DNA from: a virus
Reading direction: 5' to 3' (one strand)
IMG/VR virus record: IMGVR_UViG_3300028388_006015
Span: 1-64,000 of that record
Length of the DNA stretch: 64,000 nucleotides
In this document: positions 1 through 64,000 of the stretch, piece by piece
How positions within the stretch are numbered: the stretch's first letter is position 1
Layout: each line of letters starts with the position of its first letter
Position numbers and translations under genes: made by a program
The notes under the pieces: model-generated
The model's database searches: none
What the model was told of the DNA's origin: nothing
The model's input: only the letters and a program-made list of their open reading frames with translations

Positions 1-526
1 TTCGCGGGGGGTGTGGTGCTGGATGGGAGCGGTGCCTCAATCGATACACCAAATAGAGTCCTGCCAAATGGGTTTACTGTAGGTTGTATAGTAAGCGTAG
101 AAGGGTTTTTTACGCAAAGTGCAGCGCAATTGTGGTATGAAACGTCAAATAATACTATATCTTTAGAAAATAGTAAATTATTTTTGAGGCTCGGAGGAGT
201 TAATTACAATTTTTCCCACACATTTGAAACAAACACACCTTATTTAATCGTATTAACTAGAGATGATGCTGACCTTGTATCACTATATGTTAATGGGAAT
301 TTTGTAAGCTCCCAGACCATTTCTGGGGATTTTGTTTACAATGTTTTTGGGGCGAGATTGACATTTATCACACTCACTGGTTCTGTAAGGGATTTGTTCG
401 ATGTCAACTTTGCCCTTTCCGCAGCAGAGATTACCGAGTTGCACACCAACGGCCTCCGCGCCTTCATCGCCGCGCATCCTGAGTACCAGTGGGGAAAACC
501 AGATTTGATTACTAATGGTGATTTCA
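1..526 (+). CDS. Partial LamG/concanavalin-like beta-sandwich protein (phage fibre-type), truncated at both ends; apparently foreign to the rest of the window
   Basis: Frame open from base 1 (FAGGVVLDG...). LamG-like motifs PYLIVLTRD..VSLYVNG and NFALSAAEITELH, then LITNGDFS. Beyond ~526 the 13..888 ORF reads as the antisense of a minus-strand gene. Confidence 0.65.
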
Positions 527-702
527 GTGATTTCAAGACCAACTGTCTTGAGTGCATCTACAAGCTCATCCATGCGATCGTACACTTCGCGTTCTTTGCG
601 ATCGAGTATGCGATTGTACTCTTGATGTGCTTTGATGATCTGTTCGCTGTGCGCCATTCTGATCTGACGCTTTTGAGAGAAGTACTGTCGTGCAAGTTTC
701 AT
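283..702 (-). CDS. Hypothetical phage protein; only the N-terminal ~58 codons (527-702) look native
   Basis: ATG after an A-rich leader; helical charged N-terminus; the C-terminal part is the antisense of the LamG fragment. Confidence 0.5.
   Translation of the reverse strand: MKLARQYFSQKRQIRMAHSEQIIKAHQEYNRILDRKEREVYDRMDELVDALKTVGLEITEITISNQIWFSPLVLRMRGDEGAEAVGVQLGNLCCGKGKVDIEQIPYRTSECDKCQSRPKNIVNKIPRNGLGAYKIPINI
518..535. repeat. 9-bp tandem repeat GTGATTTCA x2 at the junction of two head-on reading frames
   Basis: Read directly: ...aatg gtgatttca gtgatttca agacc. Confidence 0.85.
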
Positions 703-858
703 TTCTTCAAGTTTTTGTTGTGTGTTAATTGCATTATAAAGATCTCAACTTATTCTCCCATATGCAACTATTTTCAAAGATTTCTTTTAACGTTTTATGC
801 ATGCTTATACGTGGTATGCTTTGCAGGATACGAGGATTCTAGAAATAATACTGTTATG

Positions 859-1632
859 CTAATTAACAATATTGATCTCATTGCATAACTGTTTCCACGT
901 TAAACCATTTCTGTCTCGGAATACAGAGTATGGAAGACGTCCTTTATGATGAAGAAATTGTGGAACAAAATCTTTGACGTTACTCTTAGTGATCCATTTA
1001 AGTTCACACAACGTTTGTTGAAGTTCGTGACCTTTACTTGCATGATCATACCCTAACAACTCGGCCAACATCAAACAACTTAATTTCGGCCTGTTGTCGC
1101 TATTATACTTTTCAGCGATCTTTGCGTTCTGATTTTTGGAACCTTGTATTGAAGAAGCTTGAATGCCAATACGTTTTTGCAGTTTTTTTCGGCGATATTG
1201 GTGTTTCAAGCTTTTTCTTTGCGATGACAGATTCCTTCTCAATTCACAAAACGCAATCCTCGCTTCAAGATGGTTTATATATGCAAAATGAATCTTAAAG
1301 ATTAAAAACGAGCCTTTCCTCTTTGATAAACTATTCCATTTCAGATCGTAAAAAAAACAAGCAAATAACTTATCGTAGCTACATAGCTGATAATAAGATC
1401 CGTGATCTATTAACCAACCTAACTGTACAAGTTTGCTTATATATCTGCGAATAGACGAATTGCTATAACGAGTGATACTTCTCAACTGCGTAACAATTGT
1501 GCCCTTAACAAGACGGCCTTCAGTATTAACAGTCTTACAGCGGTACCAAAACATCAAAGGCTTTTCAACACCTTGAATGCGCGCCTTACGATAGATGCCT
1601 TGTGGAACCTTGAAGTATCGTTGTTTATTCAT
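859..1632 (-). CDS. Basic winged-helix/HTH DNA-binding protein (regulator or replication-initiator-like)
   Basis: 257 aa, K/R-rich, with two HTH-like segments (YSNSSIRRYISKLVQLGWL; LSCLMLAELLGY...LCELKWI). Confidence 0.5.
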   Translation of the reverse strand: MNKQRYFKVPQGIYRKARIQGVEKPLMFWYRCKTVNTEGRLVKGTIVTQLRSITRYSNSSIRRYISKLVQLGWLIDHGSYYQLCSYDKLFACFFYDLKWNSLSKRKGSFLIFKIHFAYINHLEARIAFCELRRNLSSQRKSLKHQYRRKKLQKRIGIQASSIQGSKNQNAKIAEKYNSDNRPKLSCLMLAELLGYDHASKGHELQQTLCELKWITKSNVKDFVPQFLHHKGRLPYSVFRDRNGLTWKQLCNEINIVN

Positions 1633-1638
1633 GCAATA

Positions 1639-1992
1639 CTATCTACTTATATACGTCATCCATGAATAATCGCTACTGTAATATCGCGACAGTATCGGCA
1701 ATCTATCAATAGACTGAACAAATGCAGAATATCGCTGTGCATAGTTGCTTCCAATGATATCGTCTTGTGTTTGTACATTAGGAAGGGCCTGTATTTGCGT
1801 ATACAACAATTTTGTAATATCACGACCAATAACTTCAATGTATGGCGTGTTAGAGTCGTTGCAGTTGAACTCAGTATACGCAAATACGCAATTGTCTATA
1901 ACAACAACGTTATATCCCAACAATGTTAATAACAGACCTCCTCGATCGAGCTGATCTTTAGTTAATAAATTAAACGTATCGGACTTCTTCAT
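1639..1992 (-). CDS. Hypothetical protein
   Basis: 117-aa ORF, ATGA-coupled to the upstream gene. Confidence 0.6.
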   Translation of the reverse strand: MKKSDTFNLLTKDQLDRGGLLLTLLGYNVVVIDNCVFAYTEFNCNDSNTPYIEVIGRDITKLLYTQIQALPNVQTQDDIIGSNYAQRYSAFVQSIDRLPILSRYYSSDYSWMTYISR

Positions 1993-2333
1993 ACATCAAA
2001 CATGTTTTGTGCTTTACTTAAATGTCTTTTCTTCTCGTGAATAAATTTTTTCGCATGTTGTGCAGAGCGTTGACGAAGCATCGCTTCACGCTGCTGTGGT
2101 GATGCCATAGTAAATTTACCTAACGACAAAGAGTGAAGATCAACATCGCCATAGTTAACGAGCTCAAGGTTGTCACTACAGCACTCTGTACAAATAATAC
2201 GGTGCTTTTTATTAGGAAAACCTCGCTTGTAGTAATAAGCGATACGACCTTGTTGATCTGTCATAGATACATTGTCACAATAATCGTTAGGATGACCACA
2301 ATCACCACATTCGAAAAACTTACAGTTCGCCAT
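1989..2333 (-). CDS. Zinc-ribbon protein (FmdB-like)
   Basis: CGDC ... CTEC cysteine pairs; start placed at MANCKFF just after the RuvC stop. Confidence 0.55.
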   Translation of the reverse strand: MANCKFFECGDCGHPNDYCDNVSMTDQQGRIAYYYKRGFPNKKHRIICTECCSDNLELVNYGDVDLHSLSLGKFTMASPQQREAMLRQRSAQHAKKFIHEKKRHLSKAQNMFDV

Positions 2334-2335
2334 AT

Positions 2336-2785
2336 TTATTGTTTTTGTTGTGCTAATTCTAGAATCCACAATGCATCTGCCTCATTATCGTCGTTACCAC
2401 AATAGTTGAATGTTTTAAATGCTGCATCAATCATACTCTGTTTATTCGCATTACCATTGCCTGTTGCAAATTTTTTAACTTCTTTGGCAGAGACCTGCTT
2501 GAACGTAATGTTGTGAAGTGCACAGAATCTTTGAATGCATGCAATAATTTTCGCATGATGAATAATTGCATTTTTATGACGTCCTGAAGGTCTTTCTGCA
2601 ACAATTATATCAAAAGTGCATAATTGATGCATATCGTATAGCCATCGTTCAACTTGTAGTAACTTTTTCCCCATTCGATGAGGATCTTTTGCATTGTGCT
2701 TTAACTTTAATACTCCATAATAATCCTCACTTACTGCCCATCCAAGTTTTGTAGCGGGATCTATTGCCAGAATGCAATTTGCCAT
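2336..2785 (-). CDS. ruvC: Holliday junction resolvase, RuvC-like
   Basis: ILAIDPATKLGWA, IVAERP, VKKFATGNGNANK, DDNEADALWI: RuvC catalytic pattern. Confidence 0.9.
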   Translation of the reverse strand: MANCILAIDPATKLGWAVSEDYYGVLKLKHNAKDPHRMGKKLLQVERWLYDMHQLCTFDIIVAERPSGRHKNAIIHHAKIIACIQRFCALHNITFKQVSAKEVKKFATGNGNANKQSMIDAAFKTFNYCGNDDNEADALWILELAQQKQ

Positions 2786-2836
2786 GTTTTTTTGTGACAA
2801 ACAATACTCAAAGTATTTTTACAGAAAAACAGGCAA

Positions 2837-4669
2837 TTATTGAATAGTAGAGTAGTTATTATGCTTTTTCACTGTGACTATATTATTAAAAATATCTTGT
2901 GTACTTGCGTGAGTTACAACACAAATAGTGCGTTCAAGATTTTGCAAACTTTTTAACAACACAGTAACACCGAGCTCATCAAGTGAATTAATAACCTCAT
3001 CCATGAATAACAGATTAAGACCTCCATTATTCTCACACGACATATTGATAAGTTGTTGACGAGCAAGTAAGGCACAAATATTCATACGTACACGTTCCCC
3101 TTCACTAAATTTGCTATGTTTGCCTTTCTCCACTCCACTACGTAACACCTTGACACTTATCTTCTCACGAGTCTTTCCTGATTTCGTTTGTGAATATCCA
3201 TCAAGAGTAATGCGTAAATCCGTATCGAGCTGTTGTAAATAGCGATTGGTAAATGTCTCAAAAACTTTAAGACTCTTACGCACAAGATATGCCTGAAATT
3301 TCTTGAATAAAATTTCATATGCTTGATACTTACCAAGCACATCTTGTTTGCGATCTTCCTTATTAACAATGTCATCGAGATTACCTGTAAGTTCAGCAAT
3401 ACGCGCTTCGTATGGAGCTACATCGAATGCTTTATCAGAGGATTGAGCTTGTTGAAGTTGATGAATTGTGTTATTAAGCTTTTCTCTACGTTGTGTTAGT
3501 GATGTTTGCTGCTCACTTAATTGACGCATACGTTGATGTGCACGTTTAATTTTATCGGCAATGACATTATAGCGATCTTTACTGCTTTTATGCTTATCTT
3601 GTACCTTCTGAACACTTTTTTTGGCCCAATCAGCTTCTTGTTGTGCATCTCTCTTTAGTAATAGTGATTGTTCAAGTTGTTCTGTTAATTGATCAAGTGG
3701 TTTATCTGTAGATAGGCTAAATTTGTGATTACAACTGGGACATGTTGCGGTTGTTTTTAAAGAGGACTGTAATTGAGAGATTGACGCGTTGATCTTAACG
3801 AGCTCCTGTGAGCACGAATGTTGATATGTTCTTAATTCCTCTACTTTCTCAGACACCTTGTCTACGCTACTTTGCAACTCATCACGCTCTTTTGAATATT
3901 GATCAATTGTAGTGTTGCCAATTTTCAATCTATTGACCGTATCTTGAAGCTGTTCTGATAACTGCTGTATCTCTTGTGTATACTTGTCAATCTTCTGAGA
4001 TATCTCGTCCTTCTTATCATCCTGATTTTCGTTTCGTGCAATTATCTGCTTATTCTCATCAATACATCCTTGTATGTGTGATTTTTGTATACGTAATTGT
4101 GCAAGATCTTTCTCGATGTCTTTTTTTCTTTGAGATATCTCTTCGAAAAGTACATCAATAACATCTGCCTTAGAAAAACGCATTATAAGTTCACGCTTCG
4201 CACTTTCCGTTGTAGAAAAGAATGGTGTGTACTTAGATTTACTGACAAGAAAGCAATCAAAAAGGTCTTTACGGGAAATATTGAGTTGACGTTCGATTGT
4301 GTTTGCTGCTTCATTTGCACTAACAGGTTCATCGTTGATATATACAGATGCAGATTTACCTCTTGTAAGTTCTCTGCGAATCATCAATGCCTGTTCTGTA
4401 ACAGAATTGGCAAGAATCATTTCTACAGATGCAGTGTCATGCAATTCGTGAATGAGCTCTTCGTTATTGCAATCACGCACGTACGTTCCTGTTAACGCAA
4501 ATGCAATTGCATCAAGTAAGCCTGATTTACCTGATCCATTACTTTTCTGTCCTTGATCGTCTTCATTCTGACCAACAACAATTGCTGTTGTGTTATTATC
4601 GAATGTGAAGGTCTCTTCCTGTCCATACGATAGAAAATGACTTAGAGTTATAGAGATAGGGTACCACAT
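2837..4669 (-). CDS. SbcC/Rad50/gp46-like SMC ATPase
   Basis: Walker A SNGSGKS, long coiled coil with CPSC zinc hook, signature FSEGER, Walker B LFMDE, VTH. Confidence 0.93.
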   Translation of the reverse strand: MWYPISITLSHFLSYGQEETFTFDNNTTAIVVGQNEDDQGQKSNGSGKSGLLDAIAFALTGTYVRDCNNEELIHELHDTASVEMILANSVTEQALMIRRELTRGKSASVYINDEPVSANEAANTIERQLNISRKDLFDCFLVSKSKYTPFFSTTESAKRELIMRFSKADVIDVLFEEISQRKKDIEKDLAQLRIQKSHIQGCIDENKQIIARNENQDDKKDEISQKIDKYTQEIQQLSEQLQDTVNRLKIGNTTIDQYSKERDELQSSVDKVSEKVEELRTYQHSCSQELVKINASISQLQSSLKTTATCPSCNHKFSLSTDKPLDQLTEQLEQSLLLKRDAQQEADWAKKSVQKVQDKHKSSKDRYNVIADKIKRAHQRMRQLSEQQTSLTQRREKLNNTIHQLQQAQSSDKAFDVAPYEARIAELTGNLDDIVNKEDRKQDVLGKYQAYEILFKKFQAYLVRKSLKVFETFTNRYLQQLDTDLRITLDGYSQTKSGKTREKISVKVLRSGVEKGKHSKFSEGERVRMNICALLARQQLINMSCENNGGLNLLFMDEVINSLDELGVTVLLKSLQNLERTICVVTHASTQDIFNNIVTVKKHNNYSTIQ

Positions 4670-4677
4670 ATTATTGT

Positions 4678-5655
4678 TTATTCTTCTTCAAAATAAAATG
4701 CAACAACTTGTTCGCGAATTAAATCAAAAAACTCCTCATTACTACGTAAAAACTCAGCCATATTTTCTTTGCCCTGTGCAAGTTTGCCGTCTTCATATGA
4801 ATACCACGAACCTGTTTTATGTAAAATACCACACTCTACTGCAAAATCGCGCATTTCTGCATACAGATCAATACCTTGTCCGTAACGAATTTCAAACAAT
4901 GCAATACGTCCAGGAGGAGCTACTTTATTCTTTTTGAACTTTACTTTGGTTGGAGTGGCTATTTCATTCTTCTCCTTATCTTTAATTGCACTTCCACCTC
5001 TTCGCACTTCAAGACGTTGAGATGCATAGAACTTGAGAGCATTGCCACCGGTAGTTGTTTCAGGATTTCCAAACATTACACCGATCTTTTCACGAATCTG
5101 ATTAATAAAGATCACTGTAACATTCTTATGCTTTATCTTGGCTGTTAGCTTACGCATTGCTTGGGACATGAGACGTGCCTGTAATCCCATTTTTGAATCA
5201 CCCATTTCACCAGATAATTCTGCCTGTGGCGTTAACGCAGCAACACTATCAACAACAACAATTCCTACATCACCAGAATCAACAAGCATTTCGACAATAT
5301 CAAGAGCCTCTTCGCCGCTACTGGGCTGAGATAATAAAAAGCGATCTTCAACAATACCCAACGCTTCAGCATATGTGCGATCGAATGCATTTTCAGCATC
5401 AACAAACCCAACATTCAATCCTGCTTTTTGTGCTTCAACACATACGTGAATTGCAATTGTTGTTTTGCCTGAAGATTCTGGACCGTAAATCTCAACAATA
5501 CGGCCACGAGGAACTCCTCCTACTCCTGATGCGATATCAAGAGCGAGTGATCCAAAAGAAATTACCTCTATGTTTTGTGGTGATGCGTCGAGTTTCATAA
5601 TAGCGCCTTTGCCATATTTCGATTCAACGTTTAAAATTAACTTATCTAGTGACAT
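4678..5655 (-). CDS. recA: Recombinase RecA
   Basis: [68 protein letters not shown]. Confidence 0.98.
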
Positions 5656-6690
5656 CTACAGTTGTTTTAGTAGGTTTTTTAATAAATCATCGAATTCAAC
5701 ATCATACAGTTTACAAAACTCTGCAAATTCTGCTTTTATTTTAGATGCATCAAATGCAACCATTTGTTGACGCGCCTCTTCCTCAGGAATTATTTCTTCA
5801 TCATATGCGATTTTAAAACCATTGTCTTTCAATGATGAAGTGTCGACTTTGGCAAACTTATGGCGAGATCCAACAAAATGAAATTTGACGTAATCGTCAC
5901 TGTTATTATATTTATCCATAATGTGTTTGACCTCACTCTCATCCGTATCTTCGAGATTAATTGTTACGTTGAGGTATTGAGGAAAATTGCACGTCTCATA
6001 CTCAAACGTACCATCGTTATACAATACCACAATACCTTTATCTCCATCTTCGCCAAAATTATGAGGCATTGTACTGCCAAAATAGTGAATCTTACTACTG
6101 AGATCGTGCTTGTTATGATAATGTCCAACCAATACGCGATCAAACTGATTAAGATCGTCTTTACTTATACCGTTACTTACTTGAGAGCCGTCATTGTTAA
6201 CTGCACCATCAACAGCAATATGTGTTATAAGAACATTTTTATGATCACTACTAATGTTGTCAATCGCCTTAAATAATAGATCGTTATATAACGTACCTTC
6301 TAATATGAATGGCACAAAATGATAACGAGTATTACCAATAGTTAAAAAACCTGGCTCTCGATACAATAAAAAATTTGGCCAATACATAAATGGATCGAGA
6401 TACGAGTCAAGGCTGCTGTAATTGTATTTATCGTGATTGCCTGGAATGGCAACAAGCTTCAATTCGTAATTCAAGCACACATTAACCAAAATATCACGAA
6501 ACGCGCATAACAGCTCTTGTGTTTGAGACTTACGACTTTCAAAAATATCACCAGCATGAAAGAGATACTCAACATCATAACGTTGTGCAATTTCACATGC
6601 CTGTTGATATACAGACTTGTTAAGTTCAATGTTGTTAGGCTTTAAGTGAGTATCTGTAATAAGTACTGCAGTTGCCTGTCTTTTCTTCAT
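5656..6690 (-). CDS. SbcD/Mre11/gp47-like metallophosphoesterase nuclease
   Basis: DTH, GDIFE, PGNHD, LITH, GHYH motifs. Start moved to MKKRQ because the upstream extension overlaps a terminator. Confidence 0.92.
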   Translation of the reverse strand: MKKRQATAVLITDTHLKPNNIELNKSVYQQACEIAQRYDVEYLFHAGDIFESRKSQTQELLCAFRDILVNVCLNYELKLVAIPGNHDKYNYSSLDSYLDPFMYWPNFLLYREPGFLTIGNTRYHFVPFILEGTLYNDLLFKAIDNISSDHKNVLITHIAVDGAVNNDGSQVSNGISKDDLNQFDRVLVGHYHNKHDLSSKIHYFGSTMPHNFGEDGDKGIVVLYNDGTFEYETCNFPQYLNVTINLEDTDESEVKHIMDKYNNSDDYVKFHFVGSRHKFAKVDTSSLKDNGFKIAYDEEIIPEEEARQQMVAFDASKIKAEFAEFCKLYDVEFDDLLKNLLKQL

Positions 6691-6717
6691 GAAGATTGGA
6701 TTATAACTTATTGTTAG

Positions 6718-6755
6718 AAACGCAGGTGCGCAACAAAAAACATCACACACCTGCG
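6718..6755 (-). terminator. Rho-independent terminator after the SSB-like gene
   Basis: CGCAGGTG...CACCTGCG stem extended by G-U pairs, followed by TTTCT on the minus strand. Confidence 0.7.
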
Positions 6756-6768
6756 AAACACAGTTTGA

Positions 6769-8016
6769 TTAAATGTCAAGAGACGGACGCTTCTTGCCTC
6801 CAGATTTTTTAGGCTGTTCTTCAACCTCTTCTTCTTCCTCTTCGTCCTCGATTTCCTCTTCCTCCTCTATAGGCTGATCAATTTCTATTTCCTCCTCTTC
6901 CTCCTCCTCTTCGATATCGTCATCTTCGGCATTCATTTCTTCGCGAATGAGATTACGCAAATCGTCATCGCTATACTTCTTGAGTACGCGAATATTGAGA
7001 TTGTTGTGTTTGATGAACACTTTGAGTTCTGTGCGATTCATCTCATCGTACTTGTCACCAGTTTCCTCCTCTTCATCCATTTCCTCTTCTTCTTGATCGT
7101 CCGCAACAGGATACAGGTCACTAAGGAATGCGATCATTTCGAGAAAACCTTCATCTTCAAACACGCCATATCCGTGCTTTTCGTCAAAAAGGCGAAGGCC
7201 CTGTACTGCCATTTCAAAATCACTGGACGTATACTTATTAACGTAGATGTTTTCAAGGGGCTCAACACTATCCATCTCTTCAAGTTGCTTGTCGGGCAAT
7301 GGTAGTGGACGAGGGTAGTTTTTATTGCCAAGAATAGCGAACGAGCAACGATATCTATCTTTAGGCTGCACACCTTGACCGTTGTCGTATTTGATTGTAA
7401 TAGGTACTCCTTCGTCAATATCTGTAAATGGCTCAGTTCCAATAGCCCCCTCTCCACTTGCAAGAACATTCATATCATCCTTTACGGTCGTTTTCAGTTC
7501 GAGGCGGTCGAGACTGCCGAATTCAATGCCTTTGTCGGTTTCACGAATATCCCATGCATAAACAATCCATGTCGTATTGGGACGAATGCCACCAACAAAA
7601 CTATTGCTTGTGCGATATCCATAAATGTGCTTCAGATACGCGTAGCGCTCTTTTTTGTCAGAATACAATGATTGCGCGATCTTGTTGGCTACTTTGATAT
7701 ATTCATCAACAATGTCGTGACGATTGTGCTCTGAATGAATGCGCGCATCAAAAACTGGTTTGCGAATAATCTTTTTCTCGCCTTGCTTGTCACCGTCAAC
7801 TTCCATAGGAAGATAACTGCGACTGAATGGATACCAGAATGCAAGAGTGTCTGGATGTGCAGGAGCAATGCGGAAATGGTTCGCACCAGGTTTTACTGTA
7901 TGAAATCCGCCTCGGCGTGATTTCGAGCCACTAACTGCTTCAGTTTCTTGCTCTTGATTGGCAATAACTTCCACTTTAGTCGCTTTGTACTTTTGACGAT
8001 AATCGTCTCTGTTCAT
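6769..8016 (-). CDS. Single-stranded DNA-binding protein (gp32-like) with acidic tail and an internal HeH-like motif
   Basis: GFHTVKPGANHFRIAP N-terminus; very long E/D tracts; sits in the recombination cluster. Confidence 0.65.
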   Translation of the reverse strand: MNRDDYRQKYKATKVEVIANQEQETEAVSGSKSRRGGFHTVKPGANHFRIAPAHPDTLAFWYPFSRSYLPMEVDGDKQGEKKIIRKPVFDARIHSEHNRHDIVDEYIKVANKIAQSLYSDKKERYAYLKHIYGYRTSNSFVGGIRPNTTWIVYAWDIRETDKGIEFGSLDRLELKTTVKDDMNVLASGEGAIGTEPFTDIDEGVPITIKYDNGQGVQPKDRYRCSFAILGNKNYPRPLPLPDKQLEEMDSVEPLENIYVNKYTSSDFEMAVQGLRLFDEKHGYGVFEDEGFLEMIAFLSDLYPVADDQEEEEMDEEEETGDKYDEMNRTELKVFIKHNNLNIRVLKKYSDDDLRNLIREEMNAEDDDIEEEEEEEEIEIDQPIEEEEEIEDEEEEEEVEEQPKKSGGKKRPSLDI

Positions 8017-8023
8017 AACGAAA

Positions 8024-8584
8024 TTATTTAATTAGTTTATCAGAAGATGTAATAAGCATTTGGTTTATAACGCCCTCAATAATTTGAGACTCCATCTCGA
8101 TAGGCGTTAATTTATCTGACATCTTGTTGAGCTTGTCATCTTTAGATTTAACAGCCCAAAAAATAGACTCAATAACGGCAAACTCGTACTGTTTACGCGT
8201 TAGTGTCTTTTCAGACAATATGATACCTTGATCTATACGAATCTCATCTGCAAGGTGTTTTTCAAGATATGTCGCTCTAACCCCTTCGCCCAAAGCCTTT
8301 GCTCGTAGTCTCTTACGAGTCTCAGCAATTAGAATATCGTGCTCAAGAGCAAAATCTTTAAGGTCTTTTTCTGCTTGGGCCTTGAGTATTCCAATGCGAT
8401 TAAGAAGTGTTGATATGGTAAGAATTTCACCAACAATATTTTCGTGATGAATTGTTGTAAGGTCATCAACATCAATATCAGTATCGAATTCGCTAATATT
8501 AATGCATATGACTTTATTGGGAAGAAAACTCAAATGAATCGTATCTTGATCTCCAACAGTTGAGACAGTCACATTTCTTGGCAT
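8024..8584 (-). CDS. UvsY-like recombination mediator (putative)
   Basis: All-helical 186-aa protein ending in IFWAVKSKDDKL; lies between polymerase and SSB. Confidence 0.45.
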   Translation of the reverse strand: MPRNVTVSTVGDQDTIHLSFLPNKVICINISEFDTDIDVDDLTTIHHENIVGEILTISTLLNRIGILKAQAEKDLKDFALEHDILIAETRKRLRAKALGEGVRATYLEKHLADEIRIDQGIILSEKTLTRKQYEFAVIESIFWAVKSKDDKLNKMSDKLTPIEMESQIIEGVINQMLITSSDKLIK

Positions 8585-8629
8585 GATGTTTTATTTTTTG
8601 TGAATGTAAATATCAAAATATCTTTTCAC

Positions 8630-11600
8630 TTAAACTACAACATAATTGCAATCTTCACCTATCGAGTGAATGCAATTACAATTATTATATGTGTCATACT
8701 GTACTTTACCAAATAAAAGTAGGATTCGTCCTTCATTGCCCTTAATAGCAGAACGAACATCATCCCAAACATCAGGCCATGCTAGTATCGTTAATATTTC
8801 GTCATTAACTTGTAATGTGATAATGCCAAATTTGTCAGATCTTTTTGTTTTGCGCTGTTTAAATTCAACAATAACACCACCAACAATAGTGTTTCTGCCT
8901 ACAGAATCTTTTGATTGCAATTCATTCCAATCCATCCATGTATGTGAGTAATCACTAACAAACGCACTACTCTTGATTAATTCAAGAAAATCAATATGTC
9001 CTAAGCCGCACAATTCGCGCTGTTTCAATATCCACCAATATGGATACTGACGTCCCTCATCCTCTTTAAGATTGAAAATTTCAGGTTCGTAGCCGTAATC
9101 CATATAATAACGATAAAGAACATCCATTCTCTTTTCTGGACTCGTTACATCACACACGTCATCAAATGCTCCACAGTAAATAAGATTTTCAACGACACGC
9201 TTATTGACTTTGCGCTTCTCAACACAATCCAAGAAATCTGACAATCCAAAAAACTGTCCTCCATTAGCCTTTCTCGCATCAATTATATGTTGAGATGCTA
9301 CAGCACCAACATGCTTTATCTTATCAAAAGACCAATAGATATTATTGTGATCGTTTGTAAGGTATGTTGATTGAGACTTATTGATATCAGGTGGAAGAAC
9401 ATCAAAGTCCATATTGAGATGATTGATCTCAGATAGGTAATTAGGGATATCGTGATCTTTGGCAAATTGAAAGGCTGTTATCCAAAACTCAAGAGGGTAG
9501 TTTACTTTAAACCACTGTGAAATATAACCAGTTATCGCATAAGCTGCAGCATGAGATCTATTAAACCCATATCCTGCAAACACTTCCAACTTATTCCAAA
9601 TTTCCTCAGCCTCTTTTGCAGAACAATCATTCTTGATAGCACCCTTTATAAACTTGTCTTTGTACTCGTCCATAAGGTGCTGAATCTTCTTACCCATCGC
9701 CTTACGTACAGCATCAGCCTCACTTGCAGAAAAACCACCAAGAACGCGACATGCGCTCATAACTTGCTCTTGATATATATATAGACCGTATGTTGATTGT
9801 GTTACGCTTTTAAGCTTAAAATCATATTCCGGTTGCTCTTCGCCAAATTTACGTTTAACGTATTTAATATGAGCTCCTGTACCAATTGCACCAGGTCGAT
9901 ATAACGCGATCATTGCAATGAGATCTTCTATGTTCTGAGGCTTAACTTCAACAGAATATGACTTTAATCCTGCACTGCCAAAGTGAAAGTTATCCTCATT
10001 ATACCCTTTACTATACAGCTCATACACACGATTATCGTCAAGGGGAATGTTTTCGATATCTATTCTTTTGCCATGATTACGCTCAATAAGCTCGATAATG
10101 TTTTGAAACTTGTCTAATTGCTCAATGCCAAGAATGTCTTCTTTTAGAAAACCAGTTTTTTCTGTAAACTCTCCTTCCCATTCACTAATAAGCATGTTGC
10201 CTTCTTTTCTTAAAGGTACATACGTATATAAATCACTATCAATGTTATTGTGGTCTTTCTTGGGAACAATCAGAGTTGCACATGCATGAACGCCAACACT
10301 TTTAGGTTGATGAAGTAGATCTATAATGTCGTTAATGTATATGGCATTACTTTGCACAAATTCATACAACTGAGGCTTAGATTTCGCATTTGCAAATAAC
10401 AAGGATATCTCATTAGTTGCGCGTGAATCTTCATCGAGCATTTTAGTAAGTAACGAGCGATGTCCTGCATTAATAGATCGAATACGACCAATTTCTTGAA
10501 TCGCTGATTTGATCTGTAACGTCTGAACAGTTCCAACACTACACACATAATCAAAACCATACTTTTGTTGCATGTATGCTTTAACCTCTTCTCTTCGAGT
10601 GCCAGGAAAATCAGTGTCGATATCAGGCATAGATTTCTTAATACGAGCTTCATTGAGAAATCGCTCAAACAACAAATTGTATTTTATCGGGTCAATTTTG
10701 GTTATATTTAATAAATATGAAACAAGACAACCACCTGCACTTCCTCTACCAATTCCCGTTATTATGCCATTTTGTTTACACCACATAACCAGATCCCACA
10801 GTATAAGAAAATAATCAACAAACCCTCCTTGCTTAATAATGCGCACTTCTTCTTTGAGACGAGCAATGTATTTCGGCCAATCATCTTGATCAACCTTTTG
10901 GTACAGGCCCTCTTCGAGAATACTCTTAAACAACGTATCACGATCGCCATACTGCTGTAATTGCTGCTCGTCTAACTCATACTGTGGAAGATGGAGATTT
11001 TTAGTATCGACTAAGAAATTACACGCATCAACAATCAATTGTGTATTGATGCACATTTGCTTAAATGCCTTTTGAAAAGCAATATCGTCTGTTGCTAATT
11101 CTTGTGCTTGAACGAATAAATCGTCACAGTTCTTAAAGTATTGATCGTATGACGTTTGACTAAATTTTCCGCTTATACGACTTAGTGTTTGGCGAACACC
11201 ACTATTATGATGATTGCAATAGTATATGTCGTCACACCATATAAATTCAATACGCTCTTTATGGGCGTGGTAATTCTTTGTTAATGTTGTTAGGCGTAAA
11301 CGATCATAATCGTTATTCATAAAGCGCGTCAATGTAAATTGACCATAAAACATATCAAAACTACCAACACCCTGCACTATTGTATCAAAACTATGTTCGC
11401 GATCACTCATATTGATAATACACGCCAATCCTTTGCTGTATTGAGTGCTAAGATCTTGCCAATTAATGCTACGCACCTCATCATCTGTAATGTTAAGTTT
11501 ATGGCTAATCTTGAGAAGGTTTTGCCAACCATCTTCGTTAAGAGCATATACTTTAACACCATCAACATATTCATCAAAATCAACATCAACACTCATGCCA

Positions 11601-12097
11601 ATTATTGGCTTTATGTTGTGTTTAAGACATTGTAATTGAAAATCAACAACACCACGCAAAGTATGATGTTCTGCAATGCCAAGTGCACTAATTCCTAAAA
11701 ATTTTGCTTTGCGACAATAATCAGAATACTCTCCACTACCACTCAAGATCTCATACTTGCCATGAATAGCGAGTGGACTGTAATCTAAAACAATGCCTTG
11801 ATCTGAAACACCGATATATAAGAAATCATTAAACTGGGGATGAATATCGTCGCACGAATTATAGTAAAATCGCCTACCAAAGTGATAAACAAAAAAATGT
11901 GGATCGAACTTACGAGCCAAAATGATCTCCGAAGCACTAAGTGAAAGTTGAAAGTCATCGTTGATGAGAAACGACTTATCCTCTAGTAACAGAAAAGTGT
12001 GATCGGTTCCTTCAACACCAAACACTCTGCCATCTGCTGCTATTGGATAAATGCTAATCTTATTGTTATAACACCATTGATCGAACGCCTCACTCAT
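8630..12097 (-). CDS. dnaE: DNA polymerase III alpha subunit (family C)
   Basis: PHP domain (IHGKYEILSG, IKPIIG), GIGRGSAGGCLVSYLLNIT, LLFERFLN, MPDIDTDF, ALYRPG, YGFNRSHAAAY, C-terminal OB fold; ~100-aa N-terminal extension. Confidence 0.97.
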   Translation of the reverse strand: MSEAFDQWCYNNKISIYPIAADGRVFGVEGTDHTFLLLEDKSFLINDDFQLSLSASEIILARKFDPHFFVYHFGRRFYYNSCDDIHPQFNDFLYIGVSDQGIVLDYSPLAIHGKYEILSGSGEYSDYCRKAKFLGISALGIAEHHTLRGVVDFQLQCLKHNIKPIIGMSVDVDFDEYVDGVKVYALNEDGWQNLLKISHKLNITDDEVRSINWQDLSTQYSKGLACIINMSDREHSFDTIVQGVGSFDMFYGQFTLTRFMNNDYDRLRLTTLTKNYHAHKERIEFIWCDDIYYCNHHNSGVRQTLSRISGKFSQTSYDQYFKNCDDLFVQAQELATDDIAFQKAFKQMCINTQLIVDACNFLVDTKNLHLPQYELDEQQLQQYGDRDTLFKSILEEGLYQKVDQDDWPKYIARLKEEVRIIKQGGFVDYFLILWDLVMWCKQNGIITGIGRGSAGGCLVSYLLNITKIDPIKYNLLFERFLNEARIKKSMPDIDTDFPGTRREEVKAYMQQKYGFDYVCSVGTVQTLQIKSAIQEIGRIRSINAGHRSLLTKMLDEDSRATNEISLLFANAKSKPQLYEFVQSNAIYINDIIDLLHQPKSVGVHACATLIVPKKDHNNIDSDLYTYVPLRKEGNMLISEWEGEFTEKTGFLKEDILGIEQLDKFQNIIELIERNHGKRIDIENIPLDDNRVYELYSKGYNEDNFHFGSAGLKSYSVEVKPQNIEDLIAMIALYRPGAIGTGAHIKYVKRKFGEEQPEYDFKLKSVTQSTYGLYIYQEQVMSACRVLGGFSASEADAVRKAMGKKIQHLMDEYKDKFIKGAIKNDCSAKEAEEIWNKLEVFAGYGFNRSHAAAYAITGYISQWFKVNYPLEFWITAFQFAKDHDIPNYLSEINHLNMDFDVLPPDINKSQSTYLTNDHNNIYWSFDKIKHVGAVASQHIIDARKANGGQFFGLSDFLDCVEKRKVNKRVVENLIYCGAFDDVCDVTSPEKRMDVLYRYYMDYGYEPEIFNLKEDEGRQYPYWWILKQRELCGLGHIDFLELIKSSAFVSDYSHTWMDWNELQSKDSVGRNTIVGGVIVEFKQRKTKRSDKFGIITLQVNDEILTILAWPDVWDDVRSAIKGNEGRILLLFGKVQYDTYNNCNCIHSIGEDCNYVVV

Positions 12098-12722
12098 AAT
12101 ATGATATATTTTTGTTGTGAAACCAATTAAGTAGCAACTGGGCCTTATATAAAGTAATGTGCTTTATGTAAGTTCCATATCTATTATTCTTGCCAAACTT
12201 ATATTGTGTTTTCTCAAAGTAAGATGGAACATTCTCATATAGGAATTTTTGAGAACGGAATAGTGGAAAATACATGCCAAACTCAAAATAATCTTGTAAT
12301 GTTGGTCGAAAATGCTTTAATCTAAGAATTGGCCTCGCATCGTATGTAATGATAACGCTTTTTGCTCGAAATTGCCATCCTAAATCTTCTACATCGAAAG
12401 GTGGGTATAAAAAGAGGTTGTTTTTAAGTTTTTCTCTAATGCCTGGAAATTCTTTCACGTAAAATCTTCCACTATATTCAGCGTCAGAAGACATACGTTT
12501 CTTCTGAGAAACATTTGTCCATTTCGACAACCAATAGTAAAAGTCCAATTTCAATCGAATTCCCTCAAGAGGAGCCAATATTTCACAGTATTCAATAAGT
12601 TGACAATCTCTAGGATACAATACACCAACTTCATTTTCAACACGATCACGCATAAGTCTTCGCGCTTTTGTTGGCGTGTCAACCTCGTCCGTTTGACATA
12701 GTGCGTAAATAATTTCTATCAT
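12090..12722 (-). CDS. Hypothetical protein overlapping the dnaE start
   Basis: 210-aa ORF, aromatic and basic. Confidence 0.6.
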   Translation of the reverse strand: MIEIIYALCQTDEVDTPTKARRLMRDRVENEVGVLYPRDCQLIEYCEILAPLEGIRLKLDFYYWLSKWTNVSQKKRMSSDAEYSGRFYVKEFPGIREKLKNNLFLYPPFDVEDLGWQFRAKSVIITYDARPILRLKHFRPTLQDYFEFGMYFPLFRSQKFLYENVPSYFEKTQYKFGKNNRYGTYIKHITLYKAQLLLNWFHNKNISYYE

Positions 12723-12736
12723 TGTATAGTATAGTT

Positions 12737-12769
12737 AGAAAGGGGCAACTTACAATAATAAGTTGCCCC
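12737..12769 (-). terminator. Rho-independent terminator
   Basis: Perfect 11-bp stem GGGGCAACTTA-N6-TAAGTTGCCCC followed by TTTCT on the minus strand. Confidence 0.85.
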
Positions 12770-12799
12770 ACAAAAACTGTCTGAAAACAAAAAAGAGAA

Positions 12800-13630
12800 C
12801 TACTTATCTGCATCTTCTTTCTCGGCTGTTTGACCAGATGCTTTTTTCGCCTCTATTACCAGCTGATACTTAGAGATTACAGAATACACGAAGCTGTAGT
12901 GAGAACCAACCATACGAGCAATTTGTGCTTTGGGATATCCCAAATCAAACAAACGCCGCATACGTTCGGACTTCTTGAGCTGAGGATCTTCAATGATGCG
13001 CTGAGCGTCTTTGGTCATTGGCTTTTCCACAACCTGACGGCCACGGGCCTTACTACCTTCACTGTCATCTTTCTTCTTGGAAGTTGTCTTCTTGACAGAA
13101 GCTTTTTTAGCTGCTTTGGTCGTAGACTCTTTTTTTGCAGGTGCCTTCTTTGTCGTTGATTTCTTGGCGGTAGGCGTCTTAGCTGCCGGTTTTTTCTTAG
13201 CAGTAGTCTTTTTTGCAGCGCCTTTTTTAGCGGGTGCTTTTTTTGCAGTGCCAATAATGTCGTCCAAAGCACTTTGTGCATCTGCTGCAGAAACAACACC
13301 TTCGTACTTATCAACGAGGTCGTCGTATTCTACTGTTTCGACAGTGCGCGAAAGATCGGTGCCTTCAGGAAGATTGTCAACGATTGTTTGCAGTTCGCCT
13401 TTAAAGCCGTCAAGTGTCAACGACTGTTCACTTTTTTGTTCGGAAGGTTGGTTGCTTTCAGGCTCTTGCTTAACGGGCTGTTCTTGTTCGGGTTGAGCGT
13501 CTTCTGAGAGCGATTCCATCAACAGAGTGCGCAACTCTTCGGCCTTTTGGCCGTTGAACTTAATTCCCACCTCTTTTGCCATCCTGATCAAGGCAGGGTA
13601 CTTTGCATTTTGAATTTCTGCTTTAGTCAT
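12800..13630 (-). CDS. Histone-H1-like DNA-binding protein (HeH-like N-terminus, PAKK/TAKK repeats, C-terminal HTH)
   Basis: AKKAPAKKGAAKKTTAKKKPAAK... tract; KKSERMRRLFDLGYPKAQIARMVGSHYSFVYSV HTH. Confidence 0.75.
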   Translation of the reverse strand: MTKAEIQNAKYPALIRMAKEVGIKFNGQKAEELRTLLMESLSEDAQPEQEQPVKQEPESNQPSEQKSEQSLTLDGFKGELQTIVDNLPEGTDLSRTVETVEYDDLVDKYEGVVSAADAQSALDDIIGTAKKAPAKKGAAKKTTAKKKPAAKTPTAKKSTTKKAPAKKESTTKAAKKASVKKTTSKKKDDSEGSKARGRQVVEKPMTKDAQRIIEDPQLKKSERMRRLFDLGYPKAQIARMVGSHYSFVYSVISKYQLVIEAKKASGQTAEKEDADK

Positions 13631-13665
13631 GCTATTTGCATTGTTTTTTTGTTAAAAAATATGAT

Positions 13666-13700
13666 GAGCGAAAAATACAAAGTATTTTTTTGACTATCAA
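13666..13700 (-). promoter_or_regulatory. Possible Bacteroidota-type promoter (TAnnTTT[G/C/A]) upstream of the histone-like gene
   Basis: Minus strand AAAAAATACTTTGTATTTTTCGC; related words upstream of ruvC, dut-like, sheath and portal. Confidence 0.35.
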
Positions 13701-13718
13701 CTAAATACTTACAACTTT

Positions 13719-14561
13719 TTAATCCAGGGACGTGTTCTGGAGAATTTTTTGTATCCACTTGATATTCTTCTTAACGTTACTTTCAAAATGCAAGTCTGGT
13801 TGAGCTGCGTAAAAGTCGACCTCACGAGCAATTTTGCCATTAACTAAGCCTCTCGCACTGTTGTCAAATGTAATACCATTATATGCATGCCATATCGCAG
13901 TACTAGAGTCGTTGCTATATGCAAGGCGCAACTTTTTCATTAATAATAATTCTCTAGGGTCACCACATCCTAAAAAGTGATGACGTGCATTAACGACTGT
14001 AAGATGGTTTTGTTGAAGATGAATCGTAGCAAATGTGCGATTTAGTGAAATATCTTTAGTTCCAGTTAATGATTGAAATGCATTAGGAATACCAAGAATA
14101 CTCATCCCGACCCACCAAAGGCGAAAATCGTTAGTAGAGGCTGCCTGTTGATACAATATACTTTTGTAACACATAATCCATCCTCTCCAGTCCCCTATTT
14201 CAGATTGAGGTACGCCCATTAAAGCAACACTATCAGGAAGATTATGTTCTTTCCATACCAGCGCGTCAGAAAATGCTTCTGCTGTCTTCTGCCAATTATC
14301 TCCCGGATAGTCTGGAGCTACAATAACATTTGGTATGATCGCTGCTTTTTCAAGCTTAGCCCATATATGTTCAAGGCTCATTGGAGAACCATTTTCAAAA
14401 GCACCATTATCAACAATAATGAAATCACCTCTTTCACTCTTATCGCGATAAAAGTCGCAATATTTCTTATTGTCAAGAAGATGTGCGAGTAATAAGTGAA
14501 AATCACTGTTTTGAGGTACGTAATCTAATAATGGAATTGGAGCAATATATGCATGCTTCAT
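13719..14561 (-). CDS. dpdA: TGT-fold 7-deazaguanine transglycosylase (DpdA, probably DpdA3-like)
   Basis: TGT motifs in order: IVDNGAFE (DSGGF-like), IVAPD, MGVPQ, HHFLGC, SNDSS. 280 aa, no tRNA-TGT Zn site; last gene of the que cluster. Confidence 0.8.
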   Translation of the reverse strand: MKHAYIAPIPLLDYVPQNSDFHLLLAHLLDNKKYCDFYRDKSERGDFIIVDNGAFENGSPMSLEHIWAKLEKAAIIPNVIVAPDYPGDNWQKTAEAFSDALVWKEHNLPDSVALMGVPQSEIGDWRGWIMCYKSILYQQAASTNDFRLWWVGMSILGIPNAFQSLTGTKDISLNRTFATIHLQQNHLTVVNARHHFLGCGDPRELLLMKKLRLAYSNDSSTAIWHAYNGITFDNSARGLVNGKIAREVDFYAAQPDLHFESNVKKNIKWIQKILQNTSLD

Positions 14562-15049
14562 TGTGATTGCATTTTATTGATAATGAATTGTTTTACTTTA
14601 GTCAAACCAAGCTCATTGTCTCTTTCGTTCGCCTTATCAAAATTCTCAATAGACGTCTGTCCGTTCTTATCACTCTGTTGACGAAATCGCTCATATCGCT
14701 CTTCATAAGGAGCCTCTATCCATATATATGTGCAATTTGGTAAGTCTTGAATCAAAGACAGTTGTCTTGGTCCAATAACTAATACAAGAATATTAATGTT
14801 AAGCGATATAGACTGATCGTAAAAATCTGCAACGCGATTGTGAATGGTTTGTTTAATCGCCTGTTCGAGATGAGCACTATCTTGAAGATCTGAACGCTTA
14901 TCGGAGTTCAGAAGATTTCTTACAATCATTGAAATCTCAATAATGCCAATGAAATCGTATACTCCGTTAAGGCTCTGTTCTGCTATTGTTGCGGCAAGTG
15001 TGCTTTTTCCACTACACAACTTACCGGCTATTACCATTGTTGCTATCAT
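14558..15049 (-). CDS. P-loop nucleoside-monophosphate-kinase-like protein
   Basis: IAGKLCSGKST Walker A; IGPRQ; IWIEAPYEERYER lid motif. TAATG overlap with dpdL and ATGA overlap with dpdA. Confidence 0.75.
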   Translation of the reverse strand: MIATMVIAGKLCSGKSTLAATIAEQSLNGVYDFIGIIEISMIVRNLLNSDKRSDLQDSAHLEQAIKQTIHNRVADFYDQSISLNINILVLVIGPRQLSLIQDLPNCTYIWIEAPYEERYERFRQQSDKNGQTSIENFDKANERDNELGLTKVKQFIINKMQSQ

Positions 15050-15399
15050 TACTGTCTCATTACTTTTGCGCCATTTTCTCCGTCCTCGAGTACAGTGCAA
15101 GATTCTAAATTAAAATCCTTGACCAGCAAACGAGCAATCATCTCGCAACTCATATTGCCAAAGTCCAACATTGCATATGTTGGCGACATATATGTTATTT
15201 CAAGATAGTCACGCACTGCACGTTTAAATAGAATAATCTCGATGTCTCGATCGTCATGCGTCACGCTCTTTTCGCACGTAATGTGAAATATATGACGATG
15301 AGGGTATTCAAGAAACTGAACTGTGACATCAAACTGACCTGCGTCCGGCCAACAATGAATTCCTTCTACCTGAAGATTGATAATTATGTTAACTCTCAT
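15049..15399 (-). CDS. dpdL: QueD-paralog T-fold protein (DpdL-like, predicted CDG decarboxylase)
   Basis: EGIHCWP, LEYPHRHIF (LxxxHRHxF), HDDRDIE, SCEMIA, EDGENGA; a second T-fold gene beside a canonical queD. Confidence 0.75.
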   Translation of the reverse strand: MRVNIIINLQVEGIHCWPDAGQFDVTVQFLEYPHRHIFHITCEKSVTHDDRDIEIILFKRAVRDYLEITYMSPTYAMLDFGNMSCEMIARLLVKDFNLESCTVLEDGENGAKVMRQ

Positions 15400-16061
15400 G
15401 CTTTGCGTTGTTTGTCGTTTTGATAGGAAGATCCCTTAGATTCGTTACCGTATAAGTCTCCATCCTGAACAGGATTAACTGAATGAGCGAGAATTTGACC
15501 GAGACGAGCATCTTTTTGAATGATCACACTTCCATTTAACACATGAAACACAGTGCCCATTTGTTCAGTCTCGAATCCTGGATCGAATACTGCAGAAACG
15601 AGAAGACATGAACCGCGCAACATCGTTGATCTATGACGAATTTCAAGCCATGTGTCTGCAGGAATCTGACAGCCTTCATTGAATGTAATGTGATAAGAAC
15701 CAGGTTTCAATCTCCAACAAATACCATACTCGTCATGCATAAAAGTAGCACATTCGCGAAGAGGACGAAGATACTTTTTCTCAAAGCCAACAACAAGTTC
15801 AATATCTTCTCCATCAGCGGCAGTAAAAACTTCCTGTTCTATTTTAGCAACAGTAAGATCAATACCAACTTGTTGAATTTGTTTGTCGAGACGAGAAACA
15901 ATATCAACAAAGTCTTTGCGGTCTTGATCGGTCATGTCTTCTTTGAGAAGAAGTTGAGGAAGGTTGGTAATGATGCCACTTTCGTATAGATCGCGACCAT
16001 TCATCGTTGTTAATGGATAGTTAACAGCGGAATACGGAAAAATATCTTGCAAATGAATCAT
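15396..16061 (-). CDS. Trimeric dUTPase/dCTP-deaminase-fold protein
   Basis: QQVGIDLTV, LKPGSY, RSTMLR, AVFDPGF, ARLGQI, C-terminal YG..SYQ. Confidence 0.85.
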   Translation of the reverse strand: MIHLQDIFPYSAVNYPLTTMNGRDLYESGIITNLPQLLLKEDMTDQDRKDFVDIVSRLDKQIQQVGIDLTVAKIEQEVFTAADGEDIELVVGFEKKYLRPLRECATFMHDEYGICWRLKPGSYHITFNEGCQIPADTWLEIRHRSTMLRGSCLLVSAVFDPGFETEQMGTVFHVLNGSVIIQKDARLGQILAHSVNPVQDGDLYGNESKGSSYQNDKQRKA

Positions 16062-16093
16062 AAGATTGTGGTTTTTGCTAAAATTAATACTTT

Positions 16094-16738
16094 TTATAAT
16101 GATTTGCTAATCAAACTGAAGAATTCAACTCTCGTACCAACTTCGTTTGTGTGAAAGTACCCTGAAAGCTGTGACGTGCGCATCAAACTGTCGTGACGAA
16201 CACCTCTACAACCAACACATTGATGTTTGGCTTCAATAACTACAGCAACTCCTCTGTTGCCTGTACACTTTTTATTTACAAAATCGTGCACTTGTTTCGT
16301 TAACGATTCTTGAACATTGGGCCTACGAGCAAACCAATCAACGATGCGATTGAGTTTAGAGAGACCAACCATACGATCGTCCACATTTTTGCCAGGAATA
16401 TATGCTACATGAGCTACACCAATAAATGGCAAATTGTGATGAGCACACATACTGTGAACAGGAATATTGCATTGAATAATCTGACCAGTGTATCGCTCTT
16501 CGTTAGGGAATGCTGTAATTTTAGGCTCTTGTGAAAAACATCCCACTGCAAGATCATTAAACCACGCTTTTGCTACACGTAATGGTGTGTCTCGCATATG
16601 TGGATCGTATTGCCAATCAAAACCCAAAGCAGTTAAGAATTTACCATAGTGTTTTGCAGCCAAATGTGTGCGAGTTTCTATTTCAGCTTCAGTCAAAGGA
16701 TTGTTTTGATTGTGATAAATCTTTCTATCTAAGCTCAT
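16094..16738 (-). CDS. folE: GTP cyclohydrolase I
   Basis: DTPLRVAKA, SMCAHHNLPFIGVAHVAYIP, GLSKLNRIVD, RRPNVQESLT, HQCVGCRGV. Confidence 0.97.
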   Translation of the reverse strand: MSLDRKIYHNQNNPLTEAEIETRTHLAAKHYGKFLTALGFDWQYDPHMRDTPLRVAKAWFNDLAVGCFSQEPKITAFPNEERYTGQIIQCNIPVHSMCAHHNLPFIGVAHVAYIPGKNVDDRMVGLSKLNRIVDWFARRPNVQESLTKQVHDFVNKKCTGNRGVAVVIEAKHQCVGCRGVRHDSLMRTSQLSGYFHTNEVGTRVEFFSLISKSL

Positions 16739-16752
16739 AAGACTTTTTTTTG

Positions 16753-17016
16753 TTAATGATAAGGTTGACAGTAAGTTATTGTAATTTGTTCTCGATAATT
16801 CGCGTAATATTCTTTTATTGCACACAATTCGTGAATAATCTCCTGTTCAGAAGGCATTTGTGGAAAGAATAATTGCTCCTGATGCTCTCTAGGAAGAGGG
16901 AGCATATTGATTTGCAACTTGATTAAAAATTTGCAATTGTGATGGGTGTTACCTTCATCTTCCGGATTAATATCGGAATATCCCAAATGCCTTTTATAGA
17001 GTTCTTCTTTACTCAC
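16753..17016 (-). CDS. Hypothetical protein inside the deazaguanine cluster
   Basis: 87-aa ORF overlapping the queE stop. Confidence 0.5.
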   Translation of the reverse strand: MSKEELYKRHLGYSDINPEDEGNTHHNCKFLIKLQINMLPLPREHQEQLFFPQMPSEQEIIHELCAIKEYYANYREQITITYCQPYH

Positions 17017-17795
17017 ACCTCTCTTTTATTGCCGTGAATAATAATGTGCAAACGATCTGTGTAATTGTATCCACGCTCAATGCAGATCTGTTCAAGCCAT
17101 TGACGTGATTGTTCAAGTTTTTCATTCACATCACCTGCAGGCATAAGCCAACAATGATTTGCAGGTATATTAAGAACGACACGAATATGTTCAAACTCTT
17201 TAAGGGAGTCATCATCCTCAATAACCGGTTTAACTTGATAATCTTTACAACCACAACGAATCCATGATTTCATTGCGTCATAATTGCTACGCCATTTATT
17301 GTGACGATCTACGTCTTTCTGAGTTACCTTGCGACCAATCTCTGTAATAAAACTATCAACGACAGGTACAGAGTTGCTAAGCTTAGGCGAAAGAGAGAGT
17401 AAATCAATTCGATGAGATAAACGAGTGCCAAACCATTCGATCCATTCAGAACCTTCAGTTTCGAGTGTAATGTGACTGTCAGAAACACGCCACCGAATAA
17501 ACTCAACAACTTGTGGTAAAATTGTCTTTTGAAGTGTAGGACCTCCTCCAGTAATTATAAAGTGCTTGATATGCTGATTTTCACTAATTAAAGCAGCAAT
17601 GCGCTCGTACGTCCAAGATCCCTTTTCTGGTTTCCATGAAGAATACCAAGTATCACAAACACTATTTGCGAATTGACATCTCAATCGACAACCGACAAAA
17701 CGAATCATAATGCTTGGTGTTCCTATAAGTTTTCCTTCACCCTGCAAACAAGTGTACACCTCATTTATTGGCAGTGGTTTACTTTCTGTCATCAT
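17013..17795 (-). CDS. queE: 7-carboxy-7-deazaguanine synthase (radical SAM)
   Basis: EVYTCLQGEG..IGTPSIMIRFVGC, CRLRCQFANSVCDT (CX3CX6C), ITGGGP, TLETEG, SLSPKL, RLHI. Confidence 0.93.
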   Translation of the reverse strand: MMTESKPLPINEVYTCLQGEGKLIGTPSIMIRFVGCRLRCQFANSVCDTWYSSWKPEKGSWTYERIAALISENQHIKHFIITGGGPTLQKTILPQVVEFIRWRVSDSHITLETEGSEWIEWFGTRLSHRIDLLSLSPKLSNSVPVVDSFITEIGRKVTQKDVDRHNKWRSNYDAMKSWIRCGCKDYQVKPVIEDDDSLKEFEHIRVVLNIPANHCWLMPAGDVNEKLEQSRQWLEQICIERGYNYTDRLHIIIHGNKREV

Positions 17796-18360
17796 ATTCG
17801 ACAATTCCTTTTTCTTTGGCATATTCTAATATGTGTTTGCTGTTATATTCACGAAAATTCAATCGTTCCGCATGATCAATGTCATTGGTTCGCACTATTG
17901 TATAGCACTTAGGAGTTTCATACAAAGTTACGGCAGTTGGTATGAGTCCTTTATATTCAAGAAATAACAATTCCATGGCAAGTAAAATCTCCTTTGCTAT
18001 GTTCTCTACAGTTGGATTGCAATATTTCAATCCTGTTCGTGTAAAAGGCTGCTCGTTAGGATCTTGTCTGCCATTTAAACTCATAACCCATGCTTTAGAT
18101 CCGAGCTTTTTGCACATATCCAAGATCTCCTCGTCGTGCGGATTAGCAATAAATCCGTGATCTAGTAAATCGTCGATCCATTGCATACCAACGCGCTTAA
18201 TTTCTTTAAAATCAATCGCATAGCCGATCTCTGCCATTGACGAGAATGAGAAGTGGACGTGACAAATGTATGTATGTCCGTGGATGTTGAAACATTTCAT
18301 CTTTTCATTCATCACTCTATGTCCACTATCAAATGTGGTTATTCTAACAATCTCTTGCAT
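17779..18360 (-). CDS. queD: 6-carboxy-5,6,7,8-tetrahydropterin synthase
   Basis: FDSGHRV, CFNIHGHTY, IDFKEIK, LDHGFI, NPTVENIA, YETP. Confidence 0.93.
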   Translation of the reverse strand: MQEIVRITTFDSGHRVMNEKMKCFNIHGHTYICHVHFSFSSMAEIGYAIDFKEIKRVGMQWIDDLLDHGFIANPHDEEILDMCKKLGSKAWVMSLNGRQDPNEQPFTRTGLKYCNPTVENIAKEILLAMELLFLEYKGLIPTAVTLYETPKCYTIVRTNDIDHAERLNFREYNSKHILEYAKEKGIVEYDDRK

Positions 18361-19376
18361 TATGATGTAATTTTGTTTTCTAGGCTAAAATAGAATTGTC
18401 CCCAGGATGATCTATTGTTAAAACACTTGAAAAACTCGTTACGAGAAATTTCGTCAGGATCTCCCAAAGAAGAGTATGCAATCTCAACTTTTTCAAAACA
18501 AAAAGATAAGTCCATTGTAGATTTTTTTATATCTGCAATTGCCCCCGCATCAAAGAATACAATAAGATGCGCAACTTGCTTCTGCTTTAATAGCTCTATC
18601 TGATGTTGAGATATCTTTTTTCCAAACGTACAGCAGCACGACATGCCTGGTGTTGTGTTTAAACTCAAGTTGTTATCTATCGCCTTTTTGTCAAAAATCC
18701 CTTCACACAATATTACAATATCTCCCTGCTCTACATCGTCCAGTCCAAAAAGCATACTGCTAAAATCGTGACTTGAATTATCGTACCTCAGTATCTTAGG
18801 TAAATCTTTTTGTTTACGAGTCTCATTAATTCGATCAAGCTTTTCTTTACTGTATACGTGACGTGACTGGTATCCTGTTAATACGCCATGTGTATACACT
18901 AAAAAATACACATACTTCTTCATGCTTGGAAGAAGGTTGCATACTCCAACGTTATATGCATCATACTGCCAAGGTTCAAAACCTCTTTGTTCGCAATAAG
19001 GATGCTGATTAACGCGACGAAATCCTAATGGAGGCTTAGCTTGTGGGAGATCTTGTTTTTGCGGATGATCGTTAAAAGACAGTGTATTTTTAGTAAAATT
19101 GAATATATCTGCAGAAGGCTTAATAAAGATGAGATCGCTCTGTCCTATTCGATTAAGCAACTTTTTAACAAAACCATTTTCAGAGCAACGTTTACAGTCG
19201 AAAAAGAACGATGCATTGCGACCTGATCTTTTAAGACGTTTCGTTGTTTTCTTCTGCAGATATAAATGCGACTTCTTGCCACAGAAAGGACAATCACATA
19301 TCCAGTGCGAATTCTTGCCGTTTGGATATGGATTTAACTGAGCAATTGCTTTTTCGATAATATCATTTGAAAGCAT
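18360..19376 (-). CDS. DNA primase (Zn finger + TOPRIM)
   Basis: CPFC...CKRC zinc finger; VILCEGIFD, FFDAGA, GDPDE. Confidence 0.88.
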   Translation of the reverse strand: MLSNDIIEKAIAQLNPYPNGKNSHWICDCPFCGKKSHLYLQKKTTKRLKRSGRNASFFFDCKRCSENGFVKKLLNRIGQSDLIFIKPSADIFNFTKNTLSFNDHPQKQDLPQAKPPLGFRRVNQHPYCEQRGFEPWQYDAYNVGVCNLLPSMKKYVYFLVYTHGVLTGYQSRHVYSKEKLDRINETRKQKDLPKILRYDNSSHDFSSMLFGLDDVEQGDIVILCEGIFDKKAIDNNLSLNTTPGMSCCCTFGKKISQHQIELLKQKQVAHLIVFFDAGAIADIKKSTMDLSFCFEKVEIAYSSLGDPDEISRNEFFKCFNNRSSWGQFYFSLENKITS

Positions 19377-19680
19377 CGACCATCTGAGTTAGTTCTTGAA
19401 GCGCATCAGCCAAAACTTTGTGAGAGTCGTAGTATAAAGCGATAAATGCTGCAAGATCTACACCTCCCTCTTGTTCAAGAGATAGATCAATGGCTTTGAG
19501 CTTAGCAATGTTTCGCAAAGCTCCAGGCAGGGTTGAAAAATGACCTTTCGCTGCTAATTTATGTCCGCTCGGAATACGTTTATGAACACTAAAATTTTCA
19601 CTATCTACACTAAGATAGTAAGGTTCAAGTATCTCGTGTGTAACTTCGACTGTTGTACTACTTCCTTTTTTACGTGCCAT
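19363..19680 (-). CDS. Hypothetical protein
   Basis: 105-aa ORF between helicase and primase. Confidence 0.6.
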   Translation of the reverse strand: MARKKGSSTTVEVTHEILEPYYLSVDSENFSVHKRIPSGHKLAAKGHFSTLPGALRNIAKLKAIDLSLEQEGGVDLAAFIALYYDSHKVLADALQELTQMVDAFK

Positions 19681-19687
19681 GTCTTTA

Positions 19688-21034
19688 TTATTTGTTGTTT
19701 TTCTGTAAGATAAACTTCAATGTTTTTTGACGATCATAAAACTGATCAGTGTCGTAGTTTTGCATTATTCTAAACACCTGACCTGCTTTATAATTACGAT
19801 ATTTGTCAATATATAGACGAGCGGTATTGTTTTCATACTCGTCATTCGTTTGATTATAAGTGATGTGATACGAAAACGGATTAACTATGGCCTTAAATTC
19901 ACTAATATTGTATCGCGTCATTACAAAATTAGGATTATTCAATTGTACAGGAGCAACAGTACTTGCTTGTGTTGCAGTAGCACCTGCTATATTAAATTCT
20001 ACACAAATATCTTTAAATTCATCTCCCAACTGTTCACGACGAGCACGTTCTTCACCAGGTTTCCAATTATAGTTGCCACTAGGAGCGAATTTTTCAAGAT
20101 AATCAAGTATCACAAGATCCACATCTCCATATTTACGCATAACACGATCTATCAAAATACGAACATCAGTCATTGTTGCTTTGCCAAATTCCTCATATGC
20201 CTCTACGTAAATCTCTCCACCGTGTATCTTGATATTGTTAAGGCGCTTTTTCAAATGCTTTTTCGTTTCATCATCAAGAGATTTGTGACGAATCGCGTTC
20301 ATTGTCATTGCTGTCCATGTAGCATCGTATCCCGATTCACACTCCTCTTTAGTTCCTTCTGCCTGAACATGTATTACTTTGAATCCTAATGCAGCAGCAT
20401 TAACACCAAGCCACCTCAAGAATTTAGTTTTACCTTTTCCTGACTGGGCTGTAAATAATAATGTGTCGCTTTTATCTATACCGCCATACAAACTACGATC
20501 CAACTGCTGAATGCCTGTTGGAATCTTTATCTTCGCCTCACCTTTAATTGTTCTTAATACTTCGCGCTCTTTGATCCGCTCTTCAAACTGACCAAATATT
20601 TGCGTATATGTATTAGACTTTAATGAAAAATCATATATGTCTTTTGCCTTACGCAACTTATCAATAGCCTTTTCTCGATCACCATCTTGCCAGAACTGAC
20701 CAATCTCATTGTAAAGCAGCATGAATTTACTTTGCTGAATGAATGAGGAGAATTGTTCAAGTAATACATCTTTGTGTGATGCGGCTTTTGACTTTATTTC
20801 TCCTAATAAAACGAGCACTTTAACTTCATGCTTAAACTGTTCACTAAGTATTCCAATACTAGGAACGTCGTTATTGAGCTTATAATGCGCTCTCATTGCT
20901 TTAAACAAAATCTTCCATTCTACAGAGGGAAGATATTCGAATTTCATATAATCATTAATCAGCTCGAAGAATCTTTTATTGCGAACCATTACGTGAAACA
21001 GCTCGTATAAAAAATCAATTGTTAACTTACTCAT
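19688..21034 (-). CDS. Replicative DnaB/gp41-like helicase
   Basis: IPTGIQQLD..LYGG, AQSGKGKT, VILDY, TATQ, IDKYRN. Confidence 0.92.
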   Translation of the reverse strand: MSKLTIDFLYELFHVMVRNKRFFELINDYMKFEYLPSVEWKILFKAMRAHYKLNNDVPSIGILSEQFKHEVKVLVLLGEIKSKAASHKDVLLEQFSSFIQQSKFMLLYNEIGQFWQDGDREKAIDKLRKAKDIYDFSLKSNTYTQIFGQFEERIKEREVLRTIKGEAKIKIPTGIQQLDRSLYGGIDKSDTLLFTAQSGKGKTKFLRWLGVNAAALGFKVIHVQAEGTKEECESGYDATWTAMTMNAIRHKSLDDETKKHLKKRLNNIKIHGGEIYVEAYEEFGKATMTDVRILIDRVMRKYGDVDLVILDYLEKFAPSGNYNWKPGEERARREQLGDEFKDICVEFNIAGATATQASTVAPVQLNNPNFVMTRYNISEFKAIVNPFSYHITYNQTNDEYENNTARLYIDKYRNYKAGQVFRIMQNYDTDQFYDRQKTLKFILQKNNK

Positions 21035-21047
21035 TGTTTAGGGTTTT

Positions 21048-22733
21048 TTATATCCACGCAACAGAGAATCCTGCCCCTGTGTAATTTAATGCCTGAATAG
21101 CCTTCCAAATACTCAACACCGTATCATCGTGTGCACCTACTCCTTCCAAACCTTTTTCAGTCCATGCTATGCTGGTAAATTCACTAACAACTATATCGGT
21201 CATGTTGATACTATAACTGTCGCCTCGTGGAAAACGCATCTTGTCTTGTTCAAATAGCAAAACCATACCAGGAATTCCTCCTCGAAGATCGTATTTGTTT
21301 TTATTGGTCGTTAATCCAACAACAGGAAGGTTACTTTCTTTTCCACCATCAAGAAGAAATGTTTGCATTTGATTATCTTCAATCCCTATAATATCAGGAC
21401 GAAAATCTCGGTGTACTCTCTTTAATAATCCAAGTTGCTGATTGTATGTTAATCCCTTTTCTCTACCCATAGCTATTAACCAATATGTTCCTTGAGAATC
21501 AATACCCATAACAGTCCATACGAAAAAGTCGGCACCAACATTAGCGCTTCGAGCAATATCCACACCAACTGCTATTTTTCTAAAATTGACTGGAAAATTA
21601 CTACGATTTTTGACAAGTTTATACTTTTCCATACCAACAAACGCCCTCGATACCAACTTATATGGAAATATCGTAGACTCGCTCGTAACTGGTTTTACCA
21701 AAATCTCTCGAGAAAAAATTATTGATCCCTGAGTATCGAGCTTCTCTAATAGTGTATCAACATCATAACGACCTTCCCATAACAATCTACCATCAGGAAA
21801 TATTGCAGGATACTCGAACACTTTCCATCCAGGCTTTTGTTTGAGATCTGCATATAAATCAAGATCAGAAAATGGCGTTCCTACCACAACAACTTGGCCG
21901 CCTGGAACAATGGCGTTCATTATAACACTATGGAAGTAATTGATGTACTTTTCACGCTGATCTTGAGAGTACAAATTACTATCGTTCAGAAAATCATCAG
22001 GCACAACCCAACCTGGGTGAAACCCTCTCATTTTACTGCCGTATGATTTAACAGCTAATCGCGCTCCATTCTTACAAATAATCTCTTCTTTACCCCACCC
22101 ATCTTTACCTGTTGGCTTTAATGCTGCACGTAAAATATCATTATTTTCGATATTCTCCTTTAGTGTCTTCAAATGCTCTTTAGCAAGTGAATATTCGTTA
22201 GTTATAATAATGCCCTTTCCAAACGTCAATTCCTTAGGATATCTCTTGAATCGCGTGTTTTTGTGATATCTGTATAACTTCCATGCTGGATATGCACCTG
22301 CAGAAAAACTGAAGCTTTTCGAGTGGTCACGAGCAGCGATAAAACATACATATTTATGTATTTGCACTAAATTAAACCACTCAATATGATGCCAATTCAT
22401 TTCAAACTCAGGCATCACAGTTGCAACGAAATAGTTGAGATTGAGATATCTCAATGTTTCGTCAACACTTTCTGTTAGGCGATCTAAATAATCGAACGTA
22501 TTAGTCTTGATCTTGCTTGTTCTACTACCATAAAGCACCTCATACGTCTCTTGATATAGCGTTTCCATCATACTGTCGACATCATCACTATTGCCTGAAA
22601 ATAGCTCATTCAGTGCATACTCGTCAAGATTAGTTATGATGACATCAACATAATTGTAAATACTTTCAATTTGACCTAATGTGAGTGCTTCAGAATTATC
22701 ATTAAATGGTAGCCATATTTTACCGTTGGACAT
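21048..22733 (-). CDS. terL: Terminase large subunit
   Basis: MNWHH, AARDHSKS (Walker A), RGFHP..VVPDD (Walker B), VVGTP, DLY, GVDIA...ADF, GAHDDTV. Confidence 0.93.
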   Translation of the reverse strand: MSNGKIWLPFNDNSEALTLGQIESIYNYVDVIITNLDEYALNELFSGNSDDVDSMMETLYQETYEVLYGSRTSKIKTNTFDYLDRLTESVDETLRYLNLNYFVATVMPEFEMNWHHIEWFNLVQIHKYVCFIAARDHSKSFSFSAGAYPAWKLYRYHKNTRFKRYPKELTFGKGIIITNEYSLAKEHLKTLKENIENNDILRAALKPTGKDGWGKEEIICKNGARLAVKSYGSKMRGFHPGWVVPDDFLNDSNLYSQDQREKYINYFHSVIMNAIVPGGQVVVVGTPFSDLDLYADLKQKPGWKVFEYPAIFPDGRLLWEGRYDVDTLLEKLDTQGSIIFSREILVKPVTSESTIFPYKLVSRAFVGMEKYKLVKNRSNFPVNFRKIAVGVDIARSANVGADFFVWTVMGIDSQGTYWLIAMGREKGLTYNQQLGLLKRVHRDFRPDIIGIEDNQMQTFLLDGGKESNLPVVGLTTNKNKYDLRGGIPGMVLLFEQDKMRFPRGDSYSINMTDIVVSEFTSIAWTEKGLEGVGAHDDTVLSIWKAIQALNYTGAGFSVAWI

Positions 22734-23368
22734 TAAAACTCAAATTTAAAACTCTCTCTAAAGGAAGGCGTATCGGCAGATCCAATCTTAATATCTGTAT
22801 CGTTGCGAAGTTGGGCTAAAAAATAGATGAACAGATCTTTAGTTGCACGAGCATCAGCTAATGCTGTATGAGCGTCATAAACAACAAGACCTGCTTTCTC
22901 AAGGCAATTAACCAATTTCACACTTCCAGTATCACCCCATATTTGCAATGCCATATATAGCGTATCTTGCATATATGAAGTGAAGTGATCGTACAGATCT
23001 TCATCGTGCATTGCAAAAAATGCCTGTAAGAAATTGCGTTCAAAAGCGCTATTATGTGCAACGATGATTGGATAACTTATGTCGTACTTACCTACTCGAT
23101 GCTTCTTGGCTAATTGCTTTATGTCTTTAATAACATCAGCAGCATTAGCACCATCACGCTCAAGTTTTTTCACAGTGTGACCTGTCAACTCAATCGCTTC
23201 TGGTAGAATCTCGAGATCTTCGTACGGCTTTATCAAGCTCTCATACTCTTCAATAACCTGTAGAGTATCGCCATCAACTACACAAATTCCTATCTCAGTA
23301 ATTGGATTGGCATACTGATCGCGACCGCCTGTCTCTAAATCGAGAACAAAAAATGTATTAGCTTTCAT
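22733..23368 (-). CDS. DEDDh 3'-5' exonuclease (DNA pol III epsilon-like)
   Basis: VLDLETGG, VAHNSAFE, QDTL, AHTALADARAT. Confidence 0.92.
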   Translation of the reverse strand: MKANTFFVLDLETGGRDQYANPITEIGICVVDGDTLQVIEEYESLIKPYEDLEILPEAIELTGHTVKKLERDGANAADVIKDIKQLAKKHRVGKYDISYPIIVAHNSAFERNFLQAFFAMHDEDLYDHFTSYMQDTLYMALQIWGDTGSVKLVNCLEKAGLVVYDAHTALADARATKDLFIYFLAQLRNDTDIKIGSADTPSFRESFKFEF

Positions 23369-23375
23369 GTGTGAT

Positions 23376-23597
23376 TTATTTATGCAATCTTAAAATTTTA
23401 ATTCCTATCGTATCGTTTGAGATTATTGTTATTGAATTACCTCCATACGTATCAGGTAATCTACCTCTTAAGCTATATTGGTGGATGTCTCTAATATTAA
23501 ATTTCGTACCTGACTTCTTTAATGTGTACTTCTTATTCAAATACGCCACTAAAGCAGTTGGAGTAAAATCACGATTTTCTTGAAGTGTAATCCTCAT
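23376..23597 (-). CDS. Small hypothetical protein (possible DNA-binding)
   Basis: 73 aa, TAATG-coupled. Confidence 0.55.
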   Translation of the reverse strand: MRITLQENRDFTPTALVAYLNKKYTLKKSGTKFNIRDIHQYSLRGRLPDTYGGNSITIISNDTIGIKILRLHK

Positions 23598-24103
23598 TAT
23601 TTAATAATTAATGCACTATCAAAGGCCTCAAGGTGTGTATAAATTTTCTCAAGAGCACCTTGACGTTCTAATTGAGACTCGAACGCAATTATAAGATTAC
23701 TGTATGCATTCTTGATTACCCCTTCAGATTTATTAATCCACAATGCATATATGCGTCTTCCTTGTTGAGTATATTCATACTTCTCTATTGATCTAAAGTG
23801 CTTTGTCAATAGAGTGTGGTCTCCAATAACAATCCATGGAATTTTCTTTTTCTTATTACCTTCCTCGTCTACCTCATCAACTGTATTATTATTCTTATGC
23901 CAATCAATCAACGAATCAAGAACGTCAGTGTCGGATGATTGTTTGTATTGTGTAAGAATTGTATGTAAGTCTGTTCTGCCTATCTTTCTAACAGCATCAA
24001 TGATCTCACTAAAAATAGCTGCATCTGTTTCAGAGATAGGATTGATGCCCCTAATTTCCTCTTGAAAGTATAATCGTGTAGTCTTTTTAAAGTGCTTTTT
24101 CAT
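23597..24103 (-). CDS. Hypothetical protein
   Basis: 168-aa ORF in the operon. Confidence 0.6.
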   Translation of the reverse strand: MKKHFKKTTRLYFQEEIRGINPISETDAAIFSEIIDAVRKIGRTDLHTILTQYKQSSDTDVLDSLIDWHKNNNTVDEVDEEGNKKKKIPWIVIGDHTLLTKHFRSIEKYEYTQQGRRIYALWINKSEGVIKNAYSNLIIAFESQLERQGALEKIYTHLEAFDSALIIK

Positions 24104-24611
24104 AATGTTGATTAATTAAATATATCATACGACGATAAAGCTCAGGATCGTGCTCTTCAATATACTGCAGCCGATATTCTAAATTGTTAAAATATAGTAT
24201 ATGCTGCCAATTCAAGCTCTCCCACCACATATGACACTTTCTACAATCATATACAATATTTTTCTTATCGGTGATAAGGTGTGGTTTTGATATCTCCTTG
24301 CATCTACTACGAGCAATAATGTGAGAGTTGTCTAAATGCTGATTGTAACCACATGCACTACAAACATGTTCACGCTCATAAGCAATTTGTTGAATTACTT
24401 GCTTATATTCGTCATTAATCGCTTTTTGTACGCCCGTTACTCTCTTAACTGCACGTCTTTTTAATGGTTTGGTTGATCTACGTAACGGCTTAGGTTGTTT
24501 TCTTACCAGCCCTTGACCGTCAAGACGTATGCGATTACACTGATCACATAAGTAATGTGTTTTGTTAACAATAAAGCGAGATTCTCCACATTTTCTGCAA
24601 TCGTCAATCAT
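24087..24611 (-). CDS. HNH endonuclease (NinG-like) with N-terminal Zn finger
   Basis: CRKC..CDQC; CSAC...SHII...NIVYDCRKCH. Confidence 0.75.
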   Translation of the reverse strand: MIDDCRKCGESRFIVNKTHYLCDQCNRIRLDGQGLVRKQPKPLRRSTKPLKRRAVKRVTGVQKAINDEYKQVIQQIAYEREHVCSACGYNQHLDNSHIIARSRCKEISKPHLITDKKNIVYDCRKCHMWWESLNWQHILYFNNLEYRLQYIEEHDPELYRRMIYLINQHYEKAL

Positions 24612-25192
24612 TGTGCAATTAATCTTTGTTCGTACACTTCTCTATAATTCTCACTCAATACTTTTTTGCACGTCTTTTTACATACACACAAAAGGCATGG
24701 AATGCTTTTCCTATTGTATAGTGTTGTTGTCAACATGCATTTAGATAAACGCTGCTGATCATTGGTATACGATCTCTTTATATTCTCCTCATACGAATCT
24801 AATTGCGTTGTATCAAACTGTTCGCACAAATCAAAGTATAATGAGTGTTGCTGTTGAAATTCCTGCGTATAAAAAAGCCAAGTATCTTTATTTCGATTAT
24901 TCCATCGACTCAAAGCTTTCTCTCCAAATATCCAGGAAAAAACATTTTTCTTCACACGTTGTCCGATGAGTGCGTCGTAGAATGAAAATTGATAGCATAT
25001 GTAATTAAACAACCAATGCTTGTTTATATTAATTAAACCAATATCATCATCAATCGCCTCAATGAACTTTACTGCTCTCAATCTGTGATAATCTTTAACA
25101 TTAAGTGCGTAATCACTGCGCGTAATTTGACGATACGTATGCTCGAACATGTCGAAAATTTCCTCAAAAACTGTATTCCAATGATCATCCAC
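24608..25192 (-). CDS. Hypothetical protein with C-terminal Cys cluster
   Basis: 194 aa; C...CLLCVCKKTC. Confidence 0.6.
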   Translation of the reverse strand: MDDHWNTVFEEIFDMFEHTYRQITRSDYALNVKDYHRLRAVKFIEAIDDDIGLININKHWLFNYICYQFSFYDALIGQRVKKNVFSWIFGEKALSRWNNRNKDTWLFYTQEFQQQHSLYFDLCEQFDTTQLDSYEENIKRSYTNDQQRLSKCMLTTTLYNRKSIPCLLCVCKKTCKKVLSENYREVYEQRLIAQ

Positions 25193-25238
25193 TTTGTTGA
25201 TGAATTTTATATAGTTCTAAAAAAAAGAAAAAGGGAAA

Positions 25239-25778
25239 CTAGTCCCAAGAAAATGATAAGCTCATTGTTTCGTTTTCAGGGAGAGCTTCTTCAGCCTGAT
25301 ACTTAATATACAGAGCATCACAGTTATTAAAATCGTTTGCAGTTTCACTATTCAGTGTGCGGCGAATCCACAACCCATAATACGACTCAGCATCCATCGA
25401 CCCAATCTCTAAAGCATTATCTTCTCCGTCAACACTAGCAAAAACACCCAAATAGGGTGTTGCATTTTCATTTTGAATACGCTCCATATAAAAGCCACAA
25501 TCATCCTCTGCAAGTGCAACAATTGCAACTTCATAGTGTCCAACATTATCTTCAGGAAGATCAATCCACAGCTTTAAGCCAGTGAGGGGACTCGTAGATT
25601 CATTGTAGAATGCTATCCCCCTCACGACGGTTTTTGGCTCAATTGTATCTATAGACGAAAATAAGTTACCACTAACATTATTAGGTATTTGAGAAGAGCT
25701 AACATAACCTCCCAAAGATTGAACTGGATTTTGTTGCTCTTCGCCTTGTTTAAAGGCGCCTGTATAAAATAACTGCAT
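25239..25778 (-). CDS. Putative virion structural (baseplate/fibre-associated) protein
   Basis: SLGGYVSS, GLWIRR; beta-rich and acidic; last gene of the structural operon. Confidence 0.55.
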   Translation of the reverse strand: MQLFYTGAFKQGEEQQNPVQSLGGYVSSSQIPNNVSGNLFSSIDTIEPKTVVRGIAFYNESTSPLTGLKLWIDLPEDNVGHYEVAIVALAEDDCGFYMERIQNENATPYLGVFASVDGEDNALEIGSMDAESYYGLWIRRTLNSETANDFNNCDALYIKYQAEEALPENETMSLSFSWD

Positions 25779-25784
25779 TGCTAT

Positions 25785-26216
25785 TTATTTATTCGCCAAA
25801 AGTAAAACAAATAATCCAGTTTTTTCACTTCCCGGATCTTGAAAATTGGAAAAAACAATGTCGTCAGTGAACGAATCGCAATTATGCAAACACAATTGAG
25901 ACATTATTCCTATAGTGTTTCCTCCTACAGAAACCTGAAAAGTGAGCGGAATCATTTTTTCATAACTGTCAACTAATGGACGCTCAATATAAAATGCTGA
26001 AAGAAAAGCAAGTTCATTAGAACCTGCAAATGATATTGTTTTGCTAAATGTCGCTATATCAGCGGTCACTAGTTGAATCTCTTCCTGCTGAAGATCATCT
26101 ATAACAAATGATGCCGTAACATCTCCTTCTGCCAAAAATGTACTGCGGACAGGAGATTGAGTTAGTGCAGGATGATATGTCTTTTTTGTATGTGATACAA
26201 CAATTTCAACGTTCAT
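25785..26216 (-). CDS. Hypothetical structural protein
   Basis: 143-aa beta-rich ORF. Confidence 0.5.
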   Translation of the reverse strand: MNVEIVVSHTKKTYHPALTQSPVRSTFLAEGDVTASFVIDDLQQEEIQLVTADIATFSKTISFAGSNELAFLSAFYIERPLVDSYEKMIPLTFQVSVGGNTIGIMSQLCLHNCDSFTDDIVFSNFQDPGSEKTGLFVLLLANK

Positions 26217-26218
26217 AA

Positions 26219-28618
26219 TTATGATTTTGGTATGCGCTGTACCATTACAACAACATAGTAATTAGGATAATATGTTACTGGATCGCCACTCAAACCGTCA
26301 TTGCTTCCATCTTCAGTAGTTCCAACGATCAAGTGACTATGTGAATGTTCGTTGGTGTTTTTACCATCCAATGGATCAGCAAGTTCTCGACCGCCACCTC
26401 GATTAAAACCTGCATCACGGTGCGAACCTACTGCAGTACCGCTGTTTCTCGTATATATACGATGCGTGTGAGTGTCTGTGTTTGTGGTTAACGAGCCTGC
26501 TTCATGTGTATGAGGAGGAAGATTTTGCTTGCTAAGTGCAAAAGAATTAGATCCACCAACAGCTCCGATGTTTTCTAGACCATTTTCTGATGCATTGCGA
26601 TTGACGATGAAGCGACCTCTAAGATCAGGTGTATTGTTTTGACCGTTACAAAGAGCCCATCCGTAATACTCAGGAATTTGTCCTAGTCCACTTCCATCAA
26701 ATGCATTAACGGGAATATTGGATAGTGTACGAATCTCATACAACCAATGCTTGTCTTTTTCGACAGGAAAAGCGATCCATTGAGTTCCCGTGTAATAACA
26801 TTCAACTACAACTTTTTGATCTCCCCATTTTTGATAATCAATGTCAACAGCACTTAGTGCGTAGATAGGAGAGTCGCCTGGACCACTATAATTGCCGTAA
26901 ATCTCTATAGCATTACCGTTAGGTATGATATTTGCTTGAAAAATCAATACGAATTTATTACCTGCTCTTAAATCAGAGCCAGTGCAATTAAACAATAAAG
27001 GATTGCTTAAAGTAATATTTCCGGTAATGTATTGAATTTGAGCTGCAGTTCCTACAACAAGATCTATTTGAGAAGAGCTAAATGTTATTTCATACTCATC
27101 AACTCCAAGATTATCGCCAAGATCAATATTAAACGAAAATGTGCCATAATGGCGAGGATGAGCATTTAATGTTATAAATGGCGTGCCGAGAATATTACTA
27201 GAATACGATACTTGTGTGCGATCTGCAGGATTGGTTTTAAGATCACCATCCTCTTCAAACGACTCTTCATCATAATACCCAACATCATCACTCTGAAATA
27301 CTCGCCACTCAGTTAATACTCCATTAACTTTATAGCGATACCAGAATGCATAAGAGTATGCCGTTCTACTTGCTACTGTTAACGGAACCCAAGCATTATA
27401 GCTATTTATTGGATAAATTTGGCGAAAATCGTTTTGAGCGTTCAGATCTTCAGGAATACACCAAAGCTCAATATCATCAACATCAGGCGTTATTACGACA
27501 CGATATGCTGTGAAATAATCGTCCTGATCAAGTGTTGGAACGATAAGATTGATTTGACTGCCACTTTTTGTAGATTGCTCGATAATTTTATACGATCCAT
27601 CGTATGAATACAAGCGCCACCCGTCAAAGTCGCCATCACTAAAATCATCTGTTGATTTAAAACGTCCACCCTGACCTCCATTGATTGTAAATGTTCTACT
27701 TGCAGTATCTATCGTCCAATTTTGTGTATAAAACGCCCAACTAACATAACACACGTTCTTGTATCTCGGAGTGTTTGGCGCATCGTATTTAATAGCTTCT
27801 ACTCCAATAACAGGATTTTGTTGATCGCGCATTGCTTGTGGAATCGTCTGACTACGAAACTCACTACGCAACATCCAAAAATCACTACGTTTGTCTTGAA
27901 TAAACACAGTAGATCCCACATAACGAACCCTTGCAATATAAAACTCTTTACCACTAGTTAAAGGCGGTGGGGTATTTGAGATAGTTTCGAGAACAAATTC
28001 AAGATTGCAACTATCATACTGGTATATGTTTTTTTGATTTGATGTTGGAATGTGATCGAACGAAAATGTTCCGACAATAGCATACTGAAGATCGGATTCT
28101 GCTGCGAATACGCCATTTAATACAGCATTCGTATCATCCACAACATCGACAACGTCATATTCAAGAGTATTTCCTGCAGATCCAATAAAACGAATGCGAG
28201 TGGGGACTTTACTGGTACGTAATACCTCAGTAAATTTTGTATTAACACCAATAAGATTTCCTTGAGTGTCGATACTAACTGTTCCTTCTTCGATAGAAGA
28301 ATATTGATGGCTAATTTTTAACCAATACCAATTATTCTCTGCAGGAATAGCGATATTGTCTTGAGCAGGAAAGTCAAGAACAAGACCATCACTATCAATA
28401 GCATACGATCGAGTGTCGATTTTTATCGTTGGTGTGTTCGTTCCTTTCTCTACCTTGAAATTGTTCAAACCCACATCATCTACTGTACGAATGATGCCAT
28501 AACTGTAGGTTTGATCAATTATGAGTTTACGATAACCGTCTGTATCAAGAAAATCAATCAGACGCTGCAATTCAGGTTGCCCAATTTTAAGATTAGGTGA
28601 TATATTTAACTGACTCAT
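26219..28618 (-). CDS. Baseplate wedge/short tail fibre with tail-collar domain
   Basis: GWALCNGQNNTPDLRGRFIV collar, NLPPHTH and HTH/HSH metal-binding repeats; start at MSQLN. Confidence 0.85.
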   Translation of the reverse strand: MSQLNISPNLKIGQPELQRLIDFLDTDGYRKLIIDQTYSYGIIRTVDDVGLNNFKVEKGTNTPTIKIDTRSYAIDSDGLVLDFPAQDNIAIPAENNWYWLKISHQYSSIEEGTVSIDTQGNLIGVNTKFTEVLRTSKVPTRIRFIGSAGNTLEYDVVDVVDDTNAVLNGVFAAESDLQYAIVGTFSFDHIPTSNQKNIYQYDSCNLEFVLETISNTPPPLTSGKEFYIARVRYVGSTVFIQDKRSDFWMLRSEFRSQTIPQAMRDQQNPVIGVEAIKYDAPNTPRYKNVCYVSWAFYTQNWTIDTASRTFTINGGQGGRFKSTDDFSDGDFDGWRLYSYDGSYKIIEQSTKSGSQINLIVPTLDQDDYFTAYRVVITPDVDDIELWCIPEDLNAQNDFRQIYPINSYNAWVPLTVASRTAYSYAFWYRYKVNGVLTEWRVFQSDDVGYYDEESFEEDGDLKTNPADRTQVSYSSNILGTPFITLNAHPRHYGTFSFNIDLGDNLGVDEYEITFSSSQIDLVVGTAAQIQYITGNITLSNPLLFNCTGSDLRAGNKFVLIFQANIIPNGNAIEIYGNYSGPGDSPIYALSAVDIDYQKWGDQKVVVECYYTGTQWIAFPVEKDKHWLYEIRTLSNIPVNAFDGSGLGQIPEYYGWALCNGQNNTPDLRGRFIVNRNASENGLENIGAVGGSNSFALSKQNLPPHTHEAGSLTTNTDTHTHRIYTRNSGTAVGSHRDAGFNRGGGRELADPLDGKNTNEHSHSHLIVGTTEDGSNDGLSGDPVTYYPNYYVVVMVQRIPKS

Positions 28619-30192
28619 TGCAAAAATTCTACGTTTAGTCCCCAATTATATGGGGTAAAATATTGTCTAAATATACTAATAATTTGTCGCTGAGAATACC
28701 GACCGTTGTTATTTCTTATAAAGAATTCCAACATGCCGTGACTATCAAGAAATCCAAAATCATAAGGTGTTGTTGCGAGTGAAAATTTAAAATCGTGCAA
28801 TGTTACAGTTCCAGTGTCATTATCTGTGCAAATAATAAAAGGAAGCACCTTACATACATCTTTTGTCATTCTCTTATGGTATCCAACACCAACACTTAAT
28901 ATAGCATCAACTTCTTCTCTAGGAGTTGCAGTGGAGCTTAATAGCGCAAAGCGTAATGGATATACCGTATCTGCCTGATTAACACTTATGTTTTGCACAT
29001 AATACCTACTAAAATCTCCGGTATAAATATTTTGCGGCTCAGTTTCTGCATCTTCACTCGTTAAACACAAAATCCCTACTGTAATATTTTCTGACGTATT
29101 GTCGTCAATCTCAAGATCAATTGTCAACATATAATTAAGCAAGTGATTGACGTTAATGAGCTTATCAGCATCAACATCCAATAAAACGTCTGTACCTAAT
29201 CCACTATCTGGTGGCAGTGTTAACGCTGCATTGCTTATAGTTTCTCCTGTATTGTATGTTTGATAGTTCGATATGTCAGAAAAGCCGTAAAACTGCTCGT
29301 ATCCTTTATAGAATGCATTGTAGTAGTATACATCACGAAACTCAGGAGATGCACGATCTAATACCCATCCGGCATCAAAAAAACCTCTGTACGCGCGAAT
29401 AAATTCATTGCATCCTTCATAACACAACAATCTTAAAATCTCCCCATTTATATTTTGCTGCTCAATTATACTGTTTTGCGTTAAGCGATCACGAAATTGT
29501 ATGTGAATATTATTTGCTATGTATTGAAGTTGTTCAAGAGTCTCACTTCCACACAAATATACATTGCGCTGCTCTAAATAACGCCTTAATAGTATTTCGC
29601 GATTGTAGAAATCCTCAAATACACGCGCATAATTAACAAACATTGAAAAGAAACACGCTACTGTCCTCCAAAACTGGAGATAGTGAATATCATCCAAGTA
29701 ATTGTCAGTATCTCCACGATTAATATAATTAGGAACAATGCCCTGCTCATATAGCTTTTCAAGTACATTAACGCACCACGGAAAAATTTCAGCACTACAA
29801 CAGCATGTGAAAAAATTAACAAACGGACTATCATTAAATGCGTCACCACACTCAATATCAATGTATGTTGCATTAATTTGAATGCTATTAAACGACAATA
29901 CACCAGTGTCGTCCGATCCAACTCGGCGATATTGAAACTGAAGAAACAAAGGGTCTTGTGGCGTAAATTCGCTATTGATACCAGCAAGGTTGGTATTACT
30001 CAATGGAATCCAATCACTCCACAGAAATCCAACAACAGACCAACGAAAATACTTTTCAAACAAACGCGTTCCCGTAACACCATCTACGTCGTCGGAATAA
30101 CTAACGAGCTCGTCAACTCCAACAAACGGATTAGTTGGATGTATTAGTAAAATGTCGCCTATCTGTGTTAAGTGATTATTTACTATTGCCAT
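28615..30192 (-). CDS. Baseplate wedge protein (putative)
   Basis: 525 aa; position downstream of baseplate J. Confidence 0.6.
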   Translation of the reverse strand: MAIVNNHLTQIGDILLIHPTNPFVGVDELVSYSDDVDGVTGTRLFEKYFRWSVVGFLWSDWIPLSNTNLAGINSEFTPQDPLFLQFQYRRVGSDDTGVLSFNSIQINATYIDIECGDAFNDSPFVNFFTCCCSAEIFPWCVNVLEKLYEQGIVPNYINRGDTDNYLDDIHYLQFWRTVACFFSMFVNYARVFEDFYNREILLRRYLEQRNVYLCGSETLEQLQYIANNIHIQFRDRLTQNSIIEQQNINGEILRLLCYEGCNEFIRAYRGFFDAGWVLDRASPEFRDVYYYNAFYKGYEQFYGFSDISNYQTYNTGETISNAALTLPPDSGLGTDVLLDVDADKLINVNHLLNYMLTIDLEIDDNTSENITVGILCLTSEDAETEPQNIYTGDFSRYYVQNISVNQADTVYPLRFALLSSTATPREEVDAILSVGVGYHKRMTKDVCKVLPFIICTDNDTGTVTLHDFKFSLATTPYDFGFLDSHGMLEFFIRNNNGRYSQRQIISIFRQYFTPYNWGLNVEFLQ

Positions 30193-30203
30193 ATACTATT
30201 GAT

Positions 30204-30575
30204 TTACCAAAACCAACACTCCTCCTCGTCATCTGCATTTTTTGCCAACCAGGGGCCGTCTGAACTATTCCATACCCAATATACAGTAACTGTCAAAACT
30301 GCATCAGGGTCTGTATAGATGTCTCCAATTGCAATTGCTCGAAATAAATAAATGCCGGGATCGTAAAATTCTATTTGAGGATTATATCCTGCATTCAATG
30401 GATCGTCGGGAAAATATTGACCAACAACACCATTAACGCGAAATGTGGCTTCTGTATAACTGAGTGAAGAGGAGTTTAACAAAAACCCCTCAAACACCCA
30501 GTAAATATCCGTAGGAATAACATTGCTGCTATTCTCAGGTGCATTTTGCAGTTGATTATATAATCGAATGCTCAT
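30204..30575 (-). CDS. Divergent single adhesin-repeat domain protein
   Basis: Starts IRLYNQLQNAP (cf. ITLIDQLDGTP); FYDPGIYLF...VLTVTVY; in frame with the upstream gene (TAA-ATG). Confidence 0.6.
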   Translation of the reverse strand: MSIRLYNQLQNAPENSSNVIPTDIYWVFEGFLLNSSSLSYTEATFRVNGVVGQYFPDDPLNAGYNPQIEFYDPGIYLFRAIAIGDIYTDPDAVLTVTVYWVWNSSDGPWLAKNADDEEECWFW

Positions 30576-31160
30576 TTATGTAATAGATTCTCCTGGAAAA
30601 GAAATAACAGGCTCAGTAGCGCACACTTCAATAGCTGCATCGCTACCAACATTTCCACCAAGATATACTGTAATCGTCAAAACAGAAGTAACTGTACAAC
30701 ACTCACAGTCGCCGTCTGTACCAGGCTTTACAACTTCATATGTAAACGCATATACCGTACCACTCTCACTACCATCACCTGCTGCAGGATCATACGTACC
30801 TGCATTACCATCAAACGTTCCATTAGGTATTGGCGGATCAACAGTCCACGTACCTCCAACATCTGGAGTTCCATCGAGTTGATCTATTAACGTTATCACA
30901 GAAGCTCCCTCGGTTGTAGATATGGCTGTATTACTTCCGGCATCAGGACGTCCACCTACAGTAACTGTAACAGACGCAGGAGAATCAATCTCGTTAAACC
31001 AATATTCAAACACATAATCTCCATGAGCAACAGCACACATATCGAGACTACCAAGATAACCTCCAGTAATTGGTACGGTTTGAGGACCTGATACTTGCTC
31101 CCATTCACCTCCTGGATCGGGAGTTCCACCTAATTTAGCAAAAAGATTAAACGTGCACAT
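30576..31160 (-). CDS. Protein made of Bacteroidota adhesin-type repeats (L..L.G.PD.GG.W)
   Basis: FNLFAKLGGTPDPGGEW and ITLIDQLDGTPDVGGTW...YAFTYEV; C-terminal NVGSDAAIEVC. Confidence 0.75.
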   Translation of the reverse strand: MCTFNLFAKLGGTPDPGGEWEQVSGPQTVPITGGYLGSLDMCAVAHGDYVFEYWFNEIDSPASVTVTVGGRPDAGSNTAISTTEGASVITLIDQLDGTPDVGGTWTVDPPIPNGTFDGNAGTYDPAAGDGSESGTVYAFTYEVVKPGTDGDCECCTVTSVLTITVYLGGNVGSDAAIEVCATEPVISFPGESIT

Positions 31161-31172
31161 GATTGTATATTT

Positions 31173-31307
31173 TTAACTTGGCGTACTACAAACTTCAATT
31201 GAGTTATCGGAACCTACGTTACTACCTACATACTCAACAAGAATTGTTAAATTGGGATCAATTCTCGTAACTGTGGTTTGTGTTGGTGTTAATATTGCTT
31301 CGTTCAT
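31173..31307 (-). CDS. 44-aa peptide carrying the first strand of the same repeat
   Basis: Hand translation MNEAILTPTQTTVTRIDPNLTILVEYVGSNVGSDNSIEVCSTPS; not in the ORF track; fills the gap after baseplate J. Confidence 0.7.
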   Translation of the reverse strand: MNEAILTPTQTTVTRIDPNLTILVEYVGSNVGSDNSIEVCSTPS

Positions 31308-31308
31308 A

Positions 31309-32505
31309 TTAATTGGTGGTTAGTGTTTGTTGAAACGAAAAGTCAGGATTTAATGGATAATATACAGGAACAAGATTGCCTTGAATATCACTAATGATAG
31401 CACCATCTCCATCCAACATCAAGAATCCTCTAATTCTCGGAAGTTTGTTAATATCGACCGGAACATCAATATTTGGTGTGAAATATGTATCTGAGATATA
31501 CTTTACACCCTTTTGCGATTTCGCTATTGTTAATAAATCGTCCCATTCTACTGTTTGACCAGGCAACCACGTTACCGGATCAAGATATTTGCTCATTGCT
31601 GTTTGAGTATTGATGCGAACATCGTCTGCATTAGCATCAGCCTCTAATACAACTCTAAAGCTAATATCAATTGCCTGATACTCAATATTCTCCATAACAA
31701 TGCCAATATTAGCATTGCCAGGACTTGCTAATTCACTTAAAGACAAGTACGAGCTGATGCTTTGTGTTAGTGTTTGAAGTTCACTGCTCGATAACAACAC
31801 ACCATTTTGCGTAATTACTTTAAGTATGCTTTGTCCTTGATCGTTAGATCCGTGATATCGAATATCTAAAACATTTTCGTTAATCGAATGACACACTTGA
31901 ACAAGATATGCTAATGTCCCTCTATTGTTAATGTTCCACGAATTTTTAATACGTGCCTTGAAATTATCATCACTCTCATTATCTCTACCGCCAATGGCTT
32001 GATATTCATTAACAACGTATCGGTGTCCAGATGGAGCACTGTTAATGATCGTTATGCTTAGTGGATCTACATTCGTTGCACTACCTAAATCAGTACTGCG
32101 AACCCTTGCGTATGTGTATCCACTCGATGGAATAGCAACGTTTTTTGTCAATTCAAACGTAATACCGTGATTCCCCGTAAATGTATGAACTCCTTGCTGA
32201 TACACAGTACCTGCAGTACCAACAAGTCTTATAAATGTACTACTTCCCGCTGCTCCGAATCGTGGAGGAATGCCATAAAACTGAGCAATATTGTCAAGAT
32301 ATTGTCCTGACGCAAAATCAGGAAATAAATGAGTTTCCACAAGGGCAACGTCCTTAGCAGCTTTTTGACCTGCTTTACCCATACCCCATGCCATGCCTGA
32401 CAAAACACTATTAGGAGAAACCTTGGTTACATCAGCAGTGTTATTAATGATCATTTCAATAAACAACCGATGATAAAACTCACTATCTTGAACTCGTGTA
32501 AACAT
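31309..32505 (-). CDS. Baseplate J-like wedge protein
   Basis: ASGQYLDNIA..YGIPPR, GSATNV, GGRDNESDDNFKARI. Confidence 0.92.
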   Translation of the reverse strand: MFTRVQDSEFYHRLFIEMIINNTADVTKVSPNSVLSGMAWGMGKAGQKAAKDVALVETHLFPDFASGQYLDNIAQFYGIPPRFGAAGSSTFIRLVGTAGTVYQQGVHTFTGNHGITFELTKNVAIPSSGYTYARVRSTDLGSATNVDPLSITIINSAPSGHRYVVNEYQAIGGRDNESDDNFKARIKNSWNINNRGTLAYLVQVCHSINENVLDIRYHGSNDQGQSILKVITQNGVLLSSSELQTLTQSISSYLSLSELASPGNANIGIVMENIEYQAIDISFRVVLEADANADDVRINTQTAMSKYLDPVTWLPGQTVEWDDLLTIAKSQKGVKYISDTYFTPNIDVPVDINKLPRIRGFLMLDGDGAIISDIQGNLVPVYYPLNPDFSFQQTLTTN

Positions 32506-32507
32506 TA

Positions 32508-33434
32508 TTAATATGTTGTACTGTTTGTAATTATTTCTCTGCGACGACTCTCAACGACATATTCGTACTCAATACGATCTTGAATGGTCGTTATGTTTTT
32601 AATTGAAAAACTGCGTAAACTATCGTCAGTAAGAAACACTCGACTTACTTGCCTAAATACAATAGGAAATAAATTGGCATTAACGTTGCGATTTCCACCA
32701 ACATCAGACTGAACGCCTAAATCTGGAAATCTTGGATTGTCGCCTCTACGTAATCCGGCCAATATTGAAACAGATTGAGTTAGTGTTTCTTTATTATCCA
32801 ACACCACGATATCGTTATCAGCAAAAGCAAAATTACGATCAATGTCTTTGCCGTAAATACTCTCGTTTTCAATAGCTCCCACCGCACTCGTTATTGTACT
32901 AACGTTTTGCTGATTGATTAATGACATTTGCAATATCTGTCCTCCCTGACCGTCATATTGCTCTTCCGTCAGATCATTACTAACGGCAACGTCAACCCAA
33001 TCATTGTTTCGATCGTCAGAATTTGCTACGTTAGAAACAGCCCCTTCAAGATTTTGACCTCTTTTGAGTGTATGTGTTACATTGATCTGTCCAGATAAAT
33101 CAAAATTACGCCTACTTGTTCTATACCATCTTAAATTTGATAACGATCGAAACTTAACAAGCAGATCGTCAACAACATCAAGAAGCTCCCAATAAATAAT
33201 GTCGTAAAAATTATATGACTGAACAGTAAATGTTTGAGCAACATTTGCTAATGCGTCGCGAATACGCAACATCTCATCAATTGCCTCACTATTAATGCTC
33301 GTAGTTGTTCCCGAAAAGAATTGCACGATATTCTGCGACTGTTCGTCATAAAACACAACAGCGTCCTCAAGTAATTGATCGAGATCAAAACCTGTTTTAT
33401 CGTGAAAATTTTCTATAGCCTGTTCAACTGTCAT
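32508..33434 (-). CDS. Baseplate protein with C-terminal gp25-like domain
   Basis: YGKDID...LTQSV..L...RGDNPRFPDLGV; directly upstream of J. Confidence 0.65.
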   Translation of the reverse strand: MTVEQAIENFHDKTGFDLDQLLEDAVVFYDEQSQNIVQFFSGTTTSINSEAIDEMLRIRDALANVAQTFTVQSYNFYDIIYWELLDVVDDLLVKFRSLSNLRWYRTSRRNFDLSGQINVTHTLKRGQNLEGAVSNVANSDDRNNDWVDVAVSNDLTEEQYDGQGGQILQMSLINQQNVSTITSAVGAIENESIYGKDIDRNFAFADNDIVVLDNKETLTQSVSILAGLRRGDNPRFPDLGVQSDVGGNRNVNANLFPIVFRQVSRVFLTDDSLRSFSIKNITTIQDRIEYEYVVESRRREIITNSTTY

Positions 33435-33435
33435 A

Positions 33436-34173
33436 TTATATAATTGCTCGAACTCTATCAATTACAGTATTCAGTCCTCTCTGAATGAGATCTACTGAGA
33501 GATTTTCAATTCGATCTCGAAAAGTATCCATTTCCAATGGCGCTACTGCTACAAAATTAATAGCATACTGCCATATCATATTCATATCTTTGTTCTGATA
33601 AAACTTAGAATCGCGAATCTTTATCAGATAATTTTCGTTAAAAGTTGGATTATAAAAGTACAATTTCAATGGCTTACCATTTTCATCTAACGCGCTGCTC
33701 TTATCAATCATTGCCTGTAATACCTTTGTGCAGCCATAACCAGACTTCACTGCAACATTAAACACAGATGTTGACGGACTTGGAGTAGAATCGTCCATTT
33801 GATATTTATGGAAAACGCCTCTCTGAGTGCTGAATTTAAGAGCATTAAAATCCAAGACATTCTTATTAACTATGGTCTTAAGCGTTCTACCAAAATTACC
33901 TTGAATGGAAAAATCAATAGGGATAAAATTGTTAGTATCTAACGCCACCACTCCACCTGCTGTTTTTTTAATATTAACTACAGTAACACTATTACGCGTA
34001 ATACTGTCAGGCATAATTGGGAAAACAAGATAATCAATCATTCGGTCTTGACTATCAACCAATTCCAATCCAACGAGGTAATACTCAAAATCGTTAGGAA
34101 ATACTGCATTCAGTCCCGCTCTTCCTAAAAGAGAGAGTAGTCTACGATATTCCGATTGAACTTGAGTTGCCAT
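33436..34173 (-). CDS. Baseplate/tail-tube initiator protein
   Basis: FPIMPDSI, IKKTAGG, IQGNFG, WQYAINF; position in the baseplate cluster. Confidence 0.6.
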   Translation of the reverse strand: MATQVQSEYRRLLSLLGRAGLNAVFPNDFEYYLVGLELVDSQDRMIDYLVFPIMPDSITRNSVTVVNIKKTAGGVVALDTNNFIPIDFSIQGNFGRTLKTIVNKNVLDFNALKFSTQRGVFHKYQMDDSTPSPSTSVFNVAVKSGYGCTKVLQAMIDKSSALDENGKPLKLYFYNPTFNENYLIKIRDSKFYQNKDMNMIWQYAINFVAVAPLEMDTFRDRIENLSVDLIQRGLNTVIDRVRAII

Positions 34174-34207
34174 ATATTAATGCTCTTGAAATGTGAAATT
34201 CTCCAAA

Positions 34208-35173
34208 TTATTGAGAAGAAACAACGTTCGATAAAATTGTTGAGAATGTTTGAGGCGTATTTCCGGAAGCTATTGCTGCTACAAGCTGCGCTTTAAATTG
34301 CAAACCACCGTCTCCTGGAAGTGGTACTGCAGCATTAATGGCTGTGTATAATAATTGAATACGATTATTTAATGTAACGAGCTCTTGAAGTAAAGCGTTA
34401 CCTAATACAATAGGCTGTCCTCCTTCACCTCCTAACGAAACAATGTTTGCTTCAAGAGTTATATCATTTTCAGCACTCACAGTTTGACTTGATGCTGATG
34501 ACTGTATAGCTCCGTCCTTCATCACAAATGTATTGCCAAATTCATCTGTGATTGTTAATCCTGTACCTGCTACATACTTGATTGTTGCACTAACATCACT
34601 ATCAACATCCTCAATAACAAGTTCAATAGCTTCACCTGCATCAATCTTAACAGTCTTACTTGCTTGAATTTCAATGTTGCCATCAACACTCATTGTTAAT
34701 AGCCCTTGATCTTCACTGTTAGATAATAAAACTTGAATATGTCCTCCTTTGCGTCGTAAACTATCAACATTTAACGACAATATGTTGTTACGCGCATCAC
34801 CAACAATCTCTACAGTGCCGAGATCACTAGTCTTACGCACATGAAATTGATCTTCTATTAGCCAATCAGATTCATCATTTTTATTGAGAATTCCAATTAT
34901 CACAGGCTTATTGTGATTAGCAATGTTGCCCATTATTACTTGACTTCCTAGATTACCTGCCTGATCAGGAAACTGTATTGCGTTAACCAGATTATTAGAA
35001 ATACGCACATTCCATACAACCTCTCCATTCTCACCATACACACCTAACATATGTGTTCGTAAACAACGTGCAATATACACGTCACGAGCTATATTGTTAG
35101 GTAATATTACATATCCAGTTGTAATTGGATATCTTTTATTCGGCACCCCTGTTGTTGATATACCTTTATTCAT
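34208..35173 (-). CDS. Baseplate central spike (gpV/gp5-like)
   Basis: OB-like N-terminus (GSQVI...PVIIGIL), beta-helical middle, SLGGEGGQPIVLGN tip. Confidence 0.7.
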   Translation of the reverse strand: MNKGISTTGVPNKRYPITTGYVILPNNIARDVYIARCLRTHMLGVYGENGEVVWNVRISNNLVNAIQFPDQAGNLGSQVIMGNIANHNKPVIIGILNKNDESDWLIEDQFHVRKTSDLGTVEIVGDARNNILSLNVDSLRRKGGHIQVLLSNSEDQGLLTMSVDGNIEIQASKTVKIDAGEAIELVIEDVDSDVSATIKYVAGTGLTITDEFGNTFVMKDGAIQSSASSQTVSAENDITLEANIVSLGGEGGQPIVLGNALLQELVTLNNRIQLLYTAINAAVPLPGDGGLQFKAQLVAAIASGNTPQTFSTILSNVVSSQ

Positions 35174-37709
35174 TCTGCAAACGATTAACAAAAAAGTCAA
35201 AAACCTCCTGATTTACAGCAAAATTGCGCTTAATTTCAAGTTGCGCTTCATTACTGCCTCCGGTTAAGCTACTAACAATATATTGACGAATAAGCTCTGT
35301 ATCCACAATGTTAAAATACGAATATGTGGGATGGTCAATATATTTTTCAAACATACCTCTTTCAACCTGTAATGTTGTTGTGCGATCAATTATTTGGTTA
35401 GAGATCGAGTACGAATGAGATACAGAAGAGACGTAAAACAATTCACCAGTAGCAACATGTCTAATCCACGTACCTCTTTTAATTCTGCGATCTCCATTCA
35501 ATGTAATGCTTCCTCTGCGTGTAAATGGTAAATATGCGTTAATATCTATAACAAATTTAAGATCAATCGCTGTTTGCTCAACAACAAAATTTCTATCTTT
35601 TTTCTGATTACTACCAGTAAGACCGCTATATGGTAAATAATTAGAAACCACACTCAATCTACGACTTCCCCATATATCTGCATATTGAGGAAAATAAATG
35701 ATGGGGATGTATGCTAAAGATACAGAACTACCGGCTCCTAAAAACAACCCTTGAGGTTGAATTTCGTAAAACGAATAGATCTCACTGTCTTGATATTGCA
35801 CTTCAAAAGAAAGAACATCTGCAGGGTCAATATCGAGAATTAGTGTAGATCGCTCACCAGGCACCTGAAATGTTTCCTCTTCATTATCTGTATGATATTG
35901 AGCATTTATATATCCTTTAATACCTGCTTTATCAAACGGAGGTCGACGAGCAATAAAATAAAAAGAGTCGCCATAAGTATCTGTTATGAATTCAACAAAA
36001 GGCTTTTGGCAAACCTTCCATACTTGATTAATTAAAGAACCATCAGGTTGACTTATACTAGAATCTGCAATACGACGATCGGCAACATTTTCATCAACGA
36101 GCAACTTGATAATTTGCCAAATTCCTCGTGCAGGTCTTGATTCGATATCGCGATTATATGTTGTTTGTTGCAAACGATAATGCTCATATGCATATAAAAA
36201 TATAGTACTCGGCTCTACGCCAATTGTAGCACTACTATCGTTAGATAACGCAGACACCTGCTTAAATAAAAATACATCTTGACCTGCAATGGCTGTAGGT
36301 GTTGTATTAGCTGCTACTATTTGTCCTTGAAATGTGAAAGAATCATACCCAATAAGAGATACTCCATTAACAACAAGAGCGTCTTGTGCAACTGCTGCTT
36401 GTATTAAGTTGACTATATTGTCAAAAATACTGGCTGCATTACCGTCAGAATATTGCTCAATTTCACGTATCGCATTGTTCTTGATTATGCTTAATTGATA
36501 TTGGATTTCGTTTGTATTCTGCTGCTCAAGACGAAAAACTTCACTACGACGATCTCCATATGCAGAAAACAATGAATCTGTAGTTACTGCAATATTGGAT
36601 AGATGATTCATAATAAATTGCAGTGCAAAACGAATAGAACGAAATGTAAATGCACTTTGCAGAATGAATTGACCGTCTACAGCCAATCTCTTTATCAGCT
36701 TATCATTTTCATTAGGATTGATAAATACTCCCTGAGCAAATTGTAATGGGTAGAAATAACTACCATCATCAATAAGTACCTTTGCTAAATCTTTGCCTGT
36801 AATGTTAACTGTTACATCATTGCCCTCAGCACTATATGATAGTAAATTAGAATCAACAAGTCCAATCATATCGTATAACTTCAGATCGCCCTCACTCGAA
36901 GGAATTCGCGTTTTGTCTATAAAAAACGACCGGTTGCGAGATGATTCGATCTTCAATGGTTCAAACCTAATAAACACCACATCGTTAGGACTAACAATTG
37001 TATTCATTAAAAAATTACTCTGCTTGTATTGACCACCTGCTTTACGATTTGTTTGATTGAAGCTAATCAATTCATTTTTTGCAAAGAAGTCACTAACACT
37101 AGTATTGTGAATTATCCATTGATTTTGCTCGTTAAGACTGCATGTAATTGGAGCAAAGCTTAACTGAAAATTGCCACCATTTTCATCAACATTCGTTGTG
37201 CACGAAATAAGAAATGGAGTTACGTCAAGAAGTCTATCTCCACCAATTGCTTTACTCCATAGCCATACACTTATTCTCGGATGGCTTATTTTGGTTTTAT
37301 TTATTGTATCACCTGTGTAATATGATGTTTGAACATAAGAAGAGCTTTTAAGTAGTTGAGCATGAAATTGCGAAAGAAAAGCTGAAAATTTCTTAACATC
37401 TACTACTTGATTCGATCCAGTTATAGATAATGTTTCGCGAAACAACTTATCCTTAGGAAGGGCAAGTACAGTACCTACTTTAAGATCAACAAGTGTACCA
37501 TTATCGTACAATAATTGTGCAGCTTTTTTCTCTCGACGATTATACTTGAGCCATACACGATCGAGATTACTCAATCCATTCTGATCTGTATACTGCAGCA
37601 ACTCATCAGGTGTTAATTGTTTTGCAATAGATAGTCCGAATTGATCTAAAAACTCATCAATCGTTGTTATCTCGGGATCGTGATGTGTGTATAAAATATA
37701 TGGCTGCAT
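35166..37709 (-). CDS. Baseplate hub protein (gp27-like)
   Basis: 847 aa after the tape measure; ITGKDL, RRPPFD, RGSITLNGDRRIKRG, FYVSSVSHSY, TTLQVERG. Confidence 0.75.
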   Translation of the reverse strand: MQPYILYTHHDPEITTIDEFLDQFGLSIAKQLTPDELLQYTDQNGLSNLDRVWLKYNRREKKAAQLLYDNGTLVDLKVGTVLALPKDKLFRETLSITGSNQVVDVKKFSAFLSQFHAQLLKSSSYVQTSYYTGDTINKTKISHPRISVWLWSKAIGGDRLLDVTPFLISCTTNVDENGGNFQLSFAPITCSLNEQNQWIIHNTSVSDFFAKNELISFNQTNRKAGGQYKQSNFLMNTIVSPNDVVFIRFEPLKIESSRNRSFFIDKTRIPSSEGDLKLYDMIGLVDSNLLSYSAEGNDVTVNITGKDLAKVLIDDGSYFYPLQFAQGVFINPNENDKLIKRLAVDGQFILQSAFTFRSIRFALQFIMNHLSNIAVTTDSLFSAYGDRRSEVFRLEQQNTNEIQYQLSIIKNNAIREIEQYSDGNAASIFDNIVNLIQAAVAQDALVVNGVSLIGYDSFTFQGQIVAANTTPTAIAGQDVFLFKQVSALSNDSSATIGVEPSTIFLYAYEHYRLQQTTYNRDIESRPARGIWQIIKLLVDENVADRRIADSSISQPDGSLINQVWKVCQKPFVEFITDTYGDSFYFIARRPPFDKAGIKGYINAQYHTDNEEETFQVPGERSTLILDIDPADVLSFEVQYQDSEIYSFYEIQPQGLFLGAGSSVSLAYIPIIYFPQYADIWGSRRLSVVSNYLPYSGLTGSNQKKDRNFVVEQTAIDLKFVIDINAYLPFTRRGSITLNGDRRIKRGTWIRHVATGELFYVSSVSHSYSISNQIIDRTTTLQVERGMFEKYIDHPTYSYFNIVDTELIRQYIVSSLTGGSNEAQLEIKRNFAVNQEVFDFFVNRLQNE

Positions 37710-39568
37710 TAATCAATTGTTATTGGCTTGTTAGATAAGATACGTGCTTGTGGCACCTTACCTCCATTAAAGAATCCTATCGCTGTATTGATTGCTTCTG
37801 TCAAGTTTATTCCTGCATCCATCAATCCTCCAATTGCGCCCTCTATTCCTCCCATATTATTAACGAGAGAACCTATTTGACGAGATAATTCGTCACCTTT
37901 TTCAGCCAATAAATTATCTATCTGAGTAGTTTCACGCTGCAAGTATCCTGTTGTAAGACCTGCTCTTCCTAATAATGCCTGTCTTAATTGATCTCCCTGA
38001 TCTTCAACAACGGGCTGTTGTCGCATCTGTTCTTGAGTAGCAATATCACCTGTTACATATTGACGATTAACCTGATCATCAAATTCCTGCTGAGCTGGTA
38101 AATCAAGCTCTCCACTCATGTATTCGGTAGACAATCTATTTGCCTGAGCAAAGCTTAATCCCGGGAACATTGCCTTGACTTGCTCGGTCATAAACTCTAC
38201 ATTATCTCCGGACATTGTGGCAAATTGCGAAAGTAAACCTTCAAGCAATCCTGGTTGTGCTATGCCTTGTTCTTGCATTTGCATCAACTCAACTCTTGAA
38301 GCACCTGGATTCAGTCGCGATAATGTAGCAAATTGTAATGCTTGTGCGTATTCACTTTGCGGGTTCTGTAAAGACTGATCTATCGTTGATACAATTTGAC
38401 GTAGTACTTGTGGATCCGAAAACGAGCCACCTATACTTCCCAAAGCAGCAATCACAGATGTATTGAATGATGTATTAATCTGATCAAGACGCACATTCTG
38501 CTGACTTGCTAATTCATTTGCTATTTGCAAATACTCTTCAACCAAAGTGAAGTCATTCTCATTAACAAGGCCTTTTTGCATTAACGATTCAAATAGAGTA
38601 CCTACGGTCGACATTATATCTTGTGATGCTGCATCATTACGACTAGAACGCATCAATTGCAATAATGTACTACGATTCAATCCAAACCCTCTCTCAAGAG
38701 CAACAATATCCATACCCTGCTGCTCAACACCTTCAATACTTCCTTGAGCTCGTGCAGTTTCAATGGCGTATTGAGACATGAACGTAGCCATGCTAATGCC
38801 AAAATTCTCTGCCTGACGCCCCATATTTCCAACATAATCACCAGACAACGCTTGTAATTGACCACGTGATTGTTGTAGTTGTTCAGCACCACCAAAAGAC
38901 TTTTGTACAAGAGAGCTTAAAGCATTACCAACAAGGGGTAACGCCGTTAACAATCCTGCTAATGCGTACACTTCGTTGCGCGAAACAATCGCTCGTGAAG
39001 CCTGTGCAACTGCAAGTCCTGTCATATCGCCACCCTGACGCTGTTGCTGCTGCTCTTCAGGATCGTCAGGAACATTTTTAATCTGATCTTGAGCAAACTT
39101 AGCACGTAAATAATCAAATTCGTCAATGTCCTCTTTTAATCCTTCACTTGTTATTGCACTAAGCACTCTTTGATTCTCGACACTGTCATCTCGTGCTTCT
39201 TCTCGCGCTGTATCCTTAACTGTCTCGATCAACTCACGCAATAAGCGTGTTTGCATCGTATCTTCTTCCGCTCTACCAGCAATTTCAGCCTTACGCTCTT
39301 TATAATCCTCATCAGAAATATCTCCACGCTCTTTTTGACGATTGAGCACAAATTCATCGGATTGACGATCAAGTTTTGATCTTCTTTCAATAGCAGAAAT
39401 CTGCTCTTCGATGATACGCACCATTTCTTTGCCGCCCTCTACTTGTTCGGCAACATCACGTATCATTTCGCGCCCTAATGTTGATGCGCTATTCTTTAAG
39501 CGGCCAATAAGAGTTTCAACACCATTATCTTGAGCACTAATTGTTATACGCCTATTAATATCTGCCAT
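37709..39568 (-). CDS. Tape measure protein
   Basis: 619 aa, helical, Q/A/G-rich; follows tube and chaperones. Confidence 0.75.
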   Translation of the reverse strand: MADINRRITISAQDNGVETLIGRLKNSASTLGREMIRDVAEQVEGGKEMVRIIEEQISAIERRSKLDRQSDEFVLNRQKERGDISDEDYKERKAEIAGRAEEDTMQTRLLRELIETVKDTAREEARDDSVENQRVLSAITSEGLKEDIDEFDYLRAKFAQDQIKNVPDDPEEQQQQRQGGDMTGLAVAQASRAIVSRNEVYALAGLLTALPLVGNALSSLVQKSFGGAEQLQQSRGQLQALSGDYVGNMGRQAENFGISMATFMSQYAIETARAQGSIEGVEQQGMDIVALERGFGLNRSTLLQLMRSSRNDAASQDIMSTVGTLFESLMQKGLVNENDFTLVEEYLQIANELASQQNVRLDQINTSFNTSVIAALGSIGGSFSDPQVLRQIVSTIDQSLQNPQSEYAQALQFATLSRLNPGASRVELMQMQEQGIAQPGLLEGLLSQFATMSGDNVEFMTEQVKAMFPGLSFAQANRLSTEYMSGELDLPAQQEFDDQVNRQYVTGDIATQEQMRQQPVVEDQGDQLRQALLGRAGLTTGYLQRETTQIDNLLAEKGDELSRQIGSLVNNMGGIEGAIGGLMDAGINLTEAINTAIGFFNGGKVPQARILSNKPITID

Positions 39569-39571
39569 TGT

Positions 39572-39913
39572 CTATATTATTATATTGCCCTCATCATCAA
39601 ACTTGATATCGTGGAGGCTTGTAATATCGTCTATGTTAACGTCATCTTGACGCATACGCATGTTTGCTGAAGGATTAAGCCAATGAACGTCAGTGCCATT
39701 TGCTTTATACAGTGGTATGTTATTGTCGTCGCTTTGATCTTCAGAGATCTGCTTGAACAACTCGTCCTCTATATATTCAAATAAAATGTCGTATTGAGAT
39801 ATCGCGAGATGTTGTTCACTACCAAATGCGATATTGTGTTTCGTACGCCACCATTTATCAAGAGGAAACTTGTTGTTCCAATCAATAATATGCTGACGTA
39901 CGTTATTTATCAT
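39572..39913 (-). CDS. Tail assembly chaperone-like protein
   Basis: FPLDKWWRTKHNIAFGS..H; lies between chaperone and tape measure. Confidence 0.6.
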   Translation of the reverse strand: MINNVRQHIIDWNNKFPLDKWWRTKHNIAFGSEQHLAISQYDILFEYIEDELFKQISEDQSDDNNIPLYKANGTDVHWLNPSANMRMRQDDVNIDDITSLHDIKFDDEGNIII

Positions 39914-40289
39914 CTTTCGCCTGAACTTCAGGATTCGCAAAAACAGTCATCCAGTTCTGGATCCAAGGGAAAATTGTTTTACGATAAAGATTAACCAACT
40001 CTCGACTATCTGCTACACTAATATCGAGCAGACTCTTATTTTTCATATTGAGATCATTGATCAATTGAGGGCAGCAAACTGTCAGCCATGCAATACAGTC
40101 AACAAGATCAAGAGCAATTACAGACGACACTGTTGTTGTAGTCATCATATTATTGTATTGATTGCCTGTTAGACGTGCCTTCATTTTTTCAATTTCAATG
40201 TATTGACCGTTGGTTGGAATTGTGATGAAGTATTCCTTGTCAATAGTGCTTACTGTGAACTTAACCATTCTTTGAATCTCCATGGACAA
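39903..40289 (-). CDS. Tail assembly chaperone
   Basis: 128 aa directly after the tail tube. Confidence 0.65.
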   Translation of the reverse strand: MSMEIQRMVKFTVSTIDKEYFITIPTNGQYIEIEKMKARLTGNQYNNMMTTTTVSSVIALDLVDCIAWLTVCCPQLINDLNMKNKSLLDISVADSRELVNLYRKTIFPWIQNWMTVFANPEVQAKDDK

Positions 40290-40306
40290 ACTATATTTTT
40301 TCGATT

Positions 40307-40336
40307 AAAGAAAACCGACGTTAAAACATCGGTCCT
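40307..40336 (-). terminator. Rho-independent terminator after tail tube
   Basis: Minus strand ACCGATGTT-TT-AACGTCGGT followed by TTTCTTT. Confidence 0.7.
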
Positions 40337-40367
40337 CTTCCAAAAAGATGATAAATAAACCACAATC

Positions 40368-40844
40368 TTACGTAAACTGCACGATAGGATTGAGATAAGC
40401 GAATGACTGATTTCTCCCAGCAATCTGGCCTTCGTTAATATCAAATGCATCTTGTTCGATAAAGGCACCTCGTACAGTGATGTACTCTTCTAAACGAGAG
40501 CTTATAAGTTGAGTTGTGGGATCGAATACATCTGCCACTTTTTTGTAGCAAACAATATCAACACCATCTTCTTGAAGAAGAACAGTATCAATCCAAGCCC
40601 TTACTGTAGGAACGGAGCGAATAAGTGCATTTGGAATGCCTGTTTTTGACAGGTCAATGCTATAAAACGAACAAGTCAATCTGCCTGTCCATTCTAAAGC
40701 AGGAAGTTCTCTCGCAATCAAGGCGCCCAATCCTGAAACTTTGCCACGACGAAGATCTTCTGTCGCACGAATGTCTTTCATAAATCCTACAGATTCTCCC
40801 TGTACTTTAATGATTGCTAATGGGGCGGTCATTACTTCTGCCAT
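40368..40844 (-). CDS. Tail tube protein
   Basis: 158 aa after the sheath; IIKVQGESVG, VSGLG, F.YLNP. Confidence 0.85.
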   Translation of the reverse strand: MAEVMTAPLAIIKVQGESVGFMKDIRATEDLRRGKVSGLGALIARELPALEWTGRLTCSFYSIDLSKTGIPNALIRSVPTVRAWIDTVLLQEDGVDIVCYKKVADVFDPTTQLISSRLEEYITVRGAFIEQDAFDINEGQIAGRNQSFAYLNPIVQFT

Positions 40845-40874
40845 CGGTCCTATATTTTAATAGATCTTTTTTGA

Positions 40875-42488
40875 TTAAATAGATGTATCAAGAATGAATG
40901 CTGTAAAGAACAGCTTATTCACCTCAAAGTTTGGCTCATATCCAAATGTGATAAAGTATGCATCGCCATCAATGGAGATGTTAATATCTTGGAATGACAA
41001 AATCAAATTATCATCCTGATCTGTTGCTGTTCTGCGATTCAGATATCCTGCCAACCAAACTTCAACATCCTCTGGTGAAGGAATATTGCGATTTGGACCT
41101 GATTGTTGGTTGCCGAGAAGATCGAGTTTTGCATTTGCAATGATTTCTCTAGTAAGCTGTGCATTGATGCGCTCAACCTGAATCAAGTGACTCGTTCCAT
41201 CGCTATTAACAACAAATTCGTTAAGTTGTAGTGTGTTGATGCCTTGAATAACAATATGTGTGCCCAGATCAATATCGAACTTTGTCATCAGAACACCTGC
41301 TTCAAGACCTTGAGTACGCTCTTTCTTTTTCAGCGTATGTCTTTCGCCGTCGTAGTTTAGTGCTTTAAATGTAATTGGTGTTTGAGGTTCGAGACCCGCA
41401 ATTCGGCCGACAACATAAGCTGCTTTATATAAAGCGGAAAATTCACGAAAAGCGCCGTTAAGTGCACTTGATGCATTGAGAATGCCTCCATGTACTACAA
41501 TTGCTCGTGAACTATCGTATGTTTGTGCTGCTGCTATGGATTGACTAACAAATTCGTCTGATGTGGCGCCGCCACCAACAACAAGAAACTTAACATACTT
41601 GGCCTCTTCAACCAAATGAGCGAGCACTTTAAGATTAGCTGCACTTGATGCGTCACTACCTTCATCATCTGTTAAAACAAACGTATAGTCAAGTTCTGCA
41701 ACCTCTTCAAGAAGATCGTCGACATCTGTTGCATTATACGTCTCAGAACCACCTGTTGCCAATTGATTGCCAGAAATTGATACTAGATCTCCCGCAATAA
41801 TCGTTCCTGTTGGAGTGCCAACGATAGAAAAATATTGCTTAAATAACGCAGAAGAATTAGCCCATGCGACCAATTCATCTATTGTTGCAACTTCGTCAGA
41901 CTGAACGATTAATCTCGGTGAAGTACTTGCTTCAGGAAGATCGAAGTCACTACCATCACTATGTGCTCCACGATATGTGCCTTCCCAAAACTTAACAATA
42001 AATTTGTTTGTATCGAGAACTCCCGCATGGAGTGTAGCGGCAAAACCTTTTGTCAATACACTACTAGACTCAACACCATCTGCACCTACTCCTTCACGCT
42101 TTGTTTTTACAACAAAATCGTCTGCAGCAAAAGCTAAGGTGATCGTTGCAGCGGTCGTTTCACGAGCATGTGCGAAGTATAACGTTGAAACACCAATACT
42201 ACCAATACCGTTAGGACGGAATAGTGCCTCAGCAAGTGACCACATTACACCACCTCGTGTAAATTGCTGAAACTCTTGAGCGGTATTAAATTCGTAAATC
42301 GCATTGCCTCCATTCGACAATTCGCCATTCACACCTGCTCCTCCATACCCTGCTCCTTGCCCAAGGTCAATAAGCAAAACTTTACCGTAATCGAGGTCTC
42401 TCGGCGGATTTTGAATACCGGATTTTGTTTGTACGTAAACACCCGGTTCTGTAATTTTGCGACCTCCAAAAATATGTGACGTTGCCAT
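40875..42488 (-). CDS. Contractile tail sheath protein
   Basis: ITEPGVY, GRIAGLEPQTPITFK, IVIQGINT, PNFEVNKLF. Confidence 0.9.
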   Translation of the reverse strand: MATSHIFGGRKITEPGVYVQTKSGIQNPPRDLDYGKVLLIDLGQGAGYGGAGVNGELSNGGNAIYEFNTAQEFQQFTRGGVMWSLAEALFRPNGIGSIGVSTLYFAHARETTAATITLAFAADDFVVKTKREGVGADGVESSSVLTKGFAATLHAGVLDTNKFIVKFWEGTYRGAHSDGSDFDLPEASTSPRLIVQSDEVATIDELVAWANSSALFKQYFSIVGTPTGTIIAGDLVSISGNQLATGGSETYNATDVDDLLEEVAELDYTFVLTDDEGSDASSAANLKVLAHLVEEAKYVKFLVVGGGATSDEFVSQSIAAAQTYDSSRAIVVHGGILNASSALNGAFREFSALYKAAYVVGRIAGLEPQTPITFKALNYDGERHTLKKKERTQGLEAGVLMTKFDIDLGTHIVIQGINTLQLNEFVVNSDGTSHLIQVERINAQLTREIIANAKLDLLGNQQSGPNRNIPSPEDVEVWLAGYLNRRTATDQDDNLILSFQDINISIDGDAYFITFGYEPNFEVNKLFFTAFILDTSI

Positions 42489-42544
42489 TGTTTATCAGAT
42501 TTTCAGATAAAAATACATTTTTTAAAACAATAATGCTATGGGCA

Positions 42545-42793
42545 CTACAAAGTTATTCTTTGTTTTATTGAATCACTTTCGTCGTGAACCTTATCATCTA
42601 CCATAATAGAATACCACTCTTGTAGCGTGAATTCTTCTTGCTTATCATACTTTCTCTCTACCACAAAAACCCATGATGATGGAAAAGCAGCAATTCTTGC
42701 ATATTCCAAAGCACTATACATTTTCGGTGCCACTTTCTTCTTAGGTATGGATTTTTTTGGGAGATTGTCTTTAATATCTTTCTCGTCACTCAT
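42545..42793 (-). CDS. Small hypothetical protein
   Basis: 82 aa immediately before the sheath. Confidence 0.55.
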   Translation of the reverse strand: MSDEKDIKDNLPKKSIPKKKVAPKMYSALEYARIAAFPSSWVFVVERKYDKQEEFTLQEWYSIMVDDKVHDESDSIKQRITL

Positions 42794-43443
42794 ATTGATG
42801 GAGTTATTTGTTGAATAAAAAGATTTCCAATAACAGGCATTACGTCAGTACTTTTAATTGACAAACAATAAATGCCGCGAAACGTCATGGACTTCATAAA
42901 GATACCAGGTGGAATCAATTCGCTATTTAACATAAGATCCCGTGCTGATAAAGATACGTTTTGAAATCCTTGATGTGAAAGATGGGGTAGTAATGGCAAC
43001 ATCATTGCCTTTATCGCCTCATGTATGATAGTAACTTCGGTAGTATTATTTGATGTTATCACTACGTCAATTGAGGAATCGAATATTCGCGCATACTCAT
43101 TACTATATTCGCCATTTTGAACTGTTGCTCCTTGATAGTTTTCGTTAACTCCCAAATTCATAGAATGTTCACTTTCATTAGATGACATAACATGAATTGT
43201 TGGAAGGTTTGCTCGATCTTCATCAAACGACAATGATACTTCAAGCTCTCTAGGATCTCCCTGTTCACGACTAAAAATACCAATAGCCTGTTCTGCAAAA
43301 TTAATATGATCAATATTAATACCACTAAATAATCGCCACATCACAGTATCTTGTTGTGATGGAGCTAATGATATGTCTCTCTTAATCTGACGAGCAATCT
43401 GATTAATTATATTGAATACTAATATTTGAGGTGATATAACCAT
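42790..43443 (-). CDS. Tail completion/terminator protein (putative)
   Basis: 217 aa; LPTIHV...E; position between neck and sheath. Confidence 0.6.
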   Translation of the reverse strand: MVISPQILVFNIINQIARQIKRDISLAPSQQDTVMWRLFSGINIDHINFAEQAIGIFSREQGDPRELEVSLSFDEDRANLPTIHVMSSNESEHSMNLGVNENYQGATVQNGEYSNEYARIFDSSIDVVITSNNTTEVTIIHEAIKAMMLPLLPHLSHQGFQNVSLSARDLMLNSELIPPGIFMKSMTFRGIYCLSIKSTDVMPVIGNLFIQQITPSI

Positions 43444-43444
43444 T

Positions 43445-44257
43445 TTAAAACCCTTGAGCTGCTAAGTAATCATCAACACTCTTATCGACAATGTATTCAA
43501 TATTAGTGTCATTCAATCCTTGCTGAGCAAAATTTTTAGCCATGAGTCCTCTATGAATCCACGAAAGAGGGCTACTATTCTTACTTACGCGACGAAAACT
43601 TGTATACTGTCCTTGCGTTGCTTTTTCGTACGTTTTCTGTGATCGCACGATGCCTTGATATAGCGAAGTCTTGTGCCTATATTTTGCAAATGTTGTTTTT
43701 GTCTTGAGATCACTAAATGCTGCACGAGACTTTGGAGCTCGATGTTGTGCAGGTATTTCGTTAAATTGCAATCCTGTTCCTCTTGAAGAGATTCCCTGAA
43801 TAGATGTTCGCGCGGCTGTTGATGTTTTACGTATTGCTTTGTATACACTTACAGGCAATACGCCACTAAAAGCACTATTTTCTCCTAACGCACTTGGAGT
43901 AGCCCATCTAAAGGGAATCGTTAAATACCATTCGCCCTTTTTATTATACTTGACTTTATTACTTTGACTAAAGCCAATTTTCATATCCCACGCACTTGCT
44001 CCTCCTTCAATCATATTTGGCAACTGTCCTGTCAACATGACATAACCCACGAAAGGACCTTCGTCACCTACCACTAATGAGCGGCGGTAAAGATCGCGAG
44101 TGCTGTTAAGACCTTGACGAGCTACATTGTCCCAATTACGTGCAACTTCGGCAGTAACTTCATGAACAACATATTCATTTAGATCGCGAAACTGCTGAGA
44201 AGTTAGTTGAAACTCCTCTGCAAGTGCGCCAAGGTTAATTTCAACAGGAGGAAGCAT
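43445..44257 (-). CDS. Neck protein (putative)
   Basis: MIEGGASAWDMK, YLTIPFRW, YTSFRRVS, SWIH. Confidence 0.65.
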   Translation of the reverse strand: MLPPVEINLGALAEEFQLTSQQFRDLNEYVVHEVTAEVARNWDNVARQGLNSTRDLYRRSLVVGDEGPFVGYVMLTGQLPNMIEGGASAWDMKIGFSQSNKVKYNKKGEWYLTIPFRWATPSALGENSAFSGVLPVSVYKAIRKTSTAARTSIQGISSRGTGLQFNEIPAQHRAPKSRAAFSDLKTKTTFAKYRHKTSLYQGIVRSQKTYEKATQGQYTSFRRVSKNSSPLSWIHRGLMAKNFAQQGLNDTNIEYIVDKSVDDYLAAQGF

Positions 44258-45044
44258 CTGTGTATGAGTTATCTATTAATTGTGTTTGATTATCATTGTT
44301 GCGATAAACATGAAAAGAGTCGAAAATATAATGTGCACGACGAGCAACACTTGACACAGGCATATTTTGTGTTTCGGTAATACCTGTTCTCTTATCTTGC
44401 CTATCAGTAATCATCACTTCACGCGTCACATCAATAACGTGAAAAGCAGGATTATGAACGTATCTTAAAGACATTCCTTTCGGTCCATACTGATCGTAAA
44501 TGTCACGACTCAGCTCAATAATATTAGAGCTTATAGTAATGTCAGTGCCTAATTCAAGCTTAACGAGAGGAAGAGCTTCGTCGAGAAATAAAAATGCCTC
44601 TTCAAGAGACACAATCTCATATACGGTCTTGGCAATAAATTTGCCTTTAGACTGTATAGGATACACAACTTCACTAAATCGAGATAATGCTTTTTGCACC
44701 GTAATGCGATCCATATACGCAATACCGTCCTTAGCTAAGGACGTTACAGTAACATTACCAACTGTCTCTTCACTCCAATCCTTATATTGAGTGCGCAAAT
44801 TCATAGACTGAACAACCATTTTGGTTTCAGTCTTTTGAATAAACAACCATCCACTTCCAAGGCAATTCAAGCAATTCGTACTATTTTCGCCACCACGAGC
44901 TTTACATGGACACCTTAGTGCCTTTTCGTGATAAACATCAACGCCCTTAAACCACACCTGCGCATCGAAGTCTTCTTTTTGAAGATCAACACGAGCCTGT
45001 CCTTGCAAGTTTGGAGACGTTTGTGTAATGATTGCTTCTGCCAT
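44241..45044 (-). CDS. Head-closure/neck protein
   Basis: HEKALRCPC...CLNCLGSGW, as in SPO1/Twort-like neck genes. Confidence 0.7.
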   Translation of the reverse strand: MAEAIITQTSPNLQGQARVDLQKEDFDAQVWFKGVDVYHEKALRCPCKARGGENSTNCLNCLGSGWLFIQKTETKMVVQSMNLRTQYKDWSEETVGNVTVTSLAKDGIAYMDRITVQKALSRFSEVVYPIQSKGKFIAKTVYEIVSLEEAFLFLDEALPLVKLELGTDITISSNIIELSRDIYDQYGPKGMSLRYVHNPAFHVIDVTREVMITDRQDKRTGITETQNMPVSSVARRAHYIFDSFHVYRNNDNQTQLIDNSYTDASSC

Positions 45045-45829
45045 TATAAATTAACGATTGAATATCCTTTATACTTTGCTTTAAGACGAGGTAAAGCTTG
45101 TTTAAGATCTGCTAAATACCCCTGAATTCTCGATCCATAACCAGCATTAGTTGCTGATGATGTTGTGGATATACTTTGAGAAAGGCCGTCAATACCAATT
45201 GATTGTGATGCGATACCTGCACCAAGAATAAGGTCTCCTAATAAATGGAAAATGTTGATACTGGCCAATTTACCAATAATATTGACAATGTCGTTAGGTG
45301 TTTTGTCGAATCCTGTACAATATACAATATGCCAATAATTGGGAATGTTATCGTAATACGCAAAACCTAAATGTGGAGTGAGCCCTGTATGAACTACAGC
45401 ATTATTTTGAAATGCAACATCTGACCCATTAGGTACAACATGAAGTTGACGGTAATACAAGCCATCACTACCTTGCTTAGCTGACAACCATTCACTAGGA
45501 TACGTTATTTGAAGAACGCTGTTGTAGAATCCTTTTAATTCTAGTGCTTTATTGACAGGGTATTTTGTTTGAACAAAGCCCCATTGCTGCCAAAGGTTGC
45601 GATTAAAGTCTTGAGTTTCAAAAACAACCTGTTTACGAAGCTTGATCGACAAGAACTCTTCAATCTCCTCCTGGGCAGACTTAATATAAAAGCTCAACAC
45701 TTCATCACTAAGGCGTTGTCCTTTTGTAACTATTTGCTCAATACCAAAGAAGTATACGTTCAACAGCTTAGCGGGGCTAATTGCTAAGCTGTTGATCTCA
45801 TAAGGTGCCTGAAGTGTAATAGTTGGCAT
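45044..45829 (-). CDS. Head-tail adaptor protein
   Basis: ILGAGIASQSIGIDGLSQSISTTSSATNAGYGSRI. Confidence 0.75.
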   Translation of the reverse strand: MPTITLQAPYEINSLAISPAKLLNVYFFGIEQIVTKGQRLSDEVLSFYIKSAQEEIEEFLSIKLRKQVVFETQDFNRNLWQQWGFVQTKYPVNKALELKGFYNSVLQITYPSEWLSAKQGSDGLYYRQLHVVPNGSDVAFQNNAVVHTGLTPHLGFAYYDNIPNYWHIVYCTGFDKTPNDIVNIIGKLASINIFHLLGDLILGAGIASQSIGIDGLSQSISTTSSATNAGYGSRIQGYLADLKQALPRLKAKYKGYSIVNL

Positions 45830-45838
45830 TATGTTGCT

Positions 45839-46186
45839 TTAGTCTTCAAGATTCTCAATAATCAGCTCAATAAGTTCGCTTTTCTTGAGATTAGCATATC
45901 CCTCAAGATCGGCCTCTTCTGCCATTGCGCGCAATTCTGCAAGTTTGAGTGCTTTAAGATCATTTCTAAACTGTTCAACGTTATTATCTTTAGACTGATC
46001 TTCATTAGACTCTTGACCTTCATCATCAATAAGCTCAAGACCATACTGATCACTAACCTCAATTACACGTGCAGGTACTTTTGCTCTTGGAATATCACAA
46101 ACCCCATCTTCGTCAAAATCGAATGGCACGTTGCAGATTCGCACTGTAGAGCCTTTGCGATTGATTTTATCTGTTTTAAAGCGCAT
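45839..46186 (-). CDS. Rho-N/HeH domain protein
   Basis: LKALKLAELRAMAEEADLEGYANLKKSELIELI. Confidence 0.75.
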   Translation of the reverse strand: MRFKTDKINRKGSTVRICNVPFDFDEDGVCDIPRAKVPARVIEVSDQYGLELIDDEGQESNEDQSKDNNVEQFRNDLKALKLAELRAMAEEADLEGYANLKKSELIELIIENLED

Positions 46187-46209
46187 ATAAAGTATAGTTT
46201 TGAAAGTTG

Positions 46210-46241
46210 ATCAAAGGCCACACTTTCATGCAGCCTTTGAT
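46210..46241 (-). terminator. Hairpin/terminator downstream of the major capsid gene
   Basis: ATCAAAGGC...GCCTTTGAT inverted repeat. Confidence 0.6.
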
Positions 46242-46268
46242 TGTTAACTTGAGTTTAAGCTATGTCGA

Positions 46269-47824
46269 TTAAGCCGGTGCTGTACGACCAATATTTATGA
46301 ACCGTACCATCTTGCCAGGTGCATACAATTGGAGAGTGCCATAAAGCAGCACCATAAAGCGCGTTGCAGGGCTCAACACTGCGAGATTCATTTTCATCAA
46401 GGGTGCAAGTTGCTTGAACTCGTACACATCGGTAGAATCTTCGAACAACATCGCTTCTTGAGTATCAGGCAACCAACGATTACGATCACCAACTTTCGTA
46501 GCAGCAGCTCCATCGTATCCTGCAGCAACCTGTGCTGTACTGACGGTAAACAGTGGATAAAACTTAACATCAGCAATGCTATTTGCATCATCCACTGCAG
46601 AACGATAAATCTGGTAAGCTGTGGCCGGGTAAGCACCACCACCGTCAACAAACTGAAGATCTACACGATCACTTGCGGCAACTGTATCAGCACCACCACC
46701 GTTAAGAATCAACAGAGAAGATTCACCATAACGGTTGATTGCACTAACAGCGTAATAGTAGTCTCCTGCATCACCAGCAGCAAAAAGAGATGCGCCGTCA
46801 GCATTGACAACAGCTGTTGGAGCTCCACCGGCCGTTGGTGCATTGGGCGCCTTTTGAGAAGTGGCTGCGGTAGCTTGTTTTTTGAATCCAGGCTTTTTCA
46901 GGAACTTGTCGTAACGGAAATTAACCTGACCAAACTGAGTTTGAACAGCATTAACCCGTTGCCCCATAATGCCTTGAGTGATCTGCTGACTGTTGGGGAA
47001 AATTTGCTTGTAGCTCAAGAAGTTTTTAGCAAAATCGCTAAGAACGACCGGAGGAGCAAGTAGGGTATCGGGATAGGCATGATTATTGATGAGGATTTCG
47101 GAAGCCTCTTCAATCACGGTTTCTGTCAAACGTTCGCCGCGAAGGTCAACAACAACATCGGATCCCATATAGTCAGTCAGGCTGGAATAGGCGTTGCGAT
47201 GCTGAGCATACATGCCGTTAGGCTGGAATAGGCGTTGCGATGCTGAGCATACATGCCGTTGAATTCTTGAGGAACGAGACTGGCATCTCCATAGGCAAGT
47301 GCGCGGTCAACTTTGCGGAGAATCCACATCGTACCACTTTTTACCTCACTGTTGATCGCTCCACCAACACTGGGCTGAATACGAACCAACTGCATCGGGT
47401 GACTAACAGAACGAGTTGTTCCGAGGAACTTTACATGTTCTGCCATCCGACGGTAAACGGTATCTTCTTCTTCCGGAAGTTCACCTTCATTATTAAAGCC
47501 TCCGCGATCTTGACCGTAGCTCACGAGCTGATTGAACTCTTCTACAGTATTATAGGCGGGAGATTTGTTAACCATTCGCCAAAAGACAATATCGCTTTCA
47601 CGAAACGTCAAGTGTTTGAGTGTGGACTCGAGAGACTCAACTTTCAAGGGGGCACCACTGGCTGTTGTAGAGCCTGTGACATCACGGCCGGTAACCTGAC
47701 CTGCCTCCAATGCTTTGCTCAGGGCAGCGAGGTCTTGCGGGGTGGTCAACGCCTCCCCGAAAGCCCCATCTCCATTTTGCAACGAAGCGTAGTCCTCAAG
47801 GTTTACTCCTAAATTATGTACCAT
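46269..47824 (-). CDS. Major capsid protein (504 aa if one copy of the 41-bp duplication is removed); frameshifted as given
   Basis: The 215-aa and 314-aa ORFs share MYAQHRNAYSSLT; 1556-41=1515 nt = 505 codons. GAPLKVESLE, EFNG, FKQLAPLMKMNLA resemble SPO1/Twort-type MCP. Confidence 0.9.
47179..47260. repeat. Perfect 41-bp tandem duplication inside the capsid gene
   Basis: AGGCTGGAATAGGCGTTGCGATGCTGAGCATACATGCCGTT at 47179-47219 and 47220-47260. Confidence 0.97.
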
Positions 47825-47869
47825 TTTGCGTTGATTTAGTTATGGTGTTAAAAAGATTAATTACGTATT

Positions 47870-49462
47870 TTACTGAATGATATGGACGTCGTGCTTTGTC
47901 TTGAGATCTTCAACGAGCTGTTGTACCGACAAAACCTTATCTCCATAAGCTTTTTCCAGATCAGGGTTGTTATCAAACGCCTTTTTCAGTGCTGTCATGT
48001 TGTGTGCACTACGACGACCAACTGGAGTGCTTTCTACCGTTTCTAGACGATCTGTGAGTTCTTGGATTTGATTCTGAAAGCCCTTTACAATAGTGCCAAA
48101 GTTTTCTTTCAATTCATCCTGTGAAGCAGAAAAGTCGTCAAATTTTGACGAGAGAACATCTTCAATACCTTTGATGATATTATCAGACGGATTGGTTTGA
48201 TGTGAAAAATCTTCCAGAGGTGCATTATTTTCACCTTTCGACATTGTCTGCGAACTAGATTGTCCACCGTTATCTTCTTCATTAACGCCCTCCATTGTCT
48301 TATTGGGAGCGCTCATTCCTTGAATGGCCTTAACGAGAGTAGCAATGGCCTTTTCCATCCTGTCAACCTTTTCCATGGCCTTGTTGAAGTTTTCCATTTC
48401 AACAAATTTAGCACCATGGGTGACGTTATTGTCGGTTTTGTTGCTCATCTCGACACTTTTTGCGTCAGGACCAGATGATACATCTGAGGGCATAGCTTTT
48501 ACAATGTTGCCTTCAACGGAAAAACCGAGATCTGTCAATGCTTTCGTTAGATCTTCGTGAGTAAGTGTATTGTTGGTCGATTGTTGCATCGCTGAACGAA
48601 TTTTTGCAAAATTATAAATCTTAGAAAATTCAGTGAACGGAATATTATGCCTTAGCAATAAATTATAAACGTCACCTTTTGTTAAAACTGATTGCCTAAA
48701 ATTACTATCTGTAGATTTATTAGACAACGGGGCGTATTTCTTTTCTTTATCGACACTTTCAAGAATTATTGGCTGATGGCTTTCAATTGTAGCTGCTTTT
48801 GCTACTTTGATATTAAAGCTGCGATCTATAGTGATTCGATACCCTTGATCATTGGTTACGTCAACAATATACTCTTGACCTCCATCAGCAGGATTCTCTC
48901 GAGTGTCAAAAGCCATTTCAGTATCGTCATATTCGCCTTTTATTAGCGATAGTAACGTATTGCTATTTTTTGGAGTTGGTGTTATTGCACAACCAGTAAT
49001 CTTGGCTTTCTTTACTTTTCGTGGGTCAAACACGTCGCGTTCTACCACTTTTCCTTCTATACTAAAGCCCAGTCGACGATTGGATGAAGATTTTTCTAAT
49101 GTTTGTGCAAGTGCGTAAACTTTACGTGCTTTTTCGGAATGAGGATATAAAAAGCCCTCAACGTGCAATTTTTTACCTTTTACAAATGCCTTTGTTGGTT
49201 CGCCCACAATAGATGACGGATCGACACTACCTCTATGGTTGTAGTTGAAATATCCATGATTGAGAAAAAATGACAGGTCAAAACCAGTAGGGTCGAGCAT
49301 TTCATCATCCGCATCAAGATCGGGAGTAGACGCTATACCTGCAATCATCATTTTACCCTGCTCACTACCATCATCTGCTTTTTGTATCTCAATAGGTACA
49401 AAAAACTTAAACTTGTCAGGTACTCCGTTTGTTTTAGAGCGATAATGTGTATTGTGTAGCAT
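47870..49462 (-). CDS. Prohead protease fused to scaffold
   Basis: IAGIASTPDLD, FNYNH, LGFSIEG, CAITPTPKN; long helical C-terminal half. Confidence 0.88.
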   Translation of the reverse strand: MLHNTHYRSKTNGVPDKFKFFVPIEIQKADDGSEQGKMMIAGIASTPDLDADDEMLDPTGFDLSFFLNHGYFNYNHRGSVDPSSIVGEPTKAFVKGKKLHVEGFLYPHSEKARKVYALAQTLEKSSSNRRLGFSIEGKVVERDVFDPRKVKKAKITGCAITPTPKNSNTLLSLIKGEYDDTEMAFDTRENPADGGQEYIVDVTNDQGYRITIDRSFNIKVAKAATIESHQPIILESVDKEKKYAPLSNKSTDSNFRQSVLTKGDVYNLLLRHNIPFTEFSKIYNFAKIRSAMQQSTNNTLTHEDLTKALTDLGFSVEGNIVKAMPSDVSSGPDAKSVEMSNKTDNNVTHGAKFVEMENFNKAMEKVDRMEKAIATLVKAIQGMSAPNKTMEGVNEEDNGGQSSSQTMSKGENNAPLEDFSHQTNPSDNIIKGIEDVLSSKFDDFSASQDELKENFGTIVKGFQNQIQELTDRLETVESTPVGRRSAHNMTALKKAFDNNPDLEKAYGDKVLSVQQLVEDLKTKHDVHIIQ

Positions 49463-50757
49463 TACTGACTGTTTTTTCGCGTAATAAGATTTACACGTAA
49501 TTGCTGAAAGTGTAAACTGTCTAACCCAAGCATTCCTGATTGATAAGCATTTTGTACGACCTCCATGGATTTACTAATTTCTTCCACACTAGGCCATTCA
49601 CTCATCGTTCCAATAAAATTGTATAAGCGCTCAAGATAATCAAAATGCTCAAGAATTTCAACGGGATGATCTAATTGTTTTATTTCTTCAGGCTCCAACC
49701 AAGCAAATTCTTCATGCTCGTAATTTAACTTGACCTGAGGATCGTCCATCTGTGCAAAAAAACAAAAAACATTCCAATCTGCCTCTTCGCGAACACCAAT
49801 TAATTGAATTTCACTTGGCAGTGTAATGTTTGTCTCTTCCAGTATCTCTCTGCGTACAAGATCGTACGGAGATTCGTTTTTATCATCACTAGTGCCACCT
49901 GGCAAAAACCATTTATTAGGCTCCCAGGGCGCTTCTGGACCTCTCAGCAATGTTAATATTTTACCACGACTATTACGTATAATGCATACAGCACCATAAT
50001 TATCGGCCTCAATTGCCTTCTTTAACTTATCATCAACATCTTTATTGTGCGTTTCCTTTTTAAGATTTAGTCGCTTTAATAGGTCGCTAATATTAAGATC
50101 GACAACATAGCACTTTACTCTAAAATTATCATCAACCTCTAACAAAGATGCCCAATAATGATTGTTATCTGTAAGAAATTTATCATTACTTATAACAAAC
50201 TCTCGTGGAGAAATCTGCTCAAGATCAGCTATGCAGCCAAGAATCTTTTCGTTATTAAATTCGCTTTGAATGGGCTTTAATTCTTTAACTGGAATAAACT
50301 GTACCTTAACCTTAATATCTTGATTGATAAAATGCTGCACAATATCTTCAACATCGTCTTGATTAATCTGAGGCATTCGATCACGAGTACGCTTAGGATC
50401 GGTATATTTAAGGTATTTGTGGTATTTAAGATTAGAGAACTCTAAATCTCCCAATATGCCCTGAATTCCTTTTTGTAGCTCATTCTGCTGCAATGTTAAT
50501 TCATCACACAACAAAGTTAATCGAGAAAGTGCACCGTCTCTTTTATTATCATAATACTGCTGCACTTGATGTTTTCCAGAACCTGTTTGTACTTGATTGA
50601 ATGCATTACTTCGACTCTTCTCTAAATCAACCATCTCATTTTTAAGAGCTTCAATTTGCCTCTTATATGATATGATATTGGTTAGTGAACGAGCACACGC
50701 ACTATTTTTTGGCTCAGAAGAGAATAAATTGTCGATTAATTGTGAAAAATAGCTCAT
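49462..50757 (-). CDS. Head-module protein with degenerate ParB/Srx-like domain and Nudix hydrolase domain
   Basis: RDRMPQI...LKPIQSEF...VISNDKFLTDNNHYWA; KWFLPGG..D.NES.YD..RREILEETNI; EHEEFAW. Confidence 0.8.
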   Translation of the reverse strand: MSYFSQLIDNLFSSEPKNSACARSLTNIISYKRQIEALKNEMVDLEKSRSNAFNQVQTGSGKHQVQQYYDNKRDGALSRLTLLCDELTLQQNELQKGIQGILGDLEFSNLKYHKYLKYTDPKRTRDRMPQINQDDVEDIVQHFINQDIKVKVQFIPVKELKPIQSEFNNEKILGCIADLEQISPREFVISNDKFLTDNNHYWASLLEVDDNFRVKCYVVDLNISDLLKRLNLKKETHNKDVDDKLKKAIEADNYGAVCIIRNSRGKILTLLRGPEAPWEPNKWFLPGGTSDDKNESPYDLVRREILEETNITLPSEIQLIGVREEADWNVFCFFAQMDDPQVKLNYEHEEFAWLEPEEIKQLDHPVEILEHFDYLERLYNFIGTMSEWPSVEEISKSMEVVQNAYQSGMLGLDSLHFQQLRVNLITRKNSQ

Positions 50758-51671
50758 ACTTTTGTGGTTTTGTCACCCACCTTGATTTCAATCTTTGAAC
50801 GACGCTTAACTTTACGTTGAAATGTCTTTGGTGGCTGAAAAGTTTGTGTTTTATCATCCCAAATATAATCGTTAGGAACCTGTTCTAGAGTACAGCGACA
50901 CCAAGGGTGTGTTGGTCCTATTACAGCTTTCCATTGATCGCTTTTTCTGCCAATATTAGTTCCATTCTGTAGTAGTGTATTGAGTTTAAATACAATCGGA
51001 CGCGATCCAAGACCTTTTGTTAAGTATAAACGAATGCAATGACGACATGCTCCTGGATAAACACTCTTCCATACTCGAACATCATCGCCATATTTTCTCT
51101 TAAAGCCATATGCTCTTCCGTGATCGAACCCATAATGCATAATGTAATCACTTATGCGTCCAAAATCTCTCGACCAATCTCCTGTACGATGTCCAAGCTT
51201 TGATACTAATTGTTTAACATCTTCACGCTTAATGAATGATTTTTCAGCCTCCTCTTTAATTGCTTGTTCGTACTTTACTCTTTGAACTTGATCTTGCTCG
51301 ATTAAAATTGTGTGAAATTGGCTTTTAATCTTATTTCCAAGACCTTTAATGTCATTATATGCAAAATTCTTAATCGCTTTTAAAGCGAATTTTTCTTGAC
51401 TGTTAAGAGGAACCCATTCACCTGTCTTAATCTTGGTCTTTAATTGAGCAAATGTTAATTTATTAGCCTCCTTGTCGCTCATTAGTGTTGACATAATGCC
51501 AAACATAAAGTTGAGGTCGATGATATTAACGTCATCAGCCTCAACTAATTGTTTTACTCTATCTTGCTCCTGAGCTGTAAGAACTTCCATGCCAACACTT
51601 GAAGCAATAAAAATCAAATGCTGCAGTTCGATAAGTTCAAGAAGCTCATGTATTTGATCGTTGGATAGCAT
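50754..51671 (-). CDS. MuF/SPP1 gp7-like minor head protein
   Basis: ACRHCIRLY...IGPTHPWCRCTL. Confidence 0.85.
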   Translation of the reverse strand: MLSNDQIHELLELIELQHLIFIASSVGMEVLTAQEQDRVKQLVEADDVNIIDLNFMFGIMSTLMSDKEANKLTFAQLKTKIKTGEWVPLNSQEKFALKAIKNFAYNDIKGLGNKIKSQFHTILIEQDQVQRVKYEQAIKEEAEKSFIKREDVKQLVSKLGHRTGDWSRDFGRISDYIMHYGFDHGRAYGFKRKYGDDVRVWKSVYPGACRHCIRLYLTKGLGSRPIVFKLNTLLQNGTNIGRKSDQWKAVIGPTHPWCRCTLEQVPNDYIWDDKTQTFQPPKTFQRKVKRRSKIEIKVGDKTTKV

Positions 51672-51798
51672 TTAATTTTTTTACAATTTTTGCACTCATC
51701 TTCCCTAATACTGCTTGATATTTTTTCAGAAACTCTTTCTCGTATTGAGTAGTAACGGAATACTTAGGAAGATCTCTGTACTTGCTCTTTTTAGCCAT
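51646..51798 (-). CDS. Small basic protein (50 aa)
   Basis: Hand translation MAKKSKYRDLPKYSVTTQYEKEFLKKYQAVLGK...; fills the gap between spanin-like and MuF genes. Confidence 0.5.
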   Translation of the reverse strand: MAKKSKYRDLPKYSVTTQYEKEFLKKYQAVLGKMSAKIVKKLNAIQRSNT

Positions 51799-52533
51799 TT
51801 AAAAACGAATTGGTGTCCAATTTAATCCAATCCCGACATAAGGTGCGGGACTTACCGCATTATTATTTAATGTGAATCCGTATCCAACCGAAACCCCAAT
51901 GCCAAACTTATTGGTAAGTCTGTCGATGATAATAGCTTCACCATCTACAATATCAATATATGGATTGTCGGTTGTAATATCAACAACTGAAGAACGCTTC
52001 TTAAAAAAGCCGCCCTTACGCTCAGTAATTTGAGAGGTGAGAGTTGCATATGTTTTGAATGCAAGGTCGATCGAATCTTGAGTAGCAACAACGCTCCAAT
52101 CTGCATACGCGTCTTGATTTTCACCATAATATGCATACTCAGGACAGTCGTTAGTGATTGTATTGTTTACGGGCACAGGAATTTCAACATATTCAGTATC
52201 TATTACCTCACGCGTTAATGTTGGAACGCTACCTTTATATTTGAGCTCAGCAACTAAGCGCGTATAATTGCGAATCAGACGATCTTGCTTCCGCACCTCT
52301 TTAAGAGCTTGATTGAGAAGAGAGTCTTTTTCTGAATACGCCCCTTCAATCTCATTACGATCAAGAACTAATGCTTCAATGCGAGTATGCGTTTGGTTGA
52401 GACTGTCTTTGTACGTATTAATAACGTCGGTGTGATAACTTTCAAGTTCGCGATGAATTCTTTGTTCCCTCGCACAAAATGATACCGATAACACGATACC
52501 GATTGCAAGTATGATGAATAGCCACTTTGTCAT
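51799..52533 (-). CDS. Spanin-like protein (N-terminal membrane anchor, coiled coil, C-terminal amphipathic beta-hairpin)
   Basis: MTKWLFIILAIGIVLSVSFC; C-terminus FGIGVSVGYG...YVGIGLNWTPIRF. Confidence 0.6.
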   Translation of the reverse strand: MTKWLFIILAIGIVLSVSFCAREQRIHRELESYHTDVINTYKDSLNQTHTRIEALVLDRNEIEGAYSEKDSLLNQALKEVRKQDRLIRNYTRLVAELKYKGSVPTLTREVIDTEYVEIPVPVNNTITNDCPEYAYYGENQDAYADWSVVATQDSIDLAFKTYATLTSQITERKGGFFKKRSSVVDITTDNPYIDIVDGEAIIIDRLTNKFGIGVSVGYGFTLNNNAVSPAPYVGIGLNWTPIRF

Positions 52534-52537
52534 AATA

Positions 52538-53140
52538 TTAATATTGTTTGATTACGTTTTTGATTACGTCCAAGTCAAGACACATTCCCGCCACTCCAAT
52601 AACTTCATTATTGCGAAATCGCGGATATTTTTGAACAACTAAAAGTGTAGTTTCGCCTTCAGGGTTTACAAACTTTTCTACACCAATCCAACTCATTTTA
52701 TTTTCGACAACCCACTTATTGTTCTCCATATAACGCTCAGCAAATTTTTGATCATTATATAGATCACTTATCTTTTTGCCAATGCAATCCTTTGCACTCA
52801 AATTATAATCATTGAGAAATGTTCGCTCATACTCTTTATTGACATATAGCATTACACCATCTATGGATGTAAGCCAATGAGCGTTAACGTGATCATAAGT
52901 TGCCGATTCAAAGAACACTATTTGAGATTGTAAGATATATACCTGTTTTTGCAATTCTCCAATCAACAAGTCATTTCTCTCAACCTCTTGTTTTAATGCC
53001 AATCTCTCAGCCTTGTATTCACTAATGATTAATACAAGCTCGTCCATATTTGTTTTTCGTCGCGTTGCCAAGTATGTTAAAAAACCACTAATGACAGTGG
53101 ACGAGAATATAGCTATAACTAGCTGTAATACATTGTCCAT
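52538..53140 (-). CDS. Membrane protein with coiled coil and PAS domain (holin-like)
   Basis: One TM followed by RRK; coiled coil; WLTSIDGVMLYVNKEYER...IGKKISDLY...KYP...VIGVAGMCLD is a PAS_4-type pattern. Confidence 0.75.
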   Translation of the reverse strand: MDNVLQLVIAIFSSTVISGFLTYLATRRKTNMDELVLIISEYKAERLALKQEVERNDLLIGELQKQVYILQSQIVFFESATYDHVNAHWLTSIDGVMLYVNKEYERTFLNDYNLSAKDCIGKKISDLYNDQKFAERYMENNKWVVENKMSWIGVEKFVNPEGETTLLVVQKYPRFRNNEVIGVAGMCLDLDVIKNVIKQY

Positions 53141-53146
53141 GGGAAT

Positions 53147-54742
53147 TTAATTAAAAGCACCACTCTTTAGCTCGTCCTCAAAGGCTTTATAAACGGGGTT
53201 TGCATTAAAATCATAAAACTCGCCCTGATCTCCTTCTTCGTTATACTCATCAATGGCCTCGTTACTTTCTTGTCCACCCATAGCTTGTTGTGAGAGCCAT
53301 TGAATATATTGAGGATTAAGAACAATATCATCGTCTTCAAGATCACGAGGAAGACCTGCTTTTTCACGAGCTTCTTTGAGTCCCATAATAGAGCCGACTC
53401 TTTTAGCATCAAGTTCTACTTCATCTTTTTCGTTTTCAGAATCAAGACCAACAAACTCCAAAACAAATTCGTCAGTTAATGGCTCAATAAGCCACCTATT
53501 AAGCTTTCTTTGAATAAAACGCATTAATGGTCTCAATCCTTTATCACGACTATATTTCAATCGCGCTTCATTATTTCCTTCAAAAAGAGACTGGCTTCCT
53601 GAACTTCCACTAAGATGAAAACCAATCTCACTAGGGTCAATACGATATACACTACATGCAATCTTCAACAAGTATTCTTGCCACTTAGAGAATTCCATGT
53701 CTCGATTAGACTTTTGCATATCTATCCATTCAAAATCATCAGCCTGGATCAATGGAGTCTTCCAGCTATTTTGAACACCCGAAACCATTGACCACCATTC
53801 TTGACGAAATTCGCTAAGTCGCGTTTCGTTTACAACACCTGCAGCCTTCCAAACTCCCTTTGGAGCACTTCCTTGAGAAAAGAAGTTACCATTATGCTGA
53901 TCACCCCACAACATCCATGTTACAATCTTAATAAGTACCTCCAATTCACTCATTCCATACCCATTGCTCGTTAAAGTGTTTTGAGGATTTCTGATACCTA
54001 AACACATTTCCCAAGGATAGAAATAAGAGATGATCGTATCCTCATAAAGCTGAACATATTCAGGAGCATATCCATTAACCTTTTGAATATCAGCACTATC
54101 ATACGTATGATCGACCTTACGAATAGTTGAGCTGTCGCATGTTACAAATTCAGTCGGTCTAAAACGACGATCTTGTACGACCTCGAATGCAGCATGATCA
54201 AGAACAAGACTGTCAGAAAGCCACTTTCGAATAAAATCCTCAATATTATCACCAACCCACTTCTTATCTTCCACGCTACAATTGAGAATGAATTTTTCCA
54301 ACTCCCTTACCTTCTTGTTGTTGTACAACTTTTCATTGCCATCTCTCTTATTGCGTTCTCTACGTACAAAGCGAAATCCAACCTCATATTTTTCCCATGC
54401 AGGTTGAAGAAATTCGCACACTTGATCTATTCTCGTTCCAATAACTGCAGCAATTACAGGCGTTTTGGCAATTTTGCGCAACATTTTTTCAGAAACACCA
54501 GCAAAACGTTGTTGGTATCCACGAGTATTGTTGTTGCTATAGGGATCTGAAATTATTGTTGATCGCTTACTTGTATTGGCTTGTTGTTTCGCACTTTGTT
54601 GTAATTGTGCAGATACAGAATATGCCTTCATTATTGAATGAGGGTCGTTGGATAGCATGGCCTTGTGCAGCACTTCTTGTTGACGTGCTTGTAGGTCTTG
54701 TATCTGCTTAGATATCTGTTGTAATTCTGTTAATTCTGACAT
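53147..54742 (-). CDS. Portal protein
   Basis: IGTRIDQV, DSLVLD, IRNP...GYGMSELE, NFFSQGSAPKG, DMEFSKW, SRDKGLRPL. Confidence 0.93.
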   Translation of the reverse strand: MSELTELQQISKQIQDLQARQQEVLHKAMLSNDPHSIMKAYSVSAQLQQSAKQQANTSKRSTIISDPYSNNNTRGYQQRFAGVSEKMLRKIAKTPVIAAVIGTRIDQVCEFLQPAWEKYEVGFRFVRRERNKRDGNEKLYNNKKVRELEKFILNCSVEDKKWVGDNIEDFIRKWLSDSLVLDHAAFEVVQDRRFRPTEFVTCDSSTIRKVDHTYDSADIQKVNGYAPEYVQLYEDTIISYFYPWEMCLGIRNPQNTLTSNGYGMSELEVLIKIVTWMLWGDQHNGNFFSQGSAPKGVWKAAGVVNETRLSEFRQEWWSMVSGVQNSWKTPLIQADDFEWIDMQKSNRDMEFSKWQEYLLKIACSVYRIDPSEIGFHLSGSSGSQSLFEGNNEARLKYSRDKGLRPLMRFIQRKLNRWLIEPLTDEFVLEFVGLDSENEKDEVELDAKRVGSIMGLKEAREKAGLPRDLEDDDIVLNPQYIQWLSQQAMGGQESNEAIDEYNEEGDQGEFYDFNANPVYKAFEDELKSGAFN

Positions 54743-54758
54743 TCGCGCAACTTTAAAA

Positions 54759-54796
54759 CGTTGGAAATATACGTTAAAAAAGTATGCATTCCAACG
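54759..54796 (-). terminator. Hairpin between the holin-like gene and portal
   Basis: CGTTGGAA...TTCCAACG inverted repeat followed by TTTT on the minus strand. Confidence 0.5.
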
Positions 54797-54814
54797 ACCC
54801 TCATTTAATAAAAA

Positions 54815-55312
54815 TTAAACGCCCTCGGCAGATGTATTATTAATCAACTCCTGTTCTTCACCACCATTATCATTATCAAAGAAGAAGTGGTATAGCGGAT
54901 TGATTATATTTATTACCAATGCAATCGCAAAAGCCTCAAATTGACCGTTTCCTGATATCCAAGCAAACAGTGTCTCTATTAATTGAGCTGCTGCTCCATC
55001 AGGAAACGCAATACCTAAACCTACAGGAATCATAAGAAGAACAGTCAAGGATTGAATCCTAAAATTCATAGATTTTAGAAAATCCCACGACCATTGTTGA
55101 GTTTTTGTTAGCAACTTTAATACCGGGTTAAGAAAGTTTGTAATAAGCAACGCCACAATGGCTCCGATGTTGCCTCCATTAAAAACTTCAAACACCTCTC
55201 CTCCTGATACTCCAATATCAAAACCGTTAAGGTTAAATACGAGCAAAACGAGCGATATCAAAGATACAAAAAAGTTGCGACTATCAAAAGTTGCATTAAT
55301 CTTGGTTTGCAT
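54815..55312 (-). CDS. Multi-pass membrane protein with two-fold internal repeat (holin candidate)
   Basis: SRNFFV...NFLNPV and SMNFRI...NIINPL halves; about four hydrophobic segments. Confidence 0.6.
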   Translation of the reverse strand: MQTKINATFDSRNFFVSLISLVLLVFNLNGFDIGVSGGEVFEVFNGGNIGAIVALLITNFLNPVLKLLTKTQQWSWDFLKSMNFRIQSLTVLLMIPVGLGIAFPDGAAAQLIETLFAWISGNGQFEAFAIALVINIINPLYHFFFDNDNGGEEQELINNTSAEGV

Positions 55313-55317
55313 GACTA

Positions 55318-55893
55318 CTAAAGTTTTTTGCAATGAAAAGTAAGTTGAATTTTAATGTCTGTTGGAGCGACTCCTCCAGTTCCATCTTTGTTGTTATCAG
55401 CACCTCCATGCCATGGAAGAATATAGGCGGCTTTGCGAAAATCTTTATCCCATAAATATTGCGCCTCTATTGCTTTTTCGTCAGTGAAAATCTTGATCTT
55501 TACAAGACTGTCGTGAATAAATCTAATTTCACCACTAACATCTTGTCCTCGTTTAACACTTATTTCATTAGGTCTGACGAACTTGCCTTTATCATAGTTA
55601 AAATACGGAGCAATATCCCAAGTACCTTTTTCAGGGTTTGATTGGAACGTTACAATAGCAGCATCATAATTTGAAGGATTATTCTTGTTAAGATTAACGC
55701 CAAATAATTTGCTACTATCTAGTTGATCAGGATCTGGACGTATATCGTATGGATCGCTTAATATGCGAAATGAAAACTGAATACTATGCGTTTTTCGAAC
55801 ATTAATGCTCTTGAGAAAACGATAGTAAAAACGAGCAACTAAAGCTTTTACGCTTCTATCTATGTGGTGGCCTTTTTTAATTGTATAGATCAT
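55318..55893 (-). CDS. Hypothetical beta-sandwich protein (possible carbohydrate-active)
   Basis: 191 aa; DQLDSSKLFG, LPWHGG...APTDI. Confidence 0.5.
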   Translation of the reverse strand: MIYTIKKGHHIDRSVKALVARFYYRFLKSINVRKTHSIQFSFRILSDPYDIRPDPDQLDSSKLFGVNLNKNNPSNYDAAIVTFQSNPEKGTWDIAPYFNYDKGKFVRPNEISVKRGQDVSGEIRFIHDSLVKIKIFTDEKAIEAQYLWDKDFRKAAYILPWHGGADNNKDGTGGVAPTDIKIQLTFHCKKL

Positions 55894-56486
55894 TGCTTAT
55901 ATAGAATTAATGATTGGTCTAAACTTCTATACTCTACTCTACCAGCATTGTAGAGTCGATATAGCTCGTTATCTCCATTATAACCTAAGATCTTTAACCA
56001 ACTACTTCCTAAAAATCTCAGACTAAACGATTGTGGCCCAACTGTCATTGTTGGAGTGGGTTCAAAAGATATCAATGCATTAAAATAATTCTCCCCTCCA
56101 TCTTCTGAAATTTGCCAATTGCCAGTATAAGATTCAGCTACTGCATCTGCAGATATATCAAATATACTCACTCCAAACAAATTAAACAAAGAAGTATTTG
56201 CATCAACAACGACAGTAATAACCTCAGAGCGATCCCATATATCATTAACTTTCAAAGCTAAATCTTCAACTTGATTGTTTACTCTTCGAGATAGCAAATC
56301 CATAACTACAGAAGTGTCTTGAGTTTCGTATTGTGTAGTCGTAATTATTACACCTTTCTTAAAAGATTGTCCTACATAATAATATCCATTAAGCTCATAA
56401 GCAAAGATGCTGTCAGGTGTAGTTTGAGCTTGACCTACTGTGAAAGCGGACAGAAATAGAAACAAAAAAACGATAATGATTTTCAT
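55890..56486 (-). CDS. Signal-peptide-bearing hypothetical protein
   Basis: MKIIIVFLFLFLSAFTVGQA/Q: Sec-type signal with Gln at +1. Confidence 0.7.
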   Translation of the reverse strand: MKIIIVFLFLFLSAFTVGQAQTTPDSIFAYELNGYYYVGQSFKKGVIITTTQYETQDTSVVMDLLSRRVNNQVEDLALKVNDIWDRSEVITVVVDANTSLFNLFGVSIFDISADAVAESYTGNWQISEDGGENYFNALISFEPTPTMTVGPQSFSLRFLGSSWLKILGYNGDNELYRLYNAGRVEYRSLDQSLILYKQ

Positions 56487-56499
56487 AATTATTTGTTTT

Positions 56500-57306
56500 T
56501 TAAAAGTTGTATCTTGCATAAATCCAATCTCGCACTGACGCAATTTCTGTATTATTATGCTCATCGTCATAAATTAACAACTCAGCTATATATCCATCCC
56601 AAAAGCCTGAAGCCCCATCTCTACTAGAACCTATACAGCTACCATTAACCAAAAACTCACCCCAAGATTCAGACAATGAGTTAAAAGCTATACTTGTTCC
56701 TGGAGATACTACTGTCTTAAATTGACTACCAGAGTCGTCAATCATTACAACATACAATCTAGCAGTATTAATACTAGAACTGGATACTTTTGAAAATGCT
56801 TGAGTTTGACCCCTTACTAAAAACTCCTGAAACGATGCTGTTGATGCGTCAGATCTAATTATAAGACCTCCACTATTAGCTCCATTAAAACTAAATATTC
56901 GTTTATCGACAACATTAGCATCTGCTTTTCCTACAACATAGACAGTAATATGAGCGTTATTTGGCAAGAAGTCTCCGGTAGTTAACTCAAATCTATCATT
57001 AGCTCCATCAAAAACATAAGATGCTTGATTATTCATCACACCTACTATTGGAGCAAAAGTAGGTCTAAATGATGATATTGTTTGCTCATAAACAACGGTA
57101 GGATCTGCCCAATTAATTGGAGAGCTTACTGATTGACCGTTAGTATAAGTATCTATTTCAGCAGAGGCCTGAATGTGCACTTTTAAATTTGCAGTAACAG
57201 GAGGAGCTTCATATAAACCACCCCCATGCTGTCCCAACCACATTCCTTGCTGAGAAATCCCAACAAGAGGTAATAGCCATAATATGATTAATACTAGTCT
57301 ATTCAT
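56500..57306 (-). CDS. Signal-peptide-bearing LamG/lectin-like adhesin (fibre-tip type)
   Basis: MNRLVLIILWLLPLVGIS/Q; VFDGANDRF, FWDGYIAELLIYD...VRDWIYARYN; TAATG-coupled to the giant fibre. Confidence 0.8.
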   Translation of the reverse strand: MNRLVLIILWLLPLVGISQQGMWLGQHGGGLYEAPPVTANLKVHIQASAEIDTYTNGQSVSSPINWADPTVVYEQTISSFRPTFAPIVGVMNNQASYVFDGANDRFELTTGDFLPNNAHITVYVVGKADANVVDKRIFSFNGANSGGLIIRSDASTASFQEFLVRGQTQAFSKVSSSSINTARLYVVMIDDSGSQFKTVVSPGTSIAFNSLSESWGEFLVNGSCIGSSRDGASGFWDGYIAELLIYDDEHNNTEIASVRDWIYARYNF

Positions 57307-60300
57307 TATTCTATTGTTGTTAAGCATTTATATACGCCTGAGTTTCCGTAACAAGTCACCATCGCTTCTGTAGCTATTGTTATAGTACCTAAATCGGTAC
57401 CGTCTAATGAATTGAATTCTGATGGAAAAGTAATATCCGTATCGGCACTCATACCGGAAAAGTGGAAGTTATATACAGGAGCTGTACCTGCCAATGTAAC
57501 TTCATTGTTAATAGTTAGAGTACAGTCGTTATTACCTGTATTAGTTATATAGTAACTAGCGTTATAATAGCCCTCCATATCTAATGTAATAGTCGATCCT
57601 GTAATATTCCCAGTCAACAATTTATTTGTTAATTTCTCAAGGTAGTCGTATACCGCATTTTGGCTAGGCGCATTTGCCGTATCGCCATCCCATCCAGATC
57701 CGTAAGCATCATCCTCAACTCCTCCTACATCACCTTTAGACGCCATTAAATCCCAATCACTGGCCAAAGGACCAGGTTCTTCAGTTGTTGATGCTGCCGT
57801 GCATACCCAAGCACTTCCATCATTTTCAACTGCTTGATTTATCAAATACGTTCCTGCAGACCAAGCACCTTCCCAAGTAATATCACCATCGGCACCTGGA
57901 GATCCTGCAGGTCCGGCAGGTCCTTGCTCTCCCTGAAGTGCTTCAATTTTCATAATATTTATATACGTTGCTGTATCGGAAACATTAAATACTCCACTAT
58001 CTTCTATGGAAATAGCGTATAATTTAAGTTTATCCCCGCCATTAAATGTTTGAGTGTAAGTCAACGTAACAGCGCCATCATCTTGATTGCCATCTCTAGT
58101 AACATAGTCATTTGTACTAATGATAGAGCTATATCCTGACCCTTCATCTAAATGAAGACTTGCTGTAAGTTCGTTTCTACTAATAGCTCCGTTACCTGCT
58201 ACTTGAAAAGATATTTGATATAAAGCAGTGTCTAATAATGTAATCTCTTCACCACTTACCGTATACACTGAATCATCAGTTTCGTAGGGAGTATCCCACG
58301 ATAAAAATGTACCACTACTTGCAATATTACTAGTAGTTGTAGTAAATGCTCCCATAAACGAGAATGAACTAGGAATTGTTGTTTCAGGCGTTATCCATTT
58401 AAGACTATCTAAACCATCATTGATTCCTAAATAAGCACCTGCAACAGCAGATCCGGCAATTGGGTGTCTTTCCATATCATCGTCACTCGATCTAAAGCCT
58501 AACAATGACTCAGGAACACCATCATTAAACGTTTCGTACTTATCTAATTCCACTCGCCCGTCTGATTGTAGTGTCATAACATTCTGAGTGGTCAATCCAT
58601 TAGTAGTCCAAAAATTAAGATCTGATGAGCGACTCGATCCATTCCAATTACCAACTGCACTAGATTCAATAAACGACATTGGATAAAATGTACTAGACTC
58701 GTAACCTCCAAACAAAATTGCTCCTAATTTTTCACGATCAAAAATACTTGCATCTGAAGATCCAATAGTTAAGTGATTACTTCCTGATATAAAAGATGAT
58801 CCGCCGGTACTACTAGGTGCTTCTAAGAATAAAGAGCTGTATGATAAAGTACTATCTCCATCCTCCCACTTAAATCTTGTAAGGTTCGATCCGGCATCTG
58901 GATGTATTGCAAAATCACCATCTACAAAAAACTGATAACTACTATCCGCAGTACCAATTGATGCTCTTCCTAATCTATAAACTGCACTCAAATACGTACT
59001 ATCTCCCTCAAATCTCCAATCATCATCTCCTCCCCCTGAATCGCTTTGTAGATCTTCAATTGGAACGGCTAAATTAGATTCTCCATCCACCAATCTTAAA
59101 GAATCTCCATCTACCTCAAAACTAATATTATATCCTGATGTATCAGGAGATCCTCCTCCTGTTGGAGTGTCGTAGAAAATAAACGTCACGTCACTATCAG
59201 TGCTATCTGGTACCCATGCACCACGAACATAAACGGTCTTTGCTGTTGTTGCTGATACTTCAGGAACACTACCATCATTAAATAAGTGTGCATCTAAAAG
59301 CGTATATGTTCCACCTGCTGGATCTAATATTTGCAATACTGGTTTGGATCCAACTGTTGTAAATTCGCCAATTAACGTAACGTCGTTTAGACGAGATGAA
59401 ATTAACGTTGCTTCATCAACACTACGAAAAACACCTCTCAGCTCAAAAGTAGCGCCTGTAGGTGGCGTAAAGCTTCGAGGAGCAAATAATGGATCGTCAA
59501 TTGCACCAGTATAATCAAGATTGTATGTGAATTCGCCCTCATAACGAATAAATAGATTCTCACAATATGCATTAGGAAAATATCCTGTTTGCATAAGAGG
59601 ACTGTTGCCAAAATATTGATCTATATTTACTTCAATTGCACTATTGCGCAATGTATCTGCTCCTGTTCCCCAGTCAAAAGCAAACAATCCATATTCATTA
59701 ACATGACTGTCAAATCCGCCATTAGTTGTCAGGTTACTGACACGATCACTAATCATATTACCGACATTCCATCTAAGAGATGTGTTTTCCCATCTATGCG
59801 ATCCGGTAACCTGAAAAATACTGAAATCTTGATCAATTATATTCCAATATCCAATATTGATTTCGTGAGATTGATTGATGCATGTGTCAGTAAGAAAATA
59901 AAAGCCTCCCTGACGATATTGATTAAGTCTTTGAATGTTAAATTGCGTGTTTTCAAAACCTGTAGTACCGTCCCACTGACAAACAAAATTGTCTGTTGAT
60001 ATTTTATCAATCGTAATATTTGCAATCACTCCCTGTTCAAGCTCAAATAATGGAACTGATGTAGTGTTTGTCAAAAACGTATCAACAATCTCCTTAGCTT
60101 CAAATATTAAACTTTTGCCTGTTGTTGAATTCATATAGGCAATTTCTCCATCATTTCTTATTGTAATTTTTCCCCGACCAAGTACCGTAATGCCATATCC
60201 ATTATTATCATACCATAATGGAGAAGTTGATGCGTTAATGATCTCAGCGCCCTCAAATAAATAATATTGAAGATCGGGAGCTGTAATTAAATTATTAGAA

Positions 60301-63300
60301 GTTGCTGAATTCTTGATAATATCGTAATCAGGATACTCTCCCGTATACGTCAATGTTGTAGCGATATATCTTCCCGGTAATACTTGAATTTGATCTGAAC
60401 TATCTGCAGCCGCAGCAGCAGCCCAAGGATCTTTCCATGGACGAAGATAGTTTCCCTTTTCTGCAGTTGCGTTATTACCGTTTTCCGCAACAAATAGAAT
60501 ATCTCCATAATTTTCTTCTCCCACAAACGTACTTAACGTATCATTGCCATCTACAAGATATAACGTATCATTATCTACATACATATCAATGTTATATCCT
60601 GATGTGTCCGTATTGTCAAGATACGATGCAAGATCGGCTTCAAGAGTTCCGTCCTGATCAGTAATTTTTAAAGTATCGTTTTCGATTATAAGATTGTAGT
60701 TCGATCCAGAAGTATCTAAACCTATTCCATCTTGAAGTGATGCGAGATCTTCAGTTAATGTGCCATCTTGATCAGTCAGTTCGAGTACTGTTCCGTTAAG
60801 TACTAAGCTATAATTACTTCCAGACGTATCGAGTCCAATTCCATCTTGCAGATCTGGAATGTAAATGGCAAGATTAGTGCTTCCATCAATAATTCTCAAA
60901 GAATCTCCATCAATTTCAAAAGATATGTTATATCCGGAAGTGTCTGTATTTTCTATAGGAAATACTTGCCATGCCGTTCCGTCCCAATAATTAAACAAGT
61001 CAAGATCTGTATTCCAAAAAAAAGCACCATCATATACAACAGACGGAAGTGTAGGCCATAAATCTCGAGCTACTGTACTTGCATTAGTAGGTACGATAAC
61101 ACCTTCCGATGTGACTTTAACAGTCTCTAATTGAATTTCATGTCCACTATCTACATCTAATCTTAAATCACCACTGATTTCATCTATTACTACTCCACCA
61201 TCAAAATTATATATCGCAAAACTATCTAGAGGTGAATGACCTTCGAGATAATAGTTAACAGCATCATCTGAGCTATATGGTGTAACTACCCTTATAGCTC
61301 TTTCGGACAATCCTGCGTCCGTATTCAGATCAAACTGAAGCCAATAATCTTCAGGAACATTAACGTTCATTACAGCAGGTAAACTATTACCATCATTGCG
61401 AATGTCAAAAATACCGTTACTGTCTGCTACAATTACAAATAACTCACCTAACTGATCTGTTAATTTAAGAGTATCGTTTTCAAGAACGAAACTATAATTT
61501 GAACCACTTGTATCTGTGCCTACTAATGATAATAAATCAACTATTATAGTTCCATCTTGATCTGTAACTTCTAGGTCTGTACCGTTCAATACAATTGAAT
61601 AATTAGATCCTGATGTATCAACACCTACCCCATCCTGTAGGGATGCGAGATCTTGTATTAGTGTACCATTTTGATCGGTTAATTCTAATTGAGTTCCATT
61701 AAGCGTTAATGTATAATTACTACCTGACGTATCTACTCCTATACCGTCTTGAAGATCAGGAATGTATACAGCTAAATTCGTACTACCATCAACAACTCTC
61801 AAACTATCGCCGTCAATCTCAAACGATATATTATAGCCCGAAGTGTCTGTATTGTCAAGAAGATCTGACAGGTCTACATCAGTGCCATTTTCTATATCTA
61901 AATCACCCAATCCATTATACGTTAAACCTTGATCGTCTGTATTGTCTAAATACGCAGATAGATCAACAACCAATAGTCCACTTTGATCAACAATCTTTAA
62001 CGAATCATTCTCTATAACTAATGAGTAATTTGAACCTGAAGTGTCAGTACCAACTAAGGATGCTAAATCTTGTATTAACGTTCCTCCTCCATCCACTAAC
62101 TCAAGATCTGTCCCGTTAAGAGTTAAAGATGTGTTATATTCGTTTGTTGGGTCTGCATCAGCATCATCAACAGAATCTTCAAATTGAACTTGACCACCAT
62201 CTACTAACGATATGATAATTGTAGTTCCAGTAGAGTCAATAGACAAATCTTGAGTGTCAGTGTTATCGAGATATGGCGACAAAATCACAGCAAAGCTTCC
62301 ATTCTGATCTTGAATATATAAGCTGTCATTCGATATATAAAAATTATAATTTGAGCCTGATGTATCAGTACCTATTCCATCTTGAAGTGACGCCAAATCA
62401 GCAGTAAGAGTACCGTTCTGATCAAGCAATTCTAGATCTGTACCGTTAAGTATTAATGAATAATTTGAACCTGACGTATCCGTTCCAATCCCATCCTGAA
62501 GATCAGGGATATAAACGGCGAAGTTAGTATTTCCGTCTGTCAATCTCAAACTGTCTCCATCTATTACAAATGAAGTATTATATCCAGAAGTATCGGTATT
62601 GTCGAGATACGCAGACAAGTCAACTATTAGCGTACCGTTTTGATCTGCTAATTTCAAAGAATCATTTTGTATGATTAAAGAGTAATTACTGCCCGAACTA
62701 TCTGTACCGACCAAAGAAGACATGTCTGTAATTATAGTACCATTTTGATCTGTAGTTTCAAGATCAGTGCCATTTAATAGTATTGAATAGTTCGAGCCTG
62801 AAGTATCCGTTCCAACACCATCTTGAAGGTCTGGAATATAAACAGCCAAACTCGTTTGACCATCAGTTATTCGTAGACTGTCACCATCAATAACGAATGA
62901 GACATTATATCCTGAGGTGTCGGTATTATCAATATAAATATCGTTCAGTGTTGCTGTGTCTGCTACTAAAGGATCGCCTAATGTTCCATCACCAGAAATA
63001 CCGTATCCTGTTTCAGCAACTTGGTTTCCCCAATCATCTCCATCCACTGTAGCTGCAGATAACGGCTTAAACATACCATCGCCAAACAACACCATAGTAT
63101 CTTGTCCTATCTGTGGTTGAGGAACAAGTCCTCTTTGACCTGCAGTAGATGAAGTCGCGCCCACCATTACATTGACAGTATCACCTACTCCATTAGTTAT
63201 TGACATTAATCCTGTAGCTGCATCGTATGATAAATCTTGCTCATCTACTCCTAAATCTGGAATATAAACAGCAAAATTTGTTTGACCGTCGATTATACGT

Positions 63301-64000
63301 AAACTATCTCCGTCAATTTCAAAACTGTAATTATAACCACTACTATCAATTCCTCCACCACCTGCAAATACTCTCCATGCTTGATCAATAAACATACCAA
63401 TAGTATCTTGTGCGGCTGTTATAAAGAAATCTTGCTCTCTTGGTGCAAGTGTATTGGTATCAACAACCTCATCAAGAATAAAAAAGTCATTATCGCACAC
63501 ATTGTAGTATCTGCCACTGCTAATTATATACAATCGCAATTCTGCAGTTGATGAACGAATTGTGTCAGGACCGGCTAATGTAAAAAAACTACATCCTTGA
63601 CGTAAAATGTCTGTACTGTCTGGTGATGTGATTCTAAATGGCGTTCCTAATTCTGTACTTGAACCTCGCACGTAAATAATTTTGCCATCATAACTTGTAT
63701 CGGGAAGTGTTGGAAAGATAATATCAACAGGAGAGCCTGTAAATGCACCGCCATATATAGATATGATGTCGCTCGTGTCAAGAACCTCAATTGGCAATGT
63801 GTAAGAGTCGCCAAACGTTAGTCTTTTATGGAACACACGATTATCTCTAATGTATGGAATCAAAGAAGCAAAAAGGATACCGCCTTGATCTTCAAGATAC
63901 AAAGTGTCATTTTGCACATACATATCGTAGTTCGTTCCAGATGTATCCGTTCCAATGCCATCTTGAATATCAGGTATGTAAATAGCTAAATTCGTCTGAC
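57306..64000 (-). CDS. Giant acidic repeat-rich fibre/adhesin (>2230 aa, 5' end outside the window)
   Basis: Frame stays open to 64000 (QTNLAIYIPDIQDGIGTDTSGTNYD-M). Contains ~35-aa repeats, a beta-helix-like block, a C1q-like domain, a collagen stretch GEQGPAGPAGSPGADG and a WEGAWSAGTY...W module. Confidence 0.88.
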   Translation of the reverse strand, partial: QTNLAIYIPDIQDGIGTDTSGTNYDMYVQNDTLYLEDQGGILFASLIPYIRDNRVFHKRLTFGDSYTLPIEVLDTSDIISIYGGAFTGSPVDIIFPTLPDTSYDGKIIYVRGSSTELGTPFRITSPDSTDILRQGCSFFTLAGPDTIRSSTAELRLYIISSGRYYNVCDNDFFILDEVVDTNTLAPREQDFFITAAQDTIGMFIDQAWRVFAGGGGIDSSGYNYSFEIDGDSLRIIDGQTNFAVYIPDLGVDEQDLSYDAATGLMSITNGVGDTVNVMVGATSSTAGQRGLVPQPQIGQDTMVLFGDGMFKPLSAATVDGDDWGNQVAETGYGISGDGTLGDPLVADTATLNDIYIDNTDTSGYNVSFVIDGDSLRITDGQTSLAVYIPDLQDGVGTDTSGSNYSILLNGTDLETTDQNGTIITDMSSLVGTDSSGSNYSLIIQNDSLKLADQNGTLIVDLSAYLDNTDTSGYNTSFVIDGDSLRLTDGNTNFAVYIPDLQDGIGTDTSGSNYSLILNGTDLELLDQNGTLTADLASLQDGIGTDTSGSNYNFYISNDSLYIQDQNGSFAVILSPYLDNTDTQDLSIDSTGTTIIISLVDGGQVQFEDSVDDADADPTNEYNTSLTLNGTDLELVDGGGTLIQDLASLVGTDTSGSNYSLVIENDSLKIVDQSGLLVVDLSAYLDNTDDQGLTYNGLGDLDIENGTDVDLSDLLDNTDTSGYNISFEIDGDSLRVVDGSTNLAVYIPDLQDGIGVDTSGSNYTLTLNGTQLELTDQNGTLIQDLASLQDGVGVDTSGSNYSIVLNGTDLEVTDQDGTIIVDLLSLVGTDTSGSNYSFVLENDTLKLTDQLGELFVIVADSNGIFDIRNDGNSLPAVMNVNVPEDYWLQFDLNTDAGLSERAIRVVTPYSSDDAVNYYLEGHSPLDSFAIYNFDGGVVIDEISGDLRLDVDSGHEIQLETVKVTSEGVIVPTNASTVARDLWPTLPSVVYDGAFFWNTDLDLFNYWDGTAWQVFPIENTDTSGYNISFEIDGDSLRIIDGSTNLAIYIPDLQDGIGLDTSGSNYSLVLNGTVLELTDQDGTLTEDLASLQDGIGLDTSGSNYNLIIENDTLKITDQDGTLEADLASYLDNTDTSGYNIDMYVDNDTLYLVDGNDTLSTFVGEENYGDILFVAENGNNATAEKGNYLRPWKDPWAAAAAADSSDQIQVLPGRYIATTLTYTGEYPDYDIIKNSATSNNLITAPDLQYYLFEGAEIINASTSPLWYDNNGYGITVLGRGKITIRNDGEIAYMNSTTGKSLIFEAKEIVDTFLTNTTSVPLFELEQGVIANITIDKISTDNFVCQWDGTTGFENTQFNIQRLNQYRQGGFYFLTDTCINQSHEINIGYWNIIDQDFSIFQVTGSHRWENTSLRWNVGNMISDRVSNLTTNGGFDSHVNEYGLFAFDWGTGADTLRNSAIEVNIDQYFGNSPLMQTGYFPNAYCENLFIRYEGEFTYNLDYTGAIDDPLFAPRSFTPPTGATFELRGVFRSVDEATLISSRLNDVTLIGEFTTVGSKPVLQILDPAGGTYTLLDAHLFNDGSVPEVSATTAKTVYVRGAWVPDSTDSDVTFIFYDTPTGGGSPDTSGYNISFEVDGDSLRLVDGESNLAVPIEDLQSDSGGGDDDWRFEGDSTYLSAVYRLGRASIGTADSSYQFFVDGDFAIHPDAGSNLTRFKWEDGDSTLSYSSLFLEAPSSTGGSSFISGSNHLTIGSSDASIFDREKLGAILFGGYESSTFYPMSFIESSAVGNWNGSSRSSDLNFWTTNGLTTQNVMTLQSDGRVELDKYETFNDGVPESLLGFRSSDDDMERHPIAGSAVAGAYLGINDGLDSLKWITPETTIPSSFSFMGAFTTTTSNIASSGTFLSWDTPYETDDSVYTVSGEEITLLDTALYQISFQVAGNGAISRNELTASLHLDEGSGYSSIISTNDYVTRDGNQDDGAVTLTYTQTFNGGDKLKLYAISIEDSGVFNVSDTATYINIMKIEALQGEQGPAGPAGSPGADGDITWEGAWSAGTYLINQAVENDGSAWVCTAASTTEEPGPLASDWDLMASKGDVGGVEDDAYGSGWDGDTANAPSQNAVYDYLEKLTNKLLTGNITGSTITLDMEGYYNASYYITNTGNNDCTLTINNEVTLAGTAPVYNFHFSGMSADTDITFPSEFNSLDGTDLGTITIATEAMVTCYGNSGVYKCLTTIE
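59040..64000 (-). repeat. About 18 degenerate ~100-bp coding repeats (D[TS]SG[YS]N...)
   Basis: Hand count: 17 D[TS]SG[YS]N in the listed protein plus one DTSGTN upstream; copies differ at synonymous positions. Confidence 0.9.

Follow-up and report, generated by a model that had tools for sequence, protein, structure and literature searches.

Gene content and layout of the locus

The window, a 64,000-nt stretch of viral DNA (positions 1 to 64,000 of IMG/VR record IMGVR_UViG_3300028388_006015), carries a run of minus-strand genes for 7-deazaguanine synthesis and transfer between a primase-like gene and the gene of a DnaE-type replicative polymerase:

18360..19376, minus strand: primase-like protein, 338 aa (phrog_47 DNA primase, E 5.8e-21), the upstream boundary of the module
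17779..18360, minus strand: QueD (CPH4 synthase), 193 aa (PF01242, E 2.1e-26; phrog_2389)
17013..17822, minus strand: QueE (CDG synthase, radical SAM), 269 aa (phrog_2076, E 4.2e-41; weak Radical_SAM match)
16753..17016, minus strand: 87-aa ORF between QueE and FolE, no Pfam match
16094..16825, minus strand: FolE (GTP cyclohydrolase I; PF01227, E 2.3e-45)
15396..16061, minus strand: candidate NTP pyrophosphatase of the dUTPase/Dcd fold, 221 aa (PF22769, E 7e-9)
15049..15399, minus strand: DpdL (proposed CDG decarboxylase, QueD paralogue), 116 aa (homology to phiST CGPG_00067; phrog_17812, E 1.3e-24)
14558..15049, minus strand: P-loop protein of the NMP-kinase fold, 163 aa (homologue of phiST CGPG_00066)
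13719..14561, minus strand: DpdA3 (TGT-fold transglycosylase), 280 aa (homology to phiST CGPG_00065 and predicted fold)
12800..13630, minus strand: 276-aa protein with a Lys/Ala-rich region (sub-threshold HC2 histone-H1-like match; no PHROG)
12090..12722, minus strand: 210-aa protein, neither Pfam nor PHROG match
8630..12097, minus strand: DnaE-type replicative polymerase, 1155 aa (PHP, DNA_pol3_alpha, finger and HHH_6 domains)

The original prediction described the dUTPase/Dcd-fold, DpdL, NMP-kinase-like and DpdA genes as a chain overlapping stop to start. All four are in the ORF list at these coordinates on the minus strand, and the junctions can be read directly from the sequence: ATGA at 15399-15396 is common to the stop of the Dcd-like gene and the start of DpdL, the DpdL stop codon (TAA, 15051-15049) and the kinase start codon (ATG, 15049-15047) overlap as TAATG, and within ATGA at 14561-14558 the kinase ends and DpdA3 begins. 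Because of the TAATG overlap, the kinase start was set at 15049 and not at the listed TTG at 15100; for FolE, the ATG at 16738 (214 aa) is more likely than the listed GTG at 16825. Domain and PHROG matches likewise place the chain after queD, queE and folE and between primase and DnaE, as had been proposed, with two ORFs (276 and 210 aa) separating DpdA3 from DnaE. Overlaps of start and stop codons are common in phages and alone are not significant; what stands above chance is the linkage kept across distant relatives. Nothing remarkable came from terminator and promoter scans or from folding the sequence that follows DpdA3 (z -0.9).

By homology, the locus almost certainly belongs to a phiST-like phage and encodes its dDG-type module for modifying the genome with 7-deazaguanine. 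The cassette itself is not new, since phiST has a published dDG system of FolE, QueD, QueE, DpdL and DpdA3 (Hutinet, Cui et al., NAR 2023, PMC10516641). Gene order is the same in both phages (QueD-QueE-FolE-pyrophosphatase-DpdL-kinase-DpdA3-polymerase), both lack QueC (none was found in the 75-kb record from which the window is taken, which is ~72% complete) and both have the module beside a polymerase, whereas the pyrophosphatase slot is occupied by a MazG-like protein in phiST and by a Dcd/dUTPase-fold protein in the window. At the nucleotide level, the 2.3-kb four-gene block gave no blastn match in 50,697 phage genomes.

Assignment of the cassette proteins

The gene identifications of the original prediction proved right on Pfam and PHROG matches, homology to phiST, and AF2 models compared with Foldseek. 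Homology establishes predicted roles for the biosynthetic proteins, in that FolE, QueD and QueE would produce 7-carboxy-7-deazaguanine from GTP and DpdL would be the proposed decarboxylase that yields 7-deazaguanine. DpdL is 41% identical to phiST CGPG_00067 (E 5e-26), co-occurs with FolE, QueD, QueE and DpdA3, and carries, as LEYPHRHIF, the LxxxHRHxF motif that in DpdL stands for CxxxHGH of QueD (PMC10516641).

DpdA3, to which homology likewise assigns the formation of the glycosidic bond by a TGT fold with a putative catalytic Asp pair, shares 26% identity with phiST CGPG_00065 (BLASTP, E 2e-20; tblastn, E 4e-13) and falls in phrog_20335. It has no Pfam match and its sequence profile retrieved nothing from the PDB even at E 10, so that the link to TGT is one of fold: the AF2 model (pLDDT 94.6) returned only TGT and ArcTGT structures among the top 50 Foldseek matches (E 2.5e-7, probability 1.0, TM ~0.55). 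Residues D51 (in DNGAF), D84, Q119 and D218 (in NDSS) are invariant in 33 sequences and, on our own reading of the motifs, probably correspond to D102, D156, Q203 and D280 of TGT. In an hhalign comparison that served for motif register only, its overall probability being only 5.9%, the D51 and D218 motifs fall opposite the DpdA1 motifs DSGAF and CDSSS. To our knowledge, all characterised TGT and DpdA enzymes act on polynucleotides, and we know of no base exchange on a mononucleotide by a TGT fold. A fold and catalytic motifs held in common with the DNA-acting DpdA1 speak for DpdA3 being a DNA transglycosylase of high processivity and no sequence specificity that works on finished DNA, with an ordinary dUTPase and an ordinary dNMP kinase serving the general dNTP supply merely clustered beside it; post-replicative insertion of 7-deazaguanine is also the model proposed by Hutinet et al. 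(PMC10516641). We regard this account as possible, though well below an even chance. Two other properties of DpdA3 were rejected as arguments: net charge and pI as a proxy for DNA binding did not discriminate (median pI 5.4, against 5.1-6.6 for DNA-acting DpdA1), and a missing Zn subdomain is not distinctive, since the DpdA1 of phage 9g is also without an obvious CxCxxC...H motif.

The kinase is 27% identical to phiST CGPG_00066 (E 3e-6), which was left unassigned and for which no homologues were reported in other deazaguanine phages (PMC10516641); its NMP-kinase-fold family occurs at no fewer than 15 of the loci surveyed here. The window protein has a P-loop (Walker A, GKLCSGKST) and weak matches to AAA_18 (E 4e-6) and to the PHROG 'guanylate kinase', and a profile built from the family (alignment A3) matched the AdkA-like SSO1041 (7e-7), a UMP/CMP kinase (4e-5) and adenylate kinases in the PDB. 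The motifs SD(I/V)VR and DG(I/V)RQ are conserved in the family, and relatives differ in the residue that follows the P-loop Lys (S/T/D/N/G). These features mark the protein as a putative NMP kinase with an adenylate-kinase-like P-loop fold. A tblastn search with the window kinase gave no match in the phage genomes, and a complex prediction for DpdA3 with this kinase scored 0.00, which is evidence neither way.

The Dcd-like protein was modelled by AF2 with a pLDDT of 85, and its best Foldseek matches are Dcd-Dut enzymes and archaeal dUTPases. Invariant in its family (alignment A2) are the motif-III Asp D160, R144, S145 and R149 (RS..R), and R186 and Q189 (R..Q), so that the protein combines the fold, the motif-III Asp and both Arg-containing motifs of a dNTP pyrophosphatase of the dUTPase superfamily. 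Identity as a dCTP deaminase was rejected, since the column of the catalytic Glu (E138 in E. coli), placed by HMM alignment to the Dcd-Dut structure 4xjc, holds Thr in the window and Cys, Ala or Val in relatives. We know of no purine-specific enzyme with the trimeric dUTPase fold. The best PDB match of the family profile is 9w59, labelled 'probable dUTPase' (E 5e-27), and the phiST protein in the same slot resembles dimeric dUTPases (PMC10516641); the simplest common function of the slot would therefore be dUTP hydrolysis, which favours the post-replicative account.

Conservation of the linkage among DpdA3 phages

The linkage, on whose conservation in relatives the original prediction depended, held: in almost all lineages examined, DpdA3 is accompanied by a nucleotide kinase and by a Dcd-like or MazG-like gene. 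The kinases of different lineages are not homologous, and some are fused to DpdA3. Among 88 DpdA3 loci, DpdL was found at 76 and the Dcd-like gene at 84, mostly less than 350 bp away; of the four loci without it, two lie at contig ends, and the others belong to Bacillus phage BSTP12 and to phiST, which has its MazG-like gene in that place. Strong matches to the Dcd-like clade in the 50,697 isolate genomes came only from DpdA3 phages and one Bacteroides phage lineage (the Dcd-like gene occurs in Bacteroides phage DAC16, where DpdA3 is not detectable). None of the 464 T4-like cyanophage and pelagiphage records with the same backbone contains the clade, which argues against an ordinary dUTPase that merely happens to be clustered. 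The isolate Chryseobacterium phage MA9V-3 has the Dcd-like, DpdL, kinase and DpdA3 genes in the order of the window; its block also holds ThyA and RecA, as might be expected if general nucleotide and replication genes simply gather there and DpdA3 works after replication.

A survey with the kinase HMM (built from alignment A3) and domain matches revealed nucleotide kinases of four unrelated families directly adjoining DpdA3, by lineage: an AAA_18-type kinase in the window, phiST, MA9V-3 and loci L006-L018; an AAA_28/Tmk-type kinase directly after DpdA3, followed by the DNA polymerase, in Campylobacter phage CC_R7; a T4 gp1 DNMK-type kinase in Vibrio phage D479 and Aeromonas phage Ahp1; and DUF3310 at 59 loci. 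T7 gp1.7, a dTMP/dGMP kinase (PMC11897194), has DUF3310 as its sole Pfam domain and shares it with the proteins that follow DpdA3, or are fused to it, in relatives. DpdA3-DUF3310 fusions form at least eight diverged protein clusters (41-57% identity), or up to ten if two clusters without a recorded DUF3310 match are included; a search for longer DpdA3 fusions gave nothing above 558 aa. Recruitment of four unrelated families into the slot that touches DpdA3, some of them by fusion, weighs against chance clustering, and so does Ahp1, which has a canonical gp1 kinase (168 bits) and, inside the cassette, a second, divergent one to spare.

Part of the DUF3310-DpdA3 adjacency is nevertheless inherited synteny, since DUF3310 adjoins gp45 in hundreds of T4-like cyanophages that have no DpdA3 and is thus a backbone gene there, a point in favour of the post-replicative account. 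Moreover, kinase activity is not assured for the small DUF3310 proteins, because they are without the N-terminal 120 residues, about two thirds, of T7 gp1.7; neither DUF3310 nor a PRTase was found in the 75-kb record of the window (~72% complete). At eight DpdA3 loci, in two or three lineages, no recognisable kinase adjoins DpdA3.

A different role for the kinase is suggested by its neighbours in some relatives. A guanylate kinase, with a PRTase where present, might return the guanine released by DpdA3, acting on DNA or on nucleotides, to GTP for FolE. In line with such recycling, a PRTase (PF00156) lies inside the cassette at 43 of the 88 loci, kinase and FolE form one fused protein in L015, which fits a role in GTP supply, and are neighbours in L007, L009, L010 and L018, and the window kinase has its weak 'guanylate kinase' match. 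The 6-oxopurine PRTases use N7 in catalysis, which makes guanine a likelier substrate than 7-deazaguanine. Guanine recycling is nonetheless improbable as the explanation of the cassette: the record of the window lacks a PRTase, the universal pyrophosphatase would be left unexplained, and the kinases of T4 gp1 and T7 gp1.7 type that take the same slot elsewhere act on deoxynucleotides (PMC11897194). The frequent PRTases would also accord with a ribonucleotide salvage, in which free deazaguanine is phosphoribosylated, phosphorylated, reduced by RNR and incorporated, and DpdA3 only corrects residual G. We consider this very unlikely, as DpdA3 is universal and the PRTase is not, none being found in the record of the window or reported for phiST. 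In addition, 7-deaza purines are poor PRTase substrates.

Comparison with other base-modification systems

Complete replacement of G in virion DNA has been published only for phiST, CP220 and immuto_2-6A, and replacement reaches 100% in DpdA3 phages against at most 30% with other DpdA types (PMC10516641). The dADG system of the Campylobacter Firehammervirus CP220 (Crippen et al. 2019, cited in PMC10516641) resembles the type of the window in its DpdA3-type enzyme and complete replacement, but differs in having a QueC-like ADG synthase, no DpdL and a kinase of the Tmk/AAA_28 type, seen in phage CC_R7; only a weak dUTPase-type match was found there, far from the DpdA3 locus. The DpdA1 systems of Enterobacteria phage 9g and other Queuovirinae are alike in placing a TGT-family enzyme with DSGAF and CDSSSW-type motifs beside FolE, QueD, QueE and a polymerase, and unlike in their partial replacement (at most 30%; PMC10516641). 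None of the DpdA1 control loci (phage 9g and 17 relatives) has an adjacent kinase, Dcd-like gene or DpdL, a further point against a post-replicative DpdA3, although the control set is narrow (Queuovirinae and three more distant loci) and the contrast with DpdA3 is indicative rather than statistical.

Complete replacement is typical of pre-replicative systems, such as T4 (hmC), S-2L (Z) and PBS1 (dU), and this too sits poorly with modification of finished DNA. The gene logic of T4 hmC (gp56 dCTPase, gp42, gp1 kinase), of the Z-genomes (MazZ, PurZ, DatZ) and of the dU-DNA phages (Dcd, Dtt/Dtm), where dU replacement is likewise pre-replicative (PMC12697855), matches that of the DpdA3 cassettes: a dNTP pyrophosphatase depletes the canonical nucleotide and provides the dNMP, which passes through a dNMP modifier and a dNMP kinase to the phage polymerase. 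By gene inventory alone the window fits such a system, having a pyrophosphatase candidate, a kinase and DnaE. Unlike in those systems, the proposed dNMP modifier would be a TGT-fold base exchanger, which is without precedent, and the proposed pyrophosphatase would require purine specificity in a trimeric dUTPase fold.

A possible pre-replicative route to complete guanine replacement

That kinase and dUTPase-fold genes travel with DpdA3 across distant phages suggests, without proving, that the base is swapped on free nucleotides before the DNA is copied. We infer that the module includes the kinase and the NTP pyrophosphatase as integral parts and that a free deoxynucleotide is the most likely substrate of the base exchange; a nucleotide-level, pre-replicative mechanism is plausible, with the considerations for and against it about evenly balanced. 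In the specific form that we favour, the Dcd-like enzyme (the MazG-like one in phiST) would hydrolyse dGTP to dGMP, removing the competitor and supplying the substrate; DpdA3 would exchange guanine for 7-deazaguanine on dGMP; the adjacent NMP kinase would convert the product to the diphosphate and the host NDK to the triphosphate; and the phage DnaE would incorporate the 7-deazaguanine nucleotide, giving complete replacement of G. This full scheme, in which DpdA3 working on dGMP is served by a kinase of its own and by a dUTPase- or MazG-type pyrophosphatase with purine specificity, is a slightly less than even proposition. The exchange on dGMP, the action of the kinase on 7-deaza-dGMP and the dGTPase activity of the dUTPase-fold protein thus stay as conjectural as in the original prediction, and three results weaken a nucleotide-level mechanism: the 'probable dUTPase' relative, DUF3310 in the cyanophage backbone and the kinase-FolE fusion.

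The current account of complete G replacement is a DNA transglycosylase activity of DpdA3, and nobody has made DpdA3 work. DpdA3 and DpdL expressed in E. coli were inactive and gave no DNA modification, which counts against the post-replicative account, and the cytoplasm of infected cells contained the ADG nucleoside (PMC10516641). Were the kinase and pyrophosphatase true parts of the pathway, a TGT fold would have gained a mononucleotide substrate and a dUTPase or MazG fold purine specificity, and 7-deazaguanine genomes would join those with hmC, Z and dU as products of pre-replicative systems. Such a pathway would account for replacement reaching 100% and for the failure to reconstitute modification in E. 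coli, and would offer an enzymatic route to 7-deaza-dGTP analogues. Since phiST and MA9V-3 are cultured phages with the same four-gene block (MazG-like in phiST), the question is directly testable.

A phiST-type cassette beside the phage polymerase

The source record of the window is an IMG/VR virus of 75,147 bp (completeness estimated by CheckV at 72%), and the ORF listing places every gene of the region on the minus strand. Four of these genes form a chain:

13719-14561, minus strand: DpdA3, 280 aa
14558-15049, minus strand: P-loop protein of the NMP-kinase fold, 163 aa, with N-terminal GKLCSGKST
15049-15399, minus strand: DpdL, 116 aa
15396-16061, minus strand: Dcd-like protein, 221 aa

Read directly in the sequence, the TGA stop of the Dcd-like gene and the start of DpdL share an ATGA, the TAA stop of DpdL overlaps the ATG of the P-loop protein at 15049 (TAATG), and a second ATGA is common to the TGA stop of the P-loop protein and the start of DpdA3; the TTG at 15100 given by the ORF tool is an unlikely start for the P-loop protein. 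Upstream of the chain lie FolE, an 87-aa ORF, QueE, QueD and a primase-like gene, and downstream of DpdA3 two unassigned ORFs are followed by a DnaE-type polymerase. The original prediction of a stop-to-start chain following queD, queE and folE, between primase and DnaE, was correct. The gene order matches that of Cellulophaga phage phiST (QueD, QueE, FolE, MazG-like, DpdL, CGPG_00066, DpdA3, polymerase region), and the cassette belongs to the phiST-type dDG system as a new member, in which a Dcd-fold pyrophosphatase replaces the MazG-like protein in the pyrophosphatase slot.

The window DpdA3 has no Pfam match but is 26% identical to CGPG_00065 of phiST, the founding DpdA3 (E 2e-20), and every one of the best 50 Foldseek matches of its AF2 model (pLDDT 94.6) is a tRNA-guanine or archaeosine transglycosylase (E 2.5e-7, prob 1.0). 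All 33 homologues compared share D51 (DNGAF), D84, Q119 and D218 (NDSS), and the motifs align with DSGAF and CDSSS of the phage 9g DpdA1, a DNA-acting enzyme. Homology makes DpdA3 a transglycosylase of the TGT fold whose catalytic set is intact; it is not distinguished from DpdA1 by charge or domain content. DpdL, 41% identical to CGPG_00067 of phiST and carrying the published LxxxHRHxF signature, is by homology the putative decarboxylase. The P-loop protein is 27% identical to CGPG_00066 (E 3e-6), and a profile of 11 family members matches AdkA-like (7e-7), UMP/CMP (4e-5) and adenylate kinases in the PDB, identifying it by homology as an NMP-kinase-fold protein. The P-loop of this family is unusual (G-x2-C-S-G-K-x), the residue after the Lys being S, T, D, N or G instead of a fixed S/T.

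The 221-aa protein belongs to the Dcd/dUTPase superfamily (PF22769; fold by AF2 model and Foldseek). It retains an Asp of the dUTPase type along with the Arg, Ser and Gln motifs, and Thr takes the position of the Dcd catalytic Glu, which makes it a candidate pyrophosphatase rather than a deaminase.

Conservation of the linkage across DpdA3 loci

We clustered the genes neighbouring DpdA3 in 88 counted loci, drawn from 80 IMG/VR loci collected with a DpdA3 profile and from isolate genomes found by tblastn. A Dcd-like gene was present in 84 of the 88, usually within 350 bp, and DpdL in 76. The loci without a Dcd-like gene are phiST, where the MazG-like protein occupies that slot, two loci truncated at the end of a contig, and BSTP12, a Bacillus phage in which none was found. 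The window's own clade (L006-L018), phiST and Chryseobacterium phage MA9V-3 have the window-type kinase immediately upstream of DpdA3; MA9V-3 is an isolate with the window's order of Dcd-like gene, DpdL, kinase and DpdA3. Elsewhere the kinase is often of a different family. In Campylobacter phage CC_R7 a Tmk/AAA_28-type kinase stands between DpdA3, itself preceded by a QueC-like gene, and the DNA polymerase, and in Vibrio phage D479 and Aeromonas phage Ahp1 a T4 gp1-type dNMP kinase separates DpdA3 from the Dcd-like gene. Ahp1 also encodes a canonical gp1 elsewhere (168 bits, versus 54 for the cassette copy). In 59 marine T4-like loci, DpdA3 is followed by a protein of ~100 aa with DUF3310. 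The nucleotide kinase gp1.7 of T7 has no Pfam domain other than this one (E 4.5e-23), and DUF3310 proteins match PHROG 'nucleotide kinase' families; T7 gp1.7 phosphorylates dTMP and dGMP (PMC11897194). DpdA3 and DUF3310 form a single polypeptide in Rhizobium phage RHph_I1_18 and at least seven (up to nine) further protein clusters, 41-57% identical to one another. A recognisable kinase beside DpdA3 is missing in 8 of the 88 loci, which counts against the linkage. Kinase type tracks clade on the DpdA3 tree, and the associations therefore number about four or five independent ones, not dozens. The predicted linkage of kinase and dUTPase-fold genes to DpdA3 across phages held, including in distant lineages.

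The two gp1-type kinases of Ahp1 (L004, MT161459.1) lie at 36691-37191 and 210755-211375, the cassette copy being divergent. Marine T4-like loci carry 2OG-Fe(II) oxygenase-like genes on either side of QueE (L051:5263-5832 and 6765-7352), and some of these loci have as many as three such genes in tandem ahead of QueE. In the window's closest relative, an inserted 380-aa histone-deacetylase-family gene (PF00850; L006:8029-9171) separates the Dcd-like gene from DpdL. The distant DpdA3-like protein of BSTP12 (L088:5339-6687; profile E 4e-16), from Bacillus phages of ~55 kb, adjoins Gat-QueC, QueD and two FolE-like genes. The gene before it encodes 187 aa with a P-loop-like match at the N terminus, and DNA polymerase I follows it.

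Among 50,697 phage genomes, strong tblastn matches to the Dcd-like proteins were confined to DpdA3 phages, namely RHph_I1_18, D479, Ahp1, Bakedbeans and MA9V-3; one Bacteroides lineage (DAC16 and relatives) ranked next, and canonical dUTPases appeared only near E 1e-3. Neither a kinase nor a Dcd-like gene nor DpdL adjoins DpdA1 in phage 9g and 17 DpdA1 loci, and the dUTPase of 9g is 13 kb away. Six Bacteroides thetaiotaomicron phages encode a close member of the DpdA3-associated Dcd-like clade (E 1e-32). The DAC16 gene (L089:6923-7420) has only neighbours annotated as hypothetical, and no DpdA3 is detectable in DAC16 and its Dcd-like-bearing relatives, which may have a different nucleotide or DNA modification; this occurrence of the gene apart from DpdA3 counts against the linkage.

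A possible nucleotide-level route to guanine replacement

By homology, FolE, QueD and QueE convert GTP to CDG, and the NMP-kinase-fold protein, the dUTPase-superfamily pyrophosphatase candidate and the DnaE polymerase are present. In the scheme we propose, the pyrophosphatase would turn dGTP into dGMP, DpdA3 would swap the base on dGMP, the kinase with host NDK would make 7-deaza-dGTP, and DnaE would incorporate it. The logic is like that of gp56, gp42 and gp1 of T4, of MazZ, PurZ and DatZ in Z-genomes, and of dU-DNA phages (PMC12697855). We consider the chances of this nucleotide-level exchange evenly balanced. No pre-replicative deazaguanine route was found proposed in the literature searched. 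The paper defining DpdA3 and DpdL proposed post-replicative insertion, reported no homologues of CGPG_00066 in other deazaguanine phages and no dDG in E. coli expressing DpdA3 and DpdL, and gave 100% G replacement in DpdA3 phages versus at most 30% with other DpdA types (PMC10516641). New relative to that literature are the assignment of CGPG_00066 as a conserved NMP kinase, the near-universal pyrophosphatase in the DpdA3 module, and a kinase that travels with DpdA3, often from a different family and sometimes fused to it.

The published post-replicative reading, with the neighbours being ordinary genes, is a serious though less probable alternative. The Dcd-like/MazG-like position is most economically read as a 'dUTPase slot', because the nearest solved relative of the Dcd-like protein (9w59, E 5e-27) is labelled 'probable dUTPase' and the phiST MazG-like protein resembles dimeric dUTPases; we know of no purine-specific enzyme of the trimeric dUTPase fold. 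The small DUF3310 gene is moreover core in T4-like cyanophages and pelagiphages (464 records); Synechococcus phage S-ShM2, for one, has the order CobS, DUF3310, gp45 and no DpdA3. The DUF3310-DpdA3 adjacency in the marine T4-like clade is therefore partly inherited backbone. Against this reading, those 464 records lack the Dcd-like gene.

An improbable alternative is that the kinase recycles guanine, returning it to GTP. In one relative (L015:6720-7832) a single ORF of 370 aa encodes both the window-type kinase and FolE, and the two genes adjoin in four others (L007, L009, L010 and L018); the fusion could reflect a kinase feeding GTP to FolE or be incidental. These arrangements fit recycling and nucleotide activation equally well, as does the small type-I PRTase (PF00156) in 43 of the 88 cassettes (for example L036:7373-7801 and, in the window's closest relative, L006:6617-7132). 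No PRTase was found in the window's own 75-kb record, which speaks against recycling, and we regard a PRTase salvage route as very improbable.

Two further genes of the window stand out. Directly 3' of DpdA3 (12800-13630, minus strand), a 276-aa protein with a Lys/Ala-rich stretch has a sub-threshold HC2 histone H1-like match and no PHROG match, and may be DNA-binding. Within the replication block, a 561-aa ORF with a terminase RNaseH-like domain (21048-22733, minus strand) is flanked by a DnaB-like helicase and a DEDDh exonuclease.

Follow-up and report, generated by a model that had tools for sequence, protein, structure and literature searches.

A PKD/Ig-like adhesin repeat divided between consecutive genes in the baseplate region of an uncultured Bacteroidota phage

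The 64,000-nt stretch of DNA analyzed here (hereafter, the window) comes from an uncultured Bacteroidota phage (public record of 75 kb, 72% complete) and includes a myophage baseplate region in which all genes discussed below are encoded on the minus strand. The gene for a J-like baseplate wedge protein (J; 398 aa, positions 31309..32505; Pfam Baseplate_J, E = 6.8e-17; PHROG 6, baseplate wedge subunit, E = 2.6e-34), whose relatives, at 37–53% identity, occur in uncultured phages as well as in phages of Chryseobacterium and Bacteroides, is separated by 1 nt from the ATG of a 44-aa ORF (31173..31307), which is followed by the genes for a 194-aa protein (30576..31160) and a 123-aa protein (30204..30575). 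Further downstream are the genes for a conserved baseplate protein of 525 aa (28615..30192; BLASTP E = 2e-46 to the 649-aa protein of the related locus L022) and, given here for context only, a tail fibre of 808 aa with a collar-type C-terminal domain (26219..28645; PHROG tail fibre and tail collar families, E-values down to 2.9e-12). Homologues of the 525-aa protein are encoded directly after J in loci L025 and L027 and in Chryseobacterium phage MA9V-3; because these homologues adjoin J in relatives that lack the insert, the 525-aa gene can be taken as the downstream edge of a variable slot. The module of three small genes occupies this accessory slot of the baseplate region, between the J-like wedge gene and the 525-aa gene. 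Close relatives of the module, at the DNA or protein level, were not found among cultured phages; J, the 194-aa protein and its orthologue P0023 (see below) produced no matches as single-protein queries against viral contigs, and of two metagenome scans, the first was without matches and the second yielded cellular adhesins only.

The three small ORFs lie in one reading frame, as stated in a preliminary description of this sequence; neighboring genes share a frame at 21 of the 70 gene junctions of the genome, which is the chance level. The same description had the ORFs separated by single TAA codons, which holds for the 194/123 junction (TAAATG), whereas at the 44/194 junction (31161..31175) the TAA is followed by a 12-nt spacer, that is, four codons (KYTI), before the ATG. 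An ATG is thus located 0–4 codons past each stop, and this abutment of stops and starts suggests coupled translation. The 44-aa ORF, described there as unannotated, had already been called as protein P0138 in a public collection. Translation confirmed that the 44-aa and 194-aa products carry, toward their C-termini, the peptides NVGSDNSIEVC (31188..31220) and NVGSDAAIEVC (30621..30653), respectively, which are identical at 9 of 11 residues and are denoted here putative donor strands 1 and 2; the latter precedes a 14-residue tail and the TAA. Both stops fall within the same loop of the repeat described below but not at precisely the same point, being located 4 and 14 residues past the Cys, respectively.

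The repeat was analyzed using a profile built from 1767 repeat copies (consensus nAGtDgtltvC...dLfdlLGGtPdaGGtW). The profile alignment runs across stop 1 (domain 1, E = 1e-15), with donor strand 1 at profile positions 3–13, and the stop, the spacer and the initiator Met appear as a 7-residue insertion in the A-B loop. The second match (domain 2, E = 2.6e-20) is an intact repeat inside the 194-aa protein, which bears out the earlier statement that the two halves are normally contiguous. The 194-aa protein consists of domain 1 without its A strand (approximately residues 1–70), a complete domain 2 (approximately residues 71–169), and a spare A strand with the tail. In an exhaustive HMMER search against 1.84 billion representatives, 415 matches to the repeat were obtained, at 30–41% identity, and the named ones are gliding motility-associated C-terminal domain/T9SS type B proteins of Flavobacteriales. 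The Pfam PKD families PF22352 and PF00801 did not reach the gathering threshold; PF22352 (K319L-like_PKD) reached 15.9 bits where 27 are needed (E = 0.013; profile positions 32–84), and the PKD match in the 194-aa protein spans only the last 50 of 84 profile positions. Because the score is below the gathering threshold, the locus is classed as PKD-like by fold and not as a Pfam member; a PDB sequence search produced no match. Judging by the profile matches, domains 1 and 2 belong to the PKD/Ig-like repeat family of Flavobacteriales T9SS type B adhesins, and the first bead is encoded by two genes, with its A strand ending the 44-aa ORF and the remainder opening the 194-aa ORF.

Three orthologues of the 194-aa protein are known, with DNA context for one, in locus L020; P0153 (200 aa, 63% identity) and P0023 (183 aa, 58% identity) are standalone orthologues. 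L020, an independent contig from another sample, one end of which may be chimeric, has the gene order J, a 41-aa ORF ending DPGSDNSITVCS, TAA, 12 nt, ATG and a 200-aa ORF. All three orthologues begin with M..C..(N/D)LF, at the same repeat position as the 194-aa protein, in support of the claim that this protein starts past the A strand, and two of the three stop shortly past the spare strand. In P0023, donor strand 2 is retained as NVGSDASVTVC. Its gene lies on a 1355-bp contig and ends with NVGSDASVTVCADN directly before the stop. A continuous ORF in relatives was not found: L020 is split in the same manner, the HMMER search of the 1.84 billion representatives produced no fused orthologue, and neither did a word search at longer lengths; all longer matches were at most 41% identical. 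The first cut is kept in L020, where the 123-aa gene is absent.

The 44-aa ORF combines an N-terminal motif, M-x-E-x-x-L-T-P-T, also present in a 48-aa ORF that follows J in locus L023, with a variable Thr-rich middle and the C-terminal donor strand. Compared with its 41-aa counterpart, located in the same place in L020, it is 67% identical over the first 12 codons, 6% in the middle and 75% in the donor end (pS 0.94), whereas the spacer shows no conservation at the protein level (KYTI vs NNDI). Synonymous sites are saturated between the window and L020, and the comparison indicates that the donor motifs are under purifying selection. A similar split, between the F and G strands, was considered for the 246/459-aa junction of L022 and is no more than a lead: the pairwise test of the two domains gave z = -0.7, and the Pfam match stops short of spanning the stop.

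Structure was predicted with AF2 for the fused read-through chain and for the 194-aa monomer. In the model of the fused chain, residues 28–119 and 120–219 make up two units, and donor strand 1 is a beta strand (residues 35–40, pLDDT ~90). The first unit superposes on a solved AAVR PKD domain (Z = 7.0, rmsd 2.7 Å, 79 residues aligned), as it does in a second AAVR PKD superposition (model residues 32–118, Z = 6.8); these Z-scores, near 7, are middling and point only to a shared fold class. The predicted fold is a PKD-type beta-sandwich with the xAGxD strand first, and the top Foldseek match is GhpA of Aureispira (9fly). The monomer model has a mean pLDDT of 85, with both domains at ~90; its C-terminal strand is unstructured (pLDDT 74 falling to 48) and stays off the N-terminal domain of the same chain, contrary to a folded-back monomer. 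Domain 1 reaches its pLDDT of ~90 even without the A strand, and this strand could therefore be dispensable.

The second cut is a different matter. The 123-aa protein, which starts at the TAAATG junction, had been described as another repeat minus its first strand, but hhalign against the repeat profile gives a probability of 0.1%, and the profile run over the presumed domain 3 aligns the donor strand only (E = 0.005). The likeness to the repeat is limited to the short motif IRLYNQLQNAP and an LTVTVY strand, and in the AF2 read-through model this region has a pLDDT below 50. No homologues of the 123-aa protein were detected, including by the exhaustive HMMER search of 1.84 billion representatives, and an Atlas search returned only weak Ig-like leads, with scores below 0.9. 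The protein lacks significant similarity to the repeat and is without relatives, and its gene is missing from L020, so that the second joint consists of a donor without an established acceptor. Hence the second cut is half supported, by the conserved spare strand that ends the 194-aa protein, with the 123-aa orphan as a protein that may be an acceptor or a terminal domain.

At the first joint, an acceptor is encoded without a strand that its fold requires, and the missing strand is conserved at the end of the neighboring product, both in the 44-aa ORF and in the 41-aa ORF of L020. Because this cut is conserved and interrupts a bead, strand lending from one protein to the next is the most likely way in which the pieces rejoin. 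We therefore favor, with moderate confidence, a gene fission that has been conserved, with separate translation of the pieces and their reunion by strand complementation, the 44-aa peptide serving as a baseplate adaptor. The ancestral form would have been a small three-bead PKD/Ig-like adhesin that was split into three back-to-back genes, and the pieces would be made as separate chains through coupled translation. In the proposed non-covalent reassembly, the 194-aa protein receives the C-terminal strand of the 44-aa peptide in its vacant A-strand position, the peptide attaches by its conserved N-terminus to the baseplate, with J as the probable site, and the spare C-terminal strand of the 194-aa protein plugs into a partner, which could be the 123-aa protein, a second copy of the 194-aa protein or another baseplate protein. 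The assembly would function as a peripheral modular adhesin that aids reversible attachment to the host surface. The more general proposal of the preliminary description, that each subunit completes the fold of the next, is compatible with the split and the conservation of donor strand 1, but the 123-aa protein is not demonstrably a truncated repeat.

The most serious competing explanation, although we consider it somewhat unlikely, is neutral fission, in which nonsense mutations accompanied by nearby starts broke up an adhesin gene, the spare strands are vestigial and do not dock, the pieces are independent or partly dispensable, and the 123-aa protein is unrelated or decaying. The in-frame layout is the expected trace of fission by point mutation, and the 123-aa orphan carries no repeat signal. 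The module is dispensable, given that J adjoins the 525-aa homologue in L025, L027 and MA9V-3, and the confident AF2 model of domain 1 without its A strand also fits neutral fission. Vestigial strands, however, are hard to reconcile with donor motifs that are the best-conserved gene parts (75% vs 6% within the small ORF, against saturated synonymous sites), with the retention of NVGSDA..VC in P0023, and with a cut that is stable across all known orthologues; nor is a 44-aa ORF with two conserved ends easily seen as debris.

The original proposal went further than strand complementation at one joint, in that the 194-aa protein would polymerize head to tail into a pilus-like filament, anchored by the 44-aa peptide and capped by the 123-aa protein; we regard this full scheme as unlikely. 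With 9 of 11 residues shared between the two donors, the C-terminus of the 194-aa protein could fit the socket for the 44-aa peptide; this C-terminus is free in the monomer model, and the 123-aa protein has no donor-like C-terminus, as would befit a cap. But all donors resemble the general repeat consensus, so that the likeness singles out no self-fit; the presumed cap is neither conserved nor demonstrably an acceptor, and a 1:1:1 chain accounts for the same data. Also doubtful, to the same degree, is the notion of a virus-borne pilus-like chain composed of the 44-aa peptide, 194-aa subunits that self-polymerize via the spare strand and a terminal protein, in which pre-split Ig domains would assemble without protease, chaperone or usher and be locked by a disulfide after release; joint 1 has a conserved Cys pair (donor ..VC, acceptor M.C..).

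Highly unlikely, in our assessment, is the possibility that programmed or leaky decoding of the two TAA codons produces a three-domain protein of 367 residues, either as the only product or together with the short ones. Such read-through would be in line with the shared frame of the three ORFs, with the in-frame first split and 12-nt spacer also found in L020, and with the continuous alignment of the fused product to the repeat, and recoding, namely frameshifting, is an established route by which phages append Ig-like domains (PMC5009743). Nevertheless, the in-frame arrangement does not exceed chance, and TAA is the commonest terminator in this genome, ending 42 of 68 long ORFs. Both release factors recognize TAA, which of the bacterial stops is the least prone to leakage. 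No tRNA was found in the 75-kb record (72% complete) or in the loci of L020, L022 and L023; RNA structure at the stops is unremarkable (z = 0.6, 0.09 and -0.16); the ATG codons just past each stop would be superfluous for read-through; and the spacer is not conserved as protein. Reassignment of TAA was ruled out by its use at the ends of those 42 long ORFs together with the dense coding under the standard code, and a +1 frameshift joining J to the 44-aa ORF was dropped because the window and L020 have different slip sites. Finally, although the window is an uncultured-virus contig, the probability that the stops are assembly or sequencing errors is negligible, considering that an independent contig, from a different sample, has stop 1 in the same surroundings and that two independent orthologues share the start point or the end past the spare strand.

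If the pieces indeed rejoin by strand insertion, the locus would represent a natural, genetically hard-wired split-domain connector, in which a 44-residue peptide tethers a host-derived adhesin to a phage baseplate. Such a connector would explain the swapping of accessory adhesins in a fixed baseplate slot, would extend the single solved phage example, that of Tuc2009, to another fold position, phage type and host phylum, and could provide a compact peptide/domain pair for protein engineering. For genome annotation, the implications are that a tiny ORF following a baseplate gene can be genuine and that, in phage fibre regions, genes and domains may have different borders.

Among cellular proteins, the T9SS type B proteins of Flavobacteriales contain the same repeat family by sequence, and GhpA of Aureispira (9fly) is structurally alike. 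In the cellular T9SS proteins, however, a single chain of 1000–4000 aa contains from 10 to more than 20 repeats without interruption, together with secretion signals and the CHU_C sorting domain, whereas the phage version, with three beads distributed over three genes, has no such sorting domain. In chaperone-usher pili (Fim, Pap, Caf1), which are also remarked upon in PMC13655056, Ig-like subunits lack one strand, which is supplied by the neighboring subunit, and both this feature and the anchor/shaft/tip logic resemble the arrangement proposed here. In those pili, it is the C-terminal G strand that is missing and the donor is an N-terminal extension, whereas the phage protein lacks the N-terminal A strand and would receive it from a C-terminal donor; furthermore, the phage system has neither chaperone nor usher.

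Type V pili of Bacteroidota (FimA/Mfa1) assemble by protease-mediated strand exchange, with a C-terminal donor replacing the N-terminal strand of the next subunit (PMC13655056). The head-to-tail non-covalent chain, proposed in our case, and the host phylum are shared with these pili. The differences are that type V pilins are made whole, self-complemented and then opened by a protease, whereas in our case the gene itself lacks the strand; that the pilin fold and sequence family differ from PKD-like, with no sequence relation found; and that pilus assembly is extracellular, unlike that of phages, which takes place in the cytoplasm. Programmed frameshifting adds Ig-like domains to phage structural proteins (Fraser et al. 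2006, reviewed in PMC5009743), and these are likewise accessory virion domains, linked to the core protein through an unusual genetic junction. There, one recoded chain is made, whereas here the start codons, the unconserved spacer and the lack of a recoding signal point to separate chains.

In the crystal structure of the Tuc2009 tripod, the C-terminal beta-hairpin of BppU completes the C-terminal beta-sandwich of BppA, yielding a composite, titin-like Ig domain (PMC4742702). As in the BppU–BppA pair, a C-terminal extension would supply one or more strands to an incomplete Ig-like domain of a peripheral accessory adhesin, and, as in Tuc2009, relatives differ in whether they possess the accessory part. 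The Tuc2009 donor, however, is a two-strand hairpin borne by a large baseplate protein and its acceptor is a C-terminal domain, whereas here a single A strand on a free 44-aa peptide would be the first donor and an N-terminal PKD-like domain the acceptor. Tuc2009 is a Lactococcus siphophage and the phage described here an unrelated Bacteroidota myophage, in which, unlike in Tuc2009, a second spare strand suggests a serial chain.

The 44/194/123 locus is part of a contractile-tail baseplate module, encoded in a 75-kb uncultured-virus record with an estimated completeness of 72%, whose first 64 kb make up the window; all genes in the window are carried by the minus strand. In minus-strand order, the module starts with a 245-aa tube-initiator-like protein, followed by a 317-aa wedge-like protein, the 398-aa Baseplate J-like protein (hereafter J; 31309-32505; Pfam E-value 6.8e-17, PHROG 6 E-value 2.6e-34), the ORFs of 44 aa (31173-31307), 194 aa (30576-31160), and 123 aa (30204-30575), a 525-aa protein (28615-30192; E-value 2e-46 against its homolog in the related locus L022), and, last, an 808-aa tail fiber with a collar-type end. 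The relatives of J, at 37-45% identity, belong to Chryseobacterium phage MA9V-3 and Bacteroides phages, and therefore the host is assigned to Bacteroidota. The 525-aa gene and the fiber ORF, for which a TTG start is listed, share 31 nt (28615-28645); the true start of the fiber gene may lie farther downstream.

Translation of the minus strand across 30204-31307 yields a single frame broken by two TAA codons. The preliminary description of three in-frame ORFs, each parted by a lone TAA, holds for the frame and for junction 2 (...GESIT, TAA, then directly ATG, with no spacer) but not for junction 1, where ...IEVCSTPS and TAA are followed by four codons (KYTI) before the ATG. In-frame junctions are found at the chance rate across the genome (21 of 70), so the common frame carries little weight alone; none of the other in-frame junctions among these 70 has repeat-like sequence flanking the stop. 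Two spare strands precede the cuts, NVGSDNSIEVC (31188-31220) and NVGSDAAIEVC (30621-30653).

An exhaustive HMMER search with the hypothetical read-through product of the three ORFs as the query matched 415 proteins, nearly all of them 1000-4000 residues long with many matched stretches; those with names come from Flavobacteriales and are annotated as gliding motility-associated C-terminal domain or T9SS type B sorting-domain proteins. In these cellular proteins, the repeat recurs about every 86 residues without interruption. The profile built from 1767 copies (consensus qPnAGtDgtltvCstdaavdLfdlLGGtPdaGGtW...YtYtv..C..atvtvtv) matches residues 30-116 of the read-through product across stop 1 (E-value 1e-15), with the stop, spacer, and Met inserting 7 residues between positions 16 and 17 of the profile, and residues 120-215 as a complete unit (E-value 2.6e-20); past residue 215, it reaches only the donor strand, 219-235 (E-value 0.005). 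The 123-aa protein, previously taken for a repeat lacking its first strand, shows no significant likeness to the profile (hhalign probability 0.1%), and no relatives of it were detected, the exhaustive HMMER search included. Thus, cut 1 lies firmly within a domain, whereas at cut 2 the donor is clear and the acceptor is not established. The C-terminal tail of the 123-aa protein (30204-30275) is acidic-aromatic, NADDEEECWFW, with no parallel in the repeat family.

The AlphaFold2 (AF2) model of the read-through chain, computed from an alignment of 76 sequences, contains two PKD/Ig-like beads at pLDDT of about 90, with residues 35-40, contributed by the 44-aa ORF, forming a beta strand of similar pLDDT (about 90); the junction region drops to about 60 and the third part below 50. 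By structure comparison, the two units span residues 28-119 and 120-219; the first superposes on the PKD domains of AAVR (Z 7.0, rmsd 2.7 A, 79 aligned residues), and the best Foldseek match is GhpA, the Aureispira grappling-hook protein. These modeled borders and superposition assign the xVGSD strand to the following bead, as originally proposed. When the 194-aa protein is modeled alone, both beads stay at pLDDT of about 90. The last 25 residues adopt no structure, with pLDDT declining from 74 to 48, and the spare strand is not predicted to fold back in cis.

Orthologs of the 194-aa protein are rare: 5.8 billion clusters yielded three, the window's own included, the others being P0153 (200 aa, 63% identity) and P0023 (183 aa, 58% identity, C-terminal end NVGSDASVTVCADN). 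All three start at the same point, M..C..(N/D)LF, and no ortholog with a fusion at either end turned up in the size range of 106-340 residues, in that of 341-2000 residues (best identity 41%), or in the exhaustive HMMER search. The IMG/VR contig encoding P0153, L020, keeps the split: J is followed by TAA, 1 nt, a 41-aa ORF ending DPGSDNSITVCS, TAA, a 12-nt spacer, and the ATG of the 200-aa ORF, which is the layout of the window. Between the two loci, synonymous sites are saturated (pS ~0.7), and yet the first 12 codons of the small ORF are 67% identical and the donor end 75% identical (with Ser codons TCC vs AGT), compared to 6% for the 16 codons in the middle; hence the small ORF is a genuine gene, constrained at both ends. 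At the protein level, the spacer shows no conservation (KYTI vs NNDI). The N-terminal motif M-x-E-x-x-(L/I)-T-P is common to the 44-aa ORF and a 48-aa ORF following J in the more distant locus L023. In that high-GC relative (L023 7214-7708), the 48-aa ORF begins MPETTITPAQ and is in frame with the next, 104-aa ORF, with one stop and 11 codons between them and a collagen-like tail fiber next.

The homology of L020 to the window breaks off directly after GGTVGTDA; L020 lacks a homolog of the 123-aa protein, and a convergent fragment of a giant PHROG 358 protein (10474-12136, E-value 1.5e-188), with no counterpart in the window's genome, reaches the contig end. This may reflect a rearrangement at a repeat border or an assembly chimera. 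In every small ORF, the donor strand closes with a Cys (..VCS; window 31188-31190, L020 9980-9982), and a second one lies 2-4 residues into every 194-aa ortholog (MC.., MAVC.., MSAC..; window 31155-31157, L020 10010-10012), at a position where the uninterrupted cellular repeat has a single Cys; judging by sequence, the pair flanking the cut could form an inter-chain disulfide.

With a pair of spare A strands, both strongly conserved, adjoining an acceptor bead that lacks precisely this strand, the most economical role is insertion in trans. The 44-aa peptide would act as an adaptor, its N-terminus binding the baseplate and its C-terminus completing the first bead of the 194-aa protein. The second spare strand, at the C-terminus of the 194-aa protein, would plug into a further partner, the candidates being the 123-aa protein, another 194-aa copy, and another baseplate protein. 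For joint 1, the comparative and modeling support is good, and we give strand complementation in trans an even chance there. That the strands are vestigial and do not dock is unlikely: AF2 predicts bead 1 even without its A strand, but decay is at odds with a donor end conserved far beyond the middle of the ORF at saturated synonymous sites. The complete anchor-shaft-cap filament is less probable still. Overall, the original observation is confirmed, and its interpretation supported, in part. Separate translation of the three ORFs is favored because an ATG lies 0-4 codons past each stop in both the window and L020, the evolution of the spacer resembles that of non-coding DNA, the record contains no tRNA, no RNA structure was found at the stops, and TAA is the standard terminator of this genome (42 of 68 long ORFs). 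The same features make read-through of the stops, which would produce one fused chain, highly improbable. An assembly or sequencing artefact is practically negligible given the recurrence of the TAA, 12-nt spacer, and ATG in L020.

The region between J and the conserved 525-aa gene is variable among the relatives. This slot is empty in L025, L027/L028, and Chryseobacterium phage MA9V-3, holds cadherin-like and PKD proteins (246/259 and 459/539 aa) in L022 and L031/L032, and the 48-aa and 104-aa ORFs ahead of the fiber in L023, which indicates that the 44/194/123 set is an accessory adhesin module rather than core baseplate. In L022 (7140-7200), the J-like gene has a TAA nine codons ahead of the homologous end, past which the frame reads FQTTVIK (FQQTLTTN in the window) up to a second TAA overlapping the next ATG (TAATG); the first TAA is either leaky or a nonsense mutation of recent origin that shortens the protein by 8 residues. 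The cadherin-like protein ends ...FDYTIHDKI in L022 (7890-7960) and ...LDFTVYDNVP in L031 (6940-7010), and the next, PKD-bearing protein begins with a strand-like segment (MNTLTIKVLAK and MSNTLTIQITAK, respectively), its first complete PKD domain starting at residue 20 (Pfam). This junction, which keeps the frame in L022 and shifts it in L031, may be a second type of split joint, with the downstream protein donating the last strand; it was confirmed neither by a pairwise test nor by a Pfam scan.

Among known systems, chaperone-usher pili have a donor-acceptor polarity opposite to that of the proposed joint. The Type V pili of Bacteroidota share its polarity, in that a C-terminal donor substitutes for the N-terminal strand of the following subunit; their whole pilins have to be opened by a protease (PMC13655056). 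Appending Ig-like domains by frameshifting is a known recoding route (PMC5009743). The nearest solved case is the Tuc2009 baseplate, in which BppU carries a C-terminal hairpin of 25 residues that "completes one of the beta-sheets" in the accessory protein BppA, producing a composite domain that resembles a titin Ig domain (PMC4742702). The present locus would differ from these systems in that the donor is a single A strand, the PKD-like acceptor is taken from host adhesins, the adaptor is a free 44-aa peptide, and a serial chain is possible.

Follow-up and report, generated by a model that had tools for sequence, protein, structure and literature searches.

A phage-restricted family of membrane-anchored PAS proteins near lysis genes of Bacteroidota phages: a candidate single-span holin

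Lysis timing decides phage fitness, and the known models explain it by holin concentration and membrane energisation. To our knowledge, the sole signal input to lysis timing described so far is periplasmic, namely that of T4 lysis inhibition. One of the closest functional analogues is the T4 holin T (class III), which is oriented N-in/C-out, binds the antiholin RI with its periplasmic domain and has its lysis timing controlled through this soluble domain, while its gene need not adjoin that of the endolysin. T is thus a precedent for a holin built from a protein with one transmembrane (TM) helix and a large soluble domain. In holin-antiholin pairs (lambda S105/S107, P1 LydA/LydB, and T4 T with RI and RIII), two membrane proteins stand side by side in the cassette, and we know of no antiholin with a PAS or other sensor-type domain; antiholins as a class lack a sequence feature that defines them. 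A link between a small molecule and lysis through transcription is provided by the VqmA of phage VP882, a soluble PAS-HTH protein of the type of VqmA, whose autoinducer is DPO. Sensors such as ArcB and Aer, which respond to respiratory-chain redox, join a membrane anchor, a zipper or helical linker and a cytoplasmic PAS domain to kinase or MCP outputs and carry redox Cys or FAD. Our literature search for PAS domains in connection with holins, antiholins or lysis cassettes found nothing relevant.

We analysed the first 64 kb (64,000 nucleotides, hereafter the window) of a 75,147-bp IMG/VR contig, IMGVR_UViG_3300028388_006015, with a CheckV completeness of 72%. The long ORFs of the window lie nearly all on the minus strand, including the gene of interest (52538-53140, ATG start), which encodes a 200-aa protein referred to here as the PAS-TM protein. 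Its N-terminal tail consists of three residues (M-D-N) with zero positive charge and is followed by a single TM helix (residues 4-26, 53063-53131; Kyte-Doolittle value of 1.96 for the 19-mer; helical in the AF2 model) that is predicted to be oriented N-out/C-in. Read from the sequence, the cluster R27-R28-K29 (53054-53062) directly behind the TM helix is the positive-inside determinant. A helical stalk (residues 30-82, 52895-53053; AF2 pLDDT 88-98) comes next and is probably a coiled coil, with family-conserved leucines 49, 63 and 70 in heptad register. Residues 87-199 (52544-52882) form the PAS domain, which exceeds the gathering cut-off of Pfam PAS_4 (PF08448; 26.7 versus 23.1 bits, residues 92-190) and scores slightly under the cut-off of TIGR00229. 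The NCBIfam scan returned PAS alone, and the protein also matched phrog_10199 (function unknown) at 8e-6. Thus, the original prediction of an N-terminal TM helix followed by RRK and of a PAS fold was borne out, and its coiled coil of ~45 residues stands as a stalk with heptad leucines, the length of which is about 50 residues and not 45.

Structure prediction, which had been proposed as a check, was carried out with an alignment of 80 family sequences and gave a mean pLDDT of 94.2. The AF2 model comprises an unbroken helix (residues 2-82) and then a canonical five-stranded PAS fold (87-199), where the model reaches its C-terminal end. Foldseek matches in the PDB were NifL FAD-PAS, BvgS, VqmA, FixL, LOV and Aer2 (E about 1e-8 to 4e-6), and the top matches were cytoplasmic-type PAS domains only, with no Cache structures among them. 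As had been anticipated, neither Pfam nor the AF2 model revealed an output domain. Searches of Pfam, PHROGs and NCBIfam returned no match to a holin family, and PADLOC gave no defence system. The protein family resembles T4 T in its size (about 200 aa), its one TM helix near the N-terminus and its large globular soluble domain; in contrast to T, its predicted topology is inverted and its soluble domain is a PAS of the cytoplasmic type, and no sequence similarity was detected between the two. Membership among T4 T-type class III holins was accordingly rejected. The plan of membrane anchor, helical linker and cytoplasmic PAS is held in common with ArcB and Aer, and an ArcB-type cluster is among the structural neighbours in the Atlas; unlike these sensors, the family lacks an output domain and conserves neither Cys nor His within its PAS domain.

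A family profile search against 1.84 billion representative proteins retrieved 99 clusters at E<1e-30, nearly all of 185-230 aa and with full-length matches. About 100 full-length relatives at this threshold argue that the ORF is real and not a chance frame. The family is essentially restricted to phages: only 1 of 401 Bacteroidota genomes has a member, which is located between large tail-like ORFs and an Amidase_2 gene, and the nearest ESM-Atlas clusters (67 to 1142 members each) are mostly 99-100% viral. Among cultured phages, members occur in Cellulophaga phage phi14:2 (Crassvirales) and in two Chryseobacterium phages, MA9V-1 and MA9V-2, and the GC content of most family loci is 30-45%. In records and libraries, homologues are called 'PAS domain-containing protein' or 'regulatory protein', or are of unknown function. 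Both gp089 of phi14:2 ('PAS domain-containing protein') and phrog_10199 are true homologues of the same architecture (30% identity), annotated at the level of the domain with no function given. Unlike gp089, the copy in the window adjoins a portal gene instead of an endolysin gene, and it is a divergent member of the family.

The topology of the family was assessed in 130 members. Lysine and arginine are more numerous after the TM helix than before it in 116 of them, with means of 3.45 in the 15 residues behind the helix and 0.48 ahead of it. The N-terminal tail is short (median of 6 residues) and acidic or neutral; as a positive n-region is lacking, the TM segment is not a Sec signal peptide. 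The TM segment is moderately hydrophobic (mean 19-mer Kyte-Doolittle value of 1.74) and its region is Gly-rich, with GG or GxxxG in 87 members. By the positive-inside rule, this charge bias puts both stalk and PAS domain on the cytoplasmic side (N-out/C-in), and such a location, which the original prediction had derived from RRK, is also favoured by a canonical PAS rather than a Cache fold. Cache identity, i.e., an extracytoplasmic PAS-like domain, was rejected because of a dCache_1 score of 21.6 against a cut-off of 45, the charge bias towards the cytoplasm and the lack of Cache structures among the Foldseek matches.

To survey the gene neighbourhoods, we used family sub-alignments to find related loci (numbered with the prefix L) in IMG/VR, GTDB genomes and JGI metagenomes, called ORFs in the flanks and scanned the neighbours with Pfam. 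The sample was seeded by pattern and is biased, and it represents about 31 lineages. A Pfam-supported endolysin is directly adjacent to the homologue in 7 of 26 non-redundant lineages. A binomial estimate of the chance of such adjacency, assuming one endolysin per about 70 genes, is p about 6e-6, a value that is only rough because the loci were pattern-seeded and are not fully independent. Within four genes of the homologue, endolysins occur in 11 of the 26 lineages and belong to six enzyme families. Counted in genes from the homologue, they are GH19 (phi14:2, +1, with start and stop codons overlapping as ATGA), GH108 (L035, +1; MA9V-1, -2), Amidase_2 (L036, +1), Amidase_3 (L012, +4; L020, +3), Peptidase_M15_3 (L028 and L029/30, +1; L038, -1) and DUF5675 (L024, +1; L005, +4), the last of these also being present at two extra metagenome loci outside the 26 (L058, +2; L060, -3). 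DUF5675 has been proposed as a C82-like lysin (bioRxiv 10.64898/2026.04.11.717860). The survey doubled as a refutation test of the original prediction, one of whose refuting conditions was the absence of linkage to lysis genes in other phages, and the linkage was found.

The place of the PAS-TM gene in these cassettes, immediately upstream of the endolysin gene and often overlapping it, is the holin slot, and the overlapping start and stop codons suggest co-expression. Furthermore, the linked endolysins need a holin, since they have no signal or SAR segment. In the complete genome of phi14:2, only three TM proteins are encoded in the late region, namely gp089, the spanin-like gp087 and a 51-aa ORF, so that no other plausible holin candidate is near. 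According to the record annotation, gp087 to gp090 stand in a long run of structural genes and are the sole ones there to be missing from the published virion proteome.

Given this comparative evidence, we propose that the PAS-TM protein is an inner-membrane protein of the lysis module of a Bacteroidota myophage and acts as a single-TM holin with a large soluble domain, a reading to which we assign a probability of roughly 40%. Under this model, the short acidic N-terminal tail would be translocated and the single Gly/Ser-rich TM helix would span the membrane N-out/C-in; the stalk of ~50 residues would pair copies in parallel and hold the PAS domains about 7 nm under the membrane. The TM helices would then act in hole formation and free the cytosolic endolysin, in a manner comparable to the single-TM holin T of T4 with its topology inverted. 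The near restriction of the family to phages and the position of its lone bacterial copy next to Amidase_2 speak for the holin reading as well. On the other hand, the match to no known holin family counts against it, and a rigid stalk with a PAS domain is typical of signalling proteins. Every argument in its favour is comparative, and the holin of phi14:2 could instead be encoded in the early region, which has several small ORFs with 2-3 TM segments.

The strongest competing explanation is that the protein is an antiholin-like regulator, which would restrain a separate multi-TM holin through its TM helix and stalk and release it upon a change in the PAS domain. We consider this somewhat improbable. 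In its favour, a small protein with at least two TM segments is encoded no more than four genes from the PAS-TM gene in at least 12 of about 31 lineages, and such a neighbour could be the true holin, which weighs against the holin reading of the PAS-TM protein itself. Neighbours of about 80 aa with 2-3 TM segments are encoded directly upstream in L028/29/30 and L054; those of L020 and L058 have 2 and 6 TM segments, those of L006 and the window 3-4, a recurrent TM family of 125-139 aa is found in L010, L023 and L055, and L060 has a small protein with at least two TM segments as well. In L028-30, L054, L006 and the window, the combination of a small multi-TM protein with the PAS-TM protein resembles holin-antiholin pairs, with no homology found. 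In L029, the order of small TM protein, PAS-TM protein, M15 endolysin and u-spanin-like protein leaves the PAS-TM gene as a surplus gene, and a sensor-type design without an output domain would suit action by protein contact.

In the window, the partner would be a 4-TM protein of 165-172 aa with an acidic C-terminal tail (54815-55333, minus strand; four hydrophobic segments), a candidate holin or partner. Its family comprises 42 proteins with no Pfam match, an internal repeat signature of NF(L)NP(I/V)LK and N(I/V)(L/I)NPLYHFF, and the acidic tail. In L006, the gene that immediately follows the PAS-TM gene encodes one homologue (blastp 5e-12), and in L050 a second adjoins a marginal Peptidase_M15_3 ORF. 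The family may be an undescribed holin family. Complex prediction of the 4-TM protein with the PAS-TM protein scored 0.00, which reads neither way. What argues against the regulator is the diversity of such partners: they belong to no fewer than four unrelated families, in contrast to the conserved PAS-TM protein, and specific binding to all of them would be unparsimonious. Moreover, seemingly complete cassettes have no other multi-TM candidate nearby (phi14:2, L035, L036 and L012). L020 (5001-7060) and L058 (304-1874) share a conserved pair of the PAS-TM protein and a 6-TM protein of 184-208 aa, behind which the lysins differ (Amidase_3 and DUF5675, respectively), an instance of the familiar modular exchange of lysis enzymes next to a membrane component that stays conserved. 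That the PAS-TM gene is conserved while the endolysins beside it are interchangeable and the small TM proteins non-homologous points to a function independent of any one partner, as holin function is.

Less probable still, and in our judgement unlikely, is a membrane-tethered PAS protein outside lysis, serving host take-over, superinfection control, assembly or signalling and riding in a variable region shared with lysis genes. Lysis cassettes are hot spots for accessory genes, and not all copies are located in one. In the window, L021/22/27, L041 and L048, the PAS-TM gene is surrounded by genes for portal, capsid and protease and no endolysin is seen nearby, and in the L013-L019 clade it lies behind glycosyltransferase-like genes. 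Such placement among head genes in four or more lineages also counts against the holin reading, as does the failure to find an endolysin on the window's own contig. Against a role outside lysis, endolysins of six families adjoin the gene far more often than expected by chance, the codon overlap suggests co-expression with the endolysin, the neighbouring gene in the window is spanin-like, and the site occupied in the window is a lysis locus in a related phage.

This last point comes from the gene order around the portal. Transcription up to the PAS-TM gene would pass a giant tail-like ORF, two signal-bearing ORFs, a 191-aa ORF, the 4-TM gene and the portal gene (53147-54742, minus strand; Phage_portal 4.6e-24; phrog_12), which stands between the 4-TM and PAS-TM genes; beyond the PAS-TM gene follow genes for a 244-aa envelope protein, a 50-aa ORF, a 305-aa protein, a Nudix fusion, the prohead protease and the major capsid protein. 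The PAS-TM gene begins 6 nt behind the portal gene and ends 4 nt ahead of the 244-aa gene. Judged by the portal, the closest cultured relative of the window is Chryseobacterium phage MA9V-3 (38% identity), in which the post-portal region (L073, 1725-5708) encodes two 3-TM proteins, a lipoprotein with a C-terminal TM segment, a 545-aa ORF and a GH19 endolysin, every gene being a 'hypothetical protein' in the record. The lipoprotein is homologous to the u-spanin-like protein of MA9V-1 (6e-6) and the endolysin to gp088 of phi14:2 (2e-16). As MA9V-3 keeps its lysis genes there, the post-portal site is taken as a lysis locus in the lineage of the window, where it holds the PAS-TM gene and a spanin-like gene, in favour of the holin reading. 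In Bacteroides phage DAC19, a homologue of the 305-aa protein (1e-26) occupies the same position behind the portal gene.

The linkage to lysis in the window is indirect, because no endolysin was found on the 75-kb contig with PHROGs on 48 ORFs, with tblastn using 11 reference lysins or with Pfam scans for six families (PF00182 being void, as its control gave no match). The linkage is drawn from the post-portal site, the spanin-like downstream gene and the 4-TM protein with its homologues. The profile-library search left out large ORFs and 9 ORFs beyond the window. The endolysin is either in the missing part of the genome or of an unrecognised type. A tblastn search of the window neighbours against all family loci fetched gave no match, and a promoter and terminator scan of the window was at chance level, the scan being unsuited to Bacteroidota promoters.

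The gene directly downstream (51799-52533, minus strand) encodes the 244-aa envelope protein of the DUF6549/DUF6808 group (weak DUF6808/DUF6549 matches; phrog_14997; PF20647). An N-terminal hydrophobic segment that ends at Cys20 leads into a helical region and then into Gly-rich strands that end in Phe. By this architecture it is a candidate single-chain spanin; the original description of the downstream gene as spanin-like was a fair one. Its clusters in the Atlas are virus-specific (91-100% viral). phi14:2 gp087 and the protein at +2 in L026 have a similar plan and likewise end in Phe. The likeness is in architecture only, with no significant BLASTP match to gp087 and no detectable similarity to the L026 protein. 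No word-level homologues of the 244-aa protein were found, and its single-sequence AF2 model was unreliable (pLDDT 41.6).

Spanin-type proteins recur in the cassettes: MA9V-1 and L029 have u-spanin-like lipoproteins bearing a C-terminal TM segment, and L012, L020, L035 and L060 have plain lipoproteins; lipoprotein-like genes are positioned at +1 in the window, +1 and +2 in L012, -1 in MA9V-1 and L060, -2 in L020 and +3 in L035. These neighbours, together with an N-terminal TM anchor, a long coiled coil and the weak dCache_1 match, would suit an i-spanin whose periplasmic coiled coil and PAS/Cache-like domain pair with an adjacent outer-membrane lipoprotein, but this is highly improbable, since the charge bias and the tail without a positive n-region predict the opposite topology, PAS_4 passes its cut-off and dCache_1 does not, the top structural matches are all cytoplasmic PAS domains, and the MA9V-1 and L029 cassettes already hold a u-spanin-like gene.

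The role of the PAS domain was further considered. Conserved polar residues of the domain in the family are K91, D92, N101, E105, D124, D141, K171 and R174. The copy in the window keeps 22 of 32 family-conserved positions; P85, P87, K91, D92, P111, G113, Y119, D124, W128 and D141 are replaced, four charged residues among them with the changes K91T, D92S, D124I and D141N, and its PAS specificity may therefore differ or be lost, which is a further point against the holin reading. The family PAS domain has no conserved His or Cys, which argues against chemistry of the heme, LOV or PYP type, and these were set aside. Among sequences of solved structures, the family profile matched VqmA best (E 1e-4), in agreement with the structural matches 6ugl and 7dwm. 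In the profile alignment, a conserved F (Y137 in the window) corresponds to F67 of VqmA and K171 to K101, and V or I stands at F99. Residues F67 and K101 of VqmA are essential for DPO binding (bioRxiv 10.1101/2019.12.19.881847). The similarity is weak, and membership among VqmA-type receptors was rejected in view of the V/I at the F99 equivalent and the absence of an HTH or other output domain; unlike VqmA, the PAS-TM protein is membrane-anchored, has no DNA-binding domain and belongs to a family that sits inside the lysis cassette. Sensing by the PAS domain is inferred only.

The original prediction tied lysis timing to a cytoplasmic metabolite or redox signal. In such a mechanism, the state of the PAS domain and stalk, altered by ligand, redox or partner binding, would set the time at which the TM helices assemble, and the family would be a widespread, phage-restricted set of holins gated from inside by a metabolite, redox or energy signal of the cytoplasm. 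We regard gating of this kind as doubtful, clearly less probable than a holin function as such. Host lysis by some Bacteroidota phages may be timed by a signal from inside the cell, and a TM helix with a cytoplasmic PAS domain in lysis cassettes would offer a testable route by which a phage reads the state of its host. If the gating is true, the family would supply the first holin to combine a bona fide sensor domain with an inverted class-III-like topology, representing a new mode of lysis timing, and in many Bacteroidota phages the timing would not be set by holin accumulation alone. A ligand-gated holin, if real, would also be a useful part for synthetic biology. In the records examined, few lysis genes of Bacteroidota phages are annotated, those of crAss-like phages among them; the PAS-TM proteins, the spanin-like DUF6549/DUF6808 group and the 4-TM proteins provide concrete candidates.

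Several other features of the window were observed. The 191-aa ORF (55318-55893) overlaps the start of the 4-TM gene and had no match anywhere. The giant ORF upstream (57306-64000 and on to contig position 64559, minus strand) extends past the end of the window; it encodes about 2417 aa, and a hydrophobic or signal-like segment stands at its N-terminus. In the head-morphogenesis block, a 431-aa protein (49462-50757, minus strand) encoded between the genes for the 305-aa protein and the prohead protease joins a phrog_2859 region to a C-terminal NUDIX domain. Two overlapping ORFs (47177-47824 and 46269-47213, minus strand) share the split major capsid protein and cover phrog_752 positions 16-176 and 184-470; GC near the split gene (46269-47824) reaches 0.46, and an HNH/EndoVII-like ORF is next to it (45839-46186). 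A frameshift, a sequencing error or a mobile-element scar are possible causes of the split. Finally, a gene cluster on the minus strand (16094-18360) encodes a GTP cyclohydrolase, a QueE-like radical SAM protein and a QueD-like protein, and its content suggests 7-deazaguanine DNA modification.

What the first reader, a model, noticed from the sequence alone, without database searches (positions are those of the whole stretch)
55890..64000. Fibre module whose proteins carry Sec signal peptides: virion fibres possibly built through the host periplasm
Seen: the LamG tip-like protein (MNRLVLIILWLLPLVGIS/Q) and the next protein (MKIIIVFLFLFLSAFTVGQA/Q) start with cleavable signal peptides with Gln at +1. 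The LamG gene is TAATG-coupled to a >2230-aa protein with phage-fibre hallmarks (collagen, C1q-like, WxGxW module) mixed with DADADPTNE-type repeats resembling Bacteroidota surface proteins. The module sits with lysis genes, about 27 kb from the baseplate fibre. Known: tailed virions assemble in the cytoplasm and fibres normally lack signal peptides; Bacteroidota SPI proteins commonly expose Gln at +1. Inference: these proteins are exported and either attach to virions at lysis or coat the infected cell (adhesion, superinfection exclusion).
Basis: partly seen in the sequence, partly recalled or inferred. Interest (0 to 1): 0.8.

Follow-up and report, generated by a model that had tools for sequence, protein, structure and literature searches.

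The report
Phage fibre genes carrying export signals
An uncultured 75-kb contractile-tailed phage of Bacteroidota puts its host's own secretion signal on a 2,407-residue fibre-like protein and the two small proteins after it, so these proteins very probably mature outside the cytoplasm, where tailed-phage particles are not known to be built; whether they end up on the virion is not shown.

Summary
The window is bases 1-64000 of a 75,147-bp phage contig. The giant gene's true start, 529 bases beyond the window, also encodes a leader (MKRVASILLFISLLTSSFA/QTS). So three consecutive, tightly coupled genes have a basic n-region, a hydrophobic core, small residues at -3 and -1, and Gln at +1.

All six phage-borne relatives with a complete N-terminus carry such a leader, as do 104 of the 149 best database relatives. 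None of the three proteins has a T9SS C-terminal domain or a lipobox.

The repeat unit is shared with a large cellular Bacteroidota family of leader-bearing, tail-fibre-like proteins. In the cultured Cellulophaga phage phi18:3, three leader-bearing proteins in the same position, just before the lysis genes, are annotated as virion proteins from MS/MS.

This phage also has an ordinary leaderless baseplate fibre. The exported set is therefore a second system, and a non-virion role is not excluded. "C1q-like" was not verified, and no endolysin was found beside the module.

I found no paper describing leader-bearing tailed-phage fibres. This scan has noted the same pattern on other phage DNA several times.

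The parts
57306..64000 (-). Giant fibre-like gene. The full gene runs from genome base 57306 to 64529 (2407 aa, P0002). Its first 177 codons, including the leader MKRVASILLFISLLTSSFA/QTS at genome 64473-64529, lie beyond the window end.
   Evidence: 759 HMMER relatives; tail-fibre phrog_5073 on residues 2199-2269
59037..64000 (-). Span holding 19 copies of a roughly 31-38-aa repeat (DTSG[YS]N...DG/NG..L...D..G.....L), interrupted by unique domains. It reaches genome base 64061.
   Evidence: the repeats align with P0003 and other relatives
62139..62165 (-). DADADPTNE motif (residues 789-797). This is the hallmark of the cellular Bacteroidota leader-bearing fibre family.
   Evidence: at least 567 bacterial loci of that family; only 2 viral contigs hold the exact motif
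57723..57935 (-). Short collagen-like run (GEQGPAGPAGSPGADG, 57885-57932) followed by a W-rich module (ITWEGAWSAGTY). This stretch matches a phage tail-fibre family.
   Evidence: phrog_5073 E 3.5e-10; tblastn hit to a 'collagen alpha 1' CDS of a Caudoviricetes contig
56500..57306 (-). 268-aa probable LamG / concanavalin-A-like lectin gene, coupled to the giant by TAATG. Its leader MNRLVLIILWLLPLVGIS/QQ is encoded at 57253-57306.
   Evidence: Pfam PF13385 E 7e-6, just below the cut-off; phrog_5939 tail protein E 4.8e-5
55890..56486 (-). 198-aa protein of unknown fold. Its leader MKIIIVFLFLFLSAFTVGQA/QT is encoded at 56427-56486.
   Evidence: no family hit; Atlas model poor, pTM 0.40
55318..55893 (-). 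191-aa leaderless protein, overlapping the 198-aa gene by ATGA. It belongs to a family found mostly in viruses. Function unknown, probably a beta-sandwich.
   Evidence: Atlas own model pTM 0.84; nearest clusters 69-100% viral; my AF2 model was poor
54815..55333 (-). 172-aa four-TM holin-like protein.
   Evidence: four hydrophobic segments; homologous to the 159-aa TM protein that precedes the GH19 endolysin in phage contig G001
53147..54742 (-). Portal protein. It marks the start of the head gene block just downstream of the module.
   Evidence: Pfam PF04860 E 4.6e-24; phrog_12 E 8e-44
52538..53140 (-). 200-aa protein with an N-terminal TM segment and a PAS domain. It belongs to a family associated with lysis cassettes.
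   Evidence: Pfam PAS_4; homologous to phi14:2 gp089, which sits next to the GH19 endolysin (E 4e-20), and to phi18:3 gp090
51799..52533 (-). 244-aa protein with a lipoprotein- or anchor-like N-terminus (MTKWLFIILAIGIVLSVSFC/A). Spanin-like candidate.
   Evidence: phrog_14997 E 1.8e-5; weak DUF6808 hit
26219..28645 (-). 808-aa leaderless baseplate tail fibre: the phage's conventional, cytoplasmic fibre.
   Evidence: phrog_8469 and phrog_1800 tail-fibre / tail-collar families; no leader; baseplate wedge gene at 31309-32505

Best explanation
The three genes form a Sec-exported fibre module of a lytic Bacteroidota myovirus.

Proposed sequence of events:
1. Late in infection the host Sec translocon exports the 2407-aa fibre, the LamG lectin and the 198-aa protein.
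2. Signal peptidase I cuts after SFA, GIS and GQA. The exposed Gln is cyclised by the host glutaminyl cyclase (Q-rule).
3. The proteins fold, and the fibre probably trimerises, in the periplasm. The fibre may be O-glycosylated there at some of its 34 D-[ST]-[AILVMT] sites.
4. With no T9SS domain or lipobox, they stay in the periplasm until the neighbouring holin-like and lysis proteins open the inner membrane.
5. They then meet the particles built in the cytoplasm and bind to them as accessory long fibres. These are additional to the leaderless baseplate fibre.

What is shown: the leaders, their conservation, the absence of other sorting signals, and the gene order.
What is inferred: export, cleavage and a periplasmic stay (strongly), glycosylation (weakly), and attachment to virions (by analogy only).
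For: Leaders.
- Three canonical leaders with Gln at +1 lie on consecutive coupled genes.
- They are the only such N-termini in the proteome apart from the adjacent membrane proteins.
- Leader plus Gln is kept in 6 of 6 phage-borne giants on five different phage backbones with GC from 30 to 52% (G003 repeats G004): window, G001/P0003, G002, G004/P0007, L104, L105.
- 104 of the 149 best HMMER hits have a leader, 93 of them with a small-x-small/Q motif.
- A small leader-bearing protein follows the giant in G001, G002, G004 and L104 as well.

Sorting signals.
- No T9SS CTD and no lipobox.

Phage-fibre character.
- phrog_5073 tail fibre and phrog_5939 tail protein match.
- Relatives end in Phage Tail Collar or Peptidase_S74 domains.
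- The module lies inside the late structural block.

Virion link by analogy.
- phi18:3 gp085, gp086 and gp087 have leaders with Gln and are annotated as structural proteins from MS/MS.
- They are followed by TM proteins, a homologue of this window's PAS-TM protein, and an endolysin.

Sequons.
- The giant has 34 against 19.9 +/- 4.1 expected from composition. The leaderless tail proteins of the same phage have 0.3-0.65 times expectation.
- The Q-rule itself comes from PMC5837995 and PMC10653852.
Against: - No signal-peptide predictor could be run, and there are no experiments on this phage.
- The phage has a complete leaderless baseplate fibre, so it does not need the giant for adsorption.
- No domain of the giant resembles a known virion-attachment domain. 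Its N-terminal domain has no relative in the phage or in the proteins fetched.
- The repeat family is overwhelmingly cellular: at least 567 bacterial loci against a handful of viral ones. That fits a captured host adhesin.
- The nearest cultured relative by portal sequence, Chryseobacterium phage MA9V-3, has no such gene before its portal.
- The phi18:3 proteins are not sequence relatives of these three. Their MS detection could reflect co-purified envelope debris, and I could not read the paper.
- About half of the giant's sequons sit in repeat copies, so they are not independent. LamG has none and the 198-aa protein one. phi18:3 gp085-087 are sequon-poor.
Confidence: 0.45

Rival explanations
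1. The proteins are exported but are not virion parts. The phage carries a captured copy of a cellular, MAT-like adhesin fibre with two helper proteins, and uses them on the infected cell's envelope. Possible roles: masking or destroying the receptor to block superinfection or re-adsorption to debris, or making the infected cell stick to neighbours or particles.
For: - The repeat unit and the leader are those of a very large cellular Bacteroidota family found among ordinary chromosomal genes.
- The layout is the same as in Bdellovibrio MAT surface fibres: leader, then a beta-rich N-terminal domain, then a fibre, then a variable tip (PMC10769870).
- The phage has its own leaderless baseplate fibre.
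- The module abuts envelope-acting membrane proteins.
- Porphyromonas phages also carry Q-rule proteins that their authors read as envelope modifiers (PMC10367356).
Against: - A 7.2-kb gene is a heavy load for a 75-kb lytic phage if it is only accessory.
- It sits in the late structural block, not in a moron-like island, and its GC matches the phage.
- Leader-bearing giants take the place expected for tail fibres in crAss-like contigs G002 and G004.
- The phi18:3 analogues are in the virion MS set.
- No outer-membrane sorting signal was found.
Confidence: 0.37
2. The hydrophobic N-termini are not cleaved leaders. Either they are uncleaved anchors holding the proteins on the periplasmic face of the inner membrane, or the proteins are made leaderless from internal starts and assemble in the cytoplasm like ordinary fibres.
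For: - No predictor or experiment was available.
- LamG has a Met (M22) three residues after the predicted cleavage site, so it could give a leaderless form.
- Relatives with classical leaderless phage-fibre starts exist: P0144 and P0124.
Against: - All three have short cores of about 11-14 residues and small residues at -3 and -1. Gln at +1 has no reason to be kept unless signal peptidase I cuts there.
- The pattern is conserved across distant relatives.
- The giant's first ATG follows the upstream stop by 2 nt, and its next Met is at residue 72.
- The giant and the 198-aa protein have no Met just after the leader.
Confidence: 0.1

Closest known systems
Cellulophaga phage phi18:3 (KC821620, Pachyviridae) gp085, gp086, gp087
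   Same: - Three consecutive proteins with leaders ending in Gln (FGYS/QV, VSA/QT, LNA/QT).
- They sit directly upstream of small TM proteins, a homologue of this window's PAS-TM protein (gp090) and an endolysin (gp092).
- Bacteroidota host.
   Different: - No detectable sequence similarity to the three window proteins.
- Much shorter (547-785 aa), and sequon-poor.
- The phage is a podovirus.
- They are annotated as structural proteins from MS/MS. No such data exist for this phage, and the record does not comment on the leaders.
Bdellovibrio bacteriovorus mosaic adhesive trimer (MAT) fibres (Caulton et al. 2024, PMC10769870)
   Same: - Signal peptide, then a conserved beta-rich N-terminal domain of about 130-150 aa, then a long fibre, then a variable tip.
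- Phage-tail-fibre-like modules. S74 and Collar endings occur in the Bacteroidota relatives.
   Different: - MAT proteins are cellular, from another phylum, and were shown on the predator's surface.
- No sequence relationship was tested or found here.
- This one is encoded by a lytic phage.
Cellular Bacteroidota family of leader-bearing 'tail fiber domain-containing' proteins (leader, then ...PE..YQAVVRD N-domain, then DADADPTNE/LNGT.LE.TD repeats, then a Collar, Peptidase_S74 or Lcl_C end)
   Same: Shares the repeat unit, the leader and the Q-rule cleavage motif with the giant.
   Different: - These are chromosomal genes among housekeeping genes and usually 300-1000 aa.
- They have a different N-terminal domain. 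The giant lacks the YQAVVRD domain and has no Collar or S74 hit.
- Their function is unstudied as far as I could find.
Classical exported phage accessory proteins (lambda Lom and Bor, T5 Llp, Cor; Q-rule proteins of Porphyromonas phages, PMC10367356)
   Same: Phage-encoded proteins that use the host Sec pathway and act at the envelope.
   Different: - Those are small, mostly prophage-borne, and have no fibre architecture.
- Here the protein is a 2407-aa fibre inside the late structural block of an apparently lytic phage.
- The lambda and T5 examples are from my own knowledge and were not checked here.
Ordinary tailed-phage tail fibres, e.g. the leaderless fibres of crAss-like Cellulophaga phage phi14:2 (gp091-gp097)
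   Same: - Fibre-type modules.
- Position at the end of the structural block, just before the PAS protein and endolysin.
   Different: They have no leader and assemble in the cytoplasm. One study even used the absence of signal peptides as a mark of phage origin for DGR target proteins (PMC6199706).

Membership tests
Sec / signal peptidase I substrates of Bacteroidota (Q-rule) | N-terminal leader: basic n-region, uncharged hydrophobic core, small residues at -3 and -1 | tested here: met
   All three proteins pass a rule-based scan. SignalP was not available.
Sec / signal peptidase I substrates of Bacteroidota (Q-rule) | Gln at +1 of the mature protein | tested here: met
   SFA/Q, GIS/Q and GQA/Q. 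93 of 104 leader-bearing relatives show the same motif. The rule comes from PMC5837995.
Sec / signal peptidase I substrates of Bacteroidota (Q-rule) | Actual translocation, cleavage and pyroglutamate formation | not testable with these tools
   Needs reporter fusions or N-terminal proteomics.
T9SS cargo | C-terminal sorting domain (Pfam Por_Secre_tail, NCBIfam TIGR04183 or TIGR04131) | tested here: not met
   No hit in any of the three proteins at E <= 0.01 (Pfam) or E <= 0.1 (NCBIfam).
Bacterial lipoproteins (signal peptidase II) | Lipobox with Cys at +1 | tested here: not met
   None of the three leaders has a Cys at or near the cleavage site. The neighbouring 244-aa protein does have ...VSFC/A.
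Phage tail fibre / virion component | Sequence modules of known tail-fibre families | tested here: met
   phrog_5073 tail fibre E 3.5e-10 on the collagen and W-module stretch. phrog_5939 tail protein E 4.8e-5 on LamG. Relatives carry Collar and Peptidase_S74 domains.
Phage tail fibre / virion component | Physical presence in purified virions | not testable with these tools
   The only evidence is an analogy: phi18:3 gp085-087 are annotated from MS/MS. The phage is uncultured.
Phage tail fibre / virion component | Recognisable virion-attachment (N-terminal adaptor) domain | tested here: inconclusive
   Residues 20-165 have no relative in the phage, among the fetched proteins, or in PDB sequences. 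The AF2 model is unusable, pLDDT 39.
Substrates of the general O-glycosylation system of Bacteroidota | Periplasmic exposure plus D-[ST]-[AILVMT] sequons above expectation | tested here: inconclusive
   Giant: 34 sequons against 19.9 +/- 4.1 expected (1.7-fold; 0-1 of 500-1000 shuffles reach it), but about half lie in repeat copies. LamG has 0 and the 198-aa protein 1.
   No Pfam hit in the giant. Only the unrelated 216-aa leader protein of contig G001 has a weak BclA_C hit (E 4e-4, below cut-off).
Lysis cassette | Holin-like membrane protein plus an endolysin next to the module | tested here: inconclusive
   The 4-TM protein is homologous to one that precedes a GH19 endolysin. The PAS-TM protein is homologous to ones beside endolysins. 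No endolysin was recognised in 51.8-57.3 kb.

The most novel reading that the evidence does not exclude
Tailed phages of Bacteroidota build part of their host-recognition gear in a second compartment. Long fibres and their lectin partners are exported by Sec, capped with pyroglutamate and perhaps sugar-coated by host enzymes in the periplasm. They join the particles built in the cytoplasm only in the short interval after the holin opens the inner membrane. In this myovirus that would give a virion with two classes of fibre made in two compartments.
Probability: 0.4. Interest if true: 0.85.

Novelty: new variant of a known kind. Interest (0 to 1): 0.62.

Why it matters
Tailed-phage assembly is taught as wholly cytoplasmic, and the lack of signal peptides has even been used as a criterion for phage origin (PMC6199706).

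A conserved, host-specific export signal on fibre-type genes of several unrelated Bacteroidota phage lineages would have these consequences:
- Receptor-binding parts could receive host periplasmic modifications: pyroglutamate, O-glycans, disulfides.
- Lysis timing and virion completion would be mechanistically linked.
- Annotation pipelines that discard leader-bearing proteins as 'bacterial' would miss phage adhesins.

If the proteins are instead non-virion, the finding still matters. It would show a lytic phage spending a tenth of its genome on remodelling the infected cell's envelope with a captured host adhesin.

The question is testable now in the cultured Cellulophaga phi18:3 system.

Tried and rejected
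- Close-relative searches in IMG/VR with the LamG and 198-aa proteins found nothing. So did tblastn against GenBank phages.
- The word-based protein search returned only the query itself for LamG and for the 191-aa protein.
I recovered genomic context through IMG/VR loci instead.
- An alignment of eight giants was too divergent to seed a locus search.
- phmmer of the giant against PDB sequences found nothing at E <= 1.
- Single-sequence AlphaFold2 models were too poor to compare with any library: pLDDT 54 for the 191-aa protein and 39 for giant residues 20-230. No fold search was run.
- ESM Atlas gave no usable lead for the 198-aa protein (best score 0.83).
- The Holmfeldt 2013 paper behind the phi18:3 MS annotation is not held. 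I therefore do not know the purification method or whether peptides cover the leaders.
- Four literature searches found no paper describing leader-bearing tailed-phage fibres.
- Rejected, T9SS surface display: no CTD.
- Rejected, lipoprotein anchoring: no Cys.
- Rejected, 'C1q-like': no profile hit.
- Rejected, a recent foreign island: the GC of the module (0.36-0.38) equals that of the phage.


Full report
**What the DNA is.** The window is bases 1-64000 of a single 75,147-bp viral contig with almost every gene on the minus strand. It encodes a portal (PF04860), a prohead protease, capsid, sheath, tube and tape-measure genes, a baseplate wedge and an 808-aa tail fibre. It is therefore a contractile-tailed phage. 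The portal's nearest cultured relatives are Chryseobacterium phage MA9V-3 and Bacteroides DAC phages at 37-38% identity. Together with the leader features described below, this places the host in Bacteroidota.

**The observation.** Read along the minus strand, the region is a tightly packed array:
- a 262-aa gene;
- the giant, starting 2 nt after that gene's stop;
- LamG, overlapping the giant's stop as TAATG;
- the 198-aa gene, after a 13-nt gap;
- the 191-aa gene, overlapping by ATGA;
- a 172-aa four-TM gene, overlapping by 16 nt;
- the portal.

I fetched the rest of the contig. The giant is 2407 aa (P0002) and begins MKRVASILLFISLLTSSFA/QTS. The other two begin MNRLVLIILWLLPLVGIS/QQG and MKIIIVFLFLFLSAFTVGQA/QTT. 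So three consecutive proteins have a basic n-region, an uncharged core of 11-14 residues, small residues at -3 and -1, and Gln at +1.

No signal-peptide predictor is on hand, so I applied a rule-based scan to every ORF of the phage. It flags these three plus the membrane proteins next to them: the 172-aa four-TM protein, the PAS-TM protein, and a 244-aa protein with a lipobox-like ...VSFC. Nothing comparable appears in the other roughly 65 ORFs, including all recognised head, tail and baseplate proteins. Gln at +1 is the Bacteroidota-specific mark of signal peptidase I substrates (PMC5837995, PMC10653852).

- Confirmed or likely: a probable LamG fold, just under Pfam's cut-off; a 16-residue collagen-like run followed by a W-rich module that matches tail-fibre phrog_5073; the DADADPTNE motif.
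- Not confirmed: a C1q-like domain.

**Conservation.** An exhaustive HMMER search with residues 1-1200 found 759 relatives.
- Of the best 149, 104 start with a leader, and 93 of those have a small-x-small/Q motif right after it.
- Most of the other 45 are fragments that start inside the repeats or inside a leader.
- A few look like classical leaderless phage fibres, for example P0144 and P0124.

I recovered phage contigs holding relatives:
- G001 (IMG/VR, GC 52%): P0003 starts MQKLFFISCFVLVAFAGFS/QT.
- G002 and G004/G003: fragments whose gene order looks crAss-like (my reading of the gene order, not checked by a family search), with giants of 3381 and 2733 aa.
- L104 and L105.

All six phage-borne giants with a readable start carry a leader with Gln. 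In G001, G002, G004 and L104 the next gene also encodes a leader-bearing protein, as it does here. Those small proteins are not detectably related to one another apart from their leaders.

**Destination.** None of the three proteins has a T9SS C-terminal domain (Pfam and NCBIfam) or a Cys for lipidation. By known rules they should be soluble periplasmic proteins. That is an inference from absent signals. Cellular fibre families with no known outer-membrane signal, such as Bdellovibrio MAT, do reach the surface (PMC10769870).

**Where the giant comes from.**
- Its repeat unit (DTSG.N... and DADADPTNE...LNGT.LE.TD..GT) is that of a very large cellular family.
- In isolates such as Winogradskyella aquimaris and Polaribacter glomeratus these genes sit among ordinary chromosomal genes.
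- Members end in Phage Tail Collar, Peptidase_S74 or Lcl_C domains.
- The layout is leader, beta-rich N-domain, fibre, variable tip, as in the MAT fibres.
- The exact DADADPTNE motif occurs on only two IMG/VR contigs.

The giant is thus a phage-borne member of a mostly cellular, exported, tail-fibre-like family. Its GC equals that of the phage, so it is not a fresh acquisition.

**Link to lysis genes.**
- The 172-aa four-TM protein is homologous to the 159-aa TM protein that precedes a GH19 endolysin in G001, where it also follows the giant and a leader-bearing small protein.
- The PAS-TM protein is homologous to phi14:2 gp089, which sits next to a GH19 endolysin (E 4e-20), and to phi18:3 gp090.
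- I found no endolysin in 51.8-57.3 kb.
- The 191-aa protein belongs to a mostly viral family of unknown function.
- In crAss-like Cellulophaga phage phi14:2, leaderless MS-proven structural proteins occupy the same position before the PAS protein and endolysin.

So 'fibres, then lysis genes' is a common gene order in these phages and is not specific to exported fibres.

- gp085 (MKNKITIIMILMSISFGYS/QV), gp086 (...TISGVSA/QT) and gp087 (...SIGLNA/QT) are consecutive and leader-bearing.
- Each is annotated 'structural protein, annotation based on experimental MS/MS proteomics analysis'.
- They are followed by small TM proteins, the PAS-TM homologue and a GH108-type endolysin.

This is the only experimental hint that leader-bearing proteins of such a cassette travel with particles. 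It is an analogy, because there is no sequence similarity to the window proteins. I also could not read the source paper to judge the purification.

Points against a necessary virion role here:
- The phage has an ordinary leaderless baseplate fibre 28.7 kb away.
- MA9V-3 has no such gene before its portal.
- The giant's N-terminal domain resembles nothing.

**Sequons.**

| Protein set | D-[ST]-[AILVMT] sites | Against composition shuffles |
|---|---|---|
| Giant of this window | 34 (1.41 per 100 aa) | 19.9 +/- 4.1 expected, 1.7-fold |
| Rest of this phage's proteome | 0.27 per 100 aa | not computed |
| Other phage giants | not listed | 1.5-2.3-fold |
| Leaderless tail proteins of this phage | not listed | 0.3-0.65-fold |
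| LamG | 0 | about 1 expected |
| 198-aa protein | 1 | near expectation |
| phi18:3 gp085-087 | 1 each | depleted (0.27-0.35-fold) |

About half of the giant's sites lie in repeat copies. Glycosylation is therefore possible for the giants but is not a general property of leader-bearing phage proteins.

**Verdict.** Export of the three proteins is well supported by sequence and by conservation. What happens next is open. I put 0.45 on accessory virion fibres that mature in the periplasm and dock at lysis. I put 0.37 on an exported, non-virion envelope or adhesion function of a captured cellular fibre. I put 0.10 on the leaders not acting as cleaved signals. The remainder is for explanations I have not thought of.

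Literature searches found no description of leader-bearing tailed-phage fibres. One study treats the absence of signal peptides as a sign of phage origin (PMC6199706), and Porphyromonas phage work notes Q-rule proteins of unknown function (PMC10367356). This scan has reported the same pattern on several other phage contigs, so this window is one more instance. Its particular features are a myovirus with a separate leaderless fibre, and a clear tie to the cellular MAT-like family.

Noticed in passing
window 51799-52533 (-): The 244-aa protein starts MTKWLFIILAIGIVLSVSFC/AREQ, a lipobox-like or anchor-like N-terminus. It directly follows the PAS-TM gene (phrog_14997, weak DUF6808 hit). It is a candidate spanin-type lysis protein.
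   Followed up: partly
window 51799-57306: No recognisable endolysin lies beside the holin-like and PAS-TM genes, although homologous cassettes in G001, phi14:2 and phi18:3 have GH19 or GH108 enzymes there. The portal gene sits between the membrane-protein genes. The 847-aa tail protein at 35166-37709 has a lysin-type match (phrog_1015).
   Followed up: partly
window 55318-55893 (-): The 191-aa leaderless protein belongs to a family found mostly in viruses (ESM Atlas scores 0.98; own Atlas model pTM 0.84). It has only weak look-alikes among jelly-roll glycan-binding or lyase families. Function unknown.
   Followed up: partly
window 57241-57243 (-), LamG residue 22: A Met codon lies three residues after the predicted LamG cleavage site (GIS/QQGM). 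An internal start there would give a leaderless form. This is speculation and was not tested.
   Followed up: no
L001 5043-7448 (-) = genome 68043-70448, beyond the window: The 801-aa protein looks like a P-loop ATPase (GTGGVGKE) interrupted by an intein-like insert with a homing-endonuclease motif (LLGYFLGDGCL). This was read by eye from the translation.
   Followed up: no
L002 10331-10912 (-) = genome 65331-65912, beyond the window: The 193-aa protein two genes upstream of the giant ends in what looks like a bacterial Ig-like domain (ITVGNGSAGNLATSDNIEFTADITPAGDGEVTVDV...). It has no family hit in PHROGs or NCBIfam.
   Followed up: partly
L038 4072-5925, L084 5534-5995, L020 5457-5984: In bacterial genomes, the gene just upstream of the leader-bearing fibre-family gene encodes another leader-bearing protein. 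Its C-terminus looks like a T9SS sorting domain (...GVYVVQLQNNEEQRSQKVIIN and similar). This was judged by eye only.
   Followed up: no
L103 (phi14:2) 20355-20984 and L019 (phi18:3) 13103-13621: The PAS-TM protein of this window has homologues beside the endolysins of two cultured Cellulophaga phages of different families.
   Followed up: partly
L003 7852-8931 (+): Phage contig G001 encodes a 359-aa protein made of about eight copies of a roughly 40-aa repeat (...YPWSSGFGTKYSNPATLP...). It looks like a beta-propeller and lies between a tail-fibre-like gene and the leader-bearing module.
   Followed up: no
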